Origin: a virus
Lineage: Duplodnaviria > Heunggongvirae > Uroviricota > Caudoviricetes
Reading direction: 5' to 3' (one strand)
Virus record (IMG/VR): IMGVR_UViG_3300027777_000022
DNA: 64,000 nt
The translations under genes and the position numbers were made by a program. Shown piece after piece: positions 1 through 64,000 of the stretch. The notes beneath the pieces were generated by a model. That model worked only from the letters and a program-made list of their open reading frames with translations. It did no database searches and was not told the DNA's origin. Numbering within the stretch: position 1 is the first letter of the stretch; every line of letters starts with the position of its first letter.

Positions 1-176
1 GTTTCACGCACAGCAGTATCTGTGGCTTCTTCAAATGCTTCTTCCAGGCTTAATGCCGACAGCATGGCACGAACAGTGTTCTGAGACAGTTGATGCACTC
101 TGGCAACCATCACAATGCCTTGGATGGCTTGATTGCCAGCGTCAGTAAACATGCCATAATCTTGTGTTTTAACCAT
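1..176 (-). CDS. hypothetical protein, C-terminus lies beyond window start
   Basis: Minus-strand ORF starting at ATG 176-174 (MVKTQDYGMFTDAGNQ...) and running off the window; consensus promoter 206-234 sits upstream. Confidence 0.4.
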   Translation of the reverse strand, partial: MVKTQDYGMFTDAGNQAIQGIVMVARVHQLSQNTVRAMLSALSLEEAFEEATDTAVRE

Positions 177-205
177 TTTTGGTCCTTTTTGCTGCGTATA
201 TGAGT

Positions 206-234
206 ATTATAGCACTAGGCTGGAATCCGGTCAA
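206..234 (-). promoter_or_regulatory. sigma70-like promoter TTGACC-N17-TATAAT
   Basis: Minus strand: -35 TTGACC (plus 229-234), 17-nt spacer, -10 TATAAT (plus 206-211). Confidence 0.55.
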
Positions 235-349
235 CCAAAATCTCTGCAGAAATCAGCTTTCCACCGTATGCTTGCACGTAAGTTTCGGCTACTGCACGGA
301 TAAAAAACGTAAGAACATGACCTTTTGCTGTGATAACTGTGTACTGCAT
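215..349 (-). CDS. small hypothetical protein (44 aa; internal start of ORF 215..418)
   Basis: The upstream promoter -10 falls inside ORF 215..418, so the first Met is unlikely to be the start. Met at 349 (MQYTVITAKG...) is preceded by AAGGA 8 nt upstream. Confidence 0.25.
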   Translation of the reverse strand: MQYTVITAKGHVLTFFIRAVAETYVQAYGGKLISAEILVDRIPA

Positions 350-374
350 GTGGTGTTCCTTGTTGCTTATGTGA

Positions 375-403
375 CTATTATAGCAGTTTGAGAAATAGCG
401 GTC
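375..403 (-). promoter_or_regulatory. sigma70-like promoter TTGACC-N17-TATAAT
   Basis: Minus strand: -35 TTGACC (plus 398-403), 17-nt spacer, -10 TATAAT (plus 375-380). Confidence 0.55.
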
Positions 404-457
404 AACCTGAAATACCACACAAAAAGTGTGGTATTTTCACAACAAAAATTGTTTAAA

Positions 458-626
458 TTACAGGAGTTCTGTCAGAAGATTTCTGACGTGGAGCAGCTTG
501 ACGACTGATGAGATCAGCTTGGATCATGAGTCTGCGTATCTCACCGCGATATTGCGGATCTACGATAATTGCTAGTTGACGTTTGATGTTTTTGGGCATG
601 CGGTAGTTTGCGTTGGGTTTGATCAT
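458..626 (-). CDS. small basic hypothetical protein (55 aa)
   Basis: ORF below the 60-aa cutoff of the track: MIKPNANYRMPKNIKRQLAIIVDPQYRGEIRR... Its ATG overlaps the stop of the upstream 572-aa gene (ATGA). Lys/Arg rich. Confidence 0.3.
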
Positions 627-2341
627 TTGGTTCCTGCTGTGGGTTTTTTTGCTGCTATAGCTCTGTCTAATATTTGATCTATTTTCTTTTGCATATCTGG
701 GGGTAGTGCGTGATATGTATCCTGGTCGGGTACCAGCTTGTTAATTTCGTCGACCAAGCGGTTAAATTCAGCCTGGTCTGCTGCGTCCATGGTTTTTGGC
801 GCTGTCAAATCTTTCCATGCTTCATAACCCTGATATCCACCATACCCAAGAGCACCATATCCGGCAACAGTAGCAGTTGGTTTTACAAAAGTTTTCACTC
901 CCCATTTTGCAACCGGTTTGATCACATGTTGTACAGCCGCAGCGCCCAGCCCTTCGCTAATTATGTCACGATCACGTGCCATTTGTTCGCTTAGTGTTCT
1001 GGGTTCACGACTTTCAAAATTACTTTTCTTTAGTAATTTATCAAGTTTGTCTACTGTGTCTTTGAGGGCAGGCGGCGGCACTTTGTTTGCAGTAGCAGGT
1101 GTAGAAGCCTGTACAGGAGCAGAAGCTGGTGCAGTTGGTGTTGCAGTTGGTGTATCATATCCTGTATCCACAGCTAGATCGTGCAAATCTTTAAAGGCAA
1201 TTGCTACTCGATTTTGTATGTCTGGGGGCAAGGTATTTGCAATCTTGGGATCTTTCATAAAACTCATAACCACTGCAAGATTCTGTTTGACCACAGCTTG
1301 ATCTGCATCATTCATACCTTCAAGATTATCAGAATCTTTGTATGCATCATACAGCATGCTACCTATATCCCAAATAGTATATGCTGTGGCTGCAAGGCCT
1401 ACCAGTGGAGAAAGTGGGCCTGACGCCGCTGTAATTCCTGCTTTGGCCGCTGTTCGGGCCCCTAATCCAGGCAACTTAGAAACAATTTTTTGTCCGATCC
1501 TGGCTGCCCACCCTGATGGCTTCAATTCTACGGCCTTTGCAAGTTCTACTGGAGCACCGCTAGGCTTGTTGAATCTATCGTATATGGAAGAAGGTTGCGC
1601 TGGCTTGGTTGATAAGGCACGACTAGAATCTAGATTTGCTTGTGCAGCTTTTTGTAAACGTATGCGTTTTTGTTCGGGGGATTCATTGGGATTTGCTACT
1701 GCTGGTGCTGCCACATCTGGAGGAATGCTCTGCGCAATGCGATCCTGGTATTCTTTTGCGCTCAACCGAGGGTCAGCTTCGTAGATCTGGCTTTCGGAAA
1801 CTTTGGTATTGCCTTTATACTTCTTGATGATAGTTTCGATAGCACTCAGCGCAGAGATCAACTTGCTGGTATCCACAGCTGGGGTTGAAGCTTGTGCAGC
1901 AGATGCACCGCTGAGATCAGCATATTTGGCAGAGATGGCAGGGTACTTGATCATTGCAGCCTGGGTCAACGGACCTATATCGCCATCTATGCCGTCTTGA
2001 TTGGCACCAGTTCTTCCTAAGGCAGCACCTGCTGCCGACAACTCGCGTTGTAATTGTTTGATGCGTGAAGTATCACCATTACCACCACTTTGAGCAACAG
2101 GTGCAGGTTGAATGTCGTTACCAGCTACAAATTGATGTTGTAACTGCCGATGTTGACTTTGTGGTGTGCCACACACTGCACAGCGTGGTTCACTCCCGCC
2201 GGTCATTTGTCGATTTAGGTTGGCAATGGCATCATCATTACTGAATGTCCCAGAACTTGGTAATGCCACAGTGGTATTGGGTGGTACTAGATCTGCCTCA
2301 TTCAAGAGGTCAAGGTACCGGCGAAATTGATTAGTGCTCAT
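623..2341 (-). CDS. hypothetical large protein (572 aa), Ala/Pro/Thr/Gln-rich low-complexity segments; possible structural/internal protein
   Basis: Long uninterrupted minus ORF; plus-strand ORFs inside it are antisense artefacts. No catalytic motif recognised. Confidence 0.55.
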   Translation of the reverse strand: MSTNQFRRYLDLLNEADLVPPNTTVALPSSGTFSNDDAIANLNRQMTGGSEPRCAVCGTPQSQHRQLQHQFVAGNDIQPAPVAQSGGNGDTSRIKQLQRELSAAGAALGRTGANQDGIDGDIGPLTQAAMIKYPAISAKYADLSGASAAQASTPAVDTSKLISALSAIETIIKKYKGNTKVSESQIYEADPRLSAKEYQDRIAQSIPPDVAAPAVANPNESPEQKRIRLQKAAQANLDSSRALSTKPAQPSSIYDRFNKPSGAPVELAKAVELKPSGWAARIGQKIVSKLPGLGARTAAKAGITAASGPLSPLVGLAATAYTIWDIGSMLYDAYKDSDNLEGMNDADQAVVKQNLAVVMSFMKDPKIANTLPPDIQNRVAIAFKDLHDLAVDTGYDTPTATPTAPASAPVQASTPATANKVPPPALKDTVDKLDKLLKKSNFESREPRTLSEQMARDRDIISEGLGAAAVQHVIKPVAKWGVKTFVKPTATVAGYGALGYGGYQGYEAWKDLTAPKTMDAADQAEFNRLVDEINKLVPDQDTYHALPPDMQKKIDQILDRAIAAKKPTAGTK

Positions 2342-2375
2342 GTAGATATTTATCTTTTTTCATGAGCACCAGATT

Positions 2376-2609
2376 TCAGTATTTCCTGTGATGGCTTTTG
2401 CTCACAATATCTTGCGGTTTGTACAGCCAACTGCGATCCACGTGACCCTGCTCAATTTCGCGCAGGGCAGTGACTGCATGACTGGATACTTTGGTCACTT
2501 TGGGTCGGTCTCCACGTGCTAGTTCTCGCGCTCGACGTGCTGCGATCAGTACCAATTCGTAACGATTGCCGATCATTTCTGCTGCAAGTTGACTGGTAAT
2601 TCGTGCCAT
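2376..2609 (-). CDS. rpoZ: DNA-directed RNA polymerase omega subunit homolog
   Basis: [31 protein letters not shown]...ALREIEQG aligns closely by eye with E. coli RpoZ ([30 protein letters not shown]...ALREIEEG). GGAG sits 6 nt upstream of Met at 2609. Confidence 0.7.
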
Positions 2610-2667
2610 ATAGTTCTCCAATGTTGATGATTTATACAGTATACAACATCGTATTCACAAAGTCAAG

Positions 2668-2910
2668 TTAAAACTCTTTCAATTTGGCAATATCTCGGTG
2701 CTTGACTATGATGATGTTGCGGATCATGCCTTCATGTTTGATCGGAAGATCCAGGTGAATTGAGATTCTAGGCCCGGTGTTGTCAATCACAGTATCGTTG
2801 CCCACAGTACCAACAAATGGGATCTGGTTCCAGCGTCCAAACACACGATCACCAATCCAGTACTTGGGTTGATATCCAATGCGTTCAAAGTATTCAGTTT
2901 GTTTGCCCAT
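2668..2910 (-). CDS. hypothetical protein (80 aa)
   Basis: ORF immediately downstream of promoter 2914-2942; the predicted transcription start lies at or near the ATG, so the transcript may be leaderless. Confidence 0.35.
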   Translation of the reverse strand: MGKQTEYFERIGYQPKYWIGDRVFGRWNQIPFVGTVGNDTVIDNTGPRISIHLDLPIKHEGMIRNIIIVKHRDIAKLKEF

Positions 2911-2913
2911 GCT

Positions 2914-2942
2914 AGTATATAGTGATCAAAAATAACAGTCAA
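2914..2942 (-). promoter_or_regulatory. sigma70-like promoter TTGACT-N17-TATACT
   Basis: Minus strand: -35 TTGACT (plus 2937-2942), 17-nt spacer, -10 TATACT (plus 2914-2919). Confidence 0.45.
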
Positions 2943-2945
2943 AAG

Positions 2946-2975
2946 AAAGCCCGCCAAAGCGGGCTTCTGTTATTT
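2946..2975. terminator. bidirectional rho-independent terminator
   Basis: GCCCGC-caaa-GCGGGC stem with T-runs on both strands (plus ...cttctgttatttt; minus ...ttttctttt). Confidence 0.6.
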
Positions 2976-3350
2976 TCTGTTACGAGGTATAACTACCCTA
3001 AGCTGAGTTTAGGCAGCTAAGGCAAAAAGTTCGTCATTTGCATTTACGTTTTTTGTGTCTCCAACTGTGCTCCGTCTTTCTATGCTATGTGCATAGCGAC
3101 CTAAGTTACCACAATCCTAACGGCTTCTACATTGCCGGACAGTCCATTTCCGTACTCTTGACTCAATCGATCCTGTGTCATCCCCATCAGAAACAGTCTT
3201 GTATATGAATGCACTATGGACTTATAACATATGACCCAAACTGCTTATGGTGGAGATGTCGGGCACTGCCCCCGAGTCTTGAATCCTTTTCTGTCTACTT
3301 CATACCATCATACGTTACATTGTAACAGAGTATTTATAATCTGTCAACAA

Positions 3351-3962
3351 TCAAGATGTCAACATTTCATTGATATACGCATAGTGAGGTATGCGCTCAA
3401 TCACCGCAACCATTTCCAAACATCCGGTGCTGTGTGTAAATGCCGATAGTGAATAATCAAACCCAGCATCATTGTCGTACATTTCTCGCAAGCGCCATTG
3501 TCCAAATGGCAGTGCTCTTTCAATTTCCAACAACAAGGTGCTGGGCATGTAAAACTTCAAATGCTCGCCGCTGTATCTGCTGGGCATGATCATTTTCTTT
3601 TCGTACAATTGCTGATGAGGTACTACCACAACTAAAAATCCACCCACTCGCAGCACACGAAACCAGTCGGCCAACGCTGCTGCTGGATTGGGCAAGTGTT
3701 CTAGGCAATGACTGGAATACACAGTGTCTTGACTGGCATCTGGAAAAGGCAAATGTACACCATCATATCCTGGATAATGTTGATCAATACCAATGGCATT
3801 GTCGGTGATGGGCAATGCACCGTTGCCGCCTGCATATCCAATTTCAATAGTGTTATCACCGCTGAAATAGCGTTGCATGAAACCTGATTCAATCAGAGAA
3901 CGATAGCTTTTACTGGTTTCGGACCCCACGTGTCGATTAGGATCAAATGTTTTTGTTTGCAT
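3351..3962 (-). CDS. class I SAM-dependent methyltransferase
   Basis: Methyltransf_11-like region: CLEHLPNPAAALADWFRVLRVGGFLVVVVP. Confidence 0.65.
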   Translation of the reverse strand: MQTKTFDPNRHVGSETSKSYRSLIESGFMQRYFSGDNTIEIGYAGGNGALPITDNAIGIDQHYPGYDGVHLPFPDASQDTVYSSHCLEHLPNPAAALADWFRVLRVGGFLVVVVPHQQLYEKKMIMPSRYSGEHLKFYMPSTLLLEIERALPFGQWRLREMYDNDAGFDYSLSAFTHSTGCLEMVAVIERIPHYAYINEMLTS

Positions 3963-3964
3963 AG

Positions 3965-5377
3965 TTAGAGAACAGTTTTTAATTTTTTAATCACATCATC
4001 CACTGAGAATCTGTTTGTGCATTCGTCGTCGCCGCGCACACATTCATATCTGGTAACAGGTGCTGGTTGATTCTCCACACATCCATAACATTCAATGTCA
4101 CTGGCGATACCAATGAATGGAGCATTACGATTTCGTGGGGCTCGGTATTGAGATTTTACACTGGTAAACAATCCAATAATAGGAGTGTTAGTAGTTGCTG
4201 CTATGTGCATGGGTCCGCCGTCGACACCAATAAAGGCTCTTGCCCGCGATATAAGTGCAGCGGTCTGATGCAAACTTAAATGTCTAGTTAGATCATACAG
4301 TAGACCATCTATAGTACCAAACGTGTGATCACCCTTGCTGCCAATTTGCACAACTGCATGACCAGTCTGACTGAAAATTTCGTTCATGAGATCAATATGA
4401 AAAATTCTTGGTAAGTTGCGACTGGTCCAGGGGTGATGCCTTTGATGTACAACCACAAACTTCTCTGGCAATCCAACTTGTGCAAGGAACGCATGATGCT
4501 CTGGTTGCACAAACAATTCTGTATGTAGATCAGTTGTGGCAGGATCAATTCCGGCTCTGGCAGCATAGGCATCTATGGTATGCATGCGAGGATTGAGCTC
4601 ATATGCCATTTCCAGATCAACCACTAGATCATACCGACTTCTATCAAATTGATCAGCTGGCGCAGCATATCTTATGTGATGGCTACCACTAAACACGTAA
4701 AAATCGTTTGTGGCCACGTCAACGGCTGCTTGTGGATGACGTTGCTTTAATGCACGTACAATGCCAGTGGCCATGATCACATCACCTAGTGCAGCTGGTC
4801 TAATAACCAGTATGTTTTTAATTTCAACACGTCGGTCAACAATGATATAACCTTCTTCGTTTAGTACGAGGCTAACATTTGCATCTGGAAATATCTCATG
4901 CACAAATTGATACCCGCCGGGCACTTGTAACCATTCAGTATTGCCATGTTCGAATTCAGCTATGGTATAGATCCTGGCATCATCACAGATGATGATATCG
5001 TTTGCATTGGGCCGATATTTCTTTATTAGCCGTAGCTCTTGTTCCAACGGCACTGCATCTGGTGCAGATACATCGTATGGTTTACCACGATAATCGCTGC
5101 CCGGAAAGTGTGCATCAAGAAAAAACAAAACAGTTTGATCTGATGGCAAGTCGTCTTTAAGCCACTGTTCTAGTGCTGCGGTAGACAGCCCATGTGCAAT
5201 AGTCGCAGATGGAAATCTGCTTCTTGCGCTGGACACACAGTCCAGATCCATATCTACCGAATAGCATTTTTTAAAATGCGGAATGGCCTTTGACAAAGTA
5301 CCGCCGACTCCTGTACCGGTTTCGACATAAACATCACACTTGTAATTGGCAAGATCGAAGTCTCTTAGGGTTCCCAT
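3965..5377 (-). CDS. bifunctional protein: N-terminal SAM methyltransferase-like domain fused to GT9 heptosyltransferase-like domain
   Basis: N-terminus has DVYVETGTGVGGTL (methyltransferase motif I-like). C-terminus has ILVIRPAALGDVIMATG ... IGVDGGPMHIAATTNTPIIGLF, typical of the GT9 RfaF/WaaC family. Confidence 0.65.
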   Translation of the reverse strand: MGTLRDFDLANYKCDVYVETGTGVGGTLSKAIPHFKKCYSVDMDLDCVSSARSRFPSATIAHGLSTAALEQWLKDDLPSDQTVLFFLDAHFPGSDYRGKPYDVSAPDAVPLEQELRLIKKYRPNANDIIICDDARIYTIAEFEHGNTEWLQVPGGYQFVHEIFPDANVSLVLNEEGYIIVDRRVEIKNILVIRPAALGDVIMATGIVRALKQRHPQAAVDVATNDFYVFSGSHHIRYAAPADQFDRSRYDLVVDLEMAYELNPRMHTIDAYAARAGIDPATTDLHTELFVQPEHHAFLAQVGLPEKFVVVHQRHHPWTSRNLPRIFHIDLMNEIFSQTGHAVVQIGSKGDHTFGTIDGLLYDLTRHLSLHQTAALISRARAFIGVDGGPMHIAATTNTPIIGLFTSVKSQYRAPRNRNAPFIGIASDIECYGCVENQPAPVTRYECVRGDDECTNRFSVDDVIKKLKTVL

Positions 5378-5520
5378 TGTTTATTTTTTCTTTCGTACTA
5401 CACGTTTGGCCATGGCTTTCATGGTCTTGGGTTTTGGTGGCTTTTTGCCATTGAGGATTTGACTTGCTCTACGTGGACTTGGCATTGCTATCTCCTTGAT
5501 TGTGTTACTTAGTGATGCAC

Positions 5521-5595
5521 TGGTGCTCCCAACAAGAATTGAACTTGTAGCTCGTCCTTACCAAGGACGTGTATTGCCATTATACTATAGGAGCG
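5521..5595 (-). tRNA. tRNA-Thr(GGT)
   Basis: Hand-folded cloverleaf: acceptor GCTCCTA, anticodon arm CGTCC-TTGGTAA-GGACG, T-arm GTTCAATTC, CCA encoded. Confidence 0.6.
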
Positions 5596-5670
5596 TGGTC
5601 TCTGCGACCAGAATTGAACTGATATTTCGTCTTTAGGAGAGACTGGTTCTATCCATTGAACTACGCAGAG
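5596..5670 (-). tRNA. tRNA-Arg(CCT)
   Basis: Acceptor CTCTGCG/CGCAGAG, anticodon loop CTCCTAA, T-loop TTCAATT, CCA encoded. Confidence 0.55.
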
Positions 5671-5712
5671 ATTTAAAAATCTGATGCACGGTGAAATAAA
5701 TATACATACATT

Positions 5713-6519
5713 ATGTCTAAACTAACTAACTTTCCCACTGTGAACTATATCACTCTATACGAGAACGTGGCCCGTATGGAGTTTATGAATGAGCAGTTGG
5801 CTAGATATGGTATCCGTTATGTGCCATGCTTAAATCATAGATACACCACATTCCAGCATACGATCAATATCACGTGGCCCAACATTATCAGAGAGGACAC
5901 TGAAATATTTCGAGGATTTAGCCATCCGGGAACAGTGATCAGTTATCTAACTGCAATGCGAAATTGGTATGACACCACCAGCGAAGAATATGCAATATTC
6001 TGTGATGACGACATGAGTTTTGAAAGCATTGATCATTGGAGTTTTACCTGGCAAGAATTCTTAGATATGTTACCCAATGATTGGGAATGTGTGCAACTTG
6101 TGCGTATCAACAATTGGATACCAGGCCTGATCAACAATGGATTCAAAGTTGAAGTACCGTCACTGAGTATGAGAGTAAAGGAATGGGATGACTTTGGTGG
6201 TGCTGGACTGTTCAAACGTGCCTACGTCAAAAAAATACTAGATCGACATTGGATAAGTCCTTTGGATTTTAATTTTGAAATACCAAGCCGATACGACCCG
6301 GGATTCTTTTACTATGCCACAATTGAAAATGTGTTGTTTAGTCATCTTGCTGATTCAGCAGTATACAATGTTCCGCTGTTGATGGAAAAACCCTTCCCCT
6401 CAACCTTAGACGTTCCGCAAGCAGTATATTCACACTTGAAATCTTATGAGTATTATTCCGCACTATGGAAGCTGTATGGGCAAGATCTTCCACTGTCGGT
6501 GTTCATGAATCTCAGTTGA
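5713..6519 (+). CDS. glycosyltransferase family 25-like (LPS glycosyltransferase-like)
   Basis: RGFSHPGTVISYLTAMRNW...EYAIFCDDDMSF...DWECVQL fits the GT25 pattern (S-H...EDD...dwD). One of only three plus-strand genes in the window. Confidence 0.4.
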   Translation: MSKLTNFPTVNYITLYENVARMEFMNEQLARYGIRYVPCLNHRYTTFQHTINITWPNIIREDTEIFRGFSHPGTVISYLTAMRNWYDTTSEEYAIFCDDDMSFESIDHWSFTWQEFLDMLPNDWECVQLVRINNWIPGLINNGFKVEVPSLSMRVKEWDDFGGAGLFKRAYVKKILDRHWISPLDFNFEIPSRYDPGFFYYATIENVLFSHLADSAVYNVPLLMEKPFPSTLDVPQAVYSHLKSYEYYSALWKLYGQDLPLSVFMNLS

Positions 6520-6594
6520 TGGTGGGCCCTGCAAGAATCGAACTTGCATCTTGAGTTTCGAAGACTCGGATTCTATCCATTGAACTAAGAGCCC
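6520..6594 (-). tRNA. tRNA-Arg(TCG)
   Basis: Acceptor GGGCTCT/AGGGCCC, anticodon loop CTTCGAA, T-arm GCAAG-TTCGATT-CTTGC, CCA encoded. Confidence 0.55.
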
Positions 6595-6611
6595 TGGCTA
6601 AAATTTTTACT

Positions 6612-8063
6612 TCAATCTAAAGTTTTATCTGCAATGAGTTCAAACAATCTTTTTTTATATTCTGAAAAAAACAAAATTGAATGTACATGAGGTCTATGTG
6701 TATGCCATAGAGATGTAGTTGATATCTGTTTATAATTCATATGAAACATGGTAGCAAGTTTTTGAGCTTTATCAGAATTAAGTTCATTATTTTCCCACGA
6801 TAATGCAAAAGGATTTTCATTGGTTACTGCTCGATATCCAAATTTTTTATAATCTTTAGTAATTTTACTTTCAAATACCAAGCCATTTTCTTTTTTACCA
6901 ATGATCAATGGACGAACTACAACTGTGTCTAGTTTTATTTCATGCGAAATTAACGCATCTAATGTACGTCTAATAGATTCTTCAGATTCGTAAGGAGTAC
7001 CAATGATAAAACTTCCATGTAAGTGAATGTCTGGATAAGTTTCTTTAATGTGCGATATCATTGCTATTTGATTTTCTCTATTGTATCCTTTACCTATAGC
7101 CAATCCAGACTTTCTGTCAAGTGTTTCAATTCCAAACATCATTTTTCTTATTCCGATGTCATATAACATCTGCATTGTGTTAGGGTGCGTACATATTAAA
7201 TCTAATCTGGCATAACACCAAAATTCTGGTTTGAATGGCAATCCTATTATAACTTCTCGTATTTGTATTAATTTATCAACCGAATCATTGAAAGTATCAT
7301 CTGTTATATAATACTGAGTTATACCATAGTTATTAAAATTATATAATAACTCGTCTGCTATTATTTCTGATTCTTTAATAAAATCTAGCTTTTTCTTTCC
7401 GTTCATTGGGTAAGAACAAAATGCACAACTAAATATGCACCCTCTACCAATTTCAATAGGCAATATGGTGTTATTAACTACGTCTTCGGGTAACCATGTC
7501 ATTGAGTCGGTGGTAAATTTATATCCCTCTGCCAGTACATTATTAATAATAATTTTGTTATTGATAATATTTCTATAACTATTTTTTAATGGAGCATTGT
7601 CTTTTACATGATCAACTAAATTTACTATATTTGCTTCTGCATATCCTAATACCAAAAAATCAGCATATTTGCATTTTAAATCTGCACAAATCATTGGACC
7701 ACCAACAGTTATTTTTACCTTATGGTTTAGTCGTTTGATGTGGTAAAAAATTTGATCATCAAATTCAGCTCCTTGGGGGAACAAATTAAAATTTTCCGCA
7801 AGCAAGTCAACTTTTTTAGTGTTTAAAATATTATAGAATGTTGTACTGAACCCAATCAAGTAAGTGTTATCACCTACAGTTGTGTCTAGTAATTTACAAA
7901 TTTCATCAACTGTAAATTTTGAAGTATGGTGTACTACTAAACATGAGTATCCACTTTTCCGAAGGGTATTTGCTAATTTATATGCACCAATTCCGGGCGA
8001 TAGTACGTTATCATCTTGGATTGTAATTACATCAGTGAAAAGAATAACATTATATTTTGACAT
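6612..8063 (-). CDS. B12-binding domain / radical SAM protein
   Basis: CIFSCAFCSY (CxxxCxxC) preceded by an N-terminal Rossmann-like B12-binding-type segment (MSKYNVILFTD...). Confidence 0.65.
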   Translation of the reverse strand: MSKYNVILFTDVITIQDDNVLSPGIGAYKLANTLRKSGYSCLVVHHTSKFTVDEICKLLDTTVGDNTYLIGFSTTFYNILNTKKVDLLAENFNLFPQGAEFDDQIFYHIKRLNHKVKITVGGPMICADLKCKYADFLVLGYAEANIVNLVDHVKDNAPLKNSYRNIINNKIIINNVLAEGYKFTTDSMTWLPEDVVNNTILPIEIGRGCIFSCAFCSYPMNGKKKLDFIKESEIIADELLYNFNNYGITQYYITDDTFNDSVDKLIQIREVIIGLPFKPEFWCYARLDLICTHPNTMQMLYDIGIRKMMFGIETLDRKSGLAIGKGYNRENQIAMISHIKETYPDIHLHGSFIIGTPYESEESIRRTLDALISHEIKLDTVVVRPLIIGKKENGLVFESKITKDYKKFGYRAVTNENPFALSWENNELNSDKAQKLATMFHMNYKQISTTSLWHTHRPHVHSILFFSEYKKRLFELIADKTLD

Positions 8064-8260
8064 GTTTTATTTATCAAAGAAAAACCCTACCGTATGTAAC
8101 AACTTCTCAGAGTGGCAGTTACACAGAGGGCAGGGCCGTGTTATCCGATGGAGTGAAGTTTATACCCGGCCTTTCCTCCAGCTCAAATAAAACATAAGTG
8201 TCCTTTGTTATTCTTATGTTTATTTATATTAGTTCGACGCTTGTGCGCGAACTCAAGGGC

Positions 8261-8348
8261 GGAGAGCAGAGGAGTCGAACCCCATCCCATTTCTGAGAAC
8301 CTGGTTTTCAAGGCCAGTCGCAGGACCATCCCCGCTGCATTACTCTCC
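8261..8348 (-). tRNA. class II tRNA-Ser(TGA)-like, 3' CCA not encoded
   Basis: Acceptor GGAGAGT/GCTCTCC fully paired, D-stem GCAG/CTGC, anticodon loop CTTGAAA, long variable arm, T-loop TTCGACT. 3' tail is GCC, not NCCA, unlike the other tRNAs here. Confidence 0.45.
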
Positions 8349-8492
8349 AAATTGGTGGGATTCGTTTTGAGGCCGGTCCCGGTGAGTAGATCACTACTGC
8401 CTGTTACATCGCATTATTGTACTATTGCTTGCCCAAGGATTTACCGCGGTACCTTGTGACTCATACTGGCGAATGTAACTTCGCCGCTGCTC

Positions 8493-8567
8493 TGGAGCGG
8501 GCAACGAGAATCGAACTCGTGACTTAACTTTGGCAAAGTTATGTGTTACCACTAGCACTATGCCCGC
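8493..8567 (-). tRNA. tRNA-Gly(GCC)
   Basis: Acceptor GCGGGCA/TGCCCGC, anticodon arm TAACT-TTGCCAA-AGTTA, T-loop TTCGATT, CCA encoded. Confidence 0.65.
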
Positions 8568-8602
8568 TTATGTTGTTATTATATATTGAATCTTGAATCA
8601 AG

Positions 8603-9001
8603 TCAAGAGTTTTGTTCTTGGCTGGCACAGTTTGGGCACAGCATTTTCAAATTGTTAGGTGCATTGTTGTCTGGATTGCCATCCATGTGATACATCACAA
8701 ACTTCAACGGCTTGTTCATGTAGCTGGTTATGTCACAGCACTCACATTGTTGTTCACGTACCTGGGCAGCGTCAGACGCTTTTTGCTGTCGGTATTCTTC
8801 TACCACGTCATTGACCTTGACTGCCACTGGTACTGTTTCCATAACCTTGGCCAACTGCTGTACTTCAAACGGAACCAATGAGTTTCTTGCTGCCTCTGAT
8901 GCCTGGCACCGGGTACTGCAAAACCCAGGTGTACGCCGCTCTTGAGACCAAAGATACCGATTTCTACAATGTTCACAGTAATAGGGTTGATGCACAGTCA
9001 T
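8603..9001 (-). CDS. HNH endonuclease
   Basis: C-terminal HMDGNPDNNAPNNLKMLCPNC (H-N-H with flanking Cys pairs); N-terminal CxxC zinc ribbon. Confidence 0.7.
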   Translation of the reverse strand: MTVHQPYYCEHCRNRYLWSQERRTPGFCSTRCQASEAARNSLVPFEVQQLAKVMETVPVAVKVNDVVEEYRQQKASDAAQVREQQCECCDITSYMNKPLKFVMYHMDGNPDNNAPNNLKMLCPNCASQEQNS

Positions 9002-9049
9002 ATAGTATTTATTCTAAATATGGATGCTGCGGCCCAATAAATATTTGCC

Positions 9050-9334
9050 ATGCTAAAACAACGTATACCATTGAATCTTCGACGCAGGATCGTCGAACGC
9101 GACGGCTTGCATTGTGTGTACTGTGATGAGGATCTGTCAGATTCTGAGATACATATGGATCATGTGATTCCAGAATCAAAAGGTGGAGAAACCACTTACC
9201 ACAATCTACAAGTTACTTGTCGCAAGTGCAATCTAGCAAAAGGTGTGCTATCTGAACACGAGTTCTCTAAGAGATTGAGAACTCGTGCAATGAACATCCT
9301 TTACAGACTTGGGCCTACAGCAGACCTTCCGTAG
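9050..9334 (+). CDS. HNH endonuclease
   Basis: CVYCDEDL...HMDHVIPESKGGETTYHNLQVTCRKCN is a canonical HNH motif. Confidence 0.75.
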   Translation: MLKQRIPLNLRRRIVERDGLHCVYCDEDLSDSEIHMDHVIPESKGGETTYHNLQVTCRKCNLAKGVLSEHEFSKRLRTRAMNILYRLGPTADLP

Positions 9335-9899
9335 TCAACACAGTGACCACATCGGCACTGAGTTCAATCTCAGTACGAACGTTGATTTCCAACAATTCGT
9401 CTTGTAACTTTTGCTTGGCCTTCTTGCCCATGCTCACAGCAGTACGGAAACCTGCAATATCTTCTTGAGTGAAGATAGAAGTATCCACAGTAGCGTCGTG
9501 TCCGTAGTACAAACTACGAGAGTCTTCTTTGCGATTACGCAGTTTGTCCATCTTGCCTGCCACAACCTCTGCACTATCGCGCACAGTCTTGCCTGACAAT
9601 TCGGCAAGGTACTGGATCTTCTTGTCCATCAAGGCCACATCGGCCAGCTTGACATCCACACCTTGTGCCGCATTGGCCTGGCTCACTGCCTTGCGGATAT
9701 CGTACAGGCTGTTGAGCAATCCGCGATGACGTTCTTGGTTGGCAACAAAGGCTTCACGTGCCTTGGCAATTTCGTCTTCGGCTGTTTGGAATTCGTTGAC
9801 TTTGATTTCAGTGTCAAATTTGATACTTTTGATTGCTTCCTGAACACTCAGTTGCAATGCGTTGGCTTTACGTAGATTGATTTTCATAATTTCTTTCAT
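9315..9899 (-). CDS. hypothetical protein (194 aa), predicted coiled-coil rich
   Basis: Long ORF with no recognised motif. Confidence 0.5.
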   Translation of the reverse strand: MKEIMKINLRKANALQLSVQEAIKSIKFDTEIKVNEFQTAEDEIAKAREAFVANQERHRGLLNSLYDIRKAVSQANAAQGVDVKLADVALMDKKIQYLAELSGKTVRDSAEVVAGKMDKLRNRKEDSRSLYYGHDATVDTSIFTQEDIAGFRTAVSMGKKAKQKLQDELLEINVRTEIELSADVVTVLTTEGLL

Positions 9900-10203
9900 T
9901 AAACAATAAGGGTGGCAAGACCCAAGTCAAGTCACAGACTAAGCAAGGTGCAATACGCAACATGCAAAATACAAACCACAGTGGCCTGCGTATGTCCGGT
10001 TATCAAAGTGCAGATGTCTATAATAGGTCCGGTTCACACAAGCACGATCCAGGTTTCCCCAGAGGCCATTTTAAGTGTCAGCTGTTAAGGCTGGTCGGAA
10101 TAATCCAACAGTTGTCTGTTCTAATCTACTCAAATCTTGCCTGCCAGCTTGCGCTGACAAAACTAATTATATGCGAAACAGCGACGGAAATCAACTGTTT
10201 TGG

Positions 10204-10686
10204 TTAAGCTGCTCGGCGATTGCTCAACACCCAATCCAGTCTGTCAGCAGCATAGCTGGCAGCAAAGGCTCGAGGTTTGACCATTGGAATCACATTGCAA
10301 GTGCCTTTGATGTAACCAATTGCTTGGTTAACCACCACGGAGCTCTTGTGCATCTGATCAGGGTTGATGTCCAAGTGTACTTCCACCAGTCGGTCTTCTA
10401 GTACATCACTCATCTTTTGAAACAGTTCTGATACCTTGTACACTTCGTTCATGAGTCTCATAGCAGGCTTGTCGCTGCGTTGATCCCAATCACGTTCACG
10501 TTGTACTTCACCAAAGATTTTGCAGCCATGGCAGCTATCAATGTGTACAACCACTGCCAGCGCATAGTCTGCGTACCATACGCCATTGACTTTTACTCGT
10601 TCGCTGTCGCAGCCTAGATACACCGAAGTTTCTGGACTTTGAGCAGTGATAAATTCTTTGACCTGAGCCATGTCCATTTTTTTCAT
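10204..10686 (-). CDS. hypothetical protein (160 aa)
   Basis: Long ORF; possible RNase H-like fold (YLGCDS ... VVVHIDS) but the call is not secure. Confidence 0.45.
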   Translation of the reverse strand: MKKMDMAQVKEFITAQSPETSVYLGCDSERVKVNGVWYADYALAVVVHIDSCHGCKIFGEVQRERDWDQRSDKPAMRLMNEVYKVSELFQKMSDVLEDRLVEVHLDINPDQMHKSSVVVNQAIGYIKGTCNVIPMVKPRAFAASYAADRLDWVLSNRRAA

Positions 10687-10743
10687 AATTTACTTTCTTT
10701 TATTTAATTAGTGTAGATAATTCTGAGGTCGATAAATAGTACA

Positions 10744-11877
10744 ATGTCTAAAACTATTATCTTAAATTCAACAAATTCTTTTTTAGAGTGGGCGGCTGAA
10801 TCAGCTGCCATCAAGAAAGTGAATATAGTTATTTTTTCGATAGATCATTGGCAAGATAACATTACAGTATGGGATGATGATCAACTTGACCAATCTCCAA
10901 TTAGAATATTTCAAAAATTTGTCCAGGAGCATGCTGACTGTAAATTTCTGTTATTTTCTACAATAATCAACTTTGAATCACAGTTTGATCATTTGCACAA
11001 TGTTAGAGTTGTGTATTGGGGTCCTGATTTTATTAGAGATGCTCGAAATACACATTTATTATACCGTCCGGCATCCACTAAAAATTTTAATGAATACTCT
11101 CATCATTGGATTGTACTTTGTAGGATGATGAGAGAACATCGTGTACTATTGATGTTATTGTTGTTAGGAAAAGATCTAGAAAAAACAGGACTGATTAAAG
11201 CTAGTGTTCCTAAATCACTTCATTCAAACAATTCAATTGATGACTATTTAAGAATGATCAACTGTCAACATTTATGTGACGAAATCATACATTCGCAGCG
11301 AAGTCATATCTATCAAAAAGGGTTTGATAAAATTATTCAAAATGCACCAAACAATTTTCTAGGGTTTAGATCAAATCATACGGAAGATGACTTTTCATTT
11401 AAAGACTCTGATAACGGACAAAATTTTAATTGTCTAAGAACTGATTATCAAAACAGTCTAATAGAAATCATTGTTGAAACTATATTTTTTCATAACAATG
11501 GGTTGGTAAGTGAAAAATTTGCCAACTGCGTTTATGGTTTTAATTTTTTTATTGCATTGGCAAGTCCGGGATACGTCGAACATCTGCGACAGTTAGGATT
11601 TGATGTATTTGATGATGTGATTGATCACTCATACGATCAAATCGTAAATCCTTACGATCGACTCGAAGCCTCCATTGAATCTAATAGAAAAATTTTACAA
11701 GATAAACAATTTGCATTTGACCAATGGACCAACTGTAAATTCCGGATGCAATCTAATTTAGAACAGTTGATAAAACTTATGAAAAGTTCTTATATCTTCA
11801 GATTACCAGGTAATCTTAAAACATGGGCCGACGCTAACATAACTATTGAAAATTTTGACACAATACTACTGCCTTGA
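10744..11877 (+). CDS. hypothetical protein (377 aa), AT-rich gene
   Basis: Long plus-strand ORF with lower GC than its neighbours; no motif recognised. Confidence 0.5.
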   Translation: MSKTIILNSTNSFLEWAAESAAIKKVNIVIFSIDHWQDNITVWDDDQLDQSPIRIFQKFVQEHADCKFLLFSTIINFESQFDHLHNVRVVYWGPDFIRDARNTHLLYRPASTKNFNEYSHHWIVLCRMMREHRVLLMLLLLGKDLEKTGLIKASVPKSLHSNNSIDDYLRMINCQHLCDEIIHSQRSHIYQKGFDKIIQNAPNNFLGFRSNHTEDDFSFKDSDNGQNFNCLRTDYQNSLIEIIVETIFFHNNGLVSEKFANCVYGFNFFIALASPGYVEHLRQLGFDVFDDVIDHSYDQIVNPYDRLEASIESNRKILQDKQFAFDQWTNCKFRMQSNLEQLIKLMKSSYIFRLPGNLKTWADANITIENFDTILLP

Positions 11878-11882
11878 CTAAT

Positions 11883-11956
11883 TGGCGTACCCACTAGGAC
11901 TCGAACCTAGACTGACGGTTTTGGAGACCGCGATGCTGCCATTACACTATGGATAC
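11883..11956 (-). tRNA. tRNA-Trp(CCA)
   Basis: Acceptor GTATCCA/TGGGTAC, anticodon arm GCGGT-CTCCAAA-ACCGT, T-loop TTCGAGT, CCA encoded. Confidence 0.6.
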
Positions 11957-12007
11957 ATAAACGTGGTGGAAACGTTGAGATTTGAACTTACGAGAGTTAT
12001 CTTCTAT

Positions 12008-12637
12008 CTAATATTTTTCGGCAATCAATTCAGCAATTTTGTCTGAATGAACTCCTATACTAATTGCAATTCGAGAATCAGTTATATTTTGTACACTGTG
12101 TATGATGTTGGTTTTTATCATAGCCCATGAATTAATTGGTATCTCAATCTGGGACATCTCTACCAGTGCAGTTGAATCCAAAGCCACTGTATGGGGAAGT
12201 CTAACAAGATCTTCTCCTGGCTGTTGCCACCAATGAGTAGTGACTGGACTTTTGGGATTCCCACTTTTTATAAGATATAGCATTGTATATTTGCCTCTTG
12301 CGCTACCATCGGTATGCGGCAACAATGCAGATACAAAACCAGTCACGCTGGTGCAATATTGAACTCCGGTAGTAATACTAGAGTTGTTTAATTCGTTGAT
12401 ATTTTTGTATAACCACTCATCAAGTGTAGGATTAATTGGACCGGTGACTGGAGTTCTATAATATAATGCCCCGTCTTGTGTTGACCCATCACTTACAATA
12501 ACCTTGTGTTGTGTTAGTTCTTGTTTATTGGCAACTGTAGTTGAGTTATCAACATTGTTTGAGTCAACATACACTATTTGATCAAGCAATTCAGACGGGA
12601 TTACAGGAAGCTGATTTAAAAATTTAAAATATTGCAT
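12008..12637 (-). CDS. hypothetical protein; possible 2OG-Fe(II) oxygenase-like
   Basis: LLPHTDGS (HxD) and a later LPHTVAL His might form an HxD...H facial triad; weak. Confidence 0.4.
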   Translation of the reverse strand: MQYFKFLNQLPVIPSELLDQIVYVDSNNVDNSTTVANKQELTQHKVIVSDGSTQDGALYYRTPVTGPINPTLDEWLYKNINELNNSSITTGVQYCTSVTGFVSALLPHTDGSARGKYTMLYLIKSGNPKSPVTTHWWQQPGEDLVRLPHTVALDSTALVEMSQIEIPINSWAMIKTNIIHSVQNITDSRIAISIGVHSDKIAELIAEKY

Positions 12638-12658
12638 ACAAAATGAACCTAATGTTAT

Positions 12659-13489
12659 TTAACAAATATTGTTTTTTAAATATTGAGAATATAGCAAATC
12701 AGCAAAATACGCATTCCATTCATGGCCAAAGTGTATTTTATCTCGGGCTCTGGGAAATCTAAATTCGTGTCCTAGAGTATTATCAGTAGGGCCCAATGGA
12801 ACAACGTCACGTTCGTAAGCGTAAACATCAAAAGACTCCAGATCTTCATTTTTACATAAATTGATTTCTTGTAGTGGTATTTTTCTATTTTTGCAAATTT
12901 CTTGTAACATAATGCGATTTTTATCATAATGATACTTTAAATAGCTATTGTCATTGAATATGTCAGCTGCCTGTTCCAAACGTTTACTGCTGTTGGTATG
13001 ACCATCATAGGTTTCTAAGAATATTTTATACGGCAGATATCGACGTTTGATAGAAATTTCTCTTGAAGAAATAAACGGCCATTGCACAAACACTGCTCGA
13101 GGACATAAAACATCAATGGTTTTGGCAATTGCTCTAACCACATAGTCACTGCTAGCAGCAGCAAGACCTAAATTGTATAACTTGGTATTGGGAAATTTCT
13201 CTCTCAACATGTGTGGCCAAGTGTGTTCAACAGGGCATCCGATACCAATGGTGCAACTGTCTCCGATGGCTATTATGGAATCTCGTCCATCGTTAACAAA
13301 CTCGTCTGATCTGAACCCGTGCGTGTTCCACCGGTAAGTAATGTCAGTGTCAGAGTAGATGCTGTTGGGATTTATTCCAGGACAATCTCTACGATACCAA
13401 TAACTGGTATTGGTATTTTCTGGCCCACCGGGCACCCCTACAACACTAAAAATTCCTTGGTCCCAATTGTTAAAATCTGAAGTTAGCAT
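12659..13489 (-). CDS. SGNH/GDSL-type hydrolase
   Basis: IIAIGDSCTIGIG (GDS block I motif). Confidence 0.6.
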   Translation of the reverse strand: MLTSDFNNWDQGIFSVVGVPGGPENTNTSYWYRRDCPGINPNSIYSDTDITYRWNTHGFRSDEFVNDGRDSIIAIGDSCTIGIGCPVEHTWPHMLREKFPNTKLYNLGLAAASSDYVVRAIAKTIDVLCPRAVFVQWPFISSREISIKRRYLPYKIFLETYDGHTNSSKRLEQAADIFNDNSYLKYHYDKNRIMLQEICKNRKIPLQEINLCKNEDLESFDVYAYERDVVPLGPTDNTLGHEFRFPRARDKIHFGHEWNAYFADLLYSQYLKNNIC

Positions 13490-14166
13490 AGATTGTGTAA
13501 ATCCAGTTTGTGCCTAAGTCTAATGCTAAGGCTAGTTCTTGGCAGTTTACCCAAATTAATTGCTCGGTGTGGAATAGTCACATTCAGATATATTGGTTGC
13601 GTTAGACTTGCTCGTGCCACTTCAACTGCCGAAGAATCGTCATATGCCATACTACTATTTGACCAATTCATCACAATATTTTTCATTGATTCCGATGGAG
13701 AATCAACAAAATCTGCGGTTATAGATTTGTCACCTAATTTTGTTGTTGAATACCAAACTGTGTAGGAATCATCATAATTTAACAAAGGAACGTTAATGGC
13801 TTCGCCGGTTACATCTAACATTAAATCAAATGGAACATCACCGTCACGGTCAGTGTCTACGTGTATGGGAAACATTTTAAGACCATTGCTGGAAACAACA
13901 ATCCAGGCCACCGCAAAAATATCACGAAATTGTATATTTTTACTAGATAACCAATCCGCAAATATGGGACATGCATTTTTAAATTCTTTAAGTTTGCGTA
14001 AATATTTTGTGCCAACTTCACTTTTGTTGTTGATCAACCCAGTTGATGTAGTATCCAAATCAATCATTGACACGTATAATGGGCAAGTGGTTCTTAGATA
14101 GGTATCAATTTCTGCAGACATCTGCTGCAGATTTGGAGCGGTAAGTGTTTTGTAATATGGTAACAT
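13483..14166 (-). CDS. hypothetical protein (227 aa)
   Basis: Long ORF, no motif recognised. Confidence 0.5.
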   Translation of the reverse strand: MLPYYKTLTAPNLQQMSAEIDTYLRTTCPLYVSMIDLDTTSTGLINNKSEVGTKYLRKLKEFKNACPIFADWLSSKNIQFRDIFAVAWIVVSSNGLKMFPIHVDTDRDGDVPFDLMLDVTGEAINVPLLNYDDSYTVWYSTTKLGDKSITADFVDSPSESMKNIVMNWSNSSMAYDDSSAVEVARASLTQPIYLNVTIPHRAINLGKLPRTSLSIRLRHKLDLHNLC

Positions 14167-14233
14167 GATAGGTTAAATTATACTCTGTAATATAACCTAT
14201 TTAGTTTGGCAATATGACAAATTTAAATAATTA

Positions 14234-14325
14234 TGGTACCAGCGGAGAGATTCGAACTCTCTCAAGAACGCTAATCTGGCGCTAAAAGGCTTATAAGACC
14301 TCTCTGACTACCCAGTCTCGCTGGC
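14234..14325 (-). tRNA. class II (long variable arm) tRNA, anticodon loop CUUAUAA (UAU?); identity uncertain
   Basis: Acceptor GCCAGCG/CGCTGGT, T-arm GAGAG-TTCGAAT-CTCTC, 22-nt variable region, CCA encoded. Confidence 0.45.
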
Positions 14326-14331
14326 ATTGTT

Positions 14332-14406
14332 TGGTCCGGCGTAACAGAATCGAACTGCTATCTAGGGAGTAGAAATCCCCTGTATTATCCATTATACTAA
14401 CGCCAG
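14332..14406 (-). tRNA. tRNA-Arg(TCT)
   Basis: Anticodon arm GGGGA-TTTCTAC-TCCCT, T-loop TTCGATT, CCA encoded. Confidence 0.55.
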
Positions 14407-14447
14407 ATAAATTTACTTTGGTATTCTCTGTAAATTTACTTTGGTAT

Positions 14448-14534
14448 TGGTGCGACTGGCCGGGATCGAACCGGCACGCCCTCACAGGCGTCAGATTTTA
14501 AGTCTGGTGCGGCTACCAATTACGCCACAGTCGC
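14448..14534 (-). tRNA. tRNA-Leu(TAA), class II
   Basis: Acceptor GCGACTG/CAGTCGC, anticodon loop CTTAAAA, long variable arm, T-loop TTCGATC, CCA encoded. Confidence 0.6.
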
Positions 14535-14538
14535 TTGT

Positions 14539-14612
14539 TGGTCTCGGTAGGAAGAATCGAACTTCCGCTTCATGCTCCCAAAGCACGGGTGATACCATTT
14601 CACTATACCGAG
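14539..14612 (-). tRNA. tRNA-Pro(TGG)
   Basis: Acceptor CTCGGTA/TACCGAG, anticodon loop TTTGGGA, CCA encoded. Confidence 0.55.
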
Positions 14613-14619
14613 TATTAAT

Positions 14620-14697
14620 TGGAGCAACGGGAGGGATTTGAACCCCCGGTTTTACGGATTTGCAATCCGTTGCATTGGGCCGCTCTGCCACCGTTGC
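14620..14697 (-). tRNA. tRNA-Cys(GCA)
   Basis: Acceptor GCAACGG/CCGTTGC, anticodon arm ACGGA-TTGCAAA-TCCGT, T-loop TTCAAAT, CCA encoded. Confidence 0.65.
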
Positions 14698-14701
14698 ATA
14701 T

Positions 14702-14777
14702 TGGTACCTGGTGACAGACTCGAACTGTCATCGCTCTCCGTGTAAAGGAGACGTATAACCTCTCTACGCAACCAGGC
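14702..14777 (-). tRNA. tRNA-Val(TAC)
   Basis: Anticodon arm TCTCC-TTTACAC-GGAGA, T-loop TTCGAGT, CCA encoded. Confidence 0.6.
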
Positions 14778-14816
14778 AGTTTTTTTGTTTTGAATTGTTA
14801 AAATCTATATATCCAC

Positions 14817-14895
14817 ATACACTTGCAGGAATTGAACCTGCCTACCCCGGATTGACCAGAGCTGTAATCCGCTACATCTGCCTGGCCCGGGCATT
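14817..14895 (-). ncRNA. tRNA-like element with canonical T-arm (GCAGG-TTCAATT-CCTGC) but no foldable acceptor stem and no CCA; possible degenerate or interrupted tRNA
   Basis: T-arm is perfect, but I could not pair an acceptor stem by hand; an internal GGATT...AATCC helix carries a 12-nt loop. Confidence 0.25.
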
Positions 14896-14986
14896 TGTGC
14901 ATGTGGATATAAAGACTTGGACTGTTTCCAGTCTTTATATCATGTAAATTTTTAATGAGCGTATGTTAATTTCTTAACATGCTGCA

Positions 14987-15015
14987 ATTATAGCATCACC
15001 CGTGATACTTGTCAA
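14987..15015 (-). promoter_or_regulatory. sigma70-like promoter TTGACA-N17-TATAAT inside tRNA array
   Basis: Minus strand: -35 TTGACA (plus 15010-15015), 17-nt spacer, -10 TATAAT (plus 14987-14992). Confidence 0.5.
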
Positions 15016-15016
15016 C

Positions 15017-15090
15017 TGGTAGACTCTACAAGAATTGAACTTGTGTCTGTGCAATGTCAATGCACCGTTCTACCATTGAACTAAGAGTCT
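15017..15090 (-). tRNA. tRNA-Val(GAC)
   Basis: Acceptor AGACTCT/AGAGTCT, anticodon arm GTGCA-TTGACAT-TGCAC, T-loop TTCAATT, CCA encoded. Confidence 0.5.
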
Positions 15091-15094
15091 GAGT

Positions 15095-15169
15095 TGGTGG
15101 AGGATAGCAGATTCGAACTGCTGATGCTGCCATGCCATGGCAGTATGTTTCCAACTATATCAATCCCCC
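15095..15169 (-). tRNA. tRNA-Ala(GGC) with G3-U70
   Basis: Acceptor GGGGGAT/ATCCTCC gives the G3-U70 wobble that is the Ala identity element; anticodon arm CTGCC-ATGGCAT-GGCAG; CCA encoded. Confidence 0.55.
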
Positions 15170-15173
15170 AAAA

Positions 15174-15249
15174 TGGTGCCCTAGGTGGGACTCGAACCCA
15201 CAGAACCTGGTTTCTAAGACCAGTACGTATGCCATTCCGTCACCAGGGC
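15174..15249 (-). tRNA. tRNA with anticodon UAG (Leu-decoding) but short variable arm
   Basis: Anticodon arm CTGGT-CTTAGAA-ACCAG, T-arm GTGGG-TTCGAGT-CCCAC, only about 5-nt variable loop (class I geometry), CCA encoded. Confidence 0.45.
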
Positions 15250-15250
15250 A

Positions 15251-15325
15251 TGGTGGTCATGGTTGGTATCGATCCAACCTCCTCGCCTTATGAGGGCGGT
15301 GCGCATCCATCTACGCCACATGACC
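15251..15325 (-). tRNA. tRNA-Met(CAT) (initiator, elongator or Ile-lysidine type not resolved)
   Basis: Acceptor GGTCATG/CATGACC, anticodon loop CTCATAA, T-loop ATCGATA, CCA encoded. Confidence 0.55.
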
Positions 15326-15505
15326 AATAAATACTTGTGTGAGACGCTATCAAAACCTAACACCACAGGGCTTGAATTTCCATTTAAGCCTAAGTGATAT
15401 CGGTGTTTGCTGCATCATCGTTTATGATGTGTTCACAGCCGAAGCTCAGTTGCGTTATTTTACCAACGTGAATCTAGCTTTGCGCTTTATAAACAATCTT
15501 TAATT

Positions 15506-15580
15506 TGGGTTGACCAATGGGTATCGATCCCATGCTACGACTTTCACAGAGTCGGGTGCTTCCATTACACCATGGCCAAC
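15506..15580 (-). tRNA. tRNA-His(GTG) including G-1
   Basis: Anticodon arm CGACT-CTGTGAA-AGTCG, discriminator C, and an extra 5' G (plus C at 15580) as expected for His. Confidence 0.6.
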
Positions 15581-15883
15581 ATAAAACCATATAAAAACAC
15601 TTTAGATATTAGTTCAATGCTGGCACAAAGAACCGTTCGCCCCTGCCAGGGGACCGAAGTAGTTACCGCATTTATGCGCGGCACCCTCCCCGTCAAAAAT
15701 GTTTATATATGGCCCCAGTCTCTCCTAGGAAGTCACGACTGACGCTGCCGTTTACGCTGAGTAATGACCTCAGACCGGAATCTTGTCATATAGAAACACA
15801 CTACAGTCCATTCGGTAGGAAAGTTACAACTCAACAGGCTACCACCGCTGTCAAATTTGTAATGTGTTTATATATGGCGAACT

Positions 15884-15962
15884 CATTGTAGGCAGGACTC
15901 GAACCTGCATTCGCCTCTTGAGCGAGGCTTTCCTACCATTAGAAGACTACGAGTTCATCGGG
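15884..15962 (-). ncRNA. tRNA-like element (T-arm GCAGG-TTCGAGT-CCTGC; 6-nt anticodon-like loop GCUCAA; no CCA)
   Basis: T-arm and D-like GG present, but anticodon loop is non-canonical and the acceptor pairs poorly; possible pseudogene or unusual tRNA. Confidence 0.25.
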
Positions 15963-16082
15963 TCATGACTCCCGATTATGGATCAGGGTAATTACTCCTG
16001 TTTTTACCATATAGAAACACACTAAAACACAACCTTAGTTTCCCAGTTACGGTATTGTCAGTTGGTATAATGTGTTTGCATA

Positions 16083-16157
16083 TGGTCGGGGCACAGGGAC
16101 TCGAACCCTGATAGACCGGGTAAAAGCCGGTTATTCTAGCCATTGAATTATACCCCG
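16083..16157 (-). tRNA. tRNA-Lys(TTT)
   Basis: Acceptor CGGGGTA/TGCCCCG, anticodon arm ACCGG-CTTTTAC-CCGGT, T-loop TTCGAGT, CCA encoded. Confidence 0.65.
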
Positions 16158-16161
16158 TATA

Positions 16162-16236
16162 TGGTCCACTCTCTGAGACTCGAACTCAGTTCTCTCTGCT
16201 TAAGAGGCAGGACTTCACCTTCAAAGTTTAGAGTGG
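16162..16236 (-). tRNA. tRNA-Lys(CTT)
   Basis: Acceptor CCACTCT/AGAGTGG, anticodon loop CTCTTAA, T-arm CTGAG-TTCGAGT-CTCAG, CCA encoded. Confidence 0.5.
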
Positions 16237-16346
16237 GTTGTGCATATCAAATTGTCTTTAATGTGCCAACCCTAGACCATATACGGGATCTACGATTGAC
16301 ACTAGCGTTTAGCACGTTTCATGTCATGTTTCCTTGTTAAAAATGT

Positions 16347-16375
16347 ATTATACAACAATTGAGGTTTGTTGTCAA
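16347..16375 (-). promoter_or_regulatory. sigma70 consensus promoter TTGACA-N17-TATAAT at head of tRNA array
   Basis: Minus strand: -35 TTGACA (plus 16370-16375), 17-nt spacer, -10 TATAAT (plus 16347-16352), reading toward tRNAs 16236 down to 14234. Confidence 0.55.
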
Positions 16376-16376
16376 C

Positions 16377-16682
16377 CTACCAGAGATCCTGTATACCAGT
16401 GGTGACCAAAGTTATATTATAAGTTGGTGCAGTAACAGTTACAAAATCAATAAATTCCTGAGCAGCAGCATGATTGATCCACGCGGCAAATTCTATGGAT
16501 TGTGACCGACCTGGTAATCTAACCCAACATGGAGTTAACGTAGTTTTACCTTGGTTAAACATTATTTGCATCAAATTTTCTTTTTCTATAAAAAAATTTG
16601 TTTCATATTGATCAGTTGTGTTTTGATATGTTATCTCACTCAAACAAGTATTTTTTGGCATAATTGCAACTCCTATATTCAT
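16377..16682 (-). CDS. hypothetical protein (101 aa)
   Basis: ORF between tRNA-Arg(ACG) and the tRNA-array promoter. Confidence 0.35.
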   Translation of the reverse strand: MNIGVAIMPKNTCLSEITYQNTTDQYETNFFIEKENLMQIMFNQGKTTLTPCWVRLPGRSQSIEFAAWINHAAAQEFIDFVTVTAPTYNITLVTTGIQDLW

Positions 16683-16766
16683 TATTTATCAAATTTAGAT
16701 AAAATTTGATAGCCTTGAGAGATAATGGTTCTCCAACTGTTATACCTTTTGATCAACGGCCATGCA

Positions 16767-16843
16767 TGGTACCACCTGAGAGATTCGAACTCCCAACCCC
16801 CGGATTCGTAATCCAGTGCTCTATCCAATTGAGCCAAGGCGGT
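16767..16843 (-). tRNA. tRNA-Arg(ACG)
   Basis: Acceptor ACCGCCT/AGGTGGT, anticodon arm CTGGA-TTACGAA-TCCGG, T-loop TTCGAAT, CCA encoded. Confidence 0.6.
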
Positions 16844-16937
16844 GAAAAACAGTCCATATTGTATGCAATTCTTGGATTGTTGTCAACCAGTTTTTTTTGT
16901 ATTTTTACAACAAATTTTTTGGATTGCAACTTTCTTT

Positions 16938-17672
16938 TTATGCCCAGTTATTATCTAACGGCAGTGTTCTCAGCGTAATTTCAAAATTGCCTACTTTAAG
17001 TTCTGTTCCATTGGCATTTTGTAAATGATGTGATAATAAACTTTCAGGGTGAAAAACCAGCCCCAAGTCGTTATATTCTTTTAAATAATTAACTATATTA
17101 GAATATATCGTCATACTGTCAGAGTTACCAATAGCAAACTGATCATTACAAGGTGGTGTCCCATACCATTGATTTCCTGGCATAATAATTGTATTTGATG
17201 ATGGAATATTATTGCGAACATCAACTTCGTGAAGTAACCCCACATCTGATCTTGTCCTAATAACTATATCATATTTAAAATTATTTTCATTTTCATAACT
17301 AGTCCTTAGTTCGTTAGTTTTGAATATGTTGTAAAACATTTTGAAATATTGTTCAGGCGGTGAATGTACTCCTGATTGATCAGATGGATGATTACATTGG
17401 GGCCAAACTTGAGTATTCGCATCTGATATTTCAAATTTTTTAAGAAAATTATTAGGTGGAAGATTTTTTTCGATTATAGACTTGGCCCAACACGGATCAT
17501 AATCAACCCAAGTATCGTGCATAACAATGCTGACCCATTTTTGAGGTTCGTAATTTTTATTAGTCAGATAAACAAACCAATCAGCTTGATCGTACCCTTT
17601 TAAATTGTTTAAAAAAAGTTGCAGATCTTCTGTAAATCTTGGTTGTCCAGAAAGCAATATAGCAATTCTCAT
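16938..17672 (-). CDS. hypothetical protein (244 aa)
   Basis: Long ORF; no motif recognised. Confidence 0.5.
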   Translation of the reverse strand: MRIAILLSGQPRFTEDLQLFLNNLKGYDQADWFVYLTNKNYEPQKWVSIVMHDTWVDYDPCWAKSIIEKNLPPNNFLKKFEISDANTQVWPQCNHPSDQSGVHSPPEQYFKMFYNIFKTNELRTSYENENNFKYDIVIRTRSDVGLLHEVDVRNNIPSSNTIIMPGNQWYGTPPCNDQFAIGNSDSMTIYSNIVNYLKEYNDLGLVFHPESLLSHHLQNANGTELKVGNFEITLRTLPLDNNWA

Positions 17673-18115
17673 AATTTATCCTTTATTAACTGTACAAAAT
17701 CACTACATATGCCGTAACAATTTGTGTCAATATTTTTTAGCTCTGGATCATGCCACTCGGGTAGTACCGCAATGCTGCGGCATGTTAGCTCTTTACCTGG
17801 ATAAGTCCATATAAAATTGTTGCTGGTAAGAACAAAATCATCTTCTTGATGCCAGAAATAATACAGACTAGTGTTAGTCAACCACCTCAGTGCTGCTAAA
17901 TTTTTGGCATGAATCCATAGACCAAATTTACTCAAGAACTCTTTGTTAACTGGATAGTCCGGTCTATCATGACCTAGATAAAATTCTGAGTTGACTACCC
18001 AAAGATCAATTTCACAATCGAACTCTTGAGATAACGTCAATTCAATTTGTTCAGGGCGATTTTCTAAATTAACATCTGGACCGTTGGTTAATCCTCTATG
18101 TGCTATTAGTTTCAT
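17669..18115 (-). CDS. glycerophosphodiester phosphodiesterase (GDPD)-like, short
   Basis: N-terminal MKLIAHRG...E-x-D (HRG motif of GDPD family). Confidence 0.4.
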   Translation of the reverse strand: MKLIAHRGLTNGPDVNLENRPEQIELTLSQEFDCEIDLWVVNSEFYLGHDRPDYPVNKEFLSKFGLWIHAKNLAALRWLTNTSLYYFWHQEDDFVLTSNNFIWTYPGKELTCRSIAVLPEWHDPELKNIDTNCYGICSDFVQLIKDKL

Positions 18116-18116
18116 T

Positions 18117-19493
18117 TTATTCGCTTTTATGATTTTTTAAAAATTGTTCTAAATCTTCTGGGGTACCAATTCCCCACATTTTGCCAACCCTGTTTACTTT
18201 AATTTTTTTACCGTCTGCAATTGCTTGATTGAATACAGGACATACATAAAACTCGTTATTCACACGAATATTTTTTGCAATCATTTCTTCAGCATATTTG
18301 ACATAGTCACTGCCATGTTTCCAATAGTAAATTCCTACTGTTGCTTCCGTACTAATAATTTTCTTTTCGGCCACTTCACTGACAAACCCATCGTGGCCAA
18401 GTTTTGCATAACTCCATTTGGGATGCCTGGCTTCAAATGTAACAATACCGCCATCAATCTCATCAGCAGTAAACGCATACATACACTCGTTGCTATTCCA
18501 TTCAACATATTGATCACTGTTGGCTATCACCAATGGTGCGTCTGAATTTATATAATCTTTGGCTAACAGCGTAGAGCATGCCGCGCCGTCTGTAATTCCA
18601 TTAACCTGTACAATATCACACCCTGGAGATATGAGATTAAGCAGGTATTTTAAATTGTATTTTTCATAGTGTTCCTGCTGCACAATAAAAATATAGTGTG
18701 CGTCTATGTTCAAGTTTTCCACAACTACTTGAATCATGGGCTTGCTGTTTACTTCAATCAAGGGTTTAGGAAAGGTATACCCGTGTTGTGCAAATCTACT
18801 ACCTGCTCCAGCCATTGGTACTAGTACATTAAGTTTACTATCTTTCCACGGTATAGAGTTTGATGTCATTTGCGAATCCATTTCGTGCAATTTTTTATTA
18901 ATTTTATTCCATGTAACATCGTGGGAATTTTTCACCGCTAACAGGTGTGCCCCACTGTCTATGGCACCTTGTCTGCCGATGTGACTGTCTTCAATTATAA
19001 GGGTGTTCCTAGGAATTGCATCAAGCATGGTCATACACTGCCAATACATCTCAGGGTAAGGTTTTGGGTGCTGCACGTCTTGGTTACTGACGTAGTAATC
19101 AACATATTCCATTACTCCAATTTTTAATAGGCTAAGTTTAACTGTTTCTCTAATGCTGTTACTGGCAACTGCTATAACATACCCTGATGCTTTGAGTTTA
19201 GAAAATATATCTACTAGTTTGTTATCAATAGGAAACTTTTTAATTAGTTCGAAAGTGGCCAGCTGTTTGCGCCGCCATACTACATCATGATAGTCTAAAG
19301 GTAGTCCCTTAGATTCTGATAACATCTTTAGTTTCTTAGTGGTATTGAGACCGTCATATACTGAAAGATGCTCGTCTCTAGTAATTACATATTTGGAGTC
19401 AACGCTGCCCAGTGCATCATTAAGGCTTTGGTAGTGTAATTCTCTACTTTCAATTAACACTCCATCTAGGTCAAATATAATTAATTTACTCAT
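18117..19493 (-). CDS. bifunctional HAD-family phosphatase / sugar-phosphate nucleotidyltransferase
   Basis: N-terminus IIFDLDGVLIES (HAD motif I). C-terminal half LVPMAGAGSRF...KPLIEV is the nucleotidyltransferase G-x-G-x-R signature. Confidence 0.6.
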   Translation of the reverse strand: MSKLIIFDLDGVLIESRELHYQSLNDALGSVDSKYVITRDEHLSVYDGLNTTKKLKMLSESKGLPLDYHDVVWRRKQLATFELIKKFPIDNKLVDIFSKLKASGYVIAVASNSIRETVKLSLLKIGVMEYVDYYVSNQDVQHPKPYPEMYWQCMTMLDAIPRNTLIIEDSHIGRQGAIDSGAHLLAVKNSHDVTWNKINKKLHEMDSQMTSNSIPWKDSKLNVLVPMAGAGSRFAQHGYTFPKPLIEVNSKPMIQVVVENLNIDAHYIFIVQQEHYEKYNLKYLLNLISPGCDIVQVNGITDGAACSTLLAKDYINSDAPLVIANSDQYVEWNSNECMYAFTADEIDGGIVTFEARHPKWSYAKLGHDGFVSEVAEKKIISTEATVGIYYWKHGSDYVKYAEEMIAKNIRVNNEFYVCPVFNQAIADGKKIKVNRVGKMWGIGTPEDLEQFLKNHKSE

Positions 19494-19546
19494 ATAGTTA
19501 TTTAAGCTGTTGGTGAGTTGTTATGAACTCATGTATTAACTAAGAA

Positions 19547-19625
19547 TGGATGCGGAGGCAGGATTCGCACCTGCGATCTCCAGCTTATGAGACTGGCGGG
19601 GACGGCTAGACTCCCCTACTCCGCA
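19547..19625 (-). tRNA. tRNA-Met(CAT), second copy with unusually long D-loop
   Basis: Acceptor TGCGGAG/CTCCGCA, anticodon loop CTCATAA, T-arm GCAGG-TGCGAAT-CCTGC, CCA encoded. Confidence 0.5.
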
Positions 19626-19639
19626 ATAACTTGTAAAAC

Positions 19640-20272
19640 CTAACGGTTTAGATTTTTTAAAATATGCTCGGCAAATGATTCATGTGCTGATCTGTAAAAA
19701 TGTATTTTTTCCGTATGAGAAAAATTGTGTTGTTGGCACCAAGCCATAAAATCTATATCCACAGGCCACTTTACCGTGGTAGGCCAAATAAAATCAGTTA
19801 CTGGCCAAAAACTATCTATGTTGATAACTTGGATACCTTGTGCCTGGGCTAATGCATTCAGAGCCATGATATTTTTTATTTTATTTAACATACCTAACTC
19901 AACGCTAGTTGAATACAACACCCAATATTTAAAATAATCAAGGTCAATGTTATCAGGCGGAACTCCTGGTACTAATCTTATCCAATGTCCATCAAAAATT
20001 TCACTTCTATTTACTCCTGACCAACAAGCAATCACAAGATCATTGTTGGTGAGTTTAGTCTCTGTAAATAATCTAAACACTGCATCATTGCTGCCGCCGG
20101 ATATTGCTCGATTGATTGGATCATATCCTAATGCTCGTGCAATTTGTGCAGGATAGCAATAGGTAAGTTCATAGTCGGACGCTTGTTCAAAACTATCAAA
20201 AACCAGTCCGGGTTCTTTATTTATTTCTGCACCTACTGCATGGCTGCATCCTAGTATTAATGCTTTTTTCAT
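19640..20272 (-). CDS. SGNH-like hydrolase paralog (catalytic Ser replaced; GCSHAVGAE)
   Basis: N-terminus ALILGCSHAVGAEIN parallels the VNGDSHTAGAEAV of the SGNH protein at 42533..43249. Confidence 0.4.
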   Translation of the reverse strand: MKKALILGCSHAVGAEINKEPGLVFDSFEQASDYELTYCYPAQIARALGYDPINRAISGGSNDAVFRLFTETKLTNNDLVIACWSGVNRSEIFDGHWIRLVPGVPPDNIDLDYFKYWVLYSTSVELGMLNKIKNIMALNALAQAQGIQVINIDSFWPVTDFIWPTTVKWPVDIDFMAWCQQHNFSHTEKIHFYRSAHESFAEHILKNLNR

Positions 20273-20277
20273 ATTAA

Positions 20278-20350
20278 TGGTGCCCCATGAGAGAATCGAA
20301 CTCCCGTCAACGGATTACAAAACCGTGATAATGCCATTATACTAATAGGG
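20278..20350 (-). tRNA. tRNA-Thr(TGT)
   Basis: Acceptor GCCCTAT/ATGGGGC, anticodon loop TTTGTAA, T-loop TTCGATT, CCA encoded. Confidence 0.5.
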
Positions 20351-20357
20351 CTTGAAT

Positions 20358-20433
20358 TTGGCTCCGACCGCTGGAATCGAACCAGCCTTCAAGGATTAAC
20401 AGTCCTCTGCCCACACCGTGTTTGCTTCGTCGG
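20358..20433 (-). tRNA. tRNA-Asn(GTT)
   Basis: Anticodon arm GAGGA-CTGTTAA-TCCTT, discriminator G, CCA encoded. Confidence 0.55.
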
Positions 20434-20457
20434 AATAATACTTTATATATCTCTTGT

Positions 20458-20543
20458 TTGGTGGACAGTAATGGATTTGAACCACTGCGCTTTTTACAGA
20501 ACGGATTTACAGTCCGTCGCCTTCAACCACTCGGCCAACTGTC
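20458..20543 (-). tRNA. tRNA-Tyr(GTA), class II
   Basis: Acceptor GGACAGT/ACTGTCC, anticodon arm ACGGA-CTGTAAA-TCCGT, long variable arm, T-loop TTCAAAT, CCA encoded. Confidence 0.6.
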
Positions 20544-20775
20544 CTGATTGAATTTGCAAGTAGTTGCTCCCTGTATTATAGCAACCATTCACCCTATGCT
20601 AAAGCCGGCCGGGATTTTGGTACGTCACTTGGGATACTGATCCAGATGATACGCCAATTGTATGCCAGTCCCACTCAAGCGACCAGCCGGGCATTGAACC
20701 CGCTACCTTCTACTGTACAGTACCTTCGAAGAATACTGCACAGCGTGACTTTCTCTTGCTGACACTTACAAAACT

Positions 20776-20850
20776 TGGTGCCACGAGCTGGACTCGAACC
20801 AGCCACACACAGATTTTCAGTCTGCTGCTCTACCTGATGAGCTACCGCGA
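20776..20850 (-). tRNA. tRNA-Phe(GAA)
   Basis: D-arm GCTCATCAGGTAGAGC, anticodon loop CTGAAAA, T-loop TTCGAGT, CCA encoded. Confidence 0.6.
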
Positions 20851-20857
20851 CATTGTA

Positions 20858-20947
20858 TTGGCGGAACGACTGAGACTCGAACTCAGAAACCGGATTACGC
20901 CGATCGACAGATTAGCAATCTGCTCCAATACCATTATGGGACCGTTC
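20858..20947 (-). tRNA. tRNA-Ser(GCT), class II
   Basis: Acceptor GGAACGG/TCGTTCC, anticodon loop TTGCTAA, long variable arm, CCA encoded. Confidence 0.55.
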
Positions 20948-20956
20948 CTTAAAACT

Positions 20957-21030
20957 ATGGAGCGGGGTGCGAGAATCGAACTCGCGCTATCAGCTTGGAA
21001 GGCTGAAATCCTACCATTAAATGAACCCCG
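20957..21030 (-). tRNA. tRNA-Gly(TCC)
   Basis: Acceptor GCGGGGT/ACCCCGC, anticodon arm TCAGC-CTTCCAA-GCTGA, T-loop TTCGATT, CCA encoded. Confidence 0.65.
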
Positions 21031-21260
21031 CATAAAAAATTGGAGACAGCCTACACAAAAGGTTTGCCTAATGTGCCGTCCACTTTATCCGCTTATCCTA
21101 GCCACTTGCCGATCACTAGATCAGGGCAGCAAAGATAAGTTTCAGTCTCCGAAAACTGTTGTCGGTATAAGGAGTCTATCCCCGACTGTGCAACACTAAT
21201 ACTCTATCCTGCGTAAGGTGTCTCCATAAACGGAGCCTTAGCGCGGTTGCATCTGAAAAC

Positions 21261-21335
21261 TGGTGGAGGCCGGGGGTATCGAACCCCTCTAGACAAGATG
21301 CTTGCAAAGCAACTCCGCACCCCTGTGCTGCCCCC
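21261..21335 (-). tRNA. tRNA-Ala(TGC) with G3-U70
   Basis: Acceptor GGGGGCA/GGCCTCC gives G3-U70; anticodon loop TTTGCAA; T-loop TTCGATA; CCA encoded. D-arm is short. Confidence 0.45.
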
Positions 21336-21343
21336 ATATTGTT

Positions 21344-21419
21344 TGGCTCCATCTGTTGGATTCGAACCAACCTCTTCCGGTTAACAGCCGGGGGTACTCG
21401 CCAAGAATACTAAGATGGA
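21344..21419 (-). tRNA. tRNA-Asn(GTT), second divergent copy
   Basis: Acceptor TCCATCT/AGATGGA, anticodon loop CTGTTAA, discriminator G, CCA encoded. Confidence 0.45.
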
Positions 21420-21426
21420 ATAAAAT

Positions 21427-21513
21427 TGGTGGAGCAGAGAGGGTTCGAACCTCTACAGAACTTGCTGACCTCCGGGTTACAGCCGGGTACCCTTCCTCTC
21501 AGGTGTCTACTCC
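21427..21513 (-). tRNA. tRNA-Tyr(GTA)-like, second class II copy
   Basis: Acceptor GGAGTAG/CTGCTCC, anticodon loop CTGTAAC, long variable arm, T-arm AGAGG-TTCGAAC-CCTCT, CCA encoded. Confidence 0.45.
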
Positions 21514-21575
21514 ATTAACTAATTTGAAGTCCTGCTTGACATTGTAGTGCAGGTAACTGTGTCGTCTTCAAAACT

Positions 21576-21649
21576 TGGTCCTCTGTAGAAGAATTGAACT
21601 TCTGTCTATCGGTTATCAGCCGATTGCTCTGCCATTGAGCTAACGGAGG
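21576..21649 (-). tRNA. tRNA-Ile(GAT)
   Basis: D-arm GCTCAATGGCAGAGC, anticodon arm ATCGG-CTGATAA-CCGAT, T-loop TTCAATT, CCA encoded. Confidence 0.6.
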
Positions 21650-21657
21650 AAAAAACT

Positions 21658-21733
21658 TGGCGGTCTTAGGGGGTAACGATCCCCACTCTTACGGCGTGAC
21701 AAGCCGTCGTGCGTCCATGAACACTTTAAGACC
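21658..21733 (-). tRNA. tRNA-Asp(GTC)
   Basis: Acceptor GGTCTTA/TAAGACC, anticodon arm ACGGC-TTGTCAC-GCCGT, atypical T-loop ATCGTTA, CCA encoded. Confidence 0.5.
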
Positions 21734-21739
21734 TAAATT

Positions 21740-21814
21740 TGGTACTGCGTACGGGTATCGAGCCCGTCTAGTCACCTTGAAAGGGTGATGACCTCACCTG
21801 AAGTCGAACGCAGT
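21740..21814 (-). tRNA. tRNA-Glu(TTC)
   Basis: Acceptor ACTGCGT/ACGCAGT, anticodon arm TCACC-CTTTCAA-GGTGA, T-loop CTCGATA, CCA encoded. Confidence 0.5.
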
Positions 21815-21834
21815 GTATCTTTGTTATATTTCAA

Positions 21835-21900
21835 CACACTACCAGTCCCCAGGATTCGAACCTGTTTCTTTAGTAGTTTACCTTGACGTTTGCAGTCGGG
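21835..21900 (-). ncRNA. tRNA-like fragment (T-arm CAGG-TTCGAAT-CCTG only)
   Basis: T-arm motif without a recognisable acceptor or anticodon arm; possible tRNA remnant. Confidence 0.2.
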
Positions 21901-22071
21901 CAAGTAATGTATTGAAATATAACTTCTCGCCACGCTGTCTTTCACAAGATTGCGGACTGTTATCACCTTGCAGCAAACTCGTGCTTGGTGTTGTCTTGCG
22001 AGAAAAATTATACTTTATAAGTTGTTAATGAACCTGTTGCAACCAACTCGATCGTTTGCTGCTAAGTGTTT

Positions 22072-22100
22072 ATTATAACACCGTTTGCTATACTGGTCAA
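22072..22100 (-). promoter_or_regulatory. sigma70 consensus promoter TTGACC-N17-TATAAT (tandem copy 1)
   Basis: Minus strand: -35 TTGACC (plus 22095-22100), 17-nt spacer, -10 TATAAT (plus 22072-22077). Confidence 0.55.
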
Positions 22101-22166
22101 CCGGTTTTGCAAAGCCCTACAACTTGGAAGGACTCTACAAATCTCGCTGCTTTCTAACTAGTCTCT

Positions 22167-22195
22167 AGTATAACACCATGTGCGATACTGGTCAA
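22167..22195 (-). promoter_or_regulatory. sigma70-like promoter TTGACC-N17-TATACT (tandem copy 2)
   Basis: Near-duplicate of the promoter 95 bp downstream: tataacacc-N8-atactggtcaac. Confidence 0.5.
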
Positions 22196-22238
22196 CTTGT
22201 TTTGTAATGCCCTTCTTGTCTGAAGGGTCTTTGTTACA

Positions 22239-22312
22239 TGGCAGACGTGCCAGGGCTCGAACCTAGAACGACAGAGTCAAAGTCTGTTGTGTTACCATTA
22301 CACCACACGCCT
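22239..22312 (-). tRNA. tRNA-Gln(TTG)
   Basis: Acceptor AGGCGTG/CACGTCT, D-arm GTGT-AATGGTA-ACAC, anticodon arm ACAGA-CTTTGAC-TCTGT, CCA encoded. Confidence 0.55.
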
Positions 22313-22318
22313 ATAAAT

Positions 22319-22397
22319 TTGGTACCCTTGCTCAGATTCGAACTGAGAGAACTCTTCCTTTTGAGAGAAGCGACTTTGCCAATTTGTCCACAAGGGC
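22319..22397 (-). tRNA. tRNA with anticodon CAA (Leu-decoding) but short variable arm
   Basis: Acceptor GCCCTTG/CAAGGGT, anticodon arm CTTCT-CTCAAAA-GGAAG, T-arm CTCAG-TTCGAAT-CTGAG, CCA encoded; 11-nt D-loop. Confidence 0.45.
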
Positions 22398-22398
22398 G

Positions 22399-23157
22399 TT
22401 ATTTTTTTCTTTTGTGAAATACCACTGGCTGGAAATCAAATTCACCAGGGCAAAATTCACATTGATCAATGGGTTGATTTCTTGTGTCAACAAAGTCTGC
22501 CAACTGTTGCTCGGTGCAGTCCACACTCAATGGTTGATACTGAGCCAACAACTGTTCTTGCCTTGCATCCATGATTACTGATTGCTGTGTACGAAACTCT
22601 GGCAACACAGCCATCACAGGACACTTGTACAGTTTTCCTTTGAATACAGTGTGACTATGCCTCATGGTGCAGGCTTTGAATGCAGTTATTGGATTGCTCT
22701 GATGAACAACAAATGCATCACCTTGCGGGATGATTGCAGCCGGAGTAAATTCTGTATTGTCAATAAGGTTGCCCCATTGTCGTTCTAATGCAGGTCGCAT
22801 CTCAGGTCGATGTACACTTATACCCCATCCCACACGGTATTTGCTGTAAGAGTCGAGATCTTTTGCTATTTTTGCATTAGTGCCATTGCTTTGTATCATG
22901 ATAGTGGTTTCTGGCCACAATCTGCGAAGATTCACTACCCAAGTTTCTAATCCGGGATGCAAGCTGGGTTCACCACCAATGATCACTATCATTGACGCAT
23001 TGATTCGTTGACTCCAGGCTTCAACAGCAGGTGCAGAATCCTCCCATGAGTAGTGACCACGGAAATCGTGATCATTGAACCTATTGCAGTTGGTGCAGGC
23101 CAGGTTGCATTGATTGGTGATGTAGAACTCTATCACTGAGTCTAAGAATACGGACAT
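22399..23157 (-). CDS. radical SAM protein (small QueE/NrdG-activase-like family)
   Basis: ITNQCNLACTNC (CxxxCxxC) and IIGGEP motif. Confidence 0.6.
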   Translation of the reverse strand: MSVFLDSVIEFYITNQCNLACTNCNRFNDHDFRGHYSWEDSAPAVEAWSQRINASMIVIIGGEPSLHPGLETWVVNLRRLWPETTIMIQSNGTNAKIAKDLDSYSKYRVGWGISVHRPEMRPALERQWGNLIDNTEFTPAAIIPQGDAFVVHQSNPITAFKACTMRHSHTVFKGKLYKCPVMAVLPEFRTQQSVIMDARQEQLLAQYQPLSVDCTEQQLADFVDTRNQPIDQCEFCPGEFDFQPVVFHKRKK

Positions 23158-23592
23158 TGATTATTTACGCAATATTTTGAATGCGTATATTAAAACACAC
23201 TTACTATCCCCTCGGGCGGCAAAACCCAAAGTTAAACATGTTCTACCATGAAAGACAATGAATGTATTTTAATATGACGAATTTTTTTATCTACAAGAAG
23301 ATAAGCCATCCTCGTCACCGCCCGTTTGCCCCATGTTTAAAGTGCAGGGCCCAGTCCTCGTTACTGGGATACTTCACACTATTTTCCTACGCTACAAAAC
23401 AAAAAACCCCAGGGTTTTTAGTCCTAGGGTCCTTGGAAGTTGAGTATGCTATTTTGTTATACTCGGTCTCCTTGGACCCAGGCCCCGCGATCATAATTCA
23501 TCTCAATCGCAAACCACAAGGCGGGGCAGGTGCCCTGACTTGGTGTCAGTGATTTGAGTGTAGAATGATGTATCGAGTGTCTCATAGCATGT

Positions 23593-23622
23593 ATTGTATA
23601 TGTTTATTTATACCTTGTCAAC
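23593..23622 (-). promoter_or_regulatory. sigma70-like promoter TTGACA-N18-TACAAT
   Basis: Minus strand: -35 TTGACA (plus 23617-23622), -10 TACAAT (plus 23593-23598); reads into the ORF-free region 23160-23590. Confidence 0.4.
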
Positions 23623-23673
23623 CTTTGTTTTGACTTTTTTTACGGTATTTTGGCAAAAAAGATGAAAATATTT

Positions 23674-23889
23674 TTATTTTGATTCAGCTGCTTCTAGTGC
23701 AGCAGCAGCTTCTTCCAAGAGGTCGGCGATACGGTCAGGCTTGCCTTCCTCTACACTTTTACGTGAAGTGATCTGCCGACGGATCTCTGCTCGCTTGCGC
23801 AAACGAAAGATCAAACTTTGTTCACTCACAGGCAAGTGACTTTCGTCCTTGGCCATAAGTTCTTCAAACCTGTCAAATTCTTCGTTCAT
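23674..23889 (-). CDS. hypothetical protein (71 aa), acidic
   Basis: Short ORF whose start overlaps the RNA ligase stop by 4 nt. Confidence 0.35.
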   Translation of the reverse strand: MNEEFDRFEELMAKDESHLPVSEQSLIFRLRKRAEIRRQITSRKSVEEGKPDRIADLLEEAAAALEAAESK

Positions 23890-24791
23890 ACAGTCTCCAA
23901 ATATTCACGTACCCATGCCAGGCGCTCTTGTTCGTTCAACACAGTGTACTTCACAATGTTGGAACGGATATGTTCCAGCAATGGATAGTATTCCTCGTCA
24001 ATTTGTTCCCGGAACTCTTGAGTCATCAACTTATCAGTACGAGGGTTACGTGCTACCCACTTTGCAGTTAGATAGTATGGTGATTTGATCTTGGCACTCA
24101 CACCATCTTCGGTATAGAACACAAAACCTTCGTGCTTGACACGCTTGGATTCGGCTACCAACTCACCAACAGTTATGCGATAAGATTCTACTGCATGACA
24201 CTTTACAGTATCCTGAGCAAATATCTTCCACACTGTATCACAGTCAAATCCATGCACCCGAGATTCCCAAGCGTTTTCACGCCAGCCAAGAAAGTACATT
24301 CCTGCCTTTTCTACCACAATGTGAGGGTCGCTTGGGTGTACGCATTCAAACATGAAAGTATGACCTTCATTGGAAGCTATTGCCAACACCCAATCTTCCC
24401 AGCACATGTGCTTCAACATCATTTCCTTGGCGTAGTCCACATAGTCGCTGGCAGTTGAGCCAGTTGTACTCACTAGGATATCGTTCTTGTACCAAGTCAT
24501 TGCTACCATAAAGCCATTGGCTTTGCGATAAGCAGTTACCTTTGTATCATCACTCAACACAGGAGATTTGGCTTCCACACCATAGTTGTAGATCTTTGTG
24601 AATGGCCGCGACACCACATTGAAGTCCTCATCAACGATAGTACCGCGACATTCTTCAAGAAAGTCATTCCATAGGTTGTCAAAGAACACACGCTTGGAAT
24701 ACTTTAGCACATAGATACCATCACCAGCAGGCCGCATATTAACCAACCGTGGGTTAGCTAGCACAAACTTTTTTAATTCATCTTGGTTCAT
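23886..24791 (-). CDS. rnlA: RNA ligase 1 (T4 RnlA-like)
   Basis: LEECRGTIVDEDFNVVSRPFTKIYNY parallels T4 Rnl1 [30 protein letters not shown]; nucleotidyl-lysine motif KANG. Start moved to Met 24791 because promoter -10 (24821-24826) lies inside the longer ORF. Confidence 0.65.
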   Translation of the reverse strand: MNQDELKKFVLANPRLVNMRPAGDGIYVLKYSKRVFFDNLWNDFLEECRGTIVDEDFNVVSRPFTKIYNYGVEAKSPVLSDDTKVTAYRKANGFMVAMTWYKNDILVSTTGSTASDYVDYAKEMMLKHMCWEDWVLAIASNEGHTFMFECVHPSDPHIVVEKAGMYFLGWRENAWESRVHGFDCDTVWKIFAQDTVKCHAVESYRITVGELVAESKRVKHEGFVFYTEDGVSAKIKSPYYLTAKWVARNPRTDKLMTQEFREQIDEEYYPLLEHIRSNIVKYTVLNEQERLAWVREYLETV

Positions 24792-24820
24792 AATTCTACT
24801 TGTTTTTGCTATAAGTCCAA

Positions 24821-24849
24821 ATTGTAACATCAAATGGATTACGTGTCAA
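24821..24849 (-). promoter_or_regulatory. sigma70-like promoter TTGACA-N17-TACAAT
   Basis: Minus strand: -35 TTGACA (plus 24844-24849), 17-nt spacer, -10 TACAAT (plus 24821-24826). Confidence 0.5.
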
Positions 24850-24852
24850 CAA

Positions 24853-26160
24853 CTAGATGTACATTCGATAAAGTTCGGGCAGTAGTTCATCTCCGATCAG
24901 TGCTGCAAATATGATAGGTGCAGCACTTTGTCCTTTGATGGCAAATCCCACAATTGTACCAATGATCAGTGTCAACCAAGTCAAAACAAAGTGCCCGCTA
25001 GCGTATGATTCCCATAGCATGGCCACGGTGATTATTACTAATAATATTGCTGCAATTTCTTTTTGATAGACAATGAAAAATCTCAAATGTGTATATAATT
25101 TTCCAGAAATATAAAAATTAATAAGACTCACTGCCACGCACAATGTACACAGCAAGATTGCATTATTTTTTATCAACTCAAAAGCAGTTTGTATCACAAA
25201 GCCTTTATTTTCAACCAACGATAATATTATTGCTTCTGATGGCAGAATAGGCAATCCCAATAGTAATAAAGGAATCAATGATGTTATAGCCCCTGCATTA
25301 TTTGCTGTTTCGGCTGATATAATATTATTATAATAAGTTTGCGGGTCGGATACCTGATTCAAAGTATTTCTAAATTTTTCAACTGCCTCTGCAAATGAGG
25401 AACTCAGCGCATAGCTAATGCCCGGTATTAACCCCGATAAACTTCCAACTGCTGACCCTATCATAATTGTTCCAGTAGAGTTTGTCATAACAGGAGTATC
25501 ATTGGTTTTCTGAAAACTATTCACTATCGTAGACTTGGATCTAACAATACCGGGTATAACCAAAAGTCCCATTGCAATGGGAATGATTGGTACCCCTCCA
25601 AGCTGCGCAATATAACTTGGAACAAATTGTTGCATAGACTCAATGTACCAAATAGAGCCGGTACTGATATACAATCCAACCAATGATAACGCTGTTGCTA
25701 TAATTTTATTGCCGCTCATGCCAATAAGTAGTAAGATAGCTATTACTAATACAGCTATTTTGATTTTGCCAGAAAAGAAATAAATCAGGGTCTCATAGTA
25801 TGGAATGGCACACATGAATATTCCCAGTGCAATGATTGCTCCTACAAAACTACCCAACGCAGTGCCTGCTAATATTTTTTCTTGAAGACCATATTTGGCA
25901 ATTTGAAAACCATTTTCTACTGCCGGGACAGAGGTGAATTCACCTACTACCCCAAACAAAATTGCACTCACACTACCATAGTATTGCATAGTCATCACAA
26001 CTACACAATAAAACCACATGAGCAATTGCCAGTTTGGAATTACGTGTGCAGCGGGCATCATTAAAATCAAAACTCCCGACACATTTAGTGACGGGAGCAT
26101 CCCTGCTAATATGCCCAAAAATAAAGCAATACCAGTGACGGTGACCCACCAGGTTATCAT
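24853..26160 (-). CDS. polytopic membrane protein, TctA-like (tripartite tricarboxylate transporter permease family)
   Basis: At least 10 hydrophobic spans; Gly-rich GLIPGISYALSS-type repeats; immediately upstream of a TctC-like binding protein. Confidence 0.4.
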   Translation of the reverse strand: MITWWVTVTGIALFLGILAGMLPSLNVSGVLILMMPAAHVIPNWQLLMWFYCVVVMTMQYYGSVSAILFGVVGEFTSVPAVENGFQIAKYGLQEKILAGTALGSFVGAIIALGIFMCAIPYYETLIYFFSGKIKIAVLVIAILLLIGMSGNKIIATALSLVGLYISTGSIWYIESMQQFVPSYIAQLGGVPIIPIAMGLLVIPGIVRSKSTIVNSFQKTNDTPVMTNSTGTIMIGSAVGSLSGLIPGISYALSSSFAEAVEKFRNTLNQVSDPQTYYNNIISAETANNAGAITSLIPLLLLGLPILPSEAIILSLVENKGFVIQTAFELIKNNAILLCTLCVAVSLINFYISGKLYTHLRFFIVYQKEIAAILLVIITVAMLWESYASGHFVLTWLTLIIGTIVGFAIKGQSAAPIIFAALIGDELLPELYRMYI

Positions 26161-26163
26161 GTT

Positions 26164-27078
26164 CTACTTGGCTAGTCCAATTGCTATTTCTGTTGCAATA
26201 ACACGATCTAATGTTGTTTCAGATGGAAACTTTGTAGGAGTTTGCAGTATTGAAGTTACATATTTTTTAATAGGTTCAGTTTTGAATACATCAACCAATA
26301 CTTTCCGTGCAGATGCGCTTGTTCCTGGAGGTACTGCAACATATTGTTCCAGAACCAAATCTATCTCGGTGTTGTTTTGATCTTTGACTCGTACTACCGG
26401 AATGTTAACCAATTCGTTCTTGGCTGACTGCATAATTCCAATAGAATTGTCTTCTGCTATCAGTTGATAGCAGGCTGTGCTAATACCCAAATCAACATCG
26501 GATGTTTTTAGTGCAATTCTGATAGGTCCTGCGCCACTGTAGGGCACAAAAGTTGCTTTGAGTTTTGGATTTTGTTCTTGTAGCATTCGCAAATACTTTT
26601 TACCAATTTCGCCAGCAGCAGCAATTCTAACTGGAGTGCCAGAAGTTAGCAATTCGGTTGCAGTTGTTACCTTGGCTGTTTTTGAGGCCGAGGTACACAT
26701 CACCTGAGGGGTAGACGACACCGAAGTGATCAAAGTCAATTCAACCGGCCAAGAATCTTGTTTAGGACACACAGCTAATGCCTTGGATTTGTCTGACCAA
26801 ATTGTGTCTCCACTAGTCATCATTACAACAGGTACCGTTGAATCCTTGATGCGACTTACTATTTGTAATGCTGCTGCACAGGAATTGGTAAATTGCCTAG
26901 ATACTGTATGTCCGTTTTTTTCTAGTTCAGCCGCAGCGGCATCGGTGATCATACCGGTTGAACCTCCAGGGCTAGCAAATTGTACAAACGTGATATTCTC
27001 TGCGCTAATTGATGTAGAGCCAATGAGCAGTGCCAATGGCAAAATCAGATTGCGTAGTGTGGTGTAATAAGTTTTCAT
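26164..27078 (-). CDS. TctC/Bug-family periplasmic substrate-binding protein
   Basis: Signal peptide, then ITFVQFASPGGSTGMITDAAA ... ATFVPYSGAGPI ... VAVPPGTSASARKVL, matching the TctC pattern (GGxxD, VPYxG, AP-GTP). Confidence 0.5.
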   Translation of the reverse strand: MKTYYTTLRNLILPLALLIGSTSISAENITFVQFASPGGSTGMITDAAAAELEKNGHTVSRQFTNSCAAALQIVSRIKDSTVPVVMMTSGDTIWSDKSKALAVCPKQDSWPVELTLITSVSSTPQVMCTSASKTAKVTTATELLTSGTPVRIAAAGEIGKKYLRMLQEQNPKLKATFVPYSGAGPIRIALKTSDVDLGISTACYQLIAEDNSIGIMQSAKNELVNIPVVRVKDQNNTEIDLVLEQYVAVPPGTSASARKVLVDVFKTEPIKKYVTSILQTPTKFPSETTLDRVIATEIAIGLAK

Positions 27079-27146
27079 AAGTTTCCTATTGTTAATAATT
27101 CATTGATACATAATATGTATTGGTCACCCTGTGTGGTTCACACAGG

Positions 27147-28235
27147 TCAACGTACTTGTCGAAATTTACCAAATCGTCCGTGATACTTATCGATGGATCC
27201 ATCGGGTGGCAAAAGACTGTGTCTCTTCATGTAGCTTATTATAGTTTGATCTGTTTGCATTGCAAGTAATCCGGCAATATAAGACTTAAATCTATCATCT
27301 TTTGTGTAAAAATTATTGTCACTTTTGGTTAATATGCCTACTGTGTTGACAGGATTTTTTGAAAGCCAAGTTCGCTGCAAGTATGTCAATCCAGAAATTA
27401 ATTCAGAATCTCTTCCACATGCAGTTGCCATAAAATTAGCATTGGTTATATTTTGTTCTGCAAATCTCAGTGAGTTCCATCCTTCATAAATTGGATAATT
27501 TGAGTTAATCATACTGTTCACTACCATGTGAGTTTGTTTAACATGCAACTCGATCAAGTCGGGACTTATAAAAAACCATTCAAATGCATTATTATCTAAA
27601 TGAGCATACCCTGAGTATATTTTATCCAAATGTGTACTGAACCATTTGCCACCTGAATAGTACACATGAGGTTTTTCTACTCCTAGTATTGCTGCCCATG
27701 ACTGCCCCCGCCACCTCTCAGTCCTTTCAATAATTTTAGAATGATTTGCAAGGGGACTAGGGCTATATGTGATTGCTGGGTTGATGGTCCAATCATCATT
27801 CAATCCCTTATAAGTGTCAAAATTTTCATTTCTATGATATACTGTGATGATAGTCGTGGGATCCCAATGATTGTCTTTTAACCACTTGACATTCTGTGCA
27901 GGATGTCCATGTTCATCTTGGTCATGGTAGTATATGATAATTTCATCAATATGAAGGTTCAATCTTTTGAAAGTGTTGTAAATTGTAATAGAGTCAGTGC
28001 CACCGCTGAAAAATAATACTAATCTATCATACTTGTGCCTTAGTTGGGCAGCTCTGATGTTGCACAATTCAGCAAATGACTGTGAGGGTTCTATTAACCA
28101 ATTGACAGCATCAAATTCTTCTTCCAGCAACTCAAAGTTGACTATTGTGTGAGGGGTGTGAACTGCGGCATACGAAATAGCTTGAAATGCGTTTATAAAT
28201 TTGTTATGGTCAGTGGACCAAATTGGATTTTTCAT
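27147..28235 (-). CDS. PP-loop superfamily ATP pyrophosphatase (QueC/TilS/AsnB-like); specific function unresolved
   Basis: LVLFFSGGTDSITI (SGGxDS PP-loop); no QueC-type C-terminal Cys cluster. Confidence 0.5.
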   Translation of the reverse strand: MKNPIWSTDHNKFINAFQAISYAAVHTPHTIVNFELLEEEFDAVNWLIEPSQSFAELCNIRAAQLRHKYDRLVLFFSGGTDSITIYNTFKRLNLHIDEIIIYYHDQDEHGHPAQNVKWLKDNHWDPTTIITVYHRNENFDTYKGLNDDWTINPAITYSPSPLANHSKIIERTERWRGQSWAAILGVEKPHVYYSGGKWFSTHLDKIYSGYAHLDNNAFEWFFISPDLIELHVKQTHMVVNSMINSNYPIYEGWNSLRFAEQNITNANFMATACGRDSELISGLTYLQRTWLSKNPVNTVGILTKSDNNFYTKDDRFKSYIAGLLAMQTDQTIISYMKRHSLLPPDGSIDKYHGRFGKFRQVR

Positions 28236-28246
28236 GCTATATTTAA

Positions 28247-28465
28247 TCAGCGTCCCAAAGTTTCAATTCGTTTCAGCAAGGCCTGTGCTCCGCACAGTTG
28301 CGTATCCAGCGCATCAATGGCAGCCCGATAGTTTGCTGGAATGTGTTTGGTATGGTACATGCGCTGATGTGCCTGCCCGGCGATTTTGACAGAGCTCATG
28401 GACCATTCCAACAACTCTACCTCACGCTGGGCTTTTTCCAGCACTGACAATTCTTTATCAGACAT
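28247..28465 (-). CDS. hypothetical protein (72 aa)
   Basis: Short ORF in operon context. Confidence 0.3.
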   Translation of the reverse strand: MSDKELSVLEKAQREVELLEWSMSSVKIAGQAHQRMYHTKHIPANYRAAIDALDTQLCGAQALLKRIETLGR

Positions 28466-28466
28466 T

Positions 28467-28970
28467 TCATTCTCCTACTATTCTGCGGGCACGAGCCATC
28501 AATGTGGCGTCACCGCGGGTCAATACCGCCAACAACATGCGTTTCTCCGCCAAGTAGATCTTGGCAAAAGCAGGGTCATGTGTCATGATGCTGCCACTGT
28601 TGGCGATCAAGTCAGCCAATTTCACAGTTTGTGCAGCAGCAGGTGCCATTGCAATATGCTCACGGTCTCGGGCCTTGCGAACAGCTCTGTTGCCATCTTC
28701 TGGCTGGCTGACATCAGTTAACCAGCTGACTAAAGACGCAACTTCGTGTCCAAATTCACGAGTGATGTCCACAATGGTAACACCAGTGTCTTCCACTGTG
28801 TCATGCAACCAGGCAGCAGCCAACATCACGTCGGTGTGTGGCACACTGGCAACAATGTTGGCAACTTCGGTAGGATGCACAATGTACGGCTCAAAGGTGT
28901 ACTTGCGCACTTGCTTGACCGCAGCATGGGCAGCAGTGGCAAATACTCGGGCTCGTTCTACTATTGTCAT
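28467..28970 (-). CDS. HD-domain phosphohydrolase, RelA/SpoT (ppGpp hydrolase)-like
   Basis: HPTEVANIV...AAWLHDTVEDTGVT...FGHEVASLV matches the HD motif of SpoT/Mesh1 hydrolase domains. Confidence 0.55.
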   Translation of the reverse strand: MTIVERARVFATAAHAAVKQVRKYTFEPYIVHPTEVANIVASVPHTDVMLAAAWLHDTVEDTGVTIVDITREFGHEVASLVSWLTDVSQPEDGNRAVRKARDREHIAMAPAAAQTVKLADLIANSGSIMTHDPAFAKIYLAEKRMLLAVLTRGDATLMARARRIVGE

Positions 28971-28999
28971 TGTATGCTCCTATTTCTGTCTATGTGTAT

Positions 29000-29028
29000 A
29001 TTATAGCAGAACGGGCAATTCCGGTCAA
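29000..29028 (-). promoter_or_regulatory. sigma70 consensus promoter TTGACC-N17-TATAAT
   Basis: Minus strand: -35 TTGACC (plus 29023-29028), 17-nt spacer, -10 TATAAT (plus 29000-29005). Confidence 0.55.
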
Positions 29029-29031
29029 CCG

Positions 29032-29577
29032 TTAGTGATGCCCTTTGATTGCACCCTTCAAGCCAAGTCGAATTGCTTCGTCCATGGCAATGGCAATTGC
29101 ACCAGTAGAATCCATGCCCACATCCACAGCACGATACTTTTCTAAGCCACTTGTACCACCGTGCAAGTGACCGTGCAAGTGAACAGCGCCGTGATGCATC
29201 TGATCCCATTCTGCAATAGGATAGTGAAACATCACAACTTTGGTTTCGTTGAACTGCACATCCAGATACTTGTGGACTTCTCGAAAACATGCACGGAACA
29301 CATTATCCTGCAGGGTTTTGCGGTCGTGATTGCCTTCGATCAGGATCTTGGTGCCGTTGCAGCGATTCATGTATTCTGCTGCTTTGGCAGCTGGCAAGAA
29401 TGCCACGTCGCCCAGAATGTACACAGTGTCTTCAGGAGCAATCATGGCATTCCATTCGATCACCATTTGTTCGTTCATGTATGCAACGTCGTTGCGAAAC
29501 CGCGCCCGTGTTACAGGGCAAAAACTCATGATGTTCTTGTGCCCAAAATGTAAATCAGATGTTACCCAAGTTTTCAT
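29032..29577 (-). CDS. calcineurin-like metallophosphoesterase
   Basis: TSDLHFGH, ILGDVAF, GNHD and LHGHLHGG motifs; start moved to MKTWV (29577). Confidence 0.7.
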   Translation of the reverse strand: MKTWVTSDLHFGHKNIMSFCPVTRARFRNDVAYMNEQMVIEWNAMIAPEDTVYILGDVAFLPAAKAAEYMNRCNGTKILIEGNHDRKTLQDNVFRACFREVHKYLDVQFNETKVVMFHYPIAEWDQMHHGAVHLHGHLHGGTSGLEKYRAVDVGMDSTGAIAIAMDEAIRLGLKGAIKGHH

Positions 29578-29578
29578 A

Positions 29579-29830
29579 TTATTTCTTCTTTGTTCTTCCA
29601 ATTCGTGATGCCTTGTTCCAGGTGTATGCCACACCATCCGGAGTCCGGCCATCCATCACACTATCCACACCAGGTTTGCCCACATGGTCAGGATCTTCAG
29701 ATACCATGGTAACAAAGATCATGCCCAGCTTGCGAAAGGCCTCGGTATACTTCAATGCTTCGTTCAATGTAACGGCATTGTGTGCATGTGACCAATCAGT
29801 TACAGGATCTGTGTAATATATTTTAAACAT
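29579..29830 (-). CDS. hypothetical protein (83 aa)
   Basis: ORF directly downstream of promoter 29836-29864; predicted transcription start at or near the ATG, so possibly leaderless. Confidence 0.4.
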   Translation of the reverse strand: MFKIYYTDPVTDWSHAHNAVTLNEALKYTEAFRKLGMIFVTMVSEDPDHVGKPGVDSVMDGRTPDGVAYTWNKASRIGRTKKK

Positions 29831-29835
29831 GATTC

Positions 29836-29864
29836 ATTATACTGCATGGACCATGAGTAGTCAA
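29836..29864 (-). promoter_or_regulatory. sigma70 consensus promoter TTGACT-N17-TATAAT
   Basis: Minus strand: -35 TTGACT (plus 29859-29864), 17-nt spacer, -10 TATAAT (plus 29836-29841). Confidence 0.55.
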
Positions 29865-29885
29865 CCTGGTGTGGCAGAATTACAA

Positions 29886-30010
29886 CTATACCAAAAGTTC
29901 TTGATATTCTTCTTGACCACAGCCGCATTCAGGGCATGTGAAACCATCGGGCAACAAGTCCCAAGCGCCTTCAGTAGCTTCATCGTGGACATGGCCACAT
30001 ACTACACAAA
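29886..30010 (-). CDS. rubredoxin-like zinc-ribbon mini-protein (about 41 aa)
   Basis: Not in the ORF track. Translation MKHVCVVCGHVHDEATEGAWDLLPDGFTCPECGCGQEEYQELLV has two CxxCG knuckles. ATG overlaps the rubrerythrin stop. Confidence 0.4.
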
Positions 30011-30019
30011 CATGTTTCA

Positions 30020-30469
30020 TTACAGGTTCTCCAGTTGTTGTTGATATGCTGCTGCATGACGCTGTTCAATCTTGGTCAGTGCTGCAAACCGTTTTTCAGC
30101 CTTGGCCAGCACCGCAGCAAATTGCTCTGCATGCTGTTTCGATTCTGCAATCTGACTATCAGCTTCGATCACAGCACGAGCATTGTGCTCATGTTCAGCT
30201 GCTCTGCGGAATTCTGGATACATGGTTTCAAACTCGTAAGTTTCTCCTTCAATGGCCCGGACCAGGCACTCCCGGGTTGAGGGCTTGCCGATCAGCAGTT
30301 CTAAGTGTGCCCAGGCATGCAACAATTCTTGATCAGCTGTGTGTTCAAAGTGCTGTGCCACTTGTTCGTGGCCTTCGGCACGAGCAATTTTTGCAAAGTA
30401 ACGATACTTGATGTGTGCTTGGCTTTCTCCAGACAATGCACTTTCTAAGTTTTTGATTGTGAGTGACAT
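30020..30469 (-). CDS. rubrerythrin / ferritin-like diiron protein
   Basis: Paired E-x-x-H motifs (AEGHEQVAQHFEH ... EFRRAAEHEHNARA). Start set to MSLTIKN, which has AAGGAG 7 nt upstream. Confidence 0.55.
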   Translation of the reverse strand: MSLTIKNLESALSGESQAHIKYRYFAKIARAEGHEQVAQHFEHTADQELLHAWAHLELLIGKPSTRECLVRAIEGETYEFETMYPEFRRAAEHEHNARAVIEADSQIAESKQHAEQFAAVLAKAEKRFAALTKIEQRHAAAYQQQLENL

Positions 30470-30547
30470 GTTTTCTCCTTGGTTGTCAAGTGTAAGTATA
30501 TAGCGTTTGCAACCTATGTGTCGATGTATTTTCATAGGATTTTGCTA

Positions 30548-30937
30548 TTAAAATTTTATATCCTCATCATAGGGTTCTACTGTCCACCCGATAGAAAATA
30601 AATCTTGACGGATCTCATCTGTGACGGTACTTTCGCTTACGTAGTGTTTTGTGCTAAACACATCATCATTTCCCAACCCGCTAGCAATACCGCTACAGTA
30701 CCAGTCCATGTAGTCGCCCTTGTTCCGCAAGCGGGCAATGATACCACCAGCATAGCGCCAACTGCATGACCATGTTAGATCTGCAAGTCTAGGCCACACA
30801 TCGTTTTTTTGGAAAACATTGTTGCACATGGCCGCATAGAGATTCTGTGCGTATGTATCGCCATCAATTACTTTTGTTACTATCCATTCACATGCAACAA
30901 TATCTTCTTCAAGATTATTGTCCGGATCGTCTCTCAT
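30548..30937 (-). CDS. hypothetical protein (129 aa)
   Basis: ORF, no motif. Confidence 0.45.
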   Translation of the reverse strand: MRDDPDNNLEEDIVACEWIVTKVIDGDTYAQNLYAAMCNNVFQKNDVWPRLADLTWSCSWRYAGGIIARLRNKGDYMDWYCSGIASGLGNDDVFSTKHYVSESTVTDEIRQDLFSIGWTVEPYDEDIKF

Positions 30938-31137
30938 TGCAAGATACGTGGCTCATCAAGAAGACCAGCTTGCACATGGTCTGGGAGATCCGCAACATCA
31001 ACTGGTCTGCTTTGTGCAGCAAGTTCTTCGGGGGTCATGGATTCAAACATTTCTTCAAGTTCTGCTATCAAAGCATCCAATTCTTCCTGGGTGCCGTCGA
31101 AGTCATCAAACGCTCCGGGTGCAAATTGTACTTTCAT
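30934..31137 (-). CDS. hypothetical acidic protein (67 aa)
   Basis: Short ORF; stop/start overlap with downstream gene. Confidence 0.35.
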   Translation of the reverse strand: MKVQFAPGAFDDFDGTQEELDALIAELEEMFESMTPEELAAQSRPVDVADLPDHVQAGLLDEPRILQ

Positions 31138-31309
31138 AATGTATCCTTGTGATAAATTGGTGGGATGTTTTGTTGGACCCTCCGGACTCGAACCGGAACC
31201 TTACAAATTATGAGTTTGCGGCACTAACCATTATGCTAGAGTCCAACAAAACACCCTTTCCTATATTGTGTGTGTGGATGCTGTCAACTTTCATAATATT
31301 ACTTATCAG

Positions 31310-31588
31310 CTACTGCTGTTCTTTGTTCAACGTAGCTTCCAGCTGTCGAATCAATTGACGCACCGAGTCAGGCCCCATGGTCAATGTAGTTGTGCCGTAA
31401 TTGATCTTTAGTACCAGCTGTGTGTTACCTGCTTGATTCAGTCCAACTGTATACAAAGCATCTGCGTTCTTATCAATAACAGGAGTTGATACTGCCTGGG
31501 TTTCATCAACCGGACATGTACCAGCATCATTGATATCTTGATCAACCTTGTTGGCAATTTGCCGTTTACGCCATCCAAACATATCCAA
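31310..31588 (-). CDS. hypothetical protein (92 aa)
   Basis: ORF, no motif. Confidence 0.4.
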   Translation of the reverse strand: MDMFGWRKRQIANKVDQDINDAGTCPVDETQAVSTPVIDKNADALYTVGLNQAGNTQLVLKINYGTTTLTMGPDSVRQLIRQLEATLNKEQQ

Positions 31589-31600
31589 CTCCTATTGTGA

Positions 31601-32398
31601 TTACTTAGGCATCATTAGTGCGTTGAAGTTACTTGGAACAACAATGGTCTGAACTTTGCCAGTCTTGATACCTTCGGAAATATTCAACATGGCCTGAGCT
31701 TGCATGAATGCAATTGAGCTGCCGCTGTTGTTGGCCAGTGCTGCCATACGACGGGATTCAGCTTCAGCAGTCTTGACTTCAATTTCCTTCTGCTTTAGCT
31801 CGTTCTTGGATTTAACCAATTCATTAGCACTTGCCACAACCGAATCTGCCGGAACAATGTTACGAATCAACACTTGACTGATGGTGATGCTACCATCCAA
31901 CTTTTCTTCGGTAAGGTTGCGAATGATCTCTTCCTTGATAAAGTTTTCCATATCGCTACGGGCATCTGCCATATCCAGAGCCTCATGCTTACGAGCAGCC
32001 TTGTAGATGGCGTTACGAGCGTTCTGCACAATGTAGTTGTACATCACGTATGTGTCGCCCTTGAACTCGGCGTGGAAGCTCTTGTTCTTGGTTGAATACA
32101 ATTCACTTACTTGCTGGGGATTGATGTTGTAAACAACCACGGCGTCAAAATCTTTCATGGTTGAGTTGTCTTTGGCAACAGGAGTCATGTCGTTAAGTGA
32201 TACATTAACGTCCTTGACTGGAAAGGTTAGAACTTCCCCAATGATTGATTGGTTGAAACTACCAGGCAACAGTTCGCCGCTTTGAACTTGCTTATCAAAT
32301 CCAATTCGTACACCCACTTCACCAGTTTCAATACGAGTACATGCAGATGTTAGTGCAACTGCGGCGGCAATAAAAGAAAGTTTAATAACACGATTCAT
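31601..32398 (-). CDS. SPFH/Band-7 (prohibitin/HflK-like) domain lipoprotein
   Basis: Lipoprotein signal ...ALTSAC, SPFH-like core and C-terminal coiled coil (KNELKQKEIEVKTAEAESRR). Confidence 0.55.
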   Translation of the reverse strand: MNRVIKLSFIAAAVALTSACTRIETGEVGVRIGFDKQVQSGELLPGSFNQSIIGEVLTFPVKDVNVSLNDMTPVAKDNSTMKDFDAVVVYNINPQQVSELYSTKNKSFHAEFKGDTYVMYNYIVQNARNAIYKAARKHEALDMADARSDMENFIKEEIIRNLTEEKLDGSITISQVLIRNIVPADSVVASANELVKSKNELKQKEIEVKTAEAESRRMAALANNSGSSIAFMQAQAMLNISEGIKTGKVQTIVVPSNFNALMMPK

Positions 32399-32493
32399 TT
32401 AGATAAATCCAGTGGAAAAAAGATAAAAACACATAACAAAACCCAACACGAAATACAAAGGCCTAAGCCAACGATCATTAATCATACAACACC

Positions 32494-32676
32494 TTAGAAT
32501 AAAATCACAAGCACTGTCATCAACATCACTGCTGCCAGTGATACAAGTATACTATACCCTATGCTTTTTGTCAAGGCCAATTGTTCCAAGCCGTTCATAT
32601 TTCTCAAAGCAGTAATGCCAAAGTGTATCAAACCGGCAAGGATAGCAAACGCAACCCAAAGTTTAATCATATTCAT
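32494..32676 (-). CDS. small membrane protein (60 aa)
   Basis: Two hydrophobic helices; promoter 32695-32723 immediately upstream. Confidence 0.35.
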   Translation of the reverse strand: MNMIKLWVAFAILAGLIHFGITALRNMNGLEQLALTKSIGYSILVSLAAVMLMTVLVILF

Positions 32677-32694
32677 CCTTTGTTAAAAAAACAT

Positions 32695-32723
32695 ACTATA
32701 GCATTGTTACAAATAGCCGTCAA
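32695..32723 (-). promoter_or_regulatory. sigma70-like promoter TTGACG-N17-TATAGT
   Basis: Minus strand: -35 TTGACG (plus 32718-32723), 17-nt spacer, -10 TATAGT (plus 32695-32700). Confidence 0.45.
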
Positions 32724-32858
32724 CCTCTGCTAATGCAGCAGTTTCTGCCACAGCATACACCAAATCCACTGACACTTTCAGCATACCAGCAACGGTCACT
32801 GGTCGGTATCCTTGCTCCAACAGAGATTCAATCTCTGCAATTATTTCTTTCATCTTGC

Positions 32859-33770
32859 TCATTTGTTGTCCTTTTTGTCGGGTAGTAAAAATTCTCGTAC
32901 TCTTGGTAATTCAAACAGCATGGCAGGCAGTTGATCCACAGGAAACCGTTTCAAAATTGACTCTGGTTCCCAGGACAAACTTTCACCTTCGACAAATTTG
33001 AATCCTCGGCTTTTATGCAGTTGATGTCCTTTATTTGGTGCATGTGCATATGATGCACTTTTGGTTTGATTCCTTGCATCTCCGCCCATCCAACTGAAAT
33101 GCCATCCAAACTCATCAAATATGTTTCCATCTATGGTGGGAGTAATTATCTGTGCAGGCACATGATATTTGCAACGAATACGATGCGGAGTTGATTGGCT
33201 GATAATGGATTTTTTACAAATACTCATAGCGGTACGCCAAACAAATGGCCACCCTGCACGAGCATATGGTCGCAGGTCGGCCCTACCATACAGATTGATC
33301 AAGGGCAATTTTACCACACAATCAGGATGGTTGCGAGCTATATTCAACGCAAATCCAATATGGTCTGGATTGATAATCTCATCACAGTCACTCATCAAGA
33401 TCCAGTCATTATCATCGAACATGTAAAGTACCTTCTGCAATGCATTGCGTTGAATGCGATCTCTGGCCACAGCTTTGATAGATTCTATATCTGCACGATC
33501 CTCAGGGAACTGTGCATTAAAGTCATGCTCTTCTAATTTTAAATCAAGATCATCAGCCATTTGCACTTCGACCACAGTGATTTTTTCTGCAGGAAGTCCC
33601 AGCTCTTTAATCAAGTTTTTCAACTGATACTGTCTAGGAATAGCAGTGTGTGTCATATTGGATTCTGAAATCACAAAATGATCCACATGATCTTTCAGTA
33701 AATTGATCCTGAATTCCAACAACTCACGCTCGTTGAAATAGGGAAAATAATCAATAAGTTGATTGGTCAT
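32859..33770 (-). CDS. glycosyltransferase family 17-like
   Basis: YFPYFNERELLEFRINLLKDHVDHFVISES fits the GT17 N-terminal signature (F-N-E-ldlLe-Rl..l...VD-FvivEs). Confidence 0.4.
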   Translation of the reverse strand: MTNQLIDYFPYFNERELLEFRINLLKDHVDHFVISESNMTHTAIPRQYQLKNLIKELGLPAEKITVVEVQMADDLDLKLEEHDFNAQFPEDRADIESIKAVARDRIQRNALQKVLYMFDDNDWILMSDCDEIINPDHIGFALNIARNHPDCVVKLPLINLYGRADLRPYARAGWPFVWRTAMSICKKSIISQSTPHRIRCKYHVPAQIITPTIDGNIFDEFGWHFSWMGGDARNQTKSASYAHAPNKGHQLHKSRGFKFVEGESLSWEPESILKRFPVDQLPAMLFELPRVREFLLPDKKDNK

Positions 33771-33785
33771 TGTTGGGGTCTTTCG

Positions 33786-34250
33786 TCAACCGGCATTCCA
33801 CACCTCTGTGTATCCTTCTTCCACAGTTGGTTCTTCCCAACCTGCGATCATACCACGCATGACATGATCAGGAATGTTCTTGCCCGGCCGGCTGGCCAGT
33901 CGACGAGCCAATTCTTCTGGTTCAGGAGTCTTAAACACCACAGCAATATGTTCGTAGTTGGGCAACATGCGGAACTTCTTCTTGCGGCTTTTGACTGTGG
34001 TCGAGGTCTGATCCCAGATCACAGTATGTCCGTGCTCACGTGCAAATACAACTTGTTCAGTCATCAAGTCCACAGCCGTGGGCATGTATTCCTTGAACAC
34101 TTCGTTGTAGGTTTTACCTTGTTTATGGGCATACGCTTCAACAAAATTGTCCGTAGAAACTATAGTCAACCCCAACGCCCAGTCTTGATCTCGAATCCAG
34201 GTGCTTTTGCCTGCGCCCGGCACTCCTACTAATACGTAAACTTTTGGCAC
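33786..34250 (-). CDS. P-loop polynucleotide kinase-like protein (T4 Pnk kinase-domain-like, no phosphatase domain)
   Basis: GVPGAGKSTWIRD Walker A; VIWDQTSTT and RPGKNIPDHVMRGM parallel the T4 Pnk kinase domain. Confidence 0.5.
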   Translation of the reverse strand: MPKVYVLVGVPGAGKSTWIRDQDWALGLTIVSTDNFVEAYAHKQGKTYNEVFKEYMPTAVDLMTEQVVFAREHGHTVIWDQTSTTVKSRKKKFRMLPNYEHIAVVFKTPEPEELARRLASRPGKNIPDHVMRGMIAGWEEPTVEEGYTEVWNAG

Positions 34251-34359
34251 TATTTCTCTACAATTCGATAATCACTCTTGGGATAGCGTTGTTGCAACCA
34301 TTCAATAAGACCTGGTTCCCAAGGCAGTTTGACTGATTCATAACGATTGGTAATGTATT

Positions 34360-34554
34360 TCATTCTTCAACTCCGAAATGTTTCAACAAAAATTCTAAAT
34401 CGGGATGACCATTATGAAACGCTTTATCAATACATTCCCTCACAATCAACTCGGCGAACTTTTCTAATTCATCTGTGTAGAATTGATATACGCAAAGGTT
34501 CTGTTTGTGTGTAGATCCAGCCTGTTCAGCAAGTTTTCGAATTCGTTCGTTCAT
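34360..34554 (-). CDS. small protein, member of a 3-gene paralog family
   Basis: Shares ...FAELIVRECIDKA...HFGVEE with the adjacent gene. Confidence 0.4.
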   Translation of the reverse strand: MNERIRKLAEQAGSTHKQNLCVYQFYTDELEKFAELIVRECIDKAFHNGHPDLEFLLKHFGVEE

Positions 34555-34745
34555 TCTTCAACTCCGAAATGTTCTCTAATCTCTTCGTAAATGTCCAATG
34601 CATCATGGTCGGCGGCAACATTGGCACATTCCCGCACAATTAACTGGGCAAACCGTTCAACATTAAGCCAATCTTCAAGTTCATACTGTGCTTGCCCATC
34701 CCAACAGGCTTTGTTGAGAAATTTTTGTATTAGTTCTTTGTTCAT
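34551..34745 (-). CDS. small protein, member of a 3-gene paralog family
   Basis: FAQLIVRECANVA...REHFGVEE; tandem duplicate of 34360..34554. Confidence 0.4.
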   Translation of the reverse strand: MNKELIQKFLNKACWDGQAQYELEDWLNVERFAQLIVRECANVAADHDALDIYEEIREHFGVEE

Positions 34746-34960
34746 TCTACATGTCCTAGCGTTTGAGGGCTGTGATCCAATCGATCCATGTTATCACCGT
34801 GATAGAAGAATGCGTCTGGATCCGTTATTGTAACACACAAATCGCTATGGGTCAAGTCATAGTCCACAAAGTCTGTGCCATTGTACACACGGAAAAAATA
34901 CTTGCCCTCAAAGGAACGAAGAAGGTGGCCTTTGACTCCATCTGCTGACGTTGGTTTCAT
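34742..34960 (-). CDS. hypothetical protein (72 aa)
   Basis: ORF in operon context. Confidence 0.35.
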   Translation of the reverse strand: MKPTSADGVKGHLLRSFEGKYFFRVYNGTDFVDYDLTHSDLCVTITDPDAFFYHGDNMDRLDHSPQTLGHVE

Positions 34961-35160
34961 TCTTGTCTCCTGTACAAGGCATCGCCTAGTTCTTGCTCCA
35001 GGCGGTCGATACGGTATTCATACCGATCAGTGATCCGAGCCACTTCATCTTCTGCACTTGAAAGTTCTTCTTGTAGATAGGTGATTTGTCCACGCAACCG
35101 AATAATCTCTTGTTCAAGCTCAAATATCTTTTCTCGTCGTGGATCTTCATCCTCGTTCAT
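34957..35160 (-). CDS. hypothetical coiled-coil protein (67 aa)
   Basis: ORF in operon context. Confidence 0.35.
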   Translation of the reverse strand: MNEDEDPRREKIFELEQEIIRLRGQITYLQEELSSAEDEVARITDRYEYRIDRLEQELGDALYRRQE

Positions 35161-35398
35161 TTTTTAACCCAGATGTTTTTGCATCATGCAATTCACCATA
35201 TCCAAATTCCAACTGAATCCATTGACGATCTAACTCATCGCTCCAGTCTCGGTCTCCGGTGTAGTAAGCACGTTCCTTGACCTCATCCAACACAGCCTCA
35301 ACAACCAACTTGGCAAACTTTTCTAGTGTTTCGCCGCCAACCATGGGATAGTGACTGCCGCCTGCTTGCAATGCAATTTCGTAAATTCGTTTGTTCAT
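35147..35398 (-). CDS. small protein, third member of paralog family
   Basis: LEKFAKLVVEAVLDEV parallels FAELIVRECIDKA. Confidence 0.35.
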   Translation of the reverse strand: MNKRIYEIALQAGGSHYPMVGGETLEKFAKLVVEAVLDEVKERAYYTGDRDWSDELDRQWIQLEFGYGELHDAKTSGLKNERG

Positions 35399-35757
35399 TA
35401 TTTGTTCTTGGTTAGATCTTTGAGATTGAGCACTTCTTCTTTCAGCTTTTTGTTCTCGCGCTTGAGATTTCTATTCTCGTGCTGCGCCCAGCCTTCTTTT
35501 TCATGTGCTTTGCGCAAGGCCAACAACTCGTCGGCTTCAATGATTCGCAGGTCCTTGTCGGGAAAGATCATCAATTTACCATTGTCCCAATCAAATCCTG
35601 ATTGCATGTTCTTGATATTGACACAGGGCGTACCACCAGCGGATCCTGCAGTCTTTACCACAACAACAACATTAACTCCTTCGGGAGTAGGATAGTTGTG
35701 ACGCAATTGACTTTCGTATAGCCAATCAACTTGTTCTTTAAGTTCTTTAAGATTCAT
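35398..35757 (-). CDS. hypothetical protein (119 aa)
   Basis: ORF in operon context. Confidence 0.4.
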   Translation of the reverse strand: MNLKELKEQVDWLYESQLRHNYPTPEGVNVVVVVKTAGSAGGTPCVNIKNMQSGFDWDNGKLMIFPDKDLRIIEADELLALRKAHEKEGWAQHENRNLKRENKKLKEEVLNLKDLTKNK

Positions 35758-35956
35758 TTTGTTTTTGCTCTTTCATAATCACAATAATTTATGTTTGCTT
35801 TTGCAACAGTGCCAAAAACTCGTCCATTCGAGCCAATTGCATGTGATGCAGATACATGTACAGTCGAGTCTCTACAGGCCAGGAACCAAATGCACTTACC
35901 ACCCAGCCCGGTACTGTTTCTTCCAGTTGTGCAACATATTCTTCAACGCTCACGAT

Positions 35957-36298
35957 TTACTCCTTGTGCCAATTGCCTTGCAAACAATGCAAGAACTCAT
36001 GCCCGGCCATACGCATGTCCACTTTCTCGGGCAGGATCATGGTACAACGATCCTGTTGATACCATGTGCATGCCAGTGCCCCTTTGGGAAATCCATTGAA
36101 TCCAAACTTGCGACTTTGCGCATCACAAGCAGCTTGGATCTCCGAAGCCTTGACATAACTTATGTCCAACTGTGTTCGGTTGGTGAGATTCTGCCGCATG
36201 TCAAACACACGGCCAGGCGAGTTATCAAAATTCCATTGTGCATGCACCGTGCTTGCAAGCAAAGTTATTGCAACAGATAAAGCAATATTTTTCAACAT
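35957..36298 (-). CDS. small secreted protein with HExxH zinc-metallopeptidase-like motif
   Basis: N-terminal signal peptide (MLKNIALSVAITLLASTVHA) and HEFLHCLQGNWH. Confidence 0.35.
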   Translation of the reverse strand: MLKNIALSVAITLLASTVHAQWNFDNSPGRVFDMRQNLTNRTQLDISYVKASEIQAACDAQSRKFGFNGFPKGALACTWYQQDRCTMILPEKVDMRMAGHEFLHCLQGNWHKE

Positions 36299-36301
36299 AA
36301 A

Positions 36302-37324
36302 TTATTTTTCTCCCAGCAGATACCGGTTAGAGATAGCCTTGAAAGTCATTCCACCACCCACTTGCTTGAACACAATACCTTCACGTTCTGGTCCAGTGAT
36401 ATCACCCATGACAGATTTGCCTTCGGCAAACTGTAGAATTTCTTCAACAGCGCCTGTGCCAAGATTCCTGTCAGTGTGCAGCACAGGAACATGCAGCAGT
36501 CCCATCTTCTCAACAAGAGCTCGACGGAATGCAGGAGAGATGTACCCGCCGCCAAACACGTCGTACACATCAAACACACAAAACTCTGGCTGGGTCAACC
36601 GGTAGATATTGCCTTGAATGCCGGGGCCGATCAGTTCACCTTGGATAGCAACATCCTTGTCACCAAACAGATTGCGGATCTTGTCTTCGATGTTGTCACG
36701 ACGTGCAACAGACCAGAATGTGTTACCTTCGGTTTCCTTAAGGTCCAGGTTGCGAGAGCAAACACCAAACTCACCATCGATCAAGTACACAGTCATTGAA
36801 GAGCCTTCCAGCTTTTCAGTAACTTCAAACTCAGCGCCTGTTTCAGCGGCAGCACGGATTTCCGCAACAAGATTCTGAGCACGTTCCTGGTCAGTCTTGG
36901 GAATCTCAGAAGGGAAGTTACCCTTGGCCAGGCCAGCCAACTGTGCATTCATAGGCATTTCCCACTTCACAATGCCCAGCAGTTCAGACACATCTTCACC
37001 TTCAGTGAAAGAATTTGTTTGTGGAATAACATCATCAAGATTCAGCAGCAGACCTTGGCTCAGTTGGCCTCGTAGCTTTACAGTACGCAGACGTTCACCG
37101 CGGATGCCTTCAAACTCGCGAGGCTCCTTGCCCTTGCTTAGGAAAGCAGCAATCTCAGTGGGAATCCAAGAGTCAATCTCGCAATACACTGCACGGTCGC
37201 CCGTCTTGAACTCGCCCTTCTTTACCACTACCTTCCATCCACCAATGGTAGCGCACTCAATTGCATCTGCACCCTCAATGGGATTCAGCGCATCAATCAC
37301 ACGGATAGTTGCCATCTTACGCAT
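36302..37324 (-). CDS. ATP-dependent RNA ligase, Rnl5/DraRnl-like with N-terminal OB/tRNA-binding-like domain
   Basis: N-terminus IRVIDALNPIEGADAIE...VKLRGQLSQGLLL (tRNA-binding/OB-like). Nucleotidyltransferase motifs TEKLEGSS (KxxG) and EGIVFK (motif V). Confidence 0.55.
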   Translation of the reverse strand: MRKMATIRVIDALNPIEGADAIECATIGGWKVVVKKGEFKTGDRAVYCEIDSWIPTEIAAFLSKGKEPREFEGIRGERLRTVKLRGQLSQGLLLNLDDVIPQTNSFTEGEDVSELLGIVKWEMPMNAQLAGLAKGNFPSEIPKTDQERAQNLVAEIRAAAETGAEFEVTEKLEGSSMTVYLIDGEFGVCSRNLDLKETEGNTFWSVARRDNIEDKIRNLFGDKDVAIQGELIGPGIQGNIYRLTQPEFCVFDVYDVFGGGYISPAFRRALVEKMGLLHVPVLHTDRNLGTGAVEEILQFAEGKSVMGDITGPEREGIVFKQVGGGMTFKAISNRYLLGEK

Positions 37325-37335
37325 TTTGTTTCTCC

Positions 37336-37536
37336 TTACTCAATTACTCGCATTACCTTCAACCATTTGTTGAAGTCTTTTTGTTTCCACTCACCTTGCC
37401 GAAGCCAACAATAAACCTTATCAACAGGCAGATGAGCAATTTCATCTTCTGACAAACGACCAACGTGTTTGATATCTTCGGCGTAAATGCCTTTCTTGGC
37501 AATACGGCAACGAATAAGTTCTTCATGTTTGGTCAT
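37336..37536 (-). CDS. hypothetical protein (66 aa)
   Basis: ORF. Confidence 0.3.
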   Translation of the reverse strand: MTKHEELIRCRIAKKGIYAEDIKHVGRLSEDEIAHLPVDKVYCWLRQGEWKQKDFNKWLKVMRVIE

Positions 37537-37745
37537 TTGCTTTTCTTTCCAATCTGTGCCACAACATTGGCCTTGCTCGAGTGCAGTTGGTACAGGAACC
37601 TACGGTACGCTCGCAATGAGGCAATGCTCATGGGATCTTCTTTGCCTTCAAGTTCGGCAATCTTTGCTTCTAACTCTTGTTCTTTTGCACGGTGGCGCTC
37701 AATGTCTGCACTGAGCCCTTTTGCTTTGTTCCAAAAGAATTTCAT
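37533..37745 (-). CDS. hypothetical protein (70 aa)
   Basis: ORF downstream of promoter 37779-37807. Confidence 0.35.
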   Translation of the reverse strand: MKFFWNKAKGLSADIERHRAKEQELEAKIAELEGKEDPMSIASLRAYRRFLYQLHSSKANVVAQIGKKSK

Positions 37746-37778
37746 AACATTCTCCTGTTTGTTGCTGTGTATGTGTGT

Positions 37779-37807
37779 ATTATACTCGATTTGTCAATTC
37801 TGGTCAA
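37779..37807 (-). promoter_or_regulatory. sigma70 consensus promoter TTGACC-N17-TATAAT
   Basis: Spacer agaattgacaaatcgag shared with copies at 38940 and 39316. Confidence 0.55.
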
Positions 37808-37951
37808 CTGTTTTATTGGCTTGATCAACTGCTGCTTCAGCATCTCGCTTGCCTGTGGGTCCAGTATGATGCCAGGGATATCCATGCAGCACCGCAATCC
37901 ATCCAGGGCTCCGCCTACCGTAGTAAGCAGAGGCTTTGATGATGTAGTGCA

Positions 37952-38326
37952 TCACAGACCCAGCAGTTCGCGTTCAAAGTCAGTCAACTTGGCCAATGCT
38001 TCCTTCTTGGCTGCTTCACGCTCTGCTGCCTTACGACGATCCTCATCCAACTGATCCAGGTCCCACATCAGACTTTCCAAGTCTATCTGGGCCTGCATAG
38101 AGTGTACCGGAGACAATGTCCAACTGTCACGACCTTCGACCAGTAGAAACTTGTTGTCACGTACTGTGAGTGTAAAGAAGTTGGGATTCTGTGTAGCCCG
38201 CTCCAATTGTGCCATCAACAGGCCTGGAAAGGAGGCCACTTCTTCTGCCTCACGCAGGGCCATGAACTCTTCGTGCTCTGCTACCTGCTCTGCTTTTGTC
38301 TTGCGCTTTGCCATGATTAACCCCAA
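37952..38326 (-). CDS. hypothetical protein (124 aa)
   Basis: ORF. Confidence 0.4.
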   Translation of the reverse strand: MGLIMAKRKTKAEQVAEHEEFMALREAEEVASFPGLLMAQLERATQNPNFFTLTVRDNKFLLVEGRDSWTLSPVHSMQAQIDLESLMWDLDQLDEDRRKAAEREAAKKEALAKLTDFERELLGL

Positions 38327-38550
38327 TCTTTTTTGTCACCAAACTGTTCGTTGTCGTTAAAGCCTGCGGTGTATGCAGTGATTTCTGCCGCAGTCATATC
38401 CTGCATTTCCACACGAGGTGTGGTGCTTGTGGCACCCTCAAAGTAGTGCGGATTGAATCCACGGCTGTAATAGCTGTCGGCGCTGCCACGATCATAAGCA
38501 CCACCGTGACGTGTATCGTATTGTGAAGTGCGAGTGTCTGTTGCAAACAT
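38317..38550 (-). CDS. hypothetical protein (77 aa)
   Basis: ORF. Confidence 0.35.
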   Translation of the reverse strand: MFATDTRTSQYDTRHGGAYDRGSADSYYSRGFNPHYFEGATSTTPRVEMQDMTAAEITAYTAGFNDNEQFGDKKDWG

Positions 38551-38562
38551 TATGTTCTCCTA

Positions 38563-38913
38563 TTACTTGAAATAACGATAAGGAAGACCAACCAAGTAGC
38601 ACAGGAACTCGTCGTCACCGTTAGAACCTTCAGCCTCGTGGATCCAACGCAGGGCCATCTCACGGTCTTTAGCACCGCAAGCCAGGATGCTTTGCACCCG
38701 CATCTCAAACGCATGAGCGGCCTCGTGCTCAGCAATCTTACGCTGGGATTCATTGGCTTCGATAGTCAAAGCCAAATGCTCAAACTCAACCTTGAATGCA
38801 TACTCAGTCCAGTTGGATGTATCCACACCACGTGGGCGGAAGCCGTAGGCATCCTTGTGCATATCCCAGTAGATGCTGTGCAGTTCTTCTTGGCGTGTCA
38901 TTGTATCTTGCAT
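38563..38913 (-). CDS. hypothetical protein (116 aa)
   Basis: ORF downstream of promoter 38940-38968. Confidence 0.4.
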   Translation of the reverse strand: MQDTMTRQEELHSIYWDMHKDAYGFRPRGVDTSNWTEYAFKVEFEHLALTIEANESQRKIAEHEAAHAFEMRVQSILACGAKDREMALRWIHEAEGSNGDDEFLCYLVGLPYRYFK

Positions 38914-38939
38914 GGTGTGTTCCTTGTTGCGATGTATGT

Positions 38940-38968
38940 ATTATAACCGATTTGTCAATTCCGGTCAA
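38940..38968 (-). promoter_or_regulatory. sigma70 consensus promoter TTGACC-N17-TATAAT
   Basis: Minus: cggTTGACCggaattgacaaatcggtTATAATac. Confidence 0.55.
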
Positions 38969-39309
38969 CCGTTTTGCTTCACACGCACATCAGTATTCAG
39001 TGCAGGTGTGTACTGAGCAATCAGCTCGCGTTCCAATTTGTGTGCATCAGCTTTGCCACGCACAATATCCACAATCACAGCGGTGATGCTGTCAGCACCA
39101 GCGATGCGAATTGCTTCGTACAGGCGCCAAGATTTGTCCTCAGTACGCGAACGATAGATGTGCTTGTTAACACGGCTACGCAAGCTCATTGGGATTGTAC
39201 GCTGAGTCTTGGCAGTGATACCAATGTAAAACTCTGTACCGATGTGCAGAGCATACACGATATGAGTGCGATCAACACGCTTTTTACGAGTGGCTTTTGT
39301 TGCTTCCAT
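38965..39309 (-). CDS. GIY-YIG nuclease domain protein
   Basis: [17 protein letters not shown]...R...E (GIY-YIG core). Confidence 0.45.
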
Positions 39310-39315
39310 ACATGT

Positions 39316-39344
39316 ATTATAACCAATCTAGCAATTTTGGTCAA
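39316..39344 (-). promoter_or_regulatory. sigma70 consensus promoter TTGACC-N17-TATAAT
   Basis: Minus: cggTTGACCaaaattgctagattggtTATAATac. Confidence 0.55.
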
Positions 39345-39396
39345 CCGTTTTTGCCGCAAAAAGAGTGGATTTTTGTGTGGGGTTTTTACAACACTT

Positions 39397-39759
39397 TTAC
39401 TGTGTATAGTGCTCAAGAAAGCGATCCAAATCCCCGTACAAATTGGCTAAAAATGCTTCTTTGGATCCGTAGAATTTGATATTAGGATTCTTTCTATCTA
39501 GATTGAGATAATATGGATCTTGTAATCGTTGATCCAACTGCACCAGGAGTTTGGGACGTATTTGTTCTGGTTTGATATCAAAATTATAATACTCGATATT
39601 CAATCGTTGCATCACAACATAACCATGAGGACTGAGTCGCATGCCTGCGCCTTGACGACTATTACGCCACCATGTTTTCATGGCCCAATCCAGTCCGGGG
39701 CGCTGTGATTCGGGATACTGCCGAATCAGTGCTTCAGTGATGGCTTGCTTATTTCGCAT
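39397..39759 (-). CDS. hypothetical protein
   Basis: ORF trimmed to an internal Met to reduce overlap with the upstream gene. Confidence 0.35.
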   Translation of the reverse strand: MRNKQAITEALIRQYPESQRPGLDWAMKTWWRNSRQGAGMRLSPHGYVVMQRLNIEYYNFDIKPEQIRPKLLVQLDQRLQDPYYLNLDRKNPNIKFYGSKEAFLANLYGDLDRFLEHYTQ

Positions 39760-40045
39760 TGGGATATATTTTATCCCCTTGCTTGAGTAATACCACAGAA
39801 AACTTTTCAGTTCTAAACTGAACATTTAGTTTACGTGCCAGGTTGATTGCGTGTCCTGGATTTGAAAAAGATACTTTTTTGTATTTCGGACCCGGGTACT
39901 GTGTGAGCAGATTGGAAGTCTTGAGATTGATCGGCTGATTATCAAAAAACACTGCCCAGATACCTTCGCTGGCCAACACCTGTTCAGTTTTATAGCTCTG
40001 TTTGTTGGTGTTCTCAATTAACACTGATGGTTTGGGTCGGCTCAT
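39749..40045 (-). CDS. hypothetical protein (98 aa)
   Basis: ORF. Confidence 0.35.
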   Translation of the reverse strand: MSRPKPSVLIENTNKQSYKTEQVLASEGIWAVFFDNQPINLKTSNLLTQYPGPKYKKVSFSNPGHAINLARKLNVQFRTEKFSVVLLKQGDKIYPNAK

Positions 40046-40087
40046 TCATAATACTCCTACATTTATTTATCCAAAATGTAGGAGTAT

Positions 40088-40297
40088 TTAGAAGTCTTTG
40101 CCGCCCAGTTCTACCGTGATAACTTCTTGTTGTTGTGCAGCCAGCAGGCGATTTTGCAAGTCTGTCATGGTCAACAGCAGCTTGGTTATATCAGCATGCA
40201 GGTCTTTGGCATCTCGCATGGACATGATGAAGTCACGTTGAGCACGTGCCTCATGTGCCTTTACTGAATCAACAAACCGATTGATATGGATGCTCAC
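40088..40297 (-). CDS. hypothetical protein (69 aa)
   Basis: ORF. Confidence 0.3.
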   Translation of the reverse strand: MSIHINRFVDSVKAHEARAQRDFIMSMRDAKDLHADITKLLLTMTDLQNRLLAAQQQEVITVELGGKDF

Positions 40298-40755
40298 ACA
40301 AACACCTCTTCATCAAGATATCGACGCAGTTCTTTGTCTGTGGGTTCTACGGTGTAGTTGTTCTTGAAGAAGATCTCATATGAATCAGAACCATACTTGC
40401 CAATACCATACAGCCGGGCAGCGTTGTCCCCGTCCCAGTTGATATAGTCTTCAGTCATTCTACGTATGCGATTCTCTTTCACGGTGCTCATGCCCAGGCT
40501 CCAGATAATATCTCGAACCTCCAATGGGGTGCTGCGTAACAAAGCACCAGGAGTGGGCCAGCGATGCACGAACAGTGGATACACAGTTTTCACTGGTTTG
40601 CGGCCAGTTTGGTTCAGCATGATCACTGCTACCATGTGTCTCCACTTTTCTACATAAGGAATATCTTCCGACCCCAGCTGTTGCTGGACCATGAGATCAT
40701 CGCGGAGAGGTTTAATCATGTTGTTTGTGTATTTAGGAGAACTTGTTAAAGGCAC
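40294..40755 (-). CDS. HhH-GPD superfamily DNA glycosylase-like (endonuclease III-like)
   Basis: MVAVIMLNQT parallels Endo III LxAVxLSAQT; helix-hairpin-helix LYGIGKYGSDSY. Confidence 0.45.
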   Translation of the reverse strand: MPLTSSPKYTNNMIKPLRDDLMVQQQLGSEDIPYVEKWRHMVAVIMLNQTGRKPVKTVYPLFVHRWPTPGALLRSTPLEVRDIIWSLGMSTVKENRIRRMTEDYINWDGDNAARLYGIGKYGSDSYEIFFKNNYTVEPTDKELRRYLDEEVFV

Positions 40756-41119
40756 CCTTCTTTTTCAAGAAAGGTTTCAAGTTTGGTGGTTCCCAACCTT
40801 GTGGCTTGAGCACCTTGCCATCTTCACGCTTGCGCACCTTGCCGTTGGCTTCGATCTTTGCAAAGTTAGTGGCCATTACTTCTTTCCAGGCTGCTTCTCC
40901 ATCAAAGCCTGCACTATGTATAGCACCAATGGTAACAACCAAGATATCAATCAAGGCATCCAATGTTTCAACCTGATCGCCCACAGCAAGAGCTTGCATT
41001 AGCTCTGTTTTTTCTTCTTCAATCAGTTTGACATACATATCAAACTGTGCAGTATCACCAGTGACGCTTTGGTCACAGGCTTTCATAAATTTTTCTTGAT
41101 CACGGAAGAGGTTTGACAT
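40733..41119 (-). CDS. mazG: MazG-like nucleoside triphosphate pyrophosphohydrolase
   Basis: EEEKTELMQALAVGDQVETLDALIDILVVTIGAIHSAGFDGEAAWKEVMATNFAK is a MazG-type EExxE...D core. Start set at MSNLFRD; the longer ORF overlaps the upstream gene. Confidence 0.55.
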   Translation of the reverse strand: MSNLFRDQEKFMKACDQSVTGDTAQFDMYVKLIEEEKTELMQALAVGDQVETLDALIDILVVTIGAIHSAGFDGEAAWKEVMATNFAKIEANGKVRKREDGKVLKPQGWEPPNLKPFLKKKGAFNKFS

Positions 41120-41558
41120 TGGCTTCTTCTCGGGTATAAAATGGACCTTGATACGGATAACGTTCCAAGGTAATGAGTTTGGGGCTTTGTACAATGGTCC
41201 AGGTTCGACGTTGTTTGACCTGATACCATCCGGCAGCATACCACGAACGTGACTTGCGACTCTTGGTAAACAGCGGAAGTTTATGTTGAACATTCCAAAT
41301 GGGATTGTATACTCGAGCTCCTGACGGATATCCTTGCACTTGATAACTGGACGGCTGTTTGTTGGGTCGGTTACCCACCGCTGGAAATTCAATATCAACT
41401 TGTTTACGGATCATGGCCATGGTCTTGAATGGCATGACCTTGTTGTTGATCCGTACTGCAAAGCCATCTCCTGTGGCTTCGATGTTGCCGACTTTTTTAT
41501 CATCCTGCGTGAGGATGTAAAACTGATCTTTAACTATGGGTTTGGCTATGATGCTCAT
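41100..41558 (-). CDS. hypothetical protein (152 aa)
   Basis: ORF. Confidence 0.45.
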   Translation of the reverse strand: MSIIAKPIVKDQFYILTQDDKKVGNIEATGDGFAVRINNKVMPFKTMAMIRKQVDIEFPAVGNRPNKQPSSYQVQGYPSGARVYNPIWNVQHKLPLFTKSRKSRSWYAAGWYQVKQRRTWTIVQSPKLITLERYPYQGPFYTREEANVKPLP

Positions 41559-42552
41559 CTAGTGTTCCTTTATAGGTTTCGTTGAGCCAGCGAGCATATT
41601 GCTCTGCTGATTCGGATATCTTGTTGAGTTCGTACTTGCCGCAGAACTTCATGAATCTCACACCAACTTGACCAATGTCCTTGTGGCTGATCTGTTCACG
41701 TATTGCGCCATCTACTTTGGCTTTGATTGCTTCTGGCTGTGCAGTGAGATCAATCAACACACGATTGCGTTCGTAGTCGTCTTTCACACGATGCTCATCA
41801 CCATTGTGGTCAGTCCAACGTTGCAACATGAGATTGTTCCAGTTGAATCCTTTTGAGTTACGGTCTTCAAATGCTTCTTGCAAGCCAACTCGGTTCTTTG
41901 TGCCCTTGGTTCTCACACCAGGATACGCTGAAAATACATTGTCTGAAGTATCACCGCGCATGCATTTTTCAAACAACAGCCATTCAGGGTCTGGAATCTC
42001 TTTGTCTGTCTTGGTTTTTTTGTCTTGCACACGCTTGCCCTTGGCATCAAAGATGCCATTCACGGTGTGAAGTTCGTCAGTGATGCCATTGTATTGGCTA
42101 ACATTGGGCGCTAGCAGTTGCACAAAATCTGTATCTGATGAAATAATATAGTGCTCATCTTGTGGATGCAAGGCTATCCAACGAGCAATAACGTCGTCCG
42201 CTTCGGCTTCTGGGTGTCGAATAACACTACAGTTGGTACCGTCGGCCAAATATTTAGTCAGGCTATCGTAGGTTTCCCAAAATAATTTGTCCTCTTCTTG
42301 CTCTGTGTCCGATAGTGCAGCACGGGCCACAGCACGATTTTTCTTGTAAGGAGCGTAGTAGTCCTTGCGCCATGATCGACCTTCCAGTGCAAAAATCACA
42401 TGATCTGTTTGAAACTGTTTGTGTACTTTGTTCACACTGCTCATCACAATGTGTAAAGCATATCCTACTTTTTCCCACGCATCGGCAGCACGGAAAACAG
42501 AGTGACGGGCACGGAAAAAAGTGTTAGCTGTGTCAATCAGGAGATATCTCAT
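41530..42552 (-). CDS. rnh: RNase H / 5'-3' flap endonuclease (T4 rnh-like)
   Basis: YYAPYKKNRAV...EADDVIA...IISSDTDFVQL aligns by eye with T4 RNase H (YYYKKNRGK...EADDHIA...IISSDGDFTQL). Confidence 0.8.
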   Translation of the reverse strand: MRYLLIDTANTFFRARHSVFRAADAWEKVGYALHIVMSSVNKVHKQFQTDHVIFALEGRSWRKDYYAPYKKNRAVARAALSDTEQEEDKLFWETYDSLTKYLADGTNCSVIRHPEAEADDVIARWIALHPQDEHYIISSDTDFVQLLAPNVSQYNGITDELHTVNGIFDAKGKRVQDKKTKTDKEIPDPEWLLFEKCMRGDTSDNVFSAYPGVRTKGTKNRVGLQEAFEDRNSKGFNWNNLMLQRWTDHNGDEHRVKDDYERNRVLIDLTAQPEAIKAKVDGAIREQISHKDIGQVGVRFMKFCGKYELNKISESAEQYARWLNETYKGTLDEHHSQTHS

Positions 42553-43249
42553 GGGGATCCAATATATTGTTTTCTATACAGTATTGTAACACAAATTCAG
42601 CCCAAAAGCAATGAGCTTCTTTACCAAAATGCCAAGAGCCATCCTTTACTGGTTCAAAACGATCTCTCAGGATTTCATTGTAAGTGAATTCCAAATACGG
42701 TGCTATGTACGAATTGCCCCAGTCCAGTTGCTGAGCAACACGATCAAACCGGTTATTACCGTTGAAGAACACATGCGGTATCTTCATCCCAGTCAGTTCT
42801 TGATGCAGTTGCCAAATCTCTCGGTGCCAATATTGTTGACACTGATTCCAATTCACATTGACCACAAACTGCCGGTATCGATCTTGAAATTTGTTAGGAA
42901 CCCAATCCAGTCCTGAACTGCCCACCTGCAAGTATTCACCGTTGTGCAACCATTCTTCTCGCTCCCAGGTACTCCATTGTATGATTGCCACTGCCGATTC
43001 CCACGGACGCAGACTCCGCATCCAATCACGTGTGGTACGTAGGATTCTATAATTTGAAGCAGCACTTTCAGCATCACAGATTAGTTCAACCCCCAACCGG
43101 TTAGCCAACTGTTGACCCCAGCTCGCAGCTAGGTTAGCAGGATGCGGTCTGCGTCCCAGTTCTGGATAGCCATCATCTTCGGCAAATGCAGCAGGTGATA
43201 CTGCTTCTGCACCTGCTGTGTGGCTATCGCCATTTACATATAGGATCAC
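42533..43249 (-). CDS. SGNH/GDSL hydrolase
   Basis: N-terminus MILYVNGDSHTAGAE (GDSH block I). Confidence 0.5.
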   Translation of the reverse strand: MILYVNGDSHTAGAEAVSPAAFAEDDGYPELGRRPHPANLAASWGQQLANRLGVELICDAESAASNYRILRTTRDWMRSLRPWESAVAIIQWSTWEREEWLHNGEYLQVGSSGLDWVPNKFQDRYRQFVVNVNWNQCQQYWHREIWQLHQELTGMKIPHVFFNGNNRFDRVAQQLDWGNSYIAPYLEFTYNEILRDRFEPVKDGSWHFGKEAHCFWAEFVLQYCIENNILDPHEISPD

Positions 43250-43950
43250 AATGTAATTGGCCCTTGGTAAAAATCAACAGACAATTTTGACATCAGATTG
43301 TTGTACAAGTTATCAGGATCCAAACATTCTCCTGAATCTGTAAATGAACAAACTTCATTGAGTTGCCAACTACGATCATGTTCAATAAAGTTATTCATAT
43401 GTTCAAATTTGATAATCTCAGCAGCGATACTACAACCATGATTTAATGCTATTGGTTGAAAATTAGCTTGATTTGTTGTCTGTATTGCTTTGATGAGTCT
43501 GTTGGATGGAGATTTTTTATTAACTTGAAAATACAAGTTGCACATAAACTCTGTGTCAAATGTCTGCTCAAAGTCTATATGATAATCATACCAGTCGTTG
43601 ACTGTTACAGCAGCATCGGGTGCCCAGTGAAAATTAAATGCATAGTACATTTTTTCAATGATTTTACGATCACTCACGTGGCAATTTTGGAATTTTTCTT
43701 TTTGTCTCTTCAATACATTTTTTTGAAAAAACAAGAAAAAATGTCGATCTAACATAGCAAAAGTTGTATGGATACATATTTTAGTGTTTGAAAACAATGA
43801 TAAGATCTGTGGATCAAATGTATGTAATTTACGGAAATCTTGCTGAACCAAATCTCCTACATCAAACAAATTATCTAATAATTTATCGTGCAAGACTGCG
43901 GCCACAAATCCTAGTCTGGATCCAGGATGTCCGTGTATAAGGAGATTCAC
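43246..43950 (-). CDS. hypothetical protein (234 aa)
   Basis: ORF. Confidence 0.45.
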   Translation of the reverse strand: MNLLIHGHPGSRLGFVAAVLHDKLLDNLFDVGDLVQQDFRKLHTFDPQILSLFSNTKICIHTTFAMLDRHFFLFFQKNVLKRQKEKFQNCHVSDRKIIEKMYYAFNFHWAPDAAVTVNDWYDYHIDFEQTFDTEFMCNLYFQVNKKSPSNRLIKAIQTTNQANFQPIALNHGCSIAAEIIKFEHMNNFIEHDRSWQLNEVCSFTDSGECLDPDNLYNNLMSKLSVDFYQGPITL

Positions 43951-44360
43951 GATACTTCAGTGCGGCCGTCACCAATGTCTGTGCTACGTACCCACACGCC
44001 GCTCTTGCTGATGGCTTCTTCTTGTTCCCAGGTTTCCATTACCACATGTCGGCATACATTTTGGAACCAACGGTCCACAATCTCTGCGTCAGTGTCGTCC
44101 TTCTTGATCATGTATCCAGCTTTGACCAGACGTGCCACGAAGATCTCATTCCAGTCCAATTCAAATGCACCTTGATGCAGGTTGTCTAGATCCACATCCA
44201 TACTGAGAATGTTCACGTAAGGCAAGTTATTTTCAGTGGCCTGTTGTTTGGCCGACTTGGGTTCTTCTTTAGGTGGCCGAACTCGGGGCTCTTTGGGCTC
44301 GGGCAATTTGGGTTCTACAACGGGTGCGATTTTCTTTCGAAACATATCAAAAAATGCCAT
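43947..44360 (-). CDS. hypothetical protein (137 aa)
   Basis: ORF. Confidence 0.45.
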   Translation of the reverse strand: MAFFDMFRKKIAPVVEPKLPEPKEPRVRPPKEEPKSAKQQATENNLPYVNILSMDVDLDNLHQGAFELDWNEIFVARLVKAGYMIKKDDTDAEIVDRWFQNVCRHVVMETWEQEEAISKSGVWVRSTDIGDGRTEVS

Positions 44361-44361
44361 A

Positions 44362-44829
44362 TTAATCCTCTTTTACTTCTATCCAAGTATAGTCGCCCAA
44401 CCACTTGACTTGTGCAATGTATTCGTAATGTTCGGGCGCACTACTGTTCCAATCATTGGGGCCTGATCTAACCAAGATGGTTTTCTTTTTGTTGGTGTCA
44501 AACACCAACCAATAATTCTGTCCATGATATGTTTGAAACTGGTATTCAGCAGCATGTACTGCATCTGTTATCTCCAGTCGGCGTTTGATATCTTGTGCCT
44601 GCGCCTCTAGTACCTTGACTAAATCCATGATGCGATTGTATTCCTGTTGAGAATGCATTCTGGCAACATTGATCATGATGTCCTTTTGTTTTTCAACAGG
44701 CACAAGATCAAACTTTGGACCCAGCGTGGATGTGGCGTACGGTGTTACATTTCTGTTGAGGAAATGCACCAGCGTACCAGTTGACTCACTGTCAAAACTG
44801 CTCACACCATTGGCTGAATTTTTAGTCAT
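44362..44829 (-). CDS. hypothetical protein (155 aa)
   Basis: ORF. Confidence 0.45.
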   Translation of the reverse strand: MTKNSANGVSSFDSESTGTLVHFLNRNVTPYATSTLGPKFDLVPVEKQKDIMINVARMHSQQEYNRIMDLVKVLEAQAQDIKRRLEITDAVHAAEYQFQTYHGQNYWLVFDTNKKKTILVRSGPNDWNSSAPEHYEYIAQVKWLGDYTWIEVKED

Positions 44830-44835
44830 GAGTGC

Positions 44836-45957
44836 TTAGAACAAGTCAACTTTTTCCCACGGCAAATGGGCTTTACCAAAATGTCCGTAGTTTGTGGTAT
44901 CGCTGTAGATTGGGCGGAACAACTCAAAGCGATCAATAATTCCTTTGGGAGTGAGATCTACCATGTTTGGAATACTCAAAGTCAGATGCCTTGCCAGAGC
45001 TCGATCCTCACATTCCACATAGAAACTCATGGGTTGTGATAGTCCGATTGCATAACTGATTTGCACAGTGGCCCACTTGGCTTGACCACTGGCCACAATG
45101 TTCTTGGCAAGATATCGCATCATGTATGCAGCACTACGATCAACTTTGGTTGGATCCTTGCCTGAAAAAGCACCGCCTCCGTGTGGACTGTATCCACCAT
45201 ATGTGTCCACAATAATCTTGCGCCCAGTTAGGCCAGTGTCACCGTCGGGGCCACCAATCACAAAACGTCCGGTTGGGTTGATATGGAATTCTGTATGCTC
45301 ATCCACATACTGTGCAGGCAAAATATCACGAATAAGAGTTTCCACATTGGCTCGTAATGCATCAGTGGTAATACAGTCACGATGTTGAGTAGAGCACACC
45401 ACCTTGGAGATTCTTACAGGAACACCATCGTTGTCGTACTCAAATGTGACCTGACTCTTGGCATCCGGGCCTAACCAATCAAGTTCTGACTGCTTGCGAC
45501 GATACGACAACATCTCTACAATTTTGTGACTCCAGTAGATGGCACTGGGCATGAACGTATCAGTTTCGTTGCAGGCATATCCAAACATTAGACCTTGATC
45601 ACCTGCACCAAACGTGTCAGTACCTAGTGCGATATCTGCTGATTGTCCATGCAGTAGATTGGTAATCTCAACTGTGCGCCAGTCAAATCCTGATTGTTCG
45701 TAACCAATATTTTTAATTGTTTTACGAATTGTTGAATCAACTTCTTCATCATGCAGCACACCCTTGTACTCGCCTGCAACTACCACACGATTGGTAGTGA
45801 CTAGAGTTTCGCATGCACATCGTAACGCAGTATCTTGCGTGGACATAACCAAGTCCAACACAGCATCACTGATAGCATCTGCTACCTTATCTGGGTGCCC
45901 TTCAGACACGCTTTCGCTTGTAAATAAATAACTCATTTTTTCCTTTTTAAATTCCAA
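44836..45957 (-). CDS. metK: S-adenosylmethionine synthetase
   Basis: FTSESVSEGHPDKVADAISDAVLD, GDQGLMFGYA, FINPTGRFVIGGP, GRKIIVDTYGG and HGGGAFSGKDP all match MetK. Confidence 0.93.
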   Translation of the reverse strand: MEFKKEKMSYLFTSESVSEGHPDKVADAISDAVLDLVMSTQDTALRCACETLVTTNRVVVAGEYKGVLHDEEVDSTIRKTIKNIGYEQSGFDWRTVEITNLLHGQSADIALGTDTFGAGDQGLMFGYACNETDTFMPSAIYWSHKIVEMLSYRRKQSELDWLGPDAKSQVTFEYDNDGVPVRISKVVCSTQHRDCITTDALRANVETLIRDILPAQYVDEHTEFHINPTGRFVIGGPDGDTGLTGRKIIVDTYGGYSPHGGGAFSGKDPTKVDRSAAYMMRYLAKNIVASGQAKWATVQISYAIGLSQPMSFYVECEDRALARHLTLSIPNMVDLTPKGIIDRFELFRPIYSDTTNYGHFGKAHLPWEKVDLF

Positions 45958-46208
45958 ATCAAAAACTCATGTTTATCAACCCAATAAGTTTTTATCACCT
46001 GATCTCCTGGCCCATAAATGTACTGATCTGCAACATATGCACGTTTACCCCATAATGGTTTTCCGCTTAAGAAACATTTTTGTGGGAGCCAACATAATTT
46101 TAATTCCCACCCCCGGGCTCTATTCAATCCCCAGTCTTGATATTCTTGGGTTTGTTGTTCACGTGCCCAATCTTGCTTAACCCATTCGTGTTGTGTCATG
46201 TGCCCCAC
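45933..46208 (-). CDS. hypothetical protein (91 aa)
   Basis: ORF between queE and metK. Confidence 0.35.
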   Translation of the reverse strand: MGHMTQHEWVKQDWAREQQTQEYQDWGLNRARGWELKLCWLPQKCFLSGKPLWGKRAYVADQYIYGPGDQVIKTYWVDKHEFLIWNLKRKK

Positions 46209-47059
46209 TCGTTCTTGAACAACGGAACCTGTAGTCGATCACTGTAGCGCCAGCCTTGATTCATGGCCATAATAGCCACAGCCTTGTTGTTCAACGAGTA
46301 AACACTTTCCACTCCGCCAATGGGCATCAAGTACACATGGCCCTTGAATCCAGCTGCACGATACTCTGCTACTGCACGTTGAGCGTCTGCAAAATCTTCT
46401 TGGGTAGCGATTACCAGCTTCAAGTATGTGTGGCCAACATCTTGGTATTGACACACGATCTCTGGACGTATGGCATCCTCCCACTTTTCACCTGAGCAAG
46501 GCAATTTAGCACTCACACTAAATGTCAATGCTTCGCGCCCACGTGACTTGTTACCTAGGGACCAGTTCAGCAGGTACTGCCTAAACTCCGTACTGAGTTC
46601 TTGGGTACCATTGGTCTCAAATGTGATCTCTCTAACACCTGCCATCTTGGGATCATCCAACAAGCTGGGATAAGCACGTTGCCAACCCAGCAATGGTTCA
46701 CCACCTGTGATCACAAGATGTTCATCGCGCCATTCTTTAAACGGCAGCATGGCCGCAATATCCTCTGCCAGTTCAGCATTTTTACGCATGGGACTTAGAT
46801 TTTTGAAATCAGGATGCCAGCTGGCGTAGCTGTCACATCCTGTACTAACCAATGGCAGTTCTTCGTATTTTGTAAATGGATGCATGGCATTCATAACTGC
46901 CACTTCATCTGCTTCTTTGCTGAGTTCACCACGCGGCATGCCAAAGCCTGCGCATTTGAAGTTGCATCCAAACACACGCAAGAACACGCTGGGTACCCCC
47001 ATATAACGTCCTTCACCTTGGATACTGTAAAACAGTTCCGCTACTTTAAGTTTACTCAT
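46196..47059 (-). CDS. queE: 7-carboxy-7-deazaguanine synthase (QueE)-like radical SAM enzyme
   Basis: AELFYSIQGEGRYMGVPSVFLRVFGCNFKC plus ITGGEP. Start set to MSKLKV to remove an 88-nt overlap with the upstream gene. Confidence 0.7.
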   Translation of the reverse strand: MSKLKVAELFYSIQGEGRYMGVPSVFLRVFGCNFKCAGFGMPRGELSKEADEVAVMNAMHPFTKYEELPLVSTGCDSYASWHPDFKNLSPMRKNAELAEDIAAMLPFKEWRDEHLVITGGEPLLGWQRAYPSLLDDPKMAGVREITFETNGTQELSTEFRQYLLNWSLGNKSRGREALTFSVSAKLPCSGEKWEDAIRPEIVCQYQDVGHTYLKLVIATQEDFADAQRAVAEYRAAGFKGHVYLMPIGGVESVYSLNNKAVAIMAMNQGWRYSDRLQVPLFKNEWGT

Positions 47060-47847
47060 ATTTTTTGTGCTTTGATTAACAGATGCCAACCTAGGTATTC
47101 TTTCACTGCTGCTCGCATGTCTTCGGGCATGGCAGCAAACCAAGGCTCCAATTCGTACTCGCCTTGCCGGTACTTAGATACATTATACATGAAATTATGA
47201 TCTTGCCTAATTCTTAGCACTCGAAACTTTGCCTCCAATAGATCATAAATTTCTTCTTTGCTGTAGGCTTTGGCATAGGGACAATCTGATTGTGCTTCAA
47301 ATTGATCTAGTCCTTTTTGGATCATGGCATATTTCCAAGAGTTCTTTGCATATACCAACATGCGGAATTCTCCGTCGGGCACCAGGGCAGCATGAATATT
47401 ATTCAAGCATGCAGTCATGTCTGGATAGTGATGCAGTACCCCGCAACTGTACACTAGATCAAATTTGCCCAGGCTGGACACTGCTGCACTATCTGCACCA
47501 TCCATCACATGAAACTCTCCAGTTAGTCCAAACAAGTCAAATCTTTGTTGACTCATAGCTACAGATTCTGCTGAAAGATCAATTCCCACATAGTCTGCAC
47601 CATGTCGGGCAAATTCCACAGCATCGGATCCAATACCAGATCCTATTTCCAACACACGTTTGCCGCGCCACAAGTGAAAACTAGCAAAATCACGTAGATG
47701 AGGTTCTACAAAGAATCTACGTTCGGTGACTTCATTCCAATATTGTTCTGTGCCCGGATCGCTCAGACTGTGTTTGACATTACAAGGTTGTACATTCCAG
47801 TAATGTTTGATTCGATCTATAAGTTCAGTGGTCAAGTGTAGTGGCAC
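47056..47847 (-). CDS. class I SAM-dependent methyltransferase
   Basis: VLEIGSGIGSDAVEFARHGADYVGIDLS (motif I, GxGxG). Confidence 0.7.
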   Translation of the reverse strand: MPLHLTTELIDRIKHYWNVQPCNVKHSLSDPGTEQYWNEVTERRFFVEPHLRDFASFHLWRGKRVLEIGSGIGSDAVEFARHGADYVGIDLSAESVAMSQQRFDLFGLTGEFHVMDGADSAAVSSLGKFDLVYSCGVLHHYPDMTACLNNIHAALVPDGEFRMLVYAKNSWKYAMIQKGLDQFEAQSDCPYAKAYSKEEIYDLLEAKFRVLRIRQDHNFMYNVSKYRQGEYELEPWFAAMPEDMRAAVKEYLGWHLLIKAQKI

Positions 47848-48667
47848 TCCAGGATTTCATTAGACCTTTGGTGTCTAGTTTCAACATCTTATGCCAGATG
47901 TCAATTTTGTTTTCTATTCCCAATTTAAAATGTTCAAGATCGTAGCCCAATTCTGCTAGATAGTTGGCAATTTTTATTGCTTCTTGCATGCGGCGGGTAC
48001 GCCATGTATGATAATTAAAATCTCTAGGATGATTAGGATTACCTTCCAGCATGGGACGATTCTTAAACACATCGTCACCATTCTTACCTGTGAGATCAAA
48101 ACGTTCATGTTCAATCATTACAGGTATGGTAATCACAATATCCAGCATCCAGCCAATCTGACTGGCCCATGCATCGTTGATCTGATGTGGCGATATGTTA
48201 CCTGTAAGCTCTACCCATTTGCGTGGCAAGATAGGAAAGATAGCATACGGATGGCCATGATTGGTTTCGGCTCGTAACAATGCAAATCGATCATTGTGCT
48301 CGCGTATGACATCGTCCCAGCCCTGAGTGGTCATCACAGCATCATCGTTCCAAAAGAAAATCCACTTTCCGGTGCTGTGATTGGCCAGCTCATTCAGGTA
48401 TTCATTCAGTCGAAGATACCCTAATCTTTTGAATTGCATGGCACTATAGGTCACACCCTTTGCATCAAGATATGGAGCAATCACATCCACAAAGTATTTT
48501 ATAGTATCTGTGTCATCATCATCAAATGCTATCAATACTTCAATGCGTTCGGGGCAAGTGGCAGTACCAATCAGAGTGTGCAAGCATTGCTCCATTGGGA
48601 TTGGTCTTGCACGTACTGGTAATAGTACACTGATATCTATGTTGGGATTTTGTGCAGGCAAACTCAT
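47825..48667 (-). CDS. GT-A fold (family 2-like) glycosyltransferase, paralog A
   Basis: ISVLLPVRAR N-terminus and WIFFWNDDAVM (DxD); shares FFWNDDAVM and HPY-IFPI-P-W blocks with 50586..51416. Confidence 0.5.
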   Translation of the reverse strand: MSLPAQNPNIDISVLLPVRARPIPMEQCLHTLIGTATCPERIEVLIAFDDDDTDTIKYFVDVIAPYLDAKGVTYSAMQFKRLGYLRLNEYLNELANHSTGKWIFFWNDDAVMTTQGWDDVIREHNDRFALLRAETNHGHPYAIFPILPRKWVELTGNISPHQINDAWASQIGWMLDIVITIPVMIEHERFDLTGKNGDDVFKNRPMLEGNPNHPRDFNYHTWRTRRMQEAIKIANYLAELGYDLEHFKLGIENKIDIWHKMLKLDTKGLMKSWSATTLDH

Positions 48668-50589
48668 TGTGTTATACGGGTAATATTAGTTTTTCCAAAG
48701 TTGCGCTTTCTACTAAAGTACATGTTTTCTAAAAAACGGTCTTCGCTCATTTCGGAATCTTCAACAGTATCAAATTGGTAAACTGTGGCGGTTTTTAGCG
48801 TGGCATTGTCTTGTATGTAACCAAGGAAGTCATATTCAAATGTCTGTGTGATTGGCAACGATTTTAAATCTCTATAGTCAATTACATAATTTCTTTGAAA
48901 CTGTAGCAATTGATGTTTCACTTGCAAATCAATATTATAATGACTCTGCAAAAATTTGTCAAGCGAATCAAACACATAATTGATCATTTGATCTTTGACC
49001 ATGTACAGAGTGGTCCTGTGCATGAGGTTCCACCCGAACACTTCAATGTTACCAATACGAGGGTGGTCAATACGTCCTTTGGTCATCCAGTTTTGGAAAT
49101 AACTGCGTGTTTCTAAAAACTGTAATTTAAACCAAGGATCTTTTTGTACCCATGCATAGAGGTCTTCATAGAACTTGCTGTAATCAATGTTTTGGTGCTT
49201 GGCTAGATATCGTGCAATGTAGGTTGATAGACCGTTGATATGGAAAGTTTGTATAAAACTACTCCATACCAAGGTATCCAACATGGTCTCTCGTGGTATG
49301 GTCTTTGTGCTTACTACCACATCAATGCTTTCGTTGAGATCCACATCACCGTAACTGCCGCTCATGTAATCGTATACAGGTACACTTTCCAACTTGTACA
49401 GCTTCTTCTGCAAGAGATTCATCTCTGCATTTTCCAGCAATTGACATTGTAGAATGTTGATCCCGCCATGATTGCCTGCTCGGAAGATTTTCCAAAAGGC
49501 TTCTTTCCATGATTCTACTGTTTCCCCCGGTAAGCCTAGAATCAATTCTGTGTATACAGGAATATTGTTCCGGTCGCACAGTGCAAAGATTTCATCAATC
49601 TTGTGTTGATCAAGATTACGACGTTTGATATTCTCTAACACATCGTTGTCCATGCTTTGCACACTGACCGTGAGCCCTTGACCAAAGTTAGGTGACTCAT
49701 CAATCAGTTTCTTAACAATGCCCACAACTTCGTTCTTTTGATTCTTGGCCCAGGTCATGGAAAAACTTTCCAGTTTACCCCAACGCTTTTGCACTTCGAT
49801 CAGTTTGTCCACAATCATGTTGTCACGCTCTACAAACATACCAAAGTTGGCATCGGTAATGGTGACAAAGCCACAATGTTCACCAATCCAATCCAATTCA
49901 TCGTATACACGTTGCAGCTCAAACTTCTTGACTTTGTTGTATGTGAGACTGCCCCAGTCGCAGAATGTGCATTGATAAGGGCATCCGCGATTGGTTTCCA
50001 GTGTGGCATTCCATATTACTTCGGGGCTCTCAGACATGATACGATCAAATACGCCTGTGAGATATGGACTAGGCACTTCGTCTAGATTGTTGATACGTTT
50101 GGGATCTCCTGTGTCAACTAGTCCTGTGCCTGTATTGATCAAAAGTCCAGGAATGTGTGTGTAGTCAGTGCCGTAATCTTCAAGAATATGTCGAAACGTC
50201 ACTTCGCCCTCCATCTTGATCACCAAATCCATAAACGGTTCTTTTTCAAACAATTCAGGATCTTCAATAGCCGGTTCGGGCCCACCGAATATTATAGTAC
50301 ATTTGGGGTTGAGCGTCTTTACTAACTTTGCTAGTTTATAATTGTAGCGATGATTCCATACGTAAGTTGAAAATGCTACCACGTTACTGGTGCTTAGTTT
50401 CAGCGCCTGTTCTTCAATGGGTTCCCTGCGCCATACCAAGTGATCTACTTCCCATTCTGCATTGACTTTTTTTGAAGCCAGTGCATAACTCAGTATAACT
50501 CCTGCAGAATACGGCAAGTAGTAGGCATTGAATTCTTTAGGACCTTGTTGAAAGTTAGGTTGTACAAAGCTGATTTTCTTTTTTGTCAT
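48664..50589 (-). CDS. B12-binding domain / radical SAM protein (641 aa)
   Basis: NRGCPYQCTFCDW (CxxxCxxC) with an N-terminal B12-binding-like region. Confidence 0.7.
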   Translation of the reverse strand: MTKKKISFVQPNFQQGPKEFNAYYLPYSAGVILSYALASKKVNAEWEVDHLVWRREPIEEQALKLSTSNVVAFSTYVWNHRYNYKLAKLVKTLNPKCTIIFGGPEPAIEDPELFEKEPFMDLVIKMEGEVTFRHILEDYGTDYTHIPGLLINTGTGLVDTGDPKRINNLDEVPSPYLTGVFDRIMSESPEVIWNATLETNRGCPYQCTFCDWGSLTYNKVKKFELQRVYDELDWIGEHCGFVTITDANFGMFVERDNMIVDKLIEVQKRWGKLESFSMTWAKNQKNEVVGIVKKLIDESPNFGQGLTVSVQSMDNDVLENIKRRNLDQHKIDEIFALCDRNNIPVYTELILGLPGETVESWKEAFWKIFRAGNHGGINILQCQLLENAEMNLLQKKLYKLESVPVYDYMSGSYGDVDLNESIDVVVSTKTIPRETMLDTLVWSSFIQTFHINGLSTYIARYLAKHQNIDYSKFYEDLYAWVQKDPWFKLQFLETRSYFQNWMTKGRIDHPRIGNIEVFGWNLMHRTTLYMVKDQMINYVFDSLDKFLQSHYNIDLQVKHQLLQFQRNYVIDYRDLKSLPITQTFEYDFLGYIQDNATLKTATVYQFDTVEDSEMSEDRFLENMYFSRKRNFGKTNITRITQ

Positions 50590-51416
50590 CCAGTATTTAC
50601 TCGTCTAGCTGTGGCATCAACTTGATTATTGGTGTCGTTGGCCCGCATCTTCTCCCACGGATCCTGCTGCCCTTGCCATGCATTAACAAAAAATGTTAAG
50701 TCAAGCCCTTGATCCTGCATCCATGTGGCCAGTTTAGCAGTATCATTGGTACGTATTTTGACCATGTCAGGATGATTTAGATCTCCTGGTTGACTGGGAT
50801 CACCTTCCATGATACAACGCTGCTGATAGGTTGCGTCGTTGTTTGCACCAGTGATGTCATATCGATTGTGATCACAATGCACATCAATGCGTTCAAAGAT
50901 ATCTAGGTAGTATGCAATCTGACTCACATACGCATCATTGCTACTGTGTTGACTGATATGCCCTAGTATTTCAAACCATTGGCGCGGCACGATGGGAAAG
51001 ATACTGTACGGATGATCATTGTGTGTATGCACACTCAGCAGTTTGAATTCACCTATGCGCTTGCGTATACATGCATCCCACCCAGGAGTTTTCATCACAG
51101 CATCATCGTTCCAGAAGAACAACCAGGAGCCTTGACTGTGTTCGGCTAGTCCATTTACATATTGGTGCAAGTTGTTGTAACCCAGTGGCTCAAACACCAC
51201 GATCTTGTGATTGACTTTGTTTTGTTCAATCCACGGGCATACGTTGTTCAGCATGTTCTCCATGCCTACCACGTCATCGTTATCTACACCAAACAATACT
51301 TCAATTGAAGCAAAATCCTCAGCCAGGGTGCAGAGACTTTGTATACTGCTCATTAGTGCCTCTGCCCGCCCGCGAGTAGGTAGCAATATACTGATATCAA
51401 TTTTGCTATTCATCAC
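50586..51416 (-). CDS. GT-A fold (family 2-like) glycosyltransferase, paralog B
   Basis: ISILLPTRGR and LFFWNDDAVM; paralog of 47825..48667. Confidence 0.5.
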   Translation of the reverse strand: MMNSKIDISILLPTRGRAEALMSSIQSLCTLAEDFASIEVLFGVDNDDVVGMENMLNNVCPWIEQNKVNHKIVVFEPLGYNNLHQYVNGLAEHSQGSWLFFWNDDAVMKTPGWDACIRKRIGEFKLLSVHTHNDHPYSIFPIVPRQWFEILGHISQHSSNDAYVSQIAYYLDIFERIDVHCDHNRYDITGANNDATYQQRCIMEGDPSQPGDLNHPDMVKIRTNDTAKLATWMQDQGLDLTFFVNAWQGQQDPWEKMRANDTNNQVDATARRVNTG

Positions 51417-51892
51417 TCAAACTCATTATCCTCACGATGACCTTGACGGCCTGCCATGTTTGAATCTGTTTCACGAACTTCTACTCTGGTACACCACACA
51501 CGTCGGGCTTCTTCCGCACCGCAGTTGGGCAAGAAGATTGTGTTAACATATTCGTACAAAAAGTCAGCAATGCCTTCACATCCGGTCTTTTCTACTTCTG
51601 TTATCTTGGCCAATTTGAGTCTGCCAAGTTCCAACAAGTGTTCACGCATGGGATCATCCTGTGCTACTAAAAAAGTGTGATCAAACCAATCTTCTAACAG
51701 GCCCTTGAGTGGTTTTAATCCACCAAAGTCTGTAACCCAATTACGGGCATCTAATGTATCTGCTTCAAATTCAAAGTGAAAACTCATTGCGTAACCGTGT
51801 ATGAGATTGCAGTGACTGTCAGCTCGCCATTGACGATACGCTACAGGCCCAATTTGCTTGTAGGTTTTTGTTGAAAAATATTTCTTTGCCAT
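51413..51892 (-). CDS. queD: 6-carboxy-5,6,7,8-tetrahydropterin synthase (QueD/PTPS family)
   Basis: SHCNLIHGYAMSFHFE parallels QueD HKCGRLHGHSFMVRLE; also NWVTDFGGLK and FDHTFLVAQDD. Confidence 0.75.
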   Translation of the reverse strand: MAKKYFSTKTYKQIGPVAYRQWRADSHCNLIHGYAMSFHFEFEADTLDARNWVTDFGGLKPLKGLLEDWFDHTFLVAQDDPMREHLLELGRLKLAKITEVEKTGCEGIADFLYEYVNTIFLPNCGAEEARRVWCTRVEVRETDSNMAGRQGHREDNEFE

Positions 51893-51971
51893 GATTTTCT
51901 CCTATGTTAGATTATAGCATAGGCGGCGGAGTTTGTATAGCGGGACGATGCCGATAGGCCGCTGTGAATAT

Positions 51972-52376
51972 TTATTCCGGTAATTGATAGCCAGTGGCTT
52001 TGTAGTCAGCTTGGCCAAATACAACTCCTCGCACACCGCCCACAGGATTAGCAGTGTCGCCCATGCGACGTGGGATAAAATGCACATGCGGATACATCAC
52101 TGTTTGCCCGGCAGTAGGGCCCATATTGATACCAATGTTGAATCCTTCACAGTGCCCTTGTTCCACCATGCGACGACCATGCAGCATGGCTGATTCCATA
52201 CAGTCAATGATCACAGCATCGGTATTGTAGTTGGGCACAAACAACAAATGACCACGTGTGACAGGATACCGATCTTCAAACACAGTGATGTGAAAATCAC
52301 TCAGCTCTTGTACCAGTTGATCCCACGGCGCCACACCAGCGGCTTGTGCATCGTCAAGTGTTTTGTAATCTATCAT
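51972..52376 (-). CDS. HIT-family hydrolase-like protein
   Basis: GQTVMYPHVHFIPRR resembles the HIT histidine-triad segment, with one His position substituted. Confidence 0.45.
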   Translation of the reverse strand: MIDYKTLDDAQAAGVAPWDQLVQELSDFHITVFEDRYPVTRGHLLFVPNYNTDAVIIDCMESAMLHGRRMVEQGHCEGFNIGINMGPTAGQTVMYPHVHFIPRRMGDTANPVGGVRGVVFGQADYKATGYQLPE

Positions 52377-53164
52377 CGTGGTGCAAATTCTTGTTGTAGT
52401 TTGATATTGTCAAAGAACTCTTTCTTGGTTCCTGAATCGTCTTTAAATGCACCTTTGAGTACAGTGGTCTGTGTGAGACTTGAATGTGCCATGATACCTC
52501 GATTGGTGCAGCAACCATGTTCGGCTTGTATATAAACTGCTACATTGTCACTGTCAGTAACCTTCATGATCTCTCTTGCAATATCGTTGCACAGTTCCTC
52601 CTGTAGCGTACCGCGGCGGGCACACCATTGAGCAATACGAGTATACTTAGACAGGCCAATAAGTTTGTTAGCAGCCAAAATACCAATATAAGCAACACCG
52701 CTGACAGGTTGATGATGGTGCGAACACATTGAACGTAGCTCGCTACGGATCACAAGCATGCCTTCGTAACGATCGTCTGAATCATTTGGAAAAGCTGTTG
52801 CGTCTGGTGCTGGTTCATATCTGCCTTGCATGATTTCGTTGTAGTACATCTTGGCCAGGCGTCGTGCTGTGCCTTTAGAGTTGGGATCTGTTTCGCGATC
52901 AATTAGTAGTGCATCTAGAACTTTTTCAAATGCTGCTGTGGCTTCATCAATCAAATCTTCTTTATCAGGGCCAACCAGATAGTCACTGATGTTGTCACCG
53001 GCCCAGAATCTTTTGCCATCAGCTCGCATACGATCACGTATTACTGTGCTTAGATATTGACCTTGTGCTGCATCTTCTTTTTTGATATACAACGTTTGTC
53101 CTTCCAGTGGAACAAATTCTTCAGTGTGTGGATGTATCACCGGATCCGGTTTAAATTCTCGCAT
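52373..53164 (-). CDS. folE: GTP cyclohydrolase I
   Basis: LRSMCSHHHQPV (C-E/S-H-H), LIGLSKYTRIAQ and NVAVYIQAEHGCCTNRG align with FolE. Confidence 0.88.
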   Translation of the reverse strand: MREFKPDPVIHPHTEEFVPLEGQTLYIKKEDAAQGQYLSTVIRDRMRADGKRFWAGDNISDYLVGPDKEDLIDEATAAFEKVLDALLIDRETDPNSKGTARRLAKMYYNEIMQGRYEPAPDATAFPNDSDDRYEGMLVIRSELRSMCSHHHQPVSGVAYIGILAANKLIGLSKYTRIAQWCARRGTLQEELCNDIAREIMKVTDSDNVAVYIQAEHGCCTNRGIMAHSSLTQTTVLKGAFKDDSGTKKEFFDNIKLQQEFAPR

Positions 53165-53165
53165 G

Positions 53166-53777
53166 TTATTCCTTAATGGTTATGTTTCGCAAATCTGGAT
53201 ACTGTACAAACTTGGGTGATTCTGGAGCTGTCGCGTACTGTACCAACAACTCTAGTCCACGTTCAGCATCTTCAATTGAGGGCTTGTAGTGATATCCCAA
53301 CTGGAATGTTTTTTGTGTTTCCCAGGGTGAGATATTTAGGTCGCGACCATCATATCGTTGTTTTATCATCACTTCGTAGGCTTGCTTGTTATCTAACAGT
53401 ATAGCACCACCGTGACCTATTTGTAAAGGCTTTGTGTGTCCAAAACTCAAGCACTGCATCTGTCCTGTACGATACATGTCAGGTTCTAATCTTCTAGCAC
53501 TATCCCAAATTCTGGTGTATATGAAATTGTATTCACCAGTCCATGTTTGTTCAGTATCATCCAGATACACATAGTCAATGCCTAACTTGTGCATGGTCAT
53601 GGGTACACTTAGATAAGTGTAAGGGGTCATCTTGAGACCCTTTACTCGCTCGTATCGCAAACACATTTCTATGGCATGTGTACAGCAATCAGTCATGATT
53701 GCAGCAGGAGCACCAGTAAACCGGGCCAATGCCCGTTCAAATTCAAGGATTTTTTCGAACATACCAGGCCCATGCAT
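53166..53777 (-). CDS. short DegT/DnrJ/EryC1-like (PLP aminotransferase-like) protein or fragment
   Basis: FEKILEFERALARFTGAPAAIMTDCCTHAIEMCL and KPLQIGHGGAIL resemble DegT-family N-terminal and Lys regions, but the protein is only 203 aa. Confidence 0.3.
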   Translation of the reverse strand: MHGPGMFEKILEFERALARFTGAPAAIMTDCCTHAIEMCLRYERVKGLKMTPYTYLSVPMTMHKLGIDYVYLDDTEQTWTGEYNFIYTRIWDSARRLEPDMYRTGQMQCLSFGHTKPLQIGHGGAILLDNKQAYEVMIKQRYDGRDLNISPWETQKTFQLGYHYKPSIEDAERGLELLVQYATAPESPKFVQYPDLRNITIKE

Positions 53778-54699
53778 GTTGAATCATATCGTCCAGAGTG
53801 TACTGACGCCAGTTGGGCATCAACTTACTAAACTTTTCTGCATTGGCAGTGAGCACAGCAGGATCACCAGTACGACGTTCTTCTACGCCAATATACGGCA
53901 TTTTGCCAACAACATCTCTTGCACGACTCATTACTTGCTTGACGCTGAATCCCCGATTAGATCCTAGATTGTAAACACCGGATGGCACAGCAGCATCCAA
54001 CGCACACACATGAGCATGAGCAATATCTTCCACATGTACATAATCACGCACACAACTTCCGTCTGGTGTGTCGTAATTGTCGCCGTATACTCTGAATTGC
54101 CCGTCATCCCTTGTGGCTTCCAAGATTCTAGCAATCACGTGTGTAGCACCGGGTTCCTGCCCATGTCGACCTAACCGGTCGGCTCCGCAGGCATTGAAGT
54201 AACGAAATGCCACATAGTCAAGACGATATGCATGATGATAGCTGGCTAACACTTGTTCGATCATGCGTTTGCTTTCACCATACGGGCTCATGGGCTCGCA
54301 TGGATCAACTTCTGAACATGGAAACAGACTTGTTCCTCCGTACACTGATGCACTTGAACTAAAGATAACTCTGGTCTTAGGCAAGGCATTACAAACCAAA
54401 TCCAACAAGTGGATGGTCTTGATCACATTGTTGTGATAGTAATCCGAAGGATATTTAACGCTGGGGCCTACCAAACTGGTTCCAGCACAATGAATAATAG
54501 CATTGGGTTGTAGCTGTATCAATTTTGTTTTGGCTTGATCGCTATCAAAGTCCGCCTGAACAAATCGACTAAACGCATCCGTCAAGAGAGGCGGGCAAGG
54601 CCTACGATCAATACCAATCACCCGGTGTCCGACATCAAACAAAGCCAATGCCACTTGGCCGCCGATGTATCCTGCTGCACCAGTTACTACCACATCCAT
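53743..54699 (-). CDS. NAD-dependent sugar epimerase/dehydratase (GalE-like)
   Basis: VVVTGAAGYIGGQV Rossmann motif and YGESK (YxxxK). Confidence 0.75.
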   Translation of the reverse strand: MDVVVTGAAGYIGGQVALALFDVGHRVIGIDRRPCPPLLTDAFSRFVQADFDSDQAKTKLIQLQPNAIIHCAGTSLVGPSVKYPSDYYHNNVIKTIHLLDLVCNALPKTRVIFSSSASVYGGTSLFPCSEVDPCEPMSPYGESKRMIEQVLASYHHAYRLDYVAFRYFNACGADRLGRHGQEPGATHVIARILEATRDDGQFRVYGDNYDTPDGSCVRDYVHVEDIAHAHVCALDAAVPSGVYNLGSNRGFSVKQVMSRARDVVGKMPYIGVEERRTGDPAVLTANAEKFSKLMPNWRQYTLDDMIQHAWAWYVRKNP

Positions 54700-55875
54700 T
54701 TAGAATTTTCCTTCTCGTGTGTGTTTTCTATAGTCTACACTCATACGCAGCATATCTTCTCCATTGCCCTGCATGATATCTAGCACACGATCGATTGTGC
54801 CGTTGTTGCGATCGCTAATCTGTCCCTGGCGTGGATGTTGCCAAGTCAGCAGTATTTCCAATTTGTTCAGTGCATCTTCTATGCTCCAGGGAACATAAAG
54901 CCTAGAATGGTCATTACTAAAAGTCTCAGGGAAACTACGATAAGCAGGGTATAAAACATTACACCCAAGACTATCTGCTTCTGAGACCGTGTTAGAAACC
55001 CAATCTTGAAGTGCGCAATTGAACACAACACGGCTATCGTTTACAATGTTGTAGTAATCGTTCTTTTCCAAATCTTCGTAGATTACCAATTTGCCTGCTG
55101 CTTGTAGATCACGTGTGCGTTGCATATAGCTTTCACTATTGCTTTTTAGTTTGCCACCACTGCATACTGCAAACTCCACAGGCAGACTGGGATGACGAGT
55201 GTGCCATGCTTCAATCAAGTCCATGTAGAAGTCTGGTTGCTTCTCTTGATCCCACCGTGCTGAAAACACCACACGTGATTTGCGTTCAGACCATGGCTTG
55301 ATACTAGACACACGTGATTGCACTTCTGCCTTGCCAAATGCCAATCCTGAAATATTATAGATCGGAGCCTGCCAACCTGCAATCTTCATGTGTGCTACCA
55401 TTTCTTCGTTTGTGGCCAGCACGCCATCTACAAAGGAGTCAACCATCTTTTCATAGTGACCCATCCAAGTAGACATACCCCAAACGTGTACAAAATCATC
55501 AGGGTCAATAGACTGAGCCAAACATCTGACAAAAATGCGAGGGCGCAAGTGTACTGGAATTTGATCCAAGATATACGGGAGGCTCTCAATTCCGGGTTGA
55601 AACATGTCTTCAAAGTAGACCACATCTTCATTGTTAATTTCTCCTGCTTTCATCATACGAACAAGATTCATCAGTTGACTCATGCCAAAGTATGTGCGAC
55701 CATGCGCATCTAATACTTGGCCTGTCACAATTGCTTGGTCGTTGCTGAGTGTTTCACCGGGCACTATGACATAGTCAATCTTGCGACGATCAAAAACCGC
55801 AGTATTCCAGTGTTGTAACTGTAGAGTGTAACGTGCTTTATAGGGCTCTAGGCCCATGTAAAACAGTTTTCTCAT
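54700..55875 (-). CDS. GT-B fold (GT4-like) glycosyltransferase candidate
   Basis: KSRVVFSARWDQEKQPDFYMDLIEAW and ...SEADSLGCNVLYP resemble the GT4 C-terminal donor-binding region. Confidence 0.35.
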   Translation of the reverse strand: MRKLFYMGLEPYKARYTLQLQHWNTAVFDRRKIDYVIVPGETLSNDQAIVTGQVLDAHGRTYFGMSQLMNLVRMMKAGEINNEDVVYFEDMFQPGIESLPYILDQIPVHLRPRIFVRCLAQSIDPDDFVHVWGMSTWMGHYEKMVDSFVDGVLATNEEMVAHMKIAGWQAPIYNISGLAFGKAEVQSRVSSIKPWSERKSRVVFSARWDQEKQPDFYMDLIEAWHTRHPSLPVEFAVCSGGKLKSNSESYMQRTRDLQAAGKLVIYEDLEKNDYYNIVNDSRVVFNCALQDWVSNTVSEADSLGCNVLYPAYRSFPETFSNDHSRLYVPWSIEDALNKLEILLTWQHPRQGQISDRNNGTIDRVLDIMQGNGEDMLRMSVDYRKHTREGKF

Positions 55876-56096
55876 GTGCGATATCCTGCCAAGCGACGAG
55901 TATCCTCATCCCACATGTTCTTGGCTGGCTTGCCTTGAGTGTGTTTGTTGAATTGTTGGAATGCATAACTGCGGAAGTTATACAGGTCCGACTCGTTGAA
56001 CTTGTATCCGTAGTCCACGCAGAACTCACGATACTGCTCCAGGTCCTCCAGAGTTTGTTCAGCACGGGGATTGTGTTTGATGATGACTTTGGCCAT
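55872..56096 (-). CDS. hypothetical protein (74 aa)
   Basis: ORF in the co-directional operon. Confidence 0.35.
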   Translation of the reverse strand: MAKVIIKHNPRAEQTLEDLEQYREFCVDYGYKFNESDLYNFRSYAFQQFNKHTQGKPAKNMWDEDTRRLAGYRT

Positions 56097-56107
56097 GATA
56101 TTTCCTA

Positions 56108-56563
56108 TTAGAGTTTGATAGATTGATAAGGTTGCAGGACATTGTACACTATCACAGCACCATTTTCACCGTCTTCGCTCACGTTGATAATGATGCTGCG
56201 ATCTGGATAACGAGCAGCAATTTGCTCATATAGATCGTCACTGATCATTTCACAACTCTTGTGATCGAGTTCCAGTGTGCCATTGGCATAGAGATTTTCT
56301 AGCCAACGCTTGAACTGAATGAACTCAATGTCACGGTCGTTGTGAAATACTTGCACAGTTACTTCAAAGTGAAACATGTGTCGATGCGGGCTTGCTAGGA
56401 AACTCACATCATATTCATCGCCTGTGGCCAGCGCAGGGTCTGTAGCTGCTGCTGGATAGCAATGGATGCCTTCCTTTTGAAATCGCACAAAGATGGTTCT
56501 AAAAGCCTTATCTTTGATGCGTGTTCGGGTTTCTTCAAGTGCTTGTTGTTGTTGCTGTATCAT
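56108..56563 (-). CDS. hypothetical protein (151 aa)
   Basis: ORF in the DpdA-proximal block. Confidence 0.4.
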   Translation of the reverse strand: MIQQQQQALEETRTRIKDKAFRTIFVRFQKEGIHCYPAAATDPALATGDEYDVSFLASPHRHMFHFEVTVQVFHNDRDIEFIQFKRWLENLYANGTLELDHKSCEMISDDLYEQIAARYPDRSIIINVSEDGENGAVIVYNVLQPYQSIKL

Positions 56564-56569
56564 AAAATA

Positions 56570-57130
56570 TTATTCCAAAGTAAAAAGATTAGAAAAAGTA
56601 GATCGAGACATGGCCTCAAGTTTCTTCATGGCACCATCAGTAAATCTAAACTGATATGACCTAGGTCCGTCGGCCATGCGTTCAAAAAACCCATAGTAGC
56701 CACCCGAGACATAATTACGTTGATCACCGTCGATGATTTTTTGTCTAGCTACTTCGTAACATTTTTCAATTTTTTCTTGTATATGTGGTGCTGAAAAATC
56801 GTATACTTCAGCCGAGACTATGATTTGATCTCTGGACTTGATTCGATATTGTTGTTGTAATTTGTGATAGATCGTGGATTTTTTATACGGGGTTGATTTA
56901 ATATTTCTAGCAGACATTGTACCAACTGTGTGTGCCGAAGTAGCGTCGAGATCTCTTGTTTTGACTTCAAAATCACATTGTGGTATATCTGCCCCTGGGC
57001 CATTGGATAAAGGAACTCCTCTCTTGATCAGTTTCTTTTCGCCGTCTCGTCCCGACGCACCGCCAAAGGTTGGTGCAATAGATTCTCCCACAATGTTCAC
57101 TTTGAGATGAGTGATCTTGGGTTTCTTCAT
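56570..57130 (-). CDS. hypothetical protein (186 aa)
   Basis: ORF in the DpdA-proximal block. Confidence 0.4.
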   Translation of the reverse strand: MKKPKITHLKVNIVGESIAPTFGGASGRDGEKKLIKRGVPLSNGPGADIPQCDFEVKTRDLDATSAHTVGTMSARNIKSTPYKKSTIYHKLQQQYRIKSRDQIIVSAEVYDFSAPHIQEKIEKCYEVARQKIIDGDQRNYVSGGYYGFFERMADGPRSYQFRFTDGAMKKLEAMSRSTFSNLFTLE

Positions 57131-57663
57131 AATGTTTCGTCCTTGGTATATTTAGACCAGTCAGTAAAGTGGTCTCGATTTTGTAGTTCATGTATGCTGT
57201 GACACCAAACGCCTGGGTTGGTAGCAGCAAAGTCTCGATCGTCCAGCTTGAGAGTGGCATTGTATCCCAACTGACGGATGTAAGGCAGCTTGACAGAGAT
57301 CATTGGAATAAAGTTGTGATATTCAACAAGGGCAGATTCTAACAAGCCCTCAACGCAGTTGACATCTATGTCTAACGTACACAGGTATCCTTTTTGTAAA
57401 AAGGGTAAAATCATATTTTCCCATTGTGTCCACTTCACATAATCGTTAGTGCCGATAGTTGGAAAGCTCTGATTGGCACCAAAATAGATATGCTTGATAT
57501 GTGTTGACTTGTTTTCGTAACTGGCAAAGTCATCAATCCAATCTTGGATTTCTTGCACAGATTGTACACCTACTACAAACAATGTTTGTTTGCCCAATGC
57601 TGGTGTGTGTTCTACTTCAATTCCGGTGAAGAATTTTACTTCTTCGTGACCTTCTCGGTTCAT
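57127..57663 (-). CDS. hypothetical protein (178 aa)
   Basis: ORF in the DpdA-proximal block. Confidence 0.4.
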   Translation of the reverse strand: MNREGHEEVKFFTGIEVEHTPALGKQTLFVVGVQSVQEIQDWIDDFASYENKSTHIKHIYFGANQSFPTIGTNDYVKWTQWENMILPFLQKGYLCTLDIDVNCVEGLLESALVEYHNFIPMISVKLPYIRQLGYNATLKLDDRDFAATNPGVWCHSIHELQNRDHFTDWSKYTKDETL

Positions 57664-59204
57664 ATTTGATCCTGTTCAAGTTGTTGTAATGCTTGTGAGT
57701 TTAACAGATCTTCAGGGTCAGAGTCAACCTCTACCACATCAAAATGAACATTAAACATGGTGTTGGCGTTCACAGTCTTTTTACCTTTAAACCCACGGGT
57801 TCCCGGAATATCCATCCAGTAGTTACGATAGTGGTGAATAAGATTTTCTGACTCTTCACGGTCGGATGTGGCAAAGATTGCCTCTACAATGTCCTCAAAC
57901 TTTGCATGATCACCGTTTTGATTCCACAACATTTGAGGCCACGAACCCGAATCAAATGTTCTATTGGCACGTTGCACTGCTTCTAAATGGGTCCACACAT
58001 TGTGCCCCATTAGTAGTGCATACGAAAACGAATCCCAAGAGGTCTTGCCTTCTTTACCAATCTTGTTTAGATCGCCGGGTTTGTAGATGCATATATCCTT
58101 CATGGTCAAAAGCTGACTGAGTGGACTTTCATCAAAGTGATCAACCAAGCCATCTGCTACCACAGCCTGGCCGTAGGGTCTTGTGTCTGTGCTGTATTTC
58201 TTGTTATCAGCAATAGGACTCATTCTATAGCACCACTTGCCATCATGTGGCAAGTCAATCTGATGATATACTTGACCATTGGCAGTGGCCAGGAATGGAC
58301 TGGCACAATCAAACGATATGGTAAAGTCAGGGTTAACATATTTCCTAACAGCACGTTGGATCACTGTAAGCAACACAGCCCATTCCAGCTTTGATGTACC
58401 CAAGAAGTGCATCCAATCGTGCTTGCCCTGTTGCAGCAAATTGTCATGCCGTAGCGCCACAAGACGTTTGAGCACAAGATGTACATCACACATGTTCTGT
58501 CCACCCATTGACCAGCCATCAAAGTGTGTGTTAGGGTACTTGGCAGGATCGCAAAAGTCCTTCATTTCTTGATACCATTGTTCTGCTGAGGTGTGATTGT
58601 CACCTTGCAACACGTTCAAGAACTTGGCACCACCGTTTTCTTTGCCCCGGCGGTTGGCCATGAAGTATTCATTGTTGAACTTGGTAGCATCCACAGCTTC
58701 TTGCAGCGTGTTGATCTGGCAGGCTCGTGATGCCTTCTTGTCATGGATTACCCAGGTAGGAATATCCAAGATCATGCCATAATCACTCACGCTGTCAAGC
58801 CAAGCAAGAACAGCAGCACGTTTCTTTTGTGCTTTGGCACAACCTGAATTGGCTTTCCAATCACCTTCCCACAAGCCCTTGGCAATCTGGAATCCTCCTG
58901 AGTCGCCCAGCATAAACGTTCCGGGTTCACGATTGCGAACCATATCTTCGGACCAGTCCTGCTTGGAGAGATCTAGGTTGGCATGCCCACCTGAATACAA
59001 ACTCCAGCGATATGGAAACAATGCTTTTTGACTATTAAGCCAGTTCATCATTTCCATGTCAGTGAGCCCAGCTGGCATGCGGGCAGGATCTACATATGGA
59101 CCATTGCGTTGCTTGCCTACAAAGGTAGCATAAAATCCAGAGATTGCTGGCAGAAACACAGCATAGTCATTCTGCTTGGCTGTGAGATTGTCTTGGTTGA
59201 TCAC
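57660..59204 (-). CDS. dpdA: TGT-superfamily transglycosylase, DpdA-like (7-deazaguanine DNA transglycosylase candidate)
   Basis: FMLGDSGGFQIA (TGT DSGGFQ catalytic-Asp motif), NVLQGDNHTSAEQW (TGT QGG region) and HFLGTS (LMGVG-like). No CxCxxC...H zinc site as in tRNA TGTs. Same operon as folE-queD-queE. Confidence 0.55.
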   Translation of the reverse strand: MINQDNLTAKQNDYAVFLPAISGFYATFVGKQRNGPYVDPARMPAGLTDMEMMNWLNSQKALFPYRWSLYSGGHANLDLSKQDWSEDMVRNREPGTFMLGDSGGFQIAKGLWEGDWKANSGCAKAQKKRAAVLAWLDSVSDYGMILDIPTWVIHDKKASRACQINTLQEAVDATKFNNEYFMANRRGKENGGAKFLNVLQGDNHTSAEQWYQEMKDFCDPAKYPNTHFDGWSMGGQNMCDVHLVLKRLVALRHDNLLQQGKHDWMHFLGTSKLEWAVLLTVIQRAVRKYVNPDFTISFDCASPFLATANGQVYHQIDLPHDGKWCYRMSPIADNKKYSTDTRPYGQAVVADGLVDHFDESPLSQLLTMKDICIYKPGDLNKIGKEGKTSWDSFSYALLMGHNVWTHLEAVQRANRTFDSGSWPQMLWNQNGDHAKFEDIVEAIFATSDREESENLIHHYRNYWMDIPGTRGFKGKKTVNANTMFNVHFDVVEVDSDPEDLLNSQALQQLEQDQI

Positions 59205-59923
59205 TTGGTTTGTGCAGGTAAAATGTAGTTGTAAACAGCCATACCAGAGTCAACAGTGATCTGCATACAGCCGTCATCGCTAATTTTCATGGTCTTGTCG
59301 CCAACCAAGCCCAAGATACTGATCACTTGTGCAACAGGCCATGACCAAGTGCGCTTGAGATTGCCAGTTACATCATGTTGAAACACAAAGTTACCGCTGT
59401 GTGTGGAATGATCTCCAAAGAAAAACTTTAGATGGTTATCTTCAACTTTGATTTGAAAGTTGACTTCTTCTAAGTTAGCTTGCCACTGCATTTTCAAACG
59501 TTGGATAGCTGCTACAGTAGGTTCAACTGTGACATGCCACGGCACACCTTTGAATTTGATATTCTGAAGTTTGACATTCACAACTTCACTGGCCATAAAC
59601 CTATAGTTGTTACGGAAGTCACCTGCTTTGTTTTCAAAGTTAATGCCATCTGGTTCACCGTTTGTTTTGTGTGTGATAGTCAACTTGGCATCTTCTTTGT
59701 ACTCTTGCAAGTTGATCAAGGTCTTGATCTTGCCAAGATTGGGCATACCAAAGGTACCAATAAAATCAGCAACAGGGTTGGCAAATTGTGCTTCCACAAT
59801 AACCGAATTGTCGGCAGCTAGCCCGTTTACTGAGGTGGCAGCATCGGTGCCAGTAATTTTGATCAAGTCGATACAGCCAAGATCAAATGTGTGTTGTACT
59901 AGGTCTAAGAGATTGTCTTTCAT
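59201..59923 (-). CDS. hypothetical protein; possible gp45-like sliding clamp
   Basis: About 240 aa, adjacent to the DNA polymerase; weak resemblance to the T4 gp45 N-terminal region. Confidence 0.25.
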   Translation of the reverse strand: MKDNLLDLVQHTFDLGCIDLIKITGTDAATSVNGLAADNSVIVEAQFANPVADFIGTFGMPNLGKIKTLINLQEYKEDAKLTITHKTNGEPDGINFENKAGDFRNNYRFMASEVVNVKLQNIKFKGVPWHVTVEPTVAAIQRLKMQWQANLEEVNFQIKVEDNHLKFFFGDHSTHSGNFVFQHDVTGNLKRTWSWPVAQVISILGLVGDKTMKISDDGCMQITVDSGMAVYNYILPAQTK

Positions 59924-61110
59924 TTTTGGGTCCTTTTAAATAATTTTCTCAATTGGTCTTCTGAAAAGTTTTGTTGTTCCAGATATGTGTCTATAGTTTT
60001 TCGAACTTTTTTGATATTGTACACACGCTTGGTAGTAGCATTTGAAATATCCACAGCCAACATTCCAGCCAGTTTAACCAATTGATCTAAGTCTAAACTA
60101 TTATAGAGTTGTTTGACAGGAATGTCAACTGCTTCTGGTAGAATTTCTTTTGCCATTACCGGTTGAGATAACACTGATTTTGTAAAAACTCCAGCTAAAC
60201 ATTGTCCACCTCGAATACTGGTCAACGATCCAGGTTTCTTTAATTCTACCCATGCACTGGCAGCATCAATTGTTTCTTGATGAACAATTTCATATCCCAC
60301 TTGCTCTGCGTATTCATATATCAATCTTGCTGGAGTATAGCAGGAAAAATAATGTTCGGTCAATGCTACTCCACCTTGCTGATCGCAATCATTGAAACTG
60401 AAAAAAAATGTTCCACCGGTGCGCAGCAATCCAAATACCTCCAACAGATATTTTTTTATAACCTCCAATGGGCGGAAATTAAAGTAGTCAAATCCGTACA
60501 CCAATCCAAATTGCTGTTGTGGTAATTTTTCAAATATAGGTTGATCGTTGAATTCATCAATCACATAACGTCGTAATCTACGTTGATATTCAGGAGGATA
60601 TTGACTAGTAGCAGGAGAAATTAGATCTTCATGAGTATCTACAAAATACATAGGGTCCAGTGCTACCAGATCTTCTACCCAAGGGCTGTGTGAAGGTCTA
60701 ATTACCATGCCGGGATATTTCCAATTAGAGTGGGTTCGCAATCTACTACGCAATTGCAATTTCTTAGCTGGGTCTATAGTTCGAATTCTTTGCAAAATAT
60801 ATTCGGGAGTTTCATTTTCTTGCATAGAGTGATACAGGTTGGTGCTGTTTTCAAAATATACAGATTCATTTTGTTTGATCAACTCCTGAACAGCTTGGCG
60901 TATGTTGTGCAAAACATGATCATATTGCTGTAGATCCAGTTTGACTTGATGTTGGGTTGCAAGTAATTCATTGGTCAACTGTGCAAATTGTATTTGATTG
61001 TGTTGTATCACATAACTGATCTTGGCCAGTTCGGCATTGACTACCACAGCTGATTCTACACCAAGTGTGTCTAAATGATTGAGATATCCAACTATGCTGC
61101 TGAGCGTCAT
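59920..61110 (-). CDS. hypothetical protein (396 aa)
   Basis: ORF between polymerase and putative clamp; no Walker A motif, so it does not look like a clamp loader. Confidence 0.45.
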   Translation of the reverse strand: MTLSSIVGYLNHLDTLGVESAVVVNAELAKISYVIQHNQIQFAQLTNELLATQHQVKLDLQQYDHVLHNIRQAVQELIKQNESVYFENSTNLYHSMQENETPEYILQRIRTIDPAKKLQLRSRLRTHSNWKYPGMVIRPSHSPWVEDLVALDPMYFVDTHEDLISPATSQYPPEYQRRLRRYVIDEFNDQPIFEKLPQQQFGLVYGFDYFNFRPLEVIKKYLLEVFGLLRTGGTFFFSFNDCDQQGGVALTEHYFSCYTPARLIYEYAEQVGYEIVHQETIDAASAWVELKKPGSLTSIRGGQCLAGVFTKSVLSQPVMAKEILPEAVDIPVKQLYNSLDLDQLVKLAGMLAVDISNATTKRVYNIKKVRKTIDTYLEQQNFSEDQLRKLFKRTQK

Positions 61111-63773
61111 TCGAATGAAAACAAACTGGTAAATGTATTTGCTGTGTTGGTACTAGATTGTAAGTCCCATCCTAGCACACCCAATAGATTGTCAATCTTC
61201 TGGTCCACCACTGTGGCTTCCATGTTGGCATCATCAAACGGCAGTTCTTTGAACCATGTTGGCAAATGATGTTCGTCTGTGGGGTATCCAACACTGGTCC
61301 ATCCTAGTGCGTTGCTCTTGAGCTTGCACACAATGGTCTTCATACCATCCACAATCTGCATGGAGTAATTGTCAGAGTTCATGCGTCGCAGAGTGTTCCA
61401 GTTCAGAGCAGCTCGCACATGGCCGGGCATGTTAGACTTGCCATTCTTCTGTTCTAGATTGCCGTACTTGGTCAAGTTGTTCACACGCTTGGGTGAACCT
61501 TTTTCCCAGCCCGGACGATCAGTAAATCTGTATTTGAATTCTCTGATAGATTCCACAATTTCTTCTCTTTGTGTTCCTGTTAGTACCTTATTTAGAAGAT
61601 CGCTGAGGAACTCTTGAATAACCACAGGAGTATCACTGCGCTTGAGATCCAGGCCCATGGCCTTGACTTTGCCCGGCTTTCCATTCACGTCCACACGTTT
61701 GTTTTCTTTGTCGATGTACAACACCGCATAACGCTTTTTAGTAATGAACAAACCAGTACGTGCTACAATTTCTCGTCCACCACGGATAACTGATCCCATG
61801 TCTCGTGGACAATGAAAAGCCTGTTCCATAAATCCTGGAAAACTATCATTAACTTGATCGGCTATGGAGTTGTACAATGCAATACAAGTCTCTGCAGACC
61901 ACTCCATTCTCCCATCTTCAACTTCGGCTTGTATCATGGGCCAAGCCGAGAAGTAACAAGAGTCTGTATCACCGTAGATGATACTTTTGCCACTGTGATC
62001 ATATTCGCCTGTGATGCATTCATTCACATAAGCATCCATGTGCTTGGCAATTGTACGACCCACAAGGGTAGTTGATTGTCCAATACGTTTGTCAAAAAAT
62101 CTACAGCCCGAATTCAAGATAGCACCATACAAACTGTTCAAGTTAATCTTCTTGACCAGTTGACGTTTGTCCCAGTATTCAAACTGCACATCGTCTCGGC
62201 CTTCGAACTCTCGTGCTTTCTTCTGCATCTCTTTACGTTCAGCATACCAGCGTTTGAGCAAGCCCGGTATTACACCTTCTTTTTCATAAGTGAAGATAGT
62301 ACCATTGGCACTGAGAATCCAAGGTTGATTGGAATCAAACAGCATCTTCCAAATTTCAGACGCTGAGTGAACAGATTCCTCACCGTCTTGCCAGTCTATT
62401 GTGATCTCTGTTCCACGTTGCTGTTCCATCACGGCTGTGTATTCAAGACTGGCAAACAATCCTTCCCATGCAGCAGCAAAGCTATCGCCTTGCGCTATCT
62501 TGGTCCGGATTAGATTATCAGTTAATACAGGACGGAGTTGACCAACAATGGTTTCTGGACCCATGTTAAGGGCCCGAATAGCACTGGGATAGAGCGAGTT
62601 GATGTCAATACTACCAATCCAGTTGTGGATTCCTTTTTTGGGGTAAGCAACATAGGCACCTGCGGCTTGCGTTTCTTCATCTGTGAATCTTTCTTTACGG
62701 TTAGGAACTACCATACCACGTTCGTGAGCTTCAATAATAATAGCTTGCTCAGTCACAGCCACTGCACCCATTGTGGTTTGCAGTAACACAGTATTCTCAT
62801 GTGCCAGGGTATTGGCCAAGCTAAGAAATTTTAATTTTTTATCCAGCTTACCAATCAGCATTGTGTCCTGGCGATTGTAATCAATAAAGATCTTGAAGTT
62901 TTGGTTGTACAACTGATCCAGTGTGCCTTCAAATGCAGTCTTGCGACCAATTTCTTCGTATTCGCCAATGGCGTCTAGTGCATAGCTATGACGCTCTTCA
63001 TAAGTGTACTTGCGATACAATTGCATATAGTCCATATGCACTCGCCCTACCAAATCATAAGTTTGATTCTCTGCACCAAATCGTTCAAACATACGTGGCT
63101 TAGGAAACTGGTTCCACAAACACATACGTCTAGTGTCATCTTTGCTGAGCACTCTGGTAATGCGATTCACTGTGTAAGGAATGTCGTAACCTTCTGAATT
63201 CCATCCAGTAAGAATGTCTGCATCTTCAATCAGATCCAAGAAGGTGTTCAACATGTCTGCTTCTTTTTCAAACATAAAGCAGTTGTCAAACTCTGCTGCA
63301 ATCTCTCTTGCAGTTGCCATGCTCATGTGGCGCGGGGGTACAGCCAGAGTCACAATCTGATCCAACCAATCCATGTATACTGAAATAGCAGTGATTGGAT
63401 TGAACGGATCAGTCACTGGTGAGAAACCACGTTCAGGATCAAAGTCTACCTCAATGTCATAAAATGCTGTGTGTAACTTTGGTCCATCTTGGCCTTTGTA
63501 GTTGTCCTCAAGACAACGAAAGATAGGATTGATGTCTGACTCGTAGATTTTCTTAGAGGAGTGCATACGCACTTCCTTGCGGAACTCCTTGTTGTTGCGC
63601 GAGGAAAATCTACTTACAGGCGTGTCGTATATGCTGCGAAACTTGCCTCGTGGGTCGTCATAGTAAAGCACATAGTTGGCTGGGTACTCTTGGTATACCC
63701 GTCGCCCATCTTGGCGTTCAACAACGTGAATTCGATCGTGTGCTCGATCATAAAGTGCGTCAACGTAACTCAT
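61107..63773 (-). CDS. family B DNA polymerase (T4 gp43-like)
   Basis: YGDTDSCYF (motif C), SLYPSA (motif A) and N-terminal exonuclease region; 888 aa. Confidence 0.88.
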   Translation of the reverse strand: MSYVDALYDRAHDRIHVVERQDGRRVYQEYPANYVLYYDDPRGKFRSIYDTPVSRFSSRNNKEFRKEVRMHSSKKIYESDINPIFRCLEDNYKGQDGPKLHTAFYDIEVDFDPERGFSPVTDPFNPITAISVYMDWLDQIVTLAVPPRHMSMATAREIAAEFDNCFMFEKEADMLNTFLDLIEDADILTGWNSEGYDIPYTVNRITRVLSKDDTRRMCLWNQFPKPRMFERFGAENQTYDLVGRVHMDYMQLYRKYTYEERHSYALDAIGEYEEIGRKTAFEGTLDQLYNQNFKIFIDYNRQDTMLIGKLDKKLKFLSLANTLAHENTVLLQTTMGAVAVTEQAIIIEAHERGMVVPNRKERFTDEETQAAGAYVAYPKKGIHNWIGSIDINSLYPSAIRALNMGPETIVGQLRPVLTDNLIRTKIAQGDSFAAAWEGLFASLEYTAVMEQQRGTEITIDWQDGEESVHSASEIWKMLFDSNQPWILSANGTIFTYEKEGVIPGLLKRWYAERKEMQKKAREFEGRDDVQFEYWDKRQLVKKINLNSLYGAILNSGCRFFDKRIGQSTTLVGRTIAKHMDAYVNECITGEYDHSGKSIIYGDTDSCYFSAWPMIQAEVEDGRMEWSAETCIALYNSIADQVNDSFPGFMEQAFHCPRDMGSVIRGGREIVARTGLFITKKRYAVLYIDKENKRVDVNGKPGKVKAMGLDLKRSDTPVVIQEFLSDLLNKVLTGTQREEIVESIREFKYRFTDRPGWEKGSPKRVNNLTKYGNLEQKNGKSNMPGHVRAALNWNTLRRMNSDNYSMQIVDGMKTIVCKLKSNALGWTSVGYPTDEHHLPTWFKELPFDDANMEATVVDQKIDNLLGVLGWDLQSSTNTANTFTSLFSFE

Positions 63774-63964
63774 TTATCTCCAATTATGGCTGGTCGGCCG
63801 TGATTCATGTTCGTAAAGTGACTAAAAATCTCATAACTATCATCTAATAGGTCAAGTTGTGTGATTGACCAACCGCGTTCTAGTGAAAATGCATTTGAAA
63901 ACGTACTGCTGGCATTTTTATTTATAGGCAGATAAGCAATTTTTTCATAGACCCTTACTTCCAC
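63770..63964 (-). CDS. hypothetical protein (64 aa)
   Basis: ORF whose stop overlaps the polymerase start codon. Confidence 0.3.
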   Translation of the reverse strand: MEVRVYEKIAYLPINKNASSTFSNAFSLERGWSITQLDLLDDSYEIFSHFTNMNHGRPAIIGDK

Positions 63965-64000
63965 GTTTAGAATCCTTTTTGTAGAAGTAATTTTATCAGT

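Follow-up and report, generated by a model that had tools for sequence, protein, structure and literature searches.

The window analysed here is a 64,000-nucleotide stretch of DNA from an uncultivated freshwater jumbo phage. At positions 47056-55875, on the minus strand, genes for building sugars, transferring sugars and adding methyl groups are threaded through a deazaguanine operon (Table 1). ORF, Pfam and PHROGs analyses recovered every gene call of the original prediction in place and on the minus strand, including two paralogous GT-A glycosyltransferases on either side of a 641-aa B12 radical-SAM enzyme. The siting of this module in a deazaguanine base-exchange operon is also borne out, as FolE, QueD and QueE are accompanied by DpdL and a TGT/DpdA-like enzyme. 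The predicted gene content of 47056-55875 is correct, but two genes further upstream, for a DpdL homologue and a DpdA-like enzyme, also belong to the module and had not been listed. QueE adjoins the tailoring module on its downstream side, and MetK adjoins QueE in some relatives only. Nearly all neighbouring genes are joined by 4-nt overlaps. A DNA polymerase is also encoded in the same gene string, and co-transcription alone is therefore little proof. Of 70 IMG/VR contigs found through the B12 enzyme, about 55 repeat this gene order (55-97% protein identity), which indicates that the genes are real.

Table 1 Genes of the deazaguanine and tailoring region, by descending position in the window
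Feature	Position	Strand	Basis
TGT-superfamily (DpdA-like) base-exchange enzyme, divergent, 514 aa	57660..59204	-	TGT-order motifs, hhalign
Conserved protein without assigned function, 178 aa	57127..57663	-	ACP17 gp122 homologue, BLASTP 30% identity, E 5e-12
Basic protein (pI 9.5) without assigned function, 186 aa, variably present	56570..57130	-	
DpdL homologue, QueD-like T-fold	56108..56563	-	phrog_17812, E 3.6e-36
Conserved ORF between DpdL and GT-B, 74 aa	55872..56096	-	Most related loci, 38-96% identity
GT-B (GT4-like) glycosyltransferase, 391 aa, core partner of DpdA and DpdL	54700..55875	-	
GalE-type UDP-hexose 4-epimerase	53743..54699	-	Pfam Epimerase, E 3e-53; PDB UDP-glucose 4-epimerases, E 1e-58
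Mini DegT-like PLP protein, 203 aa	53166..53777	-	Pfam DegT, E 9e-14, N-terminal part only
FolE, GTP cyclohydrolase I	52373..53164	-	Pfam, E 8e-40; NCBIfam FolE models, E 1e-39
HIT-family nucleotide hydrolase or transferase, 134 aa	51972..52376	-	Pfam HIT, E 9e-8
QueD (6-carboxytetrahydropterin synthase family)	51413..51892	-	Pfam PTPS, E 5e-15; NCBIfam QueD, 1e-8
GT-A glycosyltransferase, paralogue 2	50586..51416	-	phrog_14945, E 1e-11
Cobalamin-dependent radical SAM methylase, TokK/CysS/KedN5 group, 641 aa	48664..50589	-	B12-binding and radical SAM domains; TokK, CysS and NCBIfam KedN5 matches
GT-A glycosyltransferase, paralogue 1	47825..48667	-	
Class I SAM methyltransferase	47056..47847	-	Methyltransf_12/23/25/11, E 1e-15 to 1e-17; phrog_22502, E 1e-53
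QueE-like radical SAM enzyme (7-carboxy-7-deazaguanine synthase)	46196..47143	-	phrog_2076, E 5e-49
MetK, SAM synthetase	44836..45957	-	Three Pfam S-AdoMet synthetase domains, E 1e-32 to 1e-56

FolE, QueD and QueE together form a route to 7-carboxy-7-deazaguanine. QueD contains the motif CNLIHGY, with the Cx3HG spacing of QueD-type proteins. Five QueE models lead the NCBIfam matches of the QueE ORF (E about 1e-12), each far short of its cut-off; the ORF aligns with BUCT-ZZ01 QueE from residue 28 onward at 46% identity, and translation probably begins at the Met in position 29 of the ORF as listed (MSKLKV...). The DpdL homologue shares phrog_17812 with DpdL of Cellulophaga phage phiST and 60% identity with gp125 of phage ACP17. 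It carries LASPHRHMF, which fits LxxxHRHxF, the DpdL signature given by Cui et al. 2023 (PMC10516641). DpdL is proposed to decarboxylate 7-carboxy-7-deazaguanine to 7-deazaguanine. The TGT/DpdA-like gene is located four genes upstream of the GT-B. Its product contains motifs in TGT order (GDSGGFQ, LDIP, NVLQG, GWxMGG, HFLGTS and SFDCASPF), and residues D101, S102, G104, P149, H266 and D299 are invariant among 76 diverse homologues. Plain HMM searches of Pfam and PDB gave no match, and neither did phrog_20335 (DpdA3). Profile alignment with hhalign matched the protein to the phage DpdA trio of BUDD, ACP17 and BUCT-ZZ01 (probability 97.5%, E 6e-12) and to E. coli Tgt (probability 93%, E 3.5e-7). 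By sequence search, this putative transglycosylase is outside all described subfamilies. The 178-aa protein is a backbone member of most related loci, and its homologue gp122 is encoded by the gene before DpdA in ACP17.

Hundreds of related metagenomic phage contigs contain a fixed core of the DpdA-like protein, DpdL, GT-B, SDR epimerase and QueE, and this core frames a cassette whose sugar and alkylation genes are hypervariable. When each locus of 35 dereplicated relatives was anchored on the GT-B, QueE was found beside it in all 35 and an SDR of the GalE family after it in 34, and the rest was variable. Among the variable genes are those for a second GT-B-like protein, a cytidylyltransferase, a SPASM radical-SAM enzyme, a TcaB9-type sugar 3-C-methyltransferase, a CmcI-type methyltransferase, a UDP-glucose dehydrogenase homologue, a purine PRTase, MazG and a YhhQ-like transporter. 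Most of the variable families that received a label concern either deazapurine/purine metabolism or sugar tailoring; a BI-1-like membrane protein, a UvdE-like protein and many small ORFs fall outside both themes. We tentatively view the region as part of an island for deazaguanine modification of nucleic acid, in which it would be the variable cassette that tailors with sugar and alkyl groups.

In the cultured phages ACP17, BUDD and BUCT-ZZ01, which belong to unrelated lineages, distant relatives of the GT-B adjoin DpdA and DpdL, and this links at least the GT-B to the deazaguanine pathway. Within the stretch examined, ACP17 and BUDD have no further annotated sugar genes, and BUCT-ZZ01 encodes a second protein that is weakly GT-B-like. 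Cui et al. 2023 (PMC10516641) report that dpdA and dpdL of ACP17 failed to reconstitute dDG and suggest that unknown enzymes were missing. The two GT-A paralogues share 38% identity, and paralogue 2 is missing in some related cassettes. GT-A homologues (46-93% identity) occur in 78 distinct loci, all with QueD, QueE or FolE present; of 63 loci, 49 have QueD at most 2.5 kb upstream, and of 75 loci, 62 have the methyltransferase as the following gene. These loci all belong to one phage lineage, so the conserved order may simply reflect inheritance. Models of the glycosyltransferases resemble ordinary glycan enzymes (TarS/TarP, PcManGT, PimA and WaaG-type) and not DNA glycosyltransferases. The epimerase has the GalE motifs TGAAGYIG and YGESK. 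The DegT-like protein, previously called a fragment, is not a decayed piece: an ORF of ~200 aa is conserved in 15 of the 35 dereplicated cassettes and in a 697-kb contig (70% identity), and it keeps the PLP lysine motif SFGHTK and aligns to the PLP-lysine region of PDB 8vr3, from the solved DegT enzymes. The HIT protein matches NCBIfam HinT (1e-10) and ATP adenylyltransferase (3e-6) models, and its slot is taken by a cytidylyltransferase-like protein in another cassette type.

The B12 enzyme consists of a B12-binding domain and a radical SAM domain with the cluster motif CPYQCTFC. It matches TokK (E 5e-83), CysS (1.6e-46) and the NCBIfam KedN5 family (3.9e-72, although its 243 bits are far under the cut-off of 700 bits). 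With TokK, ThnK, CysS and KedN5 it shares strong sequence similarity, an N-terminal B12 domain, the CxxxCxxC cluster and the pairing with a class I methyltransferase; known members belong to bacterial antibiotic pathways, whereas this one is in a phage. CysS and KedN5 lengthen O-methyl groups placed by class I methyltransferases. Of 70 loci, about 55 have the gene inside the cassette and the others have it at another place, and homologues are almost absent from phage isolates (2 weak matches in 50,697 records). A methyltransferase homologue with 43% identity is found within a sugar cluster of Synechococcus phage Bellamy. The original prediction had left room for methylation of the base by the B12 enzyme. 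This role is weakened by three observations: its closest relatives act on small molecules, whose methyl groups they extend, a related 303-kb contig has an 83%-identical copy ~88 kb from the deazaguanine locus within an island of radical-SAM genes that includes a UDP-glucose dehydrogenase, and a sugar 3-C-methyltransferase replaces the class I methyltransferase in variant cassettes. From the same observations, the target of alkylation is probably the sugar.

A glycosylated deazaguanine in phage DNA would resemble in concept the hydroxymethylcytosine glycosylation of T-even phages (T4 alpha- and beta-glucosyltransferases, arabinosyl-hmC), in which a nucleotide sugar serves to glycosylate a non-canonical phage-DNA base, relatives differ in the type of sugar and the length of the chain, and the first transferase has a GT-B fold. 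Here, however, the base would be a purine analogue introduced by base exchange rather than a pyrimidine made at the nucleotide level, and T-even phages have no counterpart of the GT-A enzymes, the B12 radical-SAM methylase or sugar methylation. Vertebrate queuosine is galactosylated and mannosylated, and thus also places a hexose-bearing 7-deazaguanine derivative in nucleic acid. Its transferases are one GT-A and one GT-B, and UDP-galactose is one of the donors. They are eukaryotic, tRNA-acting enzymes, and the sugar is attached to the queuosine cyclopentenediol, whereas no ring-making gene was seen here. Huimycin biosynthesis offers a case in which a free 7-deazapurine is modified by a class I methyltransferase and by a GT4-type glycosyltransferase of PF13439 (PMC7439116; bioRxiv 10.64898/2026.04.15.718813). 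The huimycin and dapiramicin clusters (Kutzneria, Micromonospora) share with this locus the deazapurine core genes and both these enzymes, and dapiramicin has an O-methylated sugar; they belong to bacterial secondary metabolism, include QueC (preQ0 core) and lack an enzyme for insertion into nucleic acid, whereas this phage replication-gene operon has DpdL and a DpdA-like gene and no QueC. As described in the accessible part of Cui et al. 2023 (PMC10516641), the DpdL systems of phiST and ACP17 also combine FolE, QueD and QueE without QueC, DpdL with LxxxHRHxF, a TGT-superfamily enzyme, a nearby MazG-like gene and adjoining replication genes. That description mentions none of the GT-B, one or two GT-A, GalE, mini-DegT, HIT, methyltransferase and B12 methylase genes that this operon also holds. 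The transglycosylase here also differs in lacking a DpdA3 or Pfam TGT match, and the phiST cluster has no glycosyltransferase.

G-containing palindromes are strongly avoided in the window, including GTGCAC (0 versus 21.6 expected), AGTACT (1 versus 12.9) and CTGCAG (8 versus 22). This avoidance argues against wholesale replacement of G, which would make it unnecessary. The gene arrangement suggests a new sugar-decorated purine in phage DNA, and our leading reading, with a probability of roughly 0.4, is that G is partly replaced by a glycosylated deazaguanine carrying methylated sugars. To our knowledge, no such base has been reported. Of the glycosylated and/or C-methylated deazaguanine originally envisaged, the glycosylated part gains from the link of the GT-B to DpdA and DpdL, and the C-methylated base loses ground. 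The DpdA-like enzyme would swap some guanines of phage DNA for the deazaguanine base. Before or after insertion, the GT-B would add the first hexose (UDP-galactose or UDP-glucose, via GalE), and one or two GT-A could lengthen the sugar, with the mini-DegT and HIT proteins helping to make or activate an unusual donor sugar. The class I methyltransferase may methylate a sugar position, after which the B12 enzyme may add further methyl groups on carbon, for example converting methyl to ethyl or isopropyl. MetK would supply SAM to QueE, the B12 methylase and the methyltransferase. The product would be deazaguanine with a short methylated glycan at a subset of G positions. The complete deazaguanine machinery within one tightly packed gene string favours this reading, as do the GT-B beside DpdA and DpdL in other lineages, the fixed core with its variable cassette, the confinement of GT-A homologues to such cassettes, and the chemical precedents of huimycin and glycosylated queuosine. 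Counting against it, the 7-deazaguanine formed via DpdL has no obvious hydroxyl handle for a sugar, the glycosyltransferases are acidic (pI 5.0-5.8), and copies of the B12 enzyme (80-83% identity) occur in radical-SAM/UDP-glucose-dehydrogenase islands.

A methylated glycan for an acceptor other than nucleic acid, for instance a protein of the virion or the lipopolysaccharide or capsule of the host, is rather unlikely but has several points in its favour. In that case the sugar and alkyl genes would owe their deazaguanine neighbours only to a hot spot of recombination within a long early operon, which also holds the DNA polymerase. The resemblance of the GT-A and GT-B models to ordinary glycan enzymes fits this, as do the B12 genes away from the deazaguanine locus and the site avoidance, which suggests a lack of protection over much of the DNA. 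Among isolates, the nearest homologues of the methyltransferase and GT-A, in Bellamy and Pelagibacter phage HTVC008M, also lie in sugar clusters without deazaguanine genes, which encode UDP-glucose dehydrogenase, carbamoyltransferase, a NadE-like enzyme, epimerases and glycosyltransferases. More glycosyltransferase, methyltransferase and radical-SAM genes are present elsewhere in the window, at 3351-8063 (GT9-like, 3965-5377; radical-SAM, 6612-8063) and 32859-33770 (GT17-like). However, the GT-B accompanies DpdA and DpdL in three lineages, two of which lack further annotated sugar genes over the part examined, and GT-A proteins of at least 46% identity never occur outside QueD...QueE cassettes. 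Most labelled non-sugar accessories are purine or deazapurine genes (PRTase, MazG, YhhQ-like transporter) rather than random morons, and neither signal peptides nor strongly hydrophobic segments occur in the proteins.

It is improbable that tRNA is the target, with the TGT-like enzyme inserting deazaguanine at position 34 of phage GUN-anticodon tRNAs and the glycosyltransferases acting as in galactosyl- and mannosyl-queuosine. Among the 34 tRNAs encoded in the window are all four Q-family species (His-GTG, Asn-GTT x2, Tyr-GTA x2 and Asp-GTC); glycosylated queuosine in tRNA-Tyr and tRNA-Asp is a precedent, restriction-site avoidance in DNA is compatible with a tRNA target, and the TGT-like protein is as far from known DpdA subfamilies as from tRNA TGTs. 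Its profile nevertheless matches the phage DpdA group better than E. coli Tgt, the DpdA/GT-B/DpdL trio also occurs in ACP17-type phages, and no QueA, QueG or QueH-like gene was seen for the sugar-bearing cyclopentenediol of galQ/manQ. According to Cui et al. 2023 (PMC10516641), moreover, all phage TGT-family enzymes examined so far act on DNA, and the DpdL-type pathway of phiST leads to dDG in DNA. Equally doubtful is a free deazapurine glycoside that acts on the host or competing phages during infection, either as a nucleoside analogue or as a small molecule resembling huimycin or dapiramicin. It would parallel the huimycin clusters, whose FolE, QueD, QueE and QueC come with a class I methyltransferase (PF08241) and with a PF13439 glycosyltransferase that works on the free base, and some related cassettes do contain a purine phosphoribosyltransferase or a YhhQ-like transporter. 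We know of no phage-encoded small-molecule pathway of this kind, however; QueC is absent, and no obvious exporter or resistance gene was found in the window. The fixed core also includes a TGT/DpdA-like insertion enzyme, whose absence is demanded by the mining rule for secondary-metabolite deazapurines (bioRxiv 10.64898/2026.04.15.718813).

If G in the DNA of this phage is indeed partly replaced by a glycosylated deazaguanine with methylated sugars, the modification would be an anti-restriction or anti-defence mark that diversifies fast among related phages.

All genes between 40 kb and the end of the window are located on the minus strand, and neighbouring genes overlap by 4 nt at most junctions. 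A promoter and terminator scan gave matches at or below chance level. Open reading frames and domain assignments of the module genes with Pfam, PHROGs and NCBIfam bear out every item in the gene inventory of the original prediction. That list lacked two further genes, which encode a homologue of DpdL, the proposed 7-carboxy-7-deazaguanine decarboxylase, and a 514-aa protein similar to tRNA-guanine transglycosylase (TGT) and its base-exchange relative DpdA.

Genes of the deazaguanine and sugar/alkyl tailoring region, in the direction of transcription, and other features of the window
Feature	Coordinates	Strand	Remark
Family B DNA polymerase (PolB)	61107-63773	-	
u396	59920-61110	-	unknown, 396 aa
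u240	59201-59923	-	unknown
TGT/DpdA-like protein	57660-59204	-	514 aa
u178	57127-57663	-	178 aa
186-aa protein	56570-57130	-	
DpdL homologue	56108-56563	-	151 aa
u74	55872-56096	-	74 aa
GT-B-like protein	54700-55875	-	start of the originally predicted module in the direction of transcription
GalE epimerase	53743-54699	-	
DegT-like protein	53166-53777	-	
FolE	52373-53164	-	
HIT	51972-52376	-	
QueD	51413-51892	-	
GT-A 2	50586-51416	-	
B12 radical SAM enzyme	48664-50589	-	
GT-A 1	47825-48667	-	
Methyltransferase	47056-47847	-	
QueE	46196-47143	-	
Small ORF	45933-46208	-	
MetK	44836-45957	-	
DUF6071 paralogues	42533-43249, 19640-20272		
Two RNA ligase genes (T4 Rnl1-like; RNA_ligase with PHA02142 OB domain) and a TctA-family tricarboxylate transporter subunit	23886-24833, 36302-37324, 24853-26160		three intervals for the three genes; TctA is an unusual phage gene
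GT17-like protein	32859-33770		
PP-loop protein	27147-28235		362 aa; motif FFSGGTDS, no Pfam match
HAD and nucleotidyltransferase fusion	18117-19493		
34 tRNA genes	5521-31245	-	in clusters
Radical SAM enzyme	6612-8063		483 aa; group 3351-8063
GT9 heptosyltransferase-like protein	3965-5377		group 3351-8063
Methyltransferase	3351-3962		group 3351-8063

The precursor genes are recognizable by FolE (Pfam, E 8e-40), QueD (Pfam PTPS, E 5e-15, with the Cx3HG spacing) and QueE (phrog_2076, E 5e-49), for which the top NCBIfam matches are five QueE models, each under its equivalog cut-off. The DpdL homologue contains LASPHRHMF, which fits the LxxxHRHxF signature that replaces CxxxHGH of the QueD-like T-fold. 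It matches phrog_17812 (E 3.6e-36), a PHROG common to DpdL of Cellulophaga phage phiST, and is 60% identical to gp125 of Acidovorax phage ACP17. The 514-aa protein contains the motifs GDSGGFQ, LDIP, NVLQG, GWxMGG, HFLGTS and SFDCASPF, which follow one another as in the TGT barrel and at roughly the same distances. Across 76 aligned homologues (26-42% identity), the positions that never vary lie in these TGT-type motifs; D101 and D299, the equivalents of the catalytic aspartates, are among them. Comparison of this alignment by hhalign with the DpdA-like proteins of ACP17, Xanthomonas phage BUDD (annotated as queuine tRNA-ribosyltransferase) and Synechococcus phage BUCT-ZZ01 gave a probability of 97.5% (E 6e-12), and comparison with Escherichia coli Tgt gave 93% (E 3.5e-7). 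The kinship is seen by motif inspection and profile-profile comparison only: the protein has no match in Pfam (including TGT and DUF6610), in PHROGs (including phrog_20335, which holds phiST DpdA3) or in PDB searches with phmmer and hmmsearch, and tblastn with phiST DpdA3 or with DpdA of the BUCT-ZZ01, ACP17 or BUDD type found nothing in the window or in 156 related loci. The neighbouring u240 was considered as a DpdA3 candidate and ruled out (BLASTP without significant match, E 0.28). We infer that the 514-aa protein is a TGT-superfamily transglycosylase outside the described subfamilies DpdA1-4 and bDpdA. With FolE, QueD, QueE, the DpdL homologue and this putative base-exchange enzyme found, the operon appears to hold the full set. 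Pfam scans of window genes revealed no QueC, and the same gene signature without QueC accompanies 7-deazaguanine in phiST DNA, according to PMC10516641. The deazaguanine core is thus of the known phage DpdA/DpdL kind, except for its transglycosylase.

GT-B may link this core to sugar chemistry in cultured phages. Distant homologues are present in ACP17 and BUDD (22-27% identity), and a closer one in BUCT-ZZ01 (67.5%). In all three phages, the GT-B homologue adjoins DpdA and DpdL inside a FolE/QueD/QueE cluster. No other annotated sugar genes were found in the stretch examined in ACP17 and BUDD; BUCT-ZZ01 encodes in addition a 447-aa protein, whose homologue in related metagenomic phage contigs (the clade) has a weak GT-B match. 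The position of GT-B beside DpdA and DpdL in three phages is the strongest argument that it may serve the deazaguanine pathway. Co-expression of ACP17 dpdA and dpdL in E. coli gave no 7-deazaguanine nucleoside (dDG) in DNA, and other enzymes are perhaps needed (Cui et al. 2023, PMC10516641). As gp124, the GT-B of ACP17, is encoded between dpdA and dpdL, it would be an obvious candidate for the missing enzyme.

The phage is known from metagenomes only. When the module was compared by megablast with 50,697 phage records, no match was found; judged by PolB, its closest isolates are jumbo phages of the Atu_ph07/Phosso type (43-49%). The window proteins recover hundreds of contigs from IMG/VR and metagenomes, up to 697 kb and largely from freshwater, with a constant backbone of PolB, u396, u240, the DpdA-like protein, u178, DpdL, u74, GT-B, a variable cassette, QueE, u91, u137 and FEN (u denotes a conserved protein named by its length). 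We note that u396 has no Pfam match, and that a stretch of its consensus, LLRPGGTFLFSFNDCD, looks like the post-II motif of class I methyltransferases. GT-B is 78-83% identical across the clade (loci L097-L150), compared with 59-64% for the DNA polymerase, and the other genes shared with BUCT-ZZ01, a T4-like cyanophage, are 32-49% identical. A scan of genome contigs for GT-B found just phage-like contigs binned into MAGs and no bacterial context. These bins (L163-L168) are labelled Haliscomenobacter (twice), Chitinophagales, Phycisphaerae, Rickettsiales and Syntrophomonadaceae; those of Bacteroidota could be a clue to the host, or could result from faulty binning.

Cassette contents were counted in 35 dereplicated loci. 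QueE is present in all 35 and an SDR epimerase in 34, followed by FolE (25), QueD (24), GT-A and HIT (16 each), the short DegT-like protein (15), the B12 enzyme (14) and the methyltransferase (13). The minimal type contains only GT-B, SDR and QueE. In another type, a cytidylyltransferase-like protein and a SPASM radical-SAM enzyme are accompanied by a second GT-B-like protein and a further SDR, and yet another type adds a CmcI-type methyltransferase. In a variant cassette, a TcaB9/mycarose-type sugar 3-C-methyltransferase (PDB match, E 6e-52) replaces the class I methyltransferase. Other cassettes contain a UDP-glucose dehydrogenase homologue, a purine phosphoribosyltransferase or a small MazG, and further members resemble, by eye, a YhhQ-type transporter, a PP-loop ATPase and an aminotransferase. 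A PDB search with the cassette PP-loop protein gave no match, and its QueC-like nature is a guess. The 362-aa PP-loop protein of the window is weakly similar to it around the motif, and might be QueC-like or catalyse amide formation. The purine phosphoribosyltransferase homologue recurs in deazaguanine cassettes (12864-13325 of locus L001 from BUCT-ZZ01, L164, L167, L206, L210 and others), where it may salvage guanine freed by base exchange or turn a deazapurine base into a nucleotide. In locus L155, a DUF6071 protein separates GT-B from the epimerase. GT-A homologues down to 46% identity are found in these cassettes only (78 of 78 distinct loci), usually directly after QueD and ahead of the methyltransferase.

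The B12 enzyme contains an N-terminal B12-binding domain (Pfam, 2.7e-9), a Radical_SAM domain (2.1e-10) and the motif CPYQCTFC with its CxxxCxxC core, and it matches TokK (E 5e-83), CysS (1.6e-46) and the KedN5 family (3.9e-72). Its score against the NCBIfam KedN5 model is 243 bits, compared with a cut-off of 700, and covers model positions 5-385 of 624. These matches place it among the class B cobalamin-dependent radical SAM methylases of the TokK/CysS/KedN5 group, as a relative and not an equivalog. Enzymes of this type methylate carbon repeatedly, and their reactions include the lengthening of O-methyl groups introduced by ordinary methyltransferases, which fits the pairing of the B12 enzyme with a class I methyltransferase. 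GT-A 1 and GT-A 2 share 38% identity, and their assignment is backed by the Rossmann-like fold and acidic DxD-type metal/nucleotide-sugar motif of GT2-like enzymes; the confidently predicted structure of GT-A 1 (pLDDT 92) is similar to GT2 enzymes whose acceptors are glycans, teichoic acids or polyprenol-linked. GT-B has the two Rossmann domains, C-terminal EX7E motif and basic phosphate-binding residues of GT4-like enzymes. The glycosyltransferases do not group with the T4-type DNA glucosyltransferases: they show no particular relationship to AGT or BGT in structure or sequence, and a pathway to a hydroxymethyl-pyrimidine acceptor is lacking. The epimerase is a clear GalE. The DegT-like protein has 203 aa compared with ~370 aa for a full fold-type I PLP enzyme, so that ~170 residues are missing; it retains the PLP lysine motif and the upstream Asp-x-Ala, and its length of ~200 aa is conserved among relatives. 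All module proteins are acidic, and their charge gives no support for DNA binding, although this is not decisive.

We consider that the sugar module acts on a deazaguanine-derived acceptor, in DNA, tRNA or a free glycoside taken together, with a probability of roughly 0.6. That this acceptor lies in DNA is possible, at somewhat under even odds. The module may instead have an unrelated glycan acceptor, which we regard as unlikely in view of the GT-B neighbourhood; this explanation would suit the additional genes for glycosyltransferases, a methyltransferase and a radical SAM enzyme at 3351-8063 and 32859-33770, and the nearest homologues in isolates, which for the methyltransferase (43%, Synechococcus phage Bellamy) and for GT-A (26%, Pelagibacter phage HTVC008M) lie in sugar clusters without deazaguanine genes. 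Moreover, in a 303-kb contig of the same clade, the B12 enzyme has a counterpart of 83% identity ~88 kb from the deazaguanine locus of that contig; its island includes another B12-binding radical-SAM gene, five more radical-SAM genes and UDP-glucose dehydrogenase, and other copies are located elsewhere again. An island in related jumbo phages (L025, IMGVR_UViG_3300027969_000039, 1392-19285; L056) comprises two radical-SAM genes with B12-binding domains, five more of which two have SPASM domains, UDP-glucose dehydrogenase and a 1353-aa unknown protein. A tRNA target stays a candidate because the tRNA genes of the window, which cover most amino acids, include all four queuosine-family (GUN) species, with Asn-GTT and Tyr-GTA present twice each as adjacent Asn-Tyr pairs, and galactosyl- and mannosyl-queuosine in tRNA are among the nearest chemical precedents; we hold this target improbable. 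The other precedent is huimycin/dapiramicin, in which the free deazapurine is the substrate of a methyltransferase and a GT4-type (PF13439) glycosyltransferase. A free glycoside of this type is a similarly remote prospect: huimycin-type clusters combine QueC, a tailoring methyltransferase and a glycosyltransferase without a nucleic-acid insertion enzyme, whereas the window has the methyltransferase and a GT4-like glycosyltransferase together with a DpdA-like enzyme, and the Pfam scans of its genes gave no QueC.

If deazaguanine in DNA is the acceptor, the modification is probably partial or motif-specific. Several G-containing 6-bp palindromes are strongly avoided in the window: GTGCAC was observed 0 times compared with 21.6 expected (z -5.9), AGTACT 1 with 12.9, CTGCAG 8 with 22, AGCGCT 0 with 5.6 and AAGCTT 1 with 7.6, and TGCA and AGCT are also low. 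This avoidance points to host restriction systems that would meet the phage DNA, and masking of all G would make it superfluous. Together with the full set of queuosine-family tRNAs, it makes the indirect evidence for a transglycosylase acting on DNA mixed. In the leading model, the alkylating enzymes would most likely act on the sugar and not on the base, because copies of the B12 enzyme are also found away from the deazaguanine cassette, because variant cassettes without the class I methyltransferase hold a sugar C-methyltransferase instead, and because relatives of the B12 enzyme extend methyl groups. From the original prediction of a glycosylated and/or C-methylated deazaguanine, we favour the glycosylated part, still short of an even chance, and methylation of the base is less likely than that of the sugar. 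Our full proposal is more tentative: this large and globally distributed freshwater jumbo-phage lineage, and probably also ACP17, BUDD and BUCT-ZZ01, might swap some DNA guanines for a sugar-bearing 7-deazaguanine; in the sub-lineage of the window, a short glycan would be built whose sugars are methylated and C-alkylated by the cobalamin radical-SAM enzyme, and GT-B would be the enzyme missing from the DpdA/DpdL reconstitution.

The tailoring layer has no described counterpart. To our knowledge, all sugar decorations in DNA are on hydroxymethyl-pyrimidines. A paper of December 2025 still names these as the handle for DNA glycosylation, and our literature search found no report of a glycosylated deazaguanine in DNA. 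The derivatives listed in Cui et al. 2023 (PMC10516641) have small C7 groups only (cyano, amido, aminomethyl, methyl-/formyl-aminomethyl, carboxy and H). The 514-aa family, with ~950 clusters at 50% identity unseen by Pfam, would widen the DpdA superfamily and improve the annotation of many metagenomic phages. B12-dependent iterative methylases are rarely seen in phages, and one alkylating a nucleic-acid-linked sugar would be new enzymology. A glycosylated deazaguanine, if true, could explain the failure to obtain product with ACP17 DpdA and DpdL in E. coli, and the presence of the DpdA/GT-B/DpdL trio in three cultured phages opens it to direct testing. It would be a new chemical class of DNA hypermodification and the first case in any DNA of a purine analogue that is glycosylated, and with it purines would enter the arms race of restriction and anti-restriction in glycan form.
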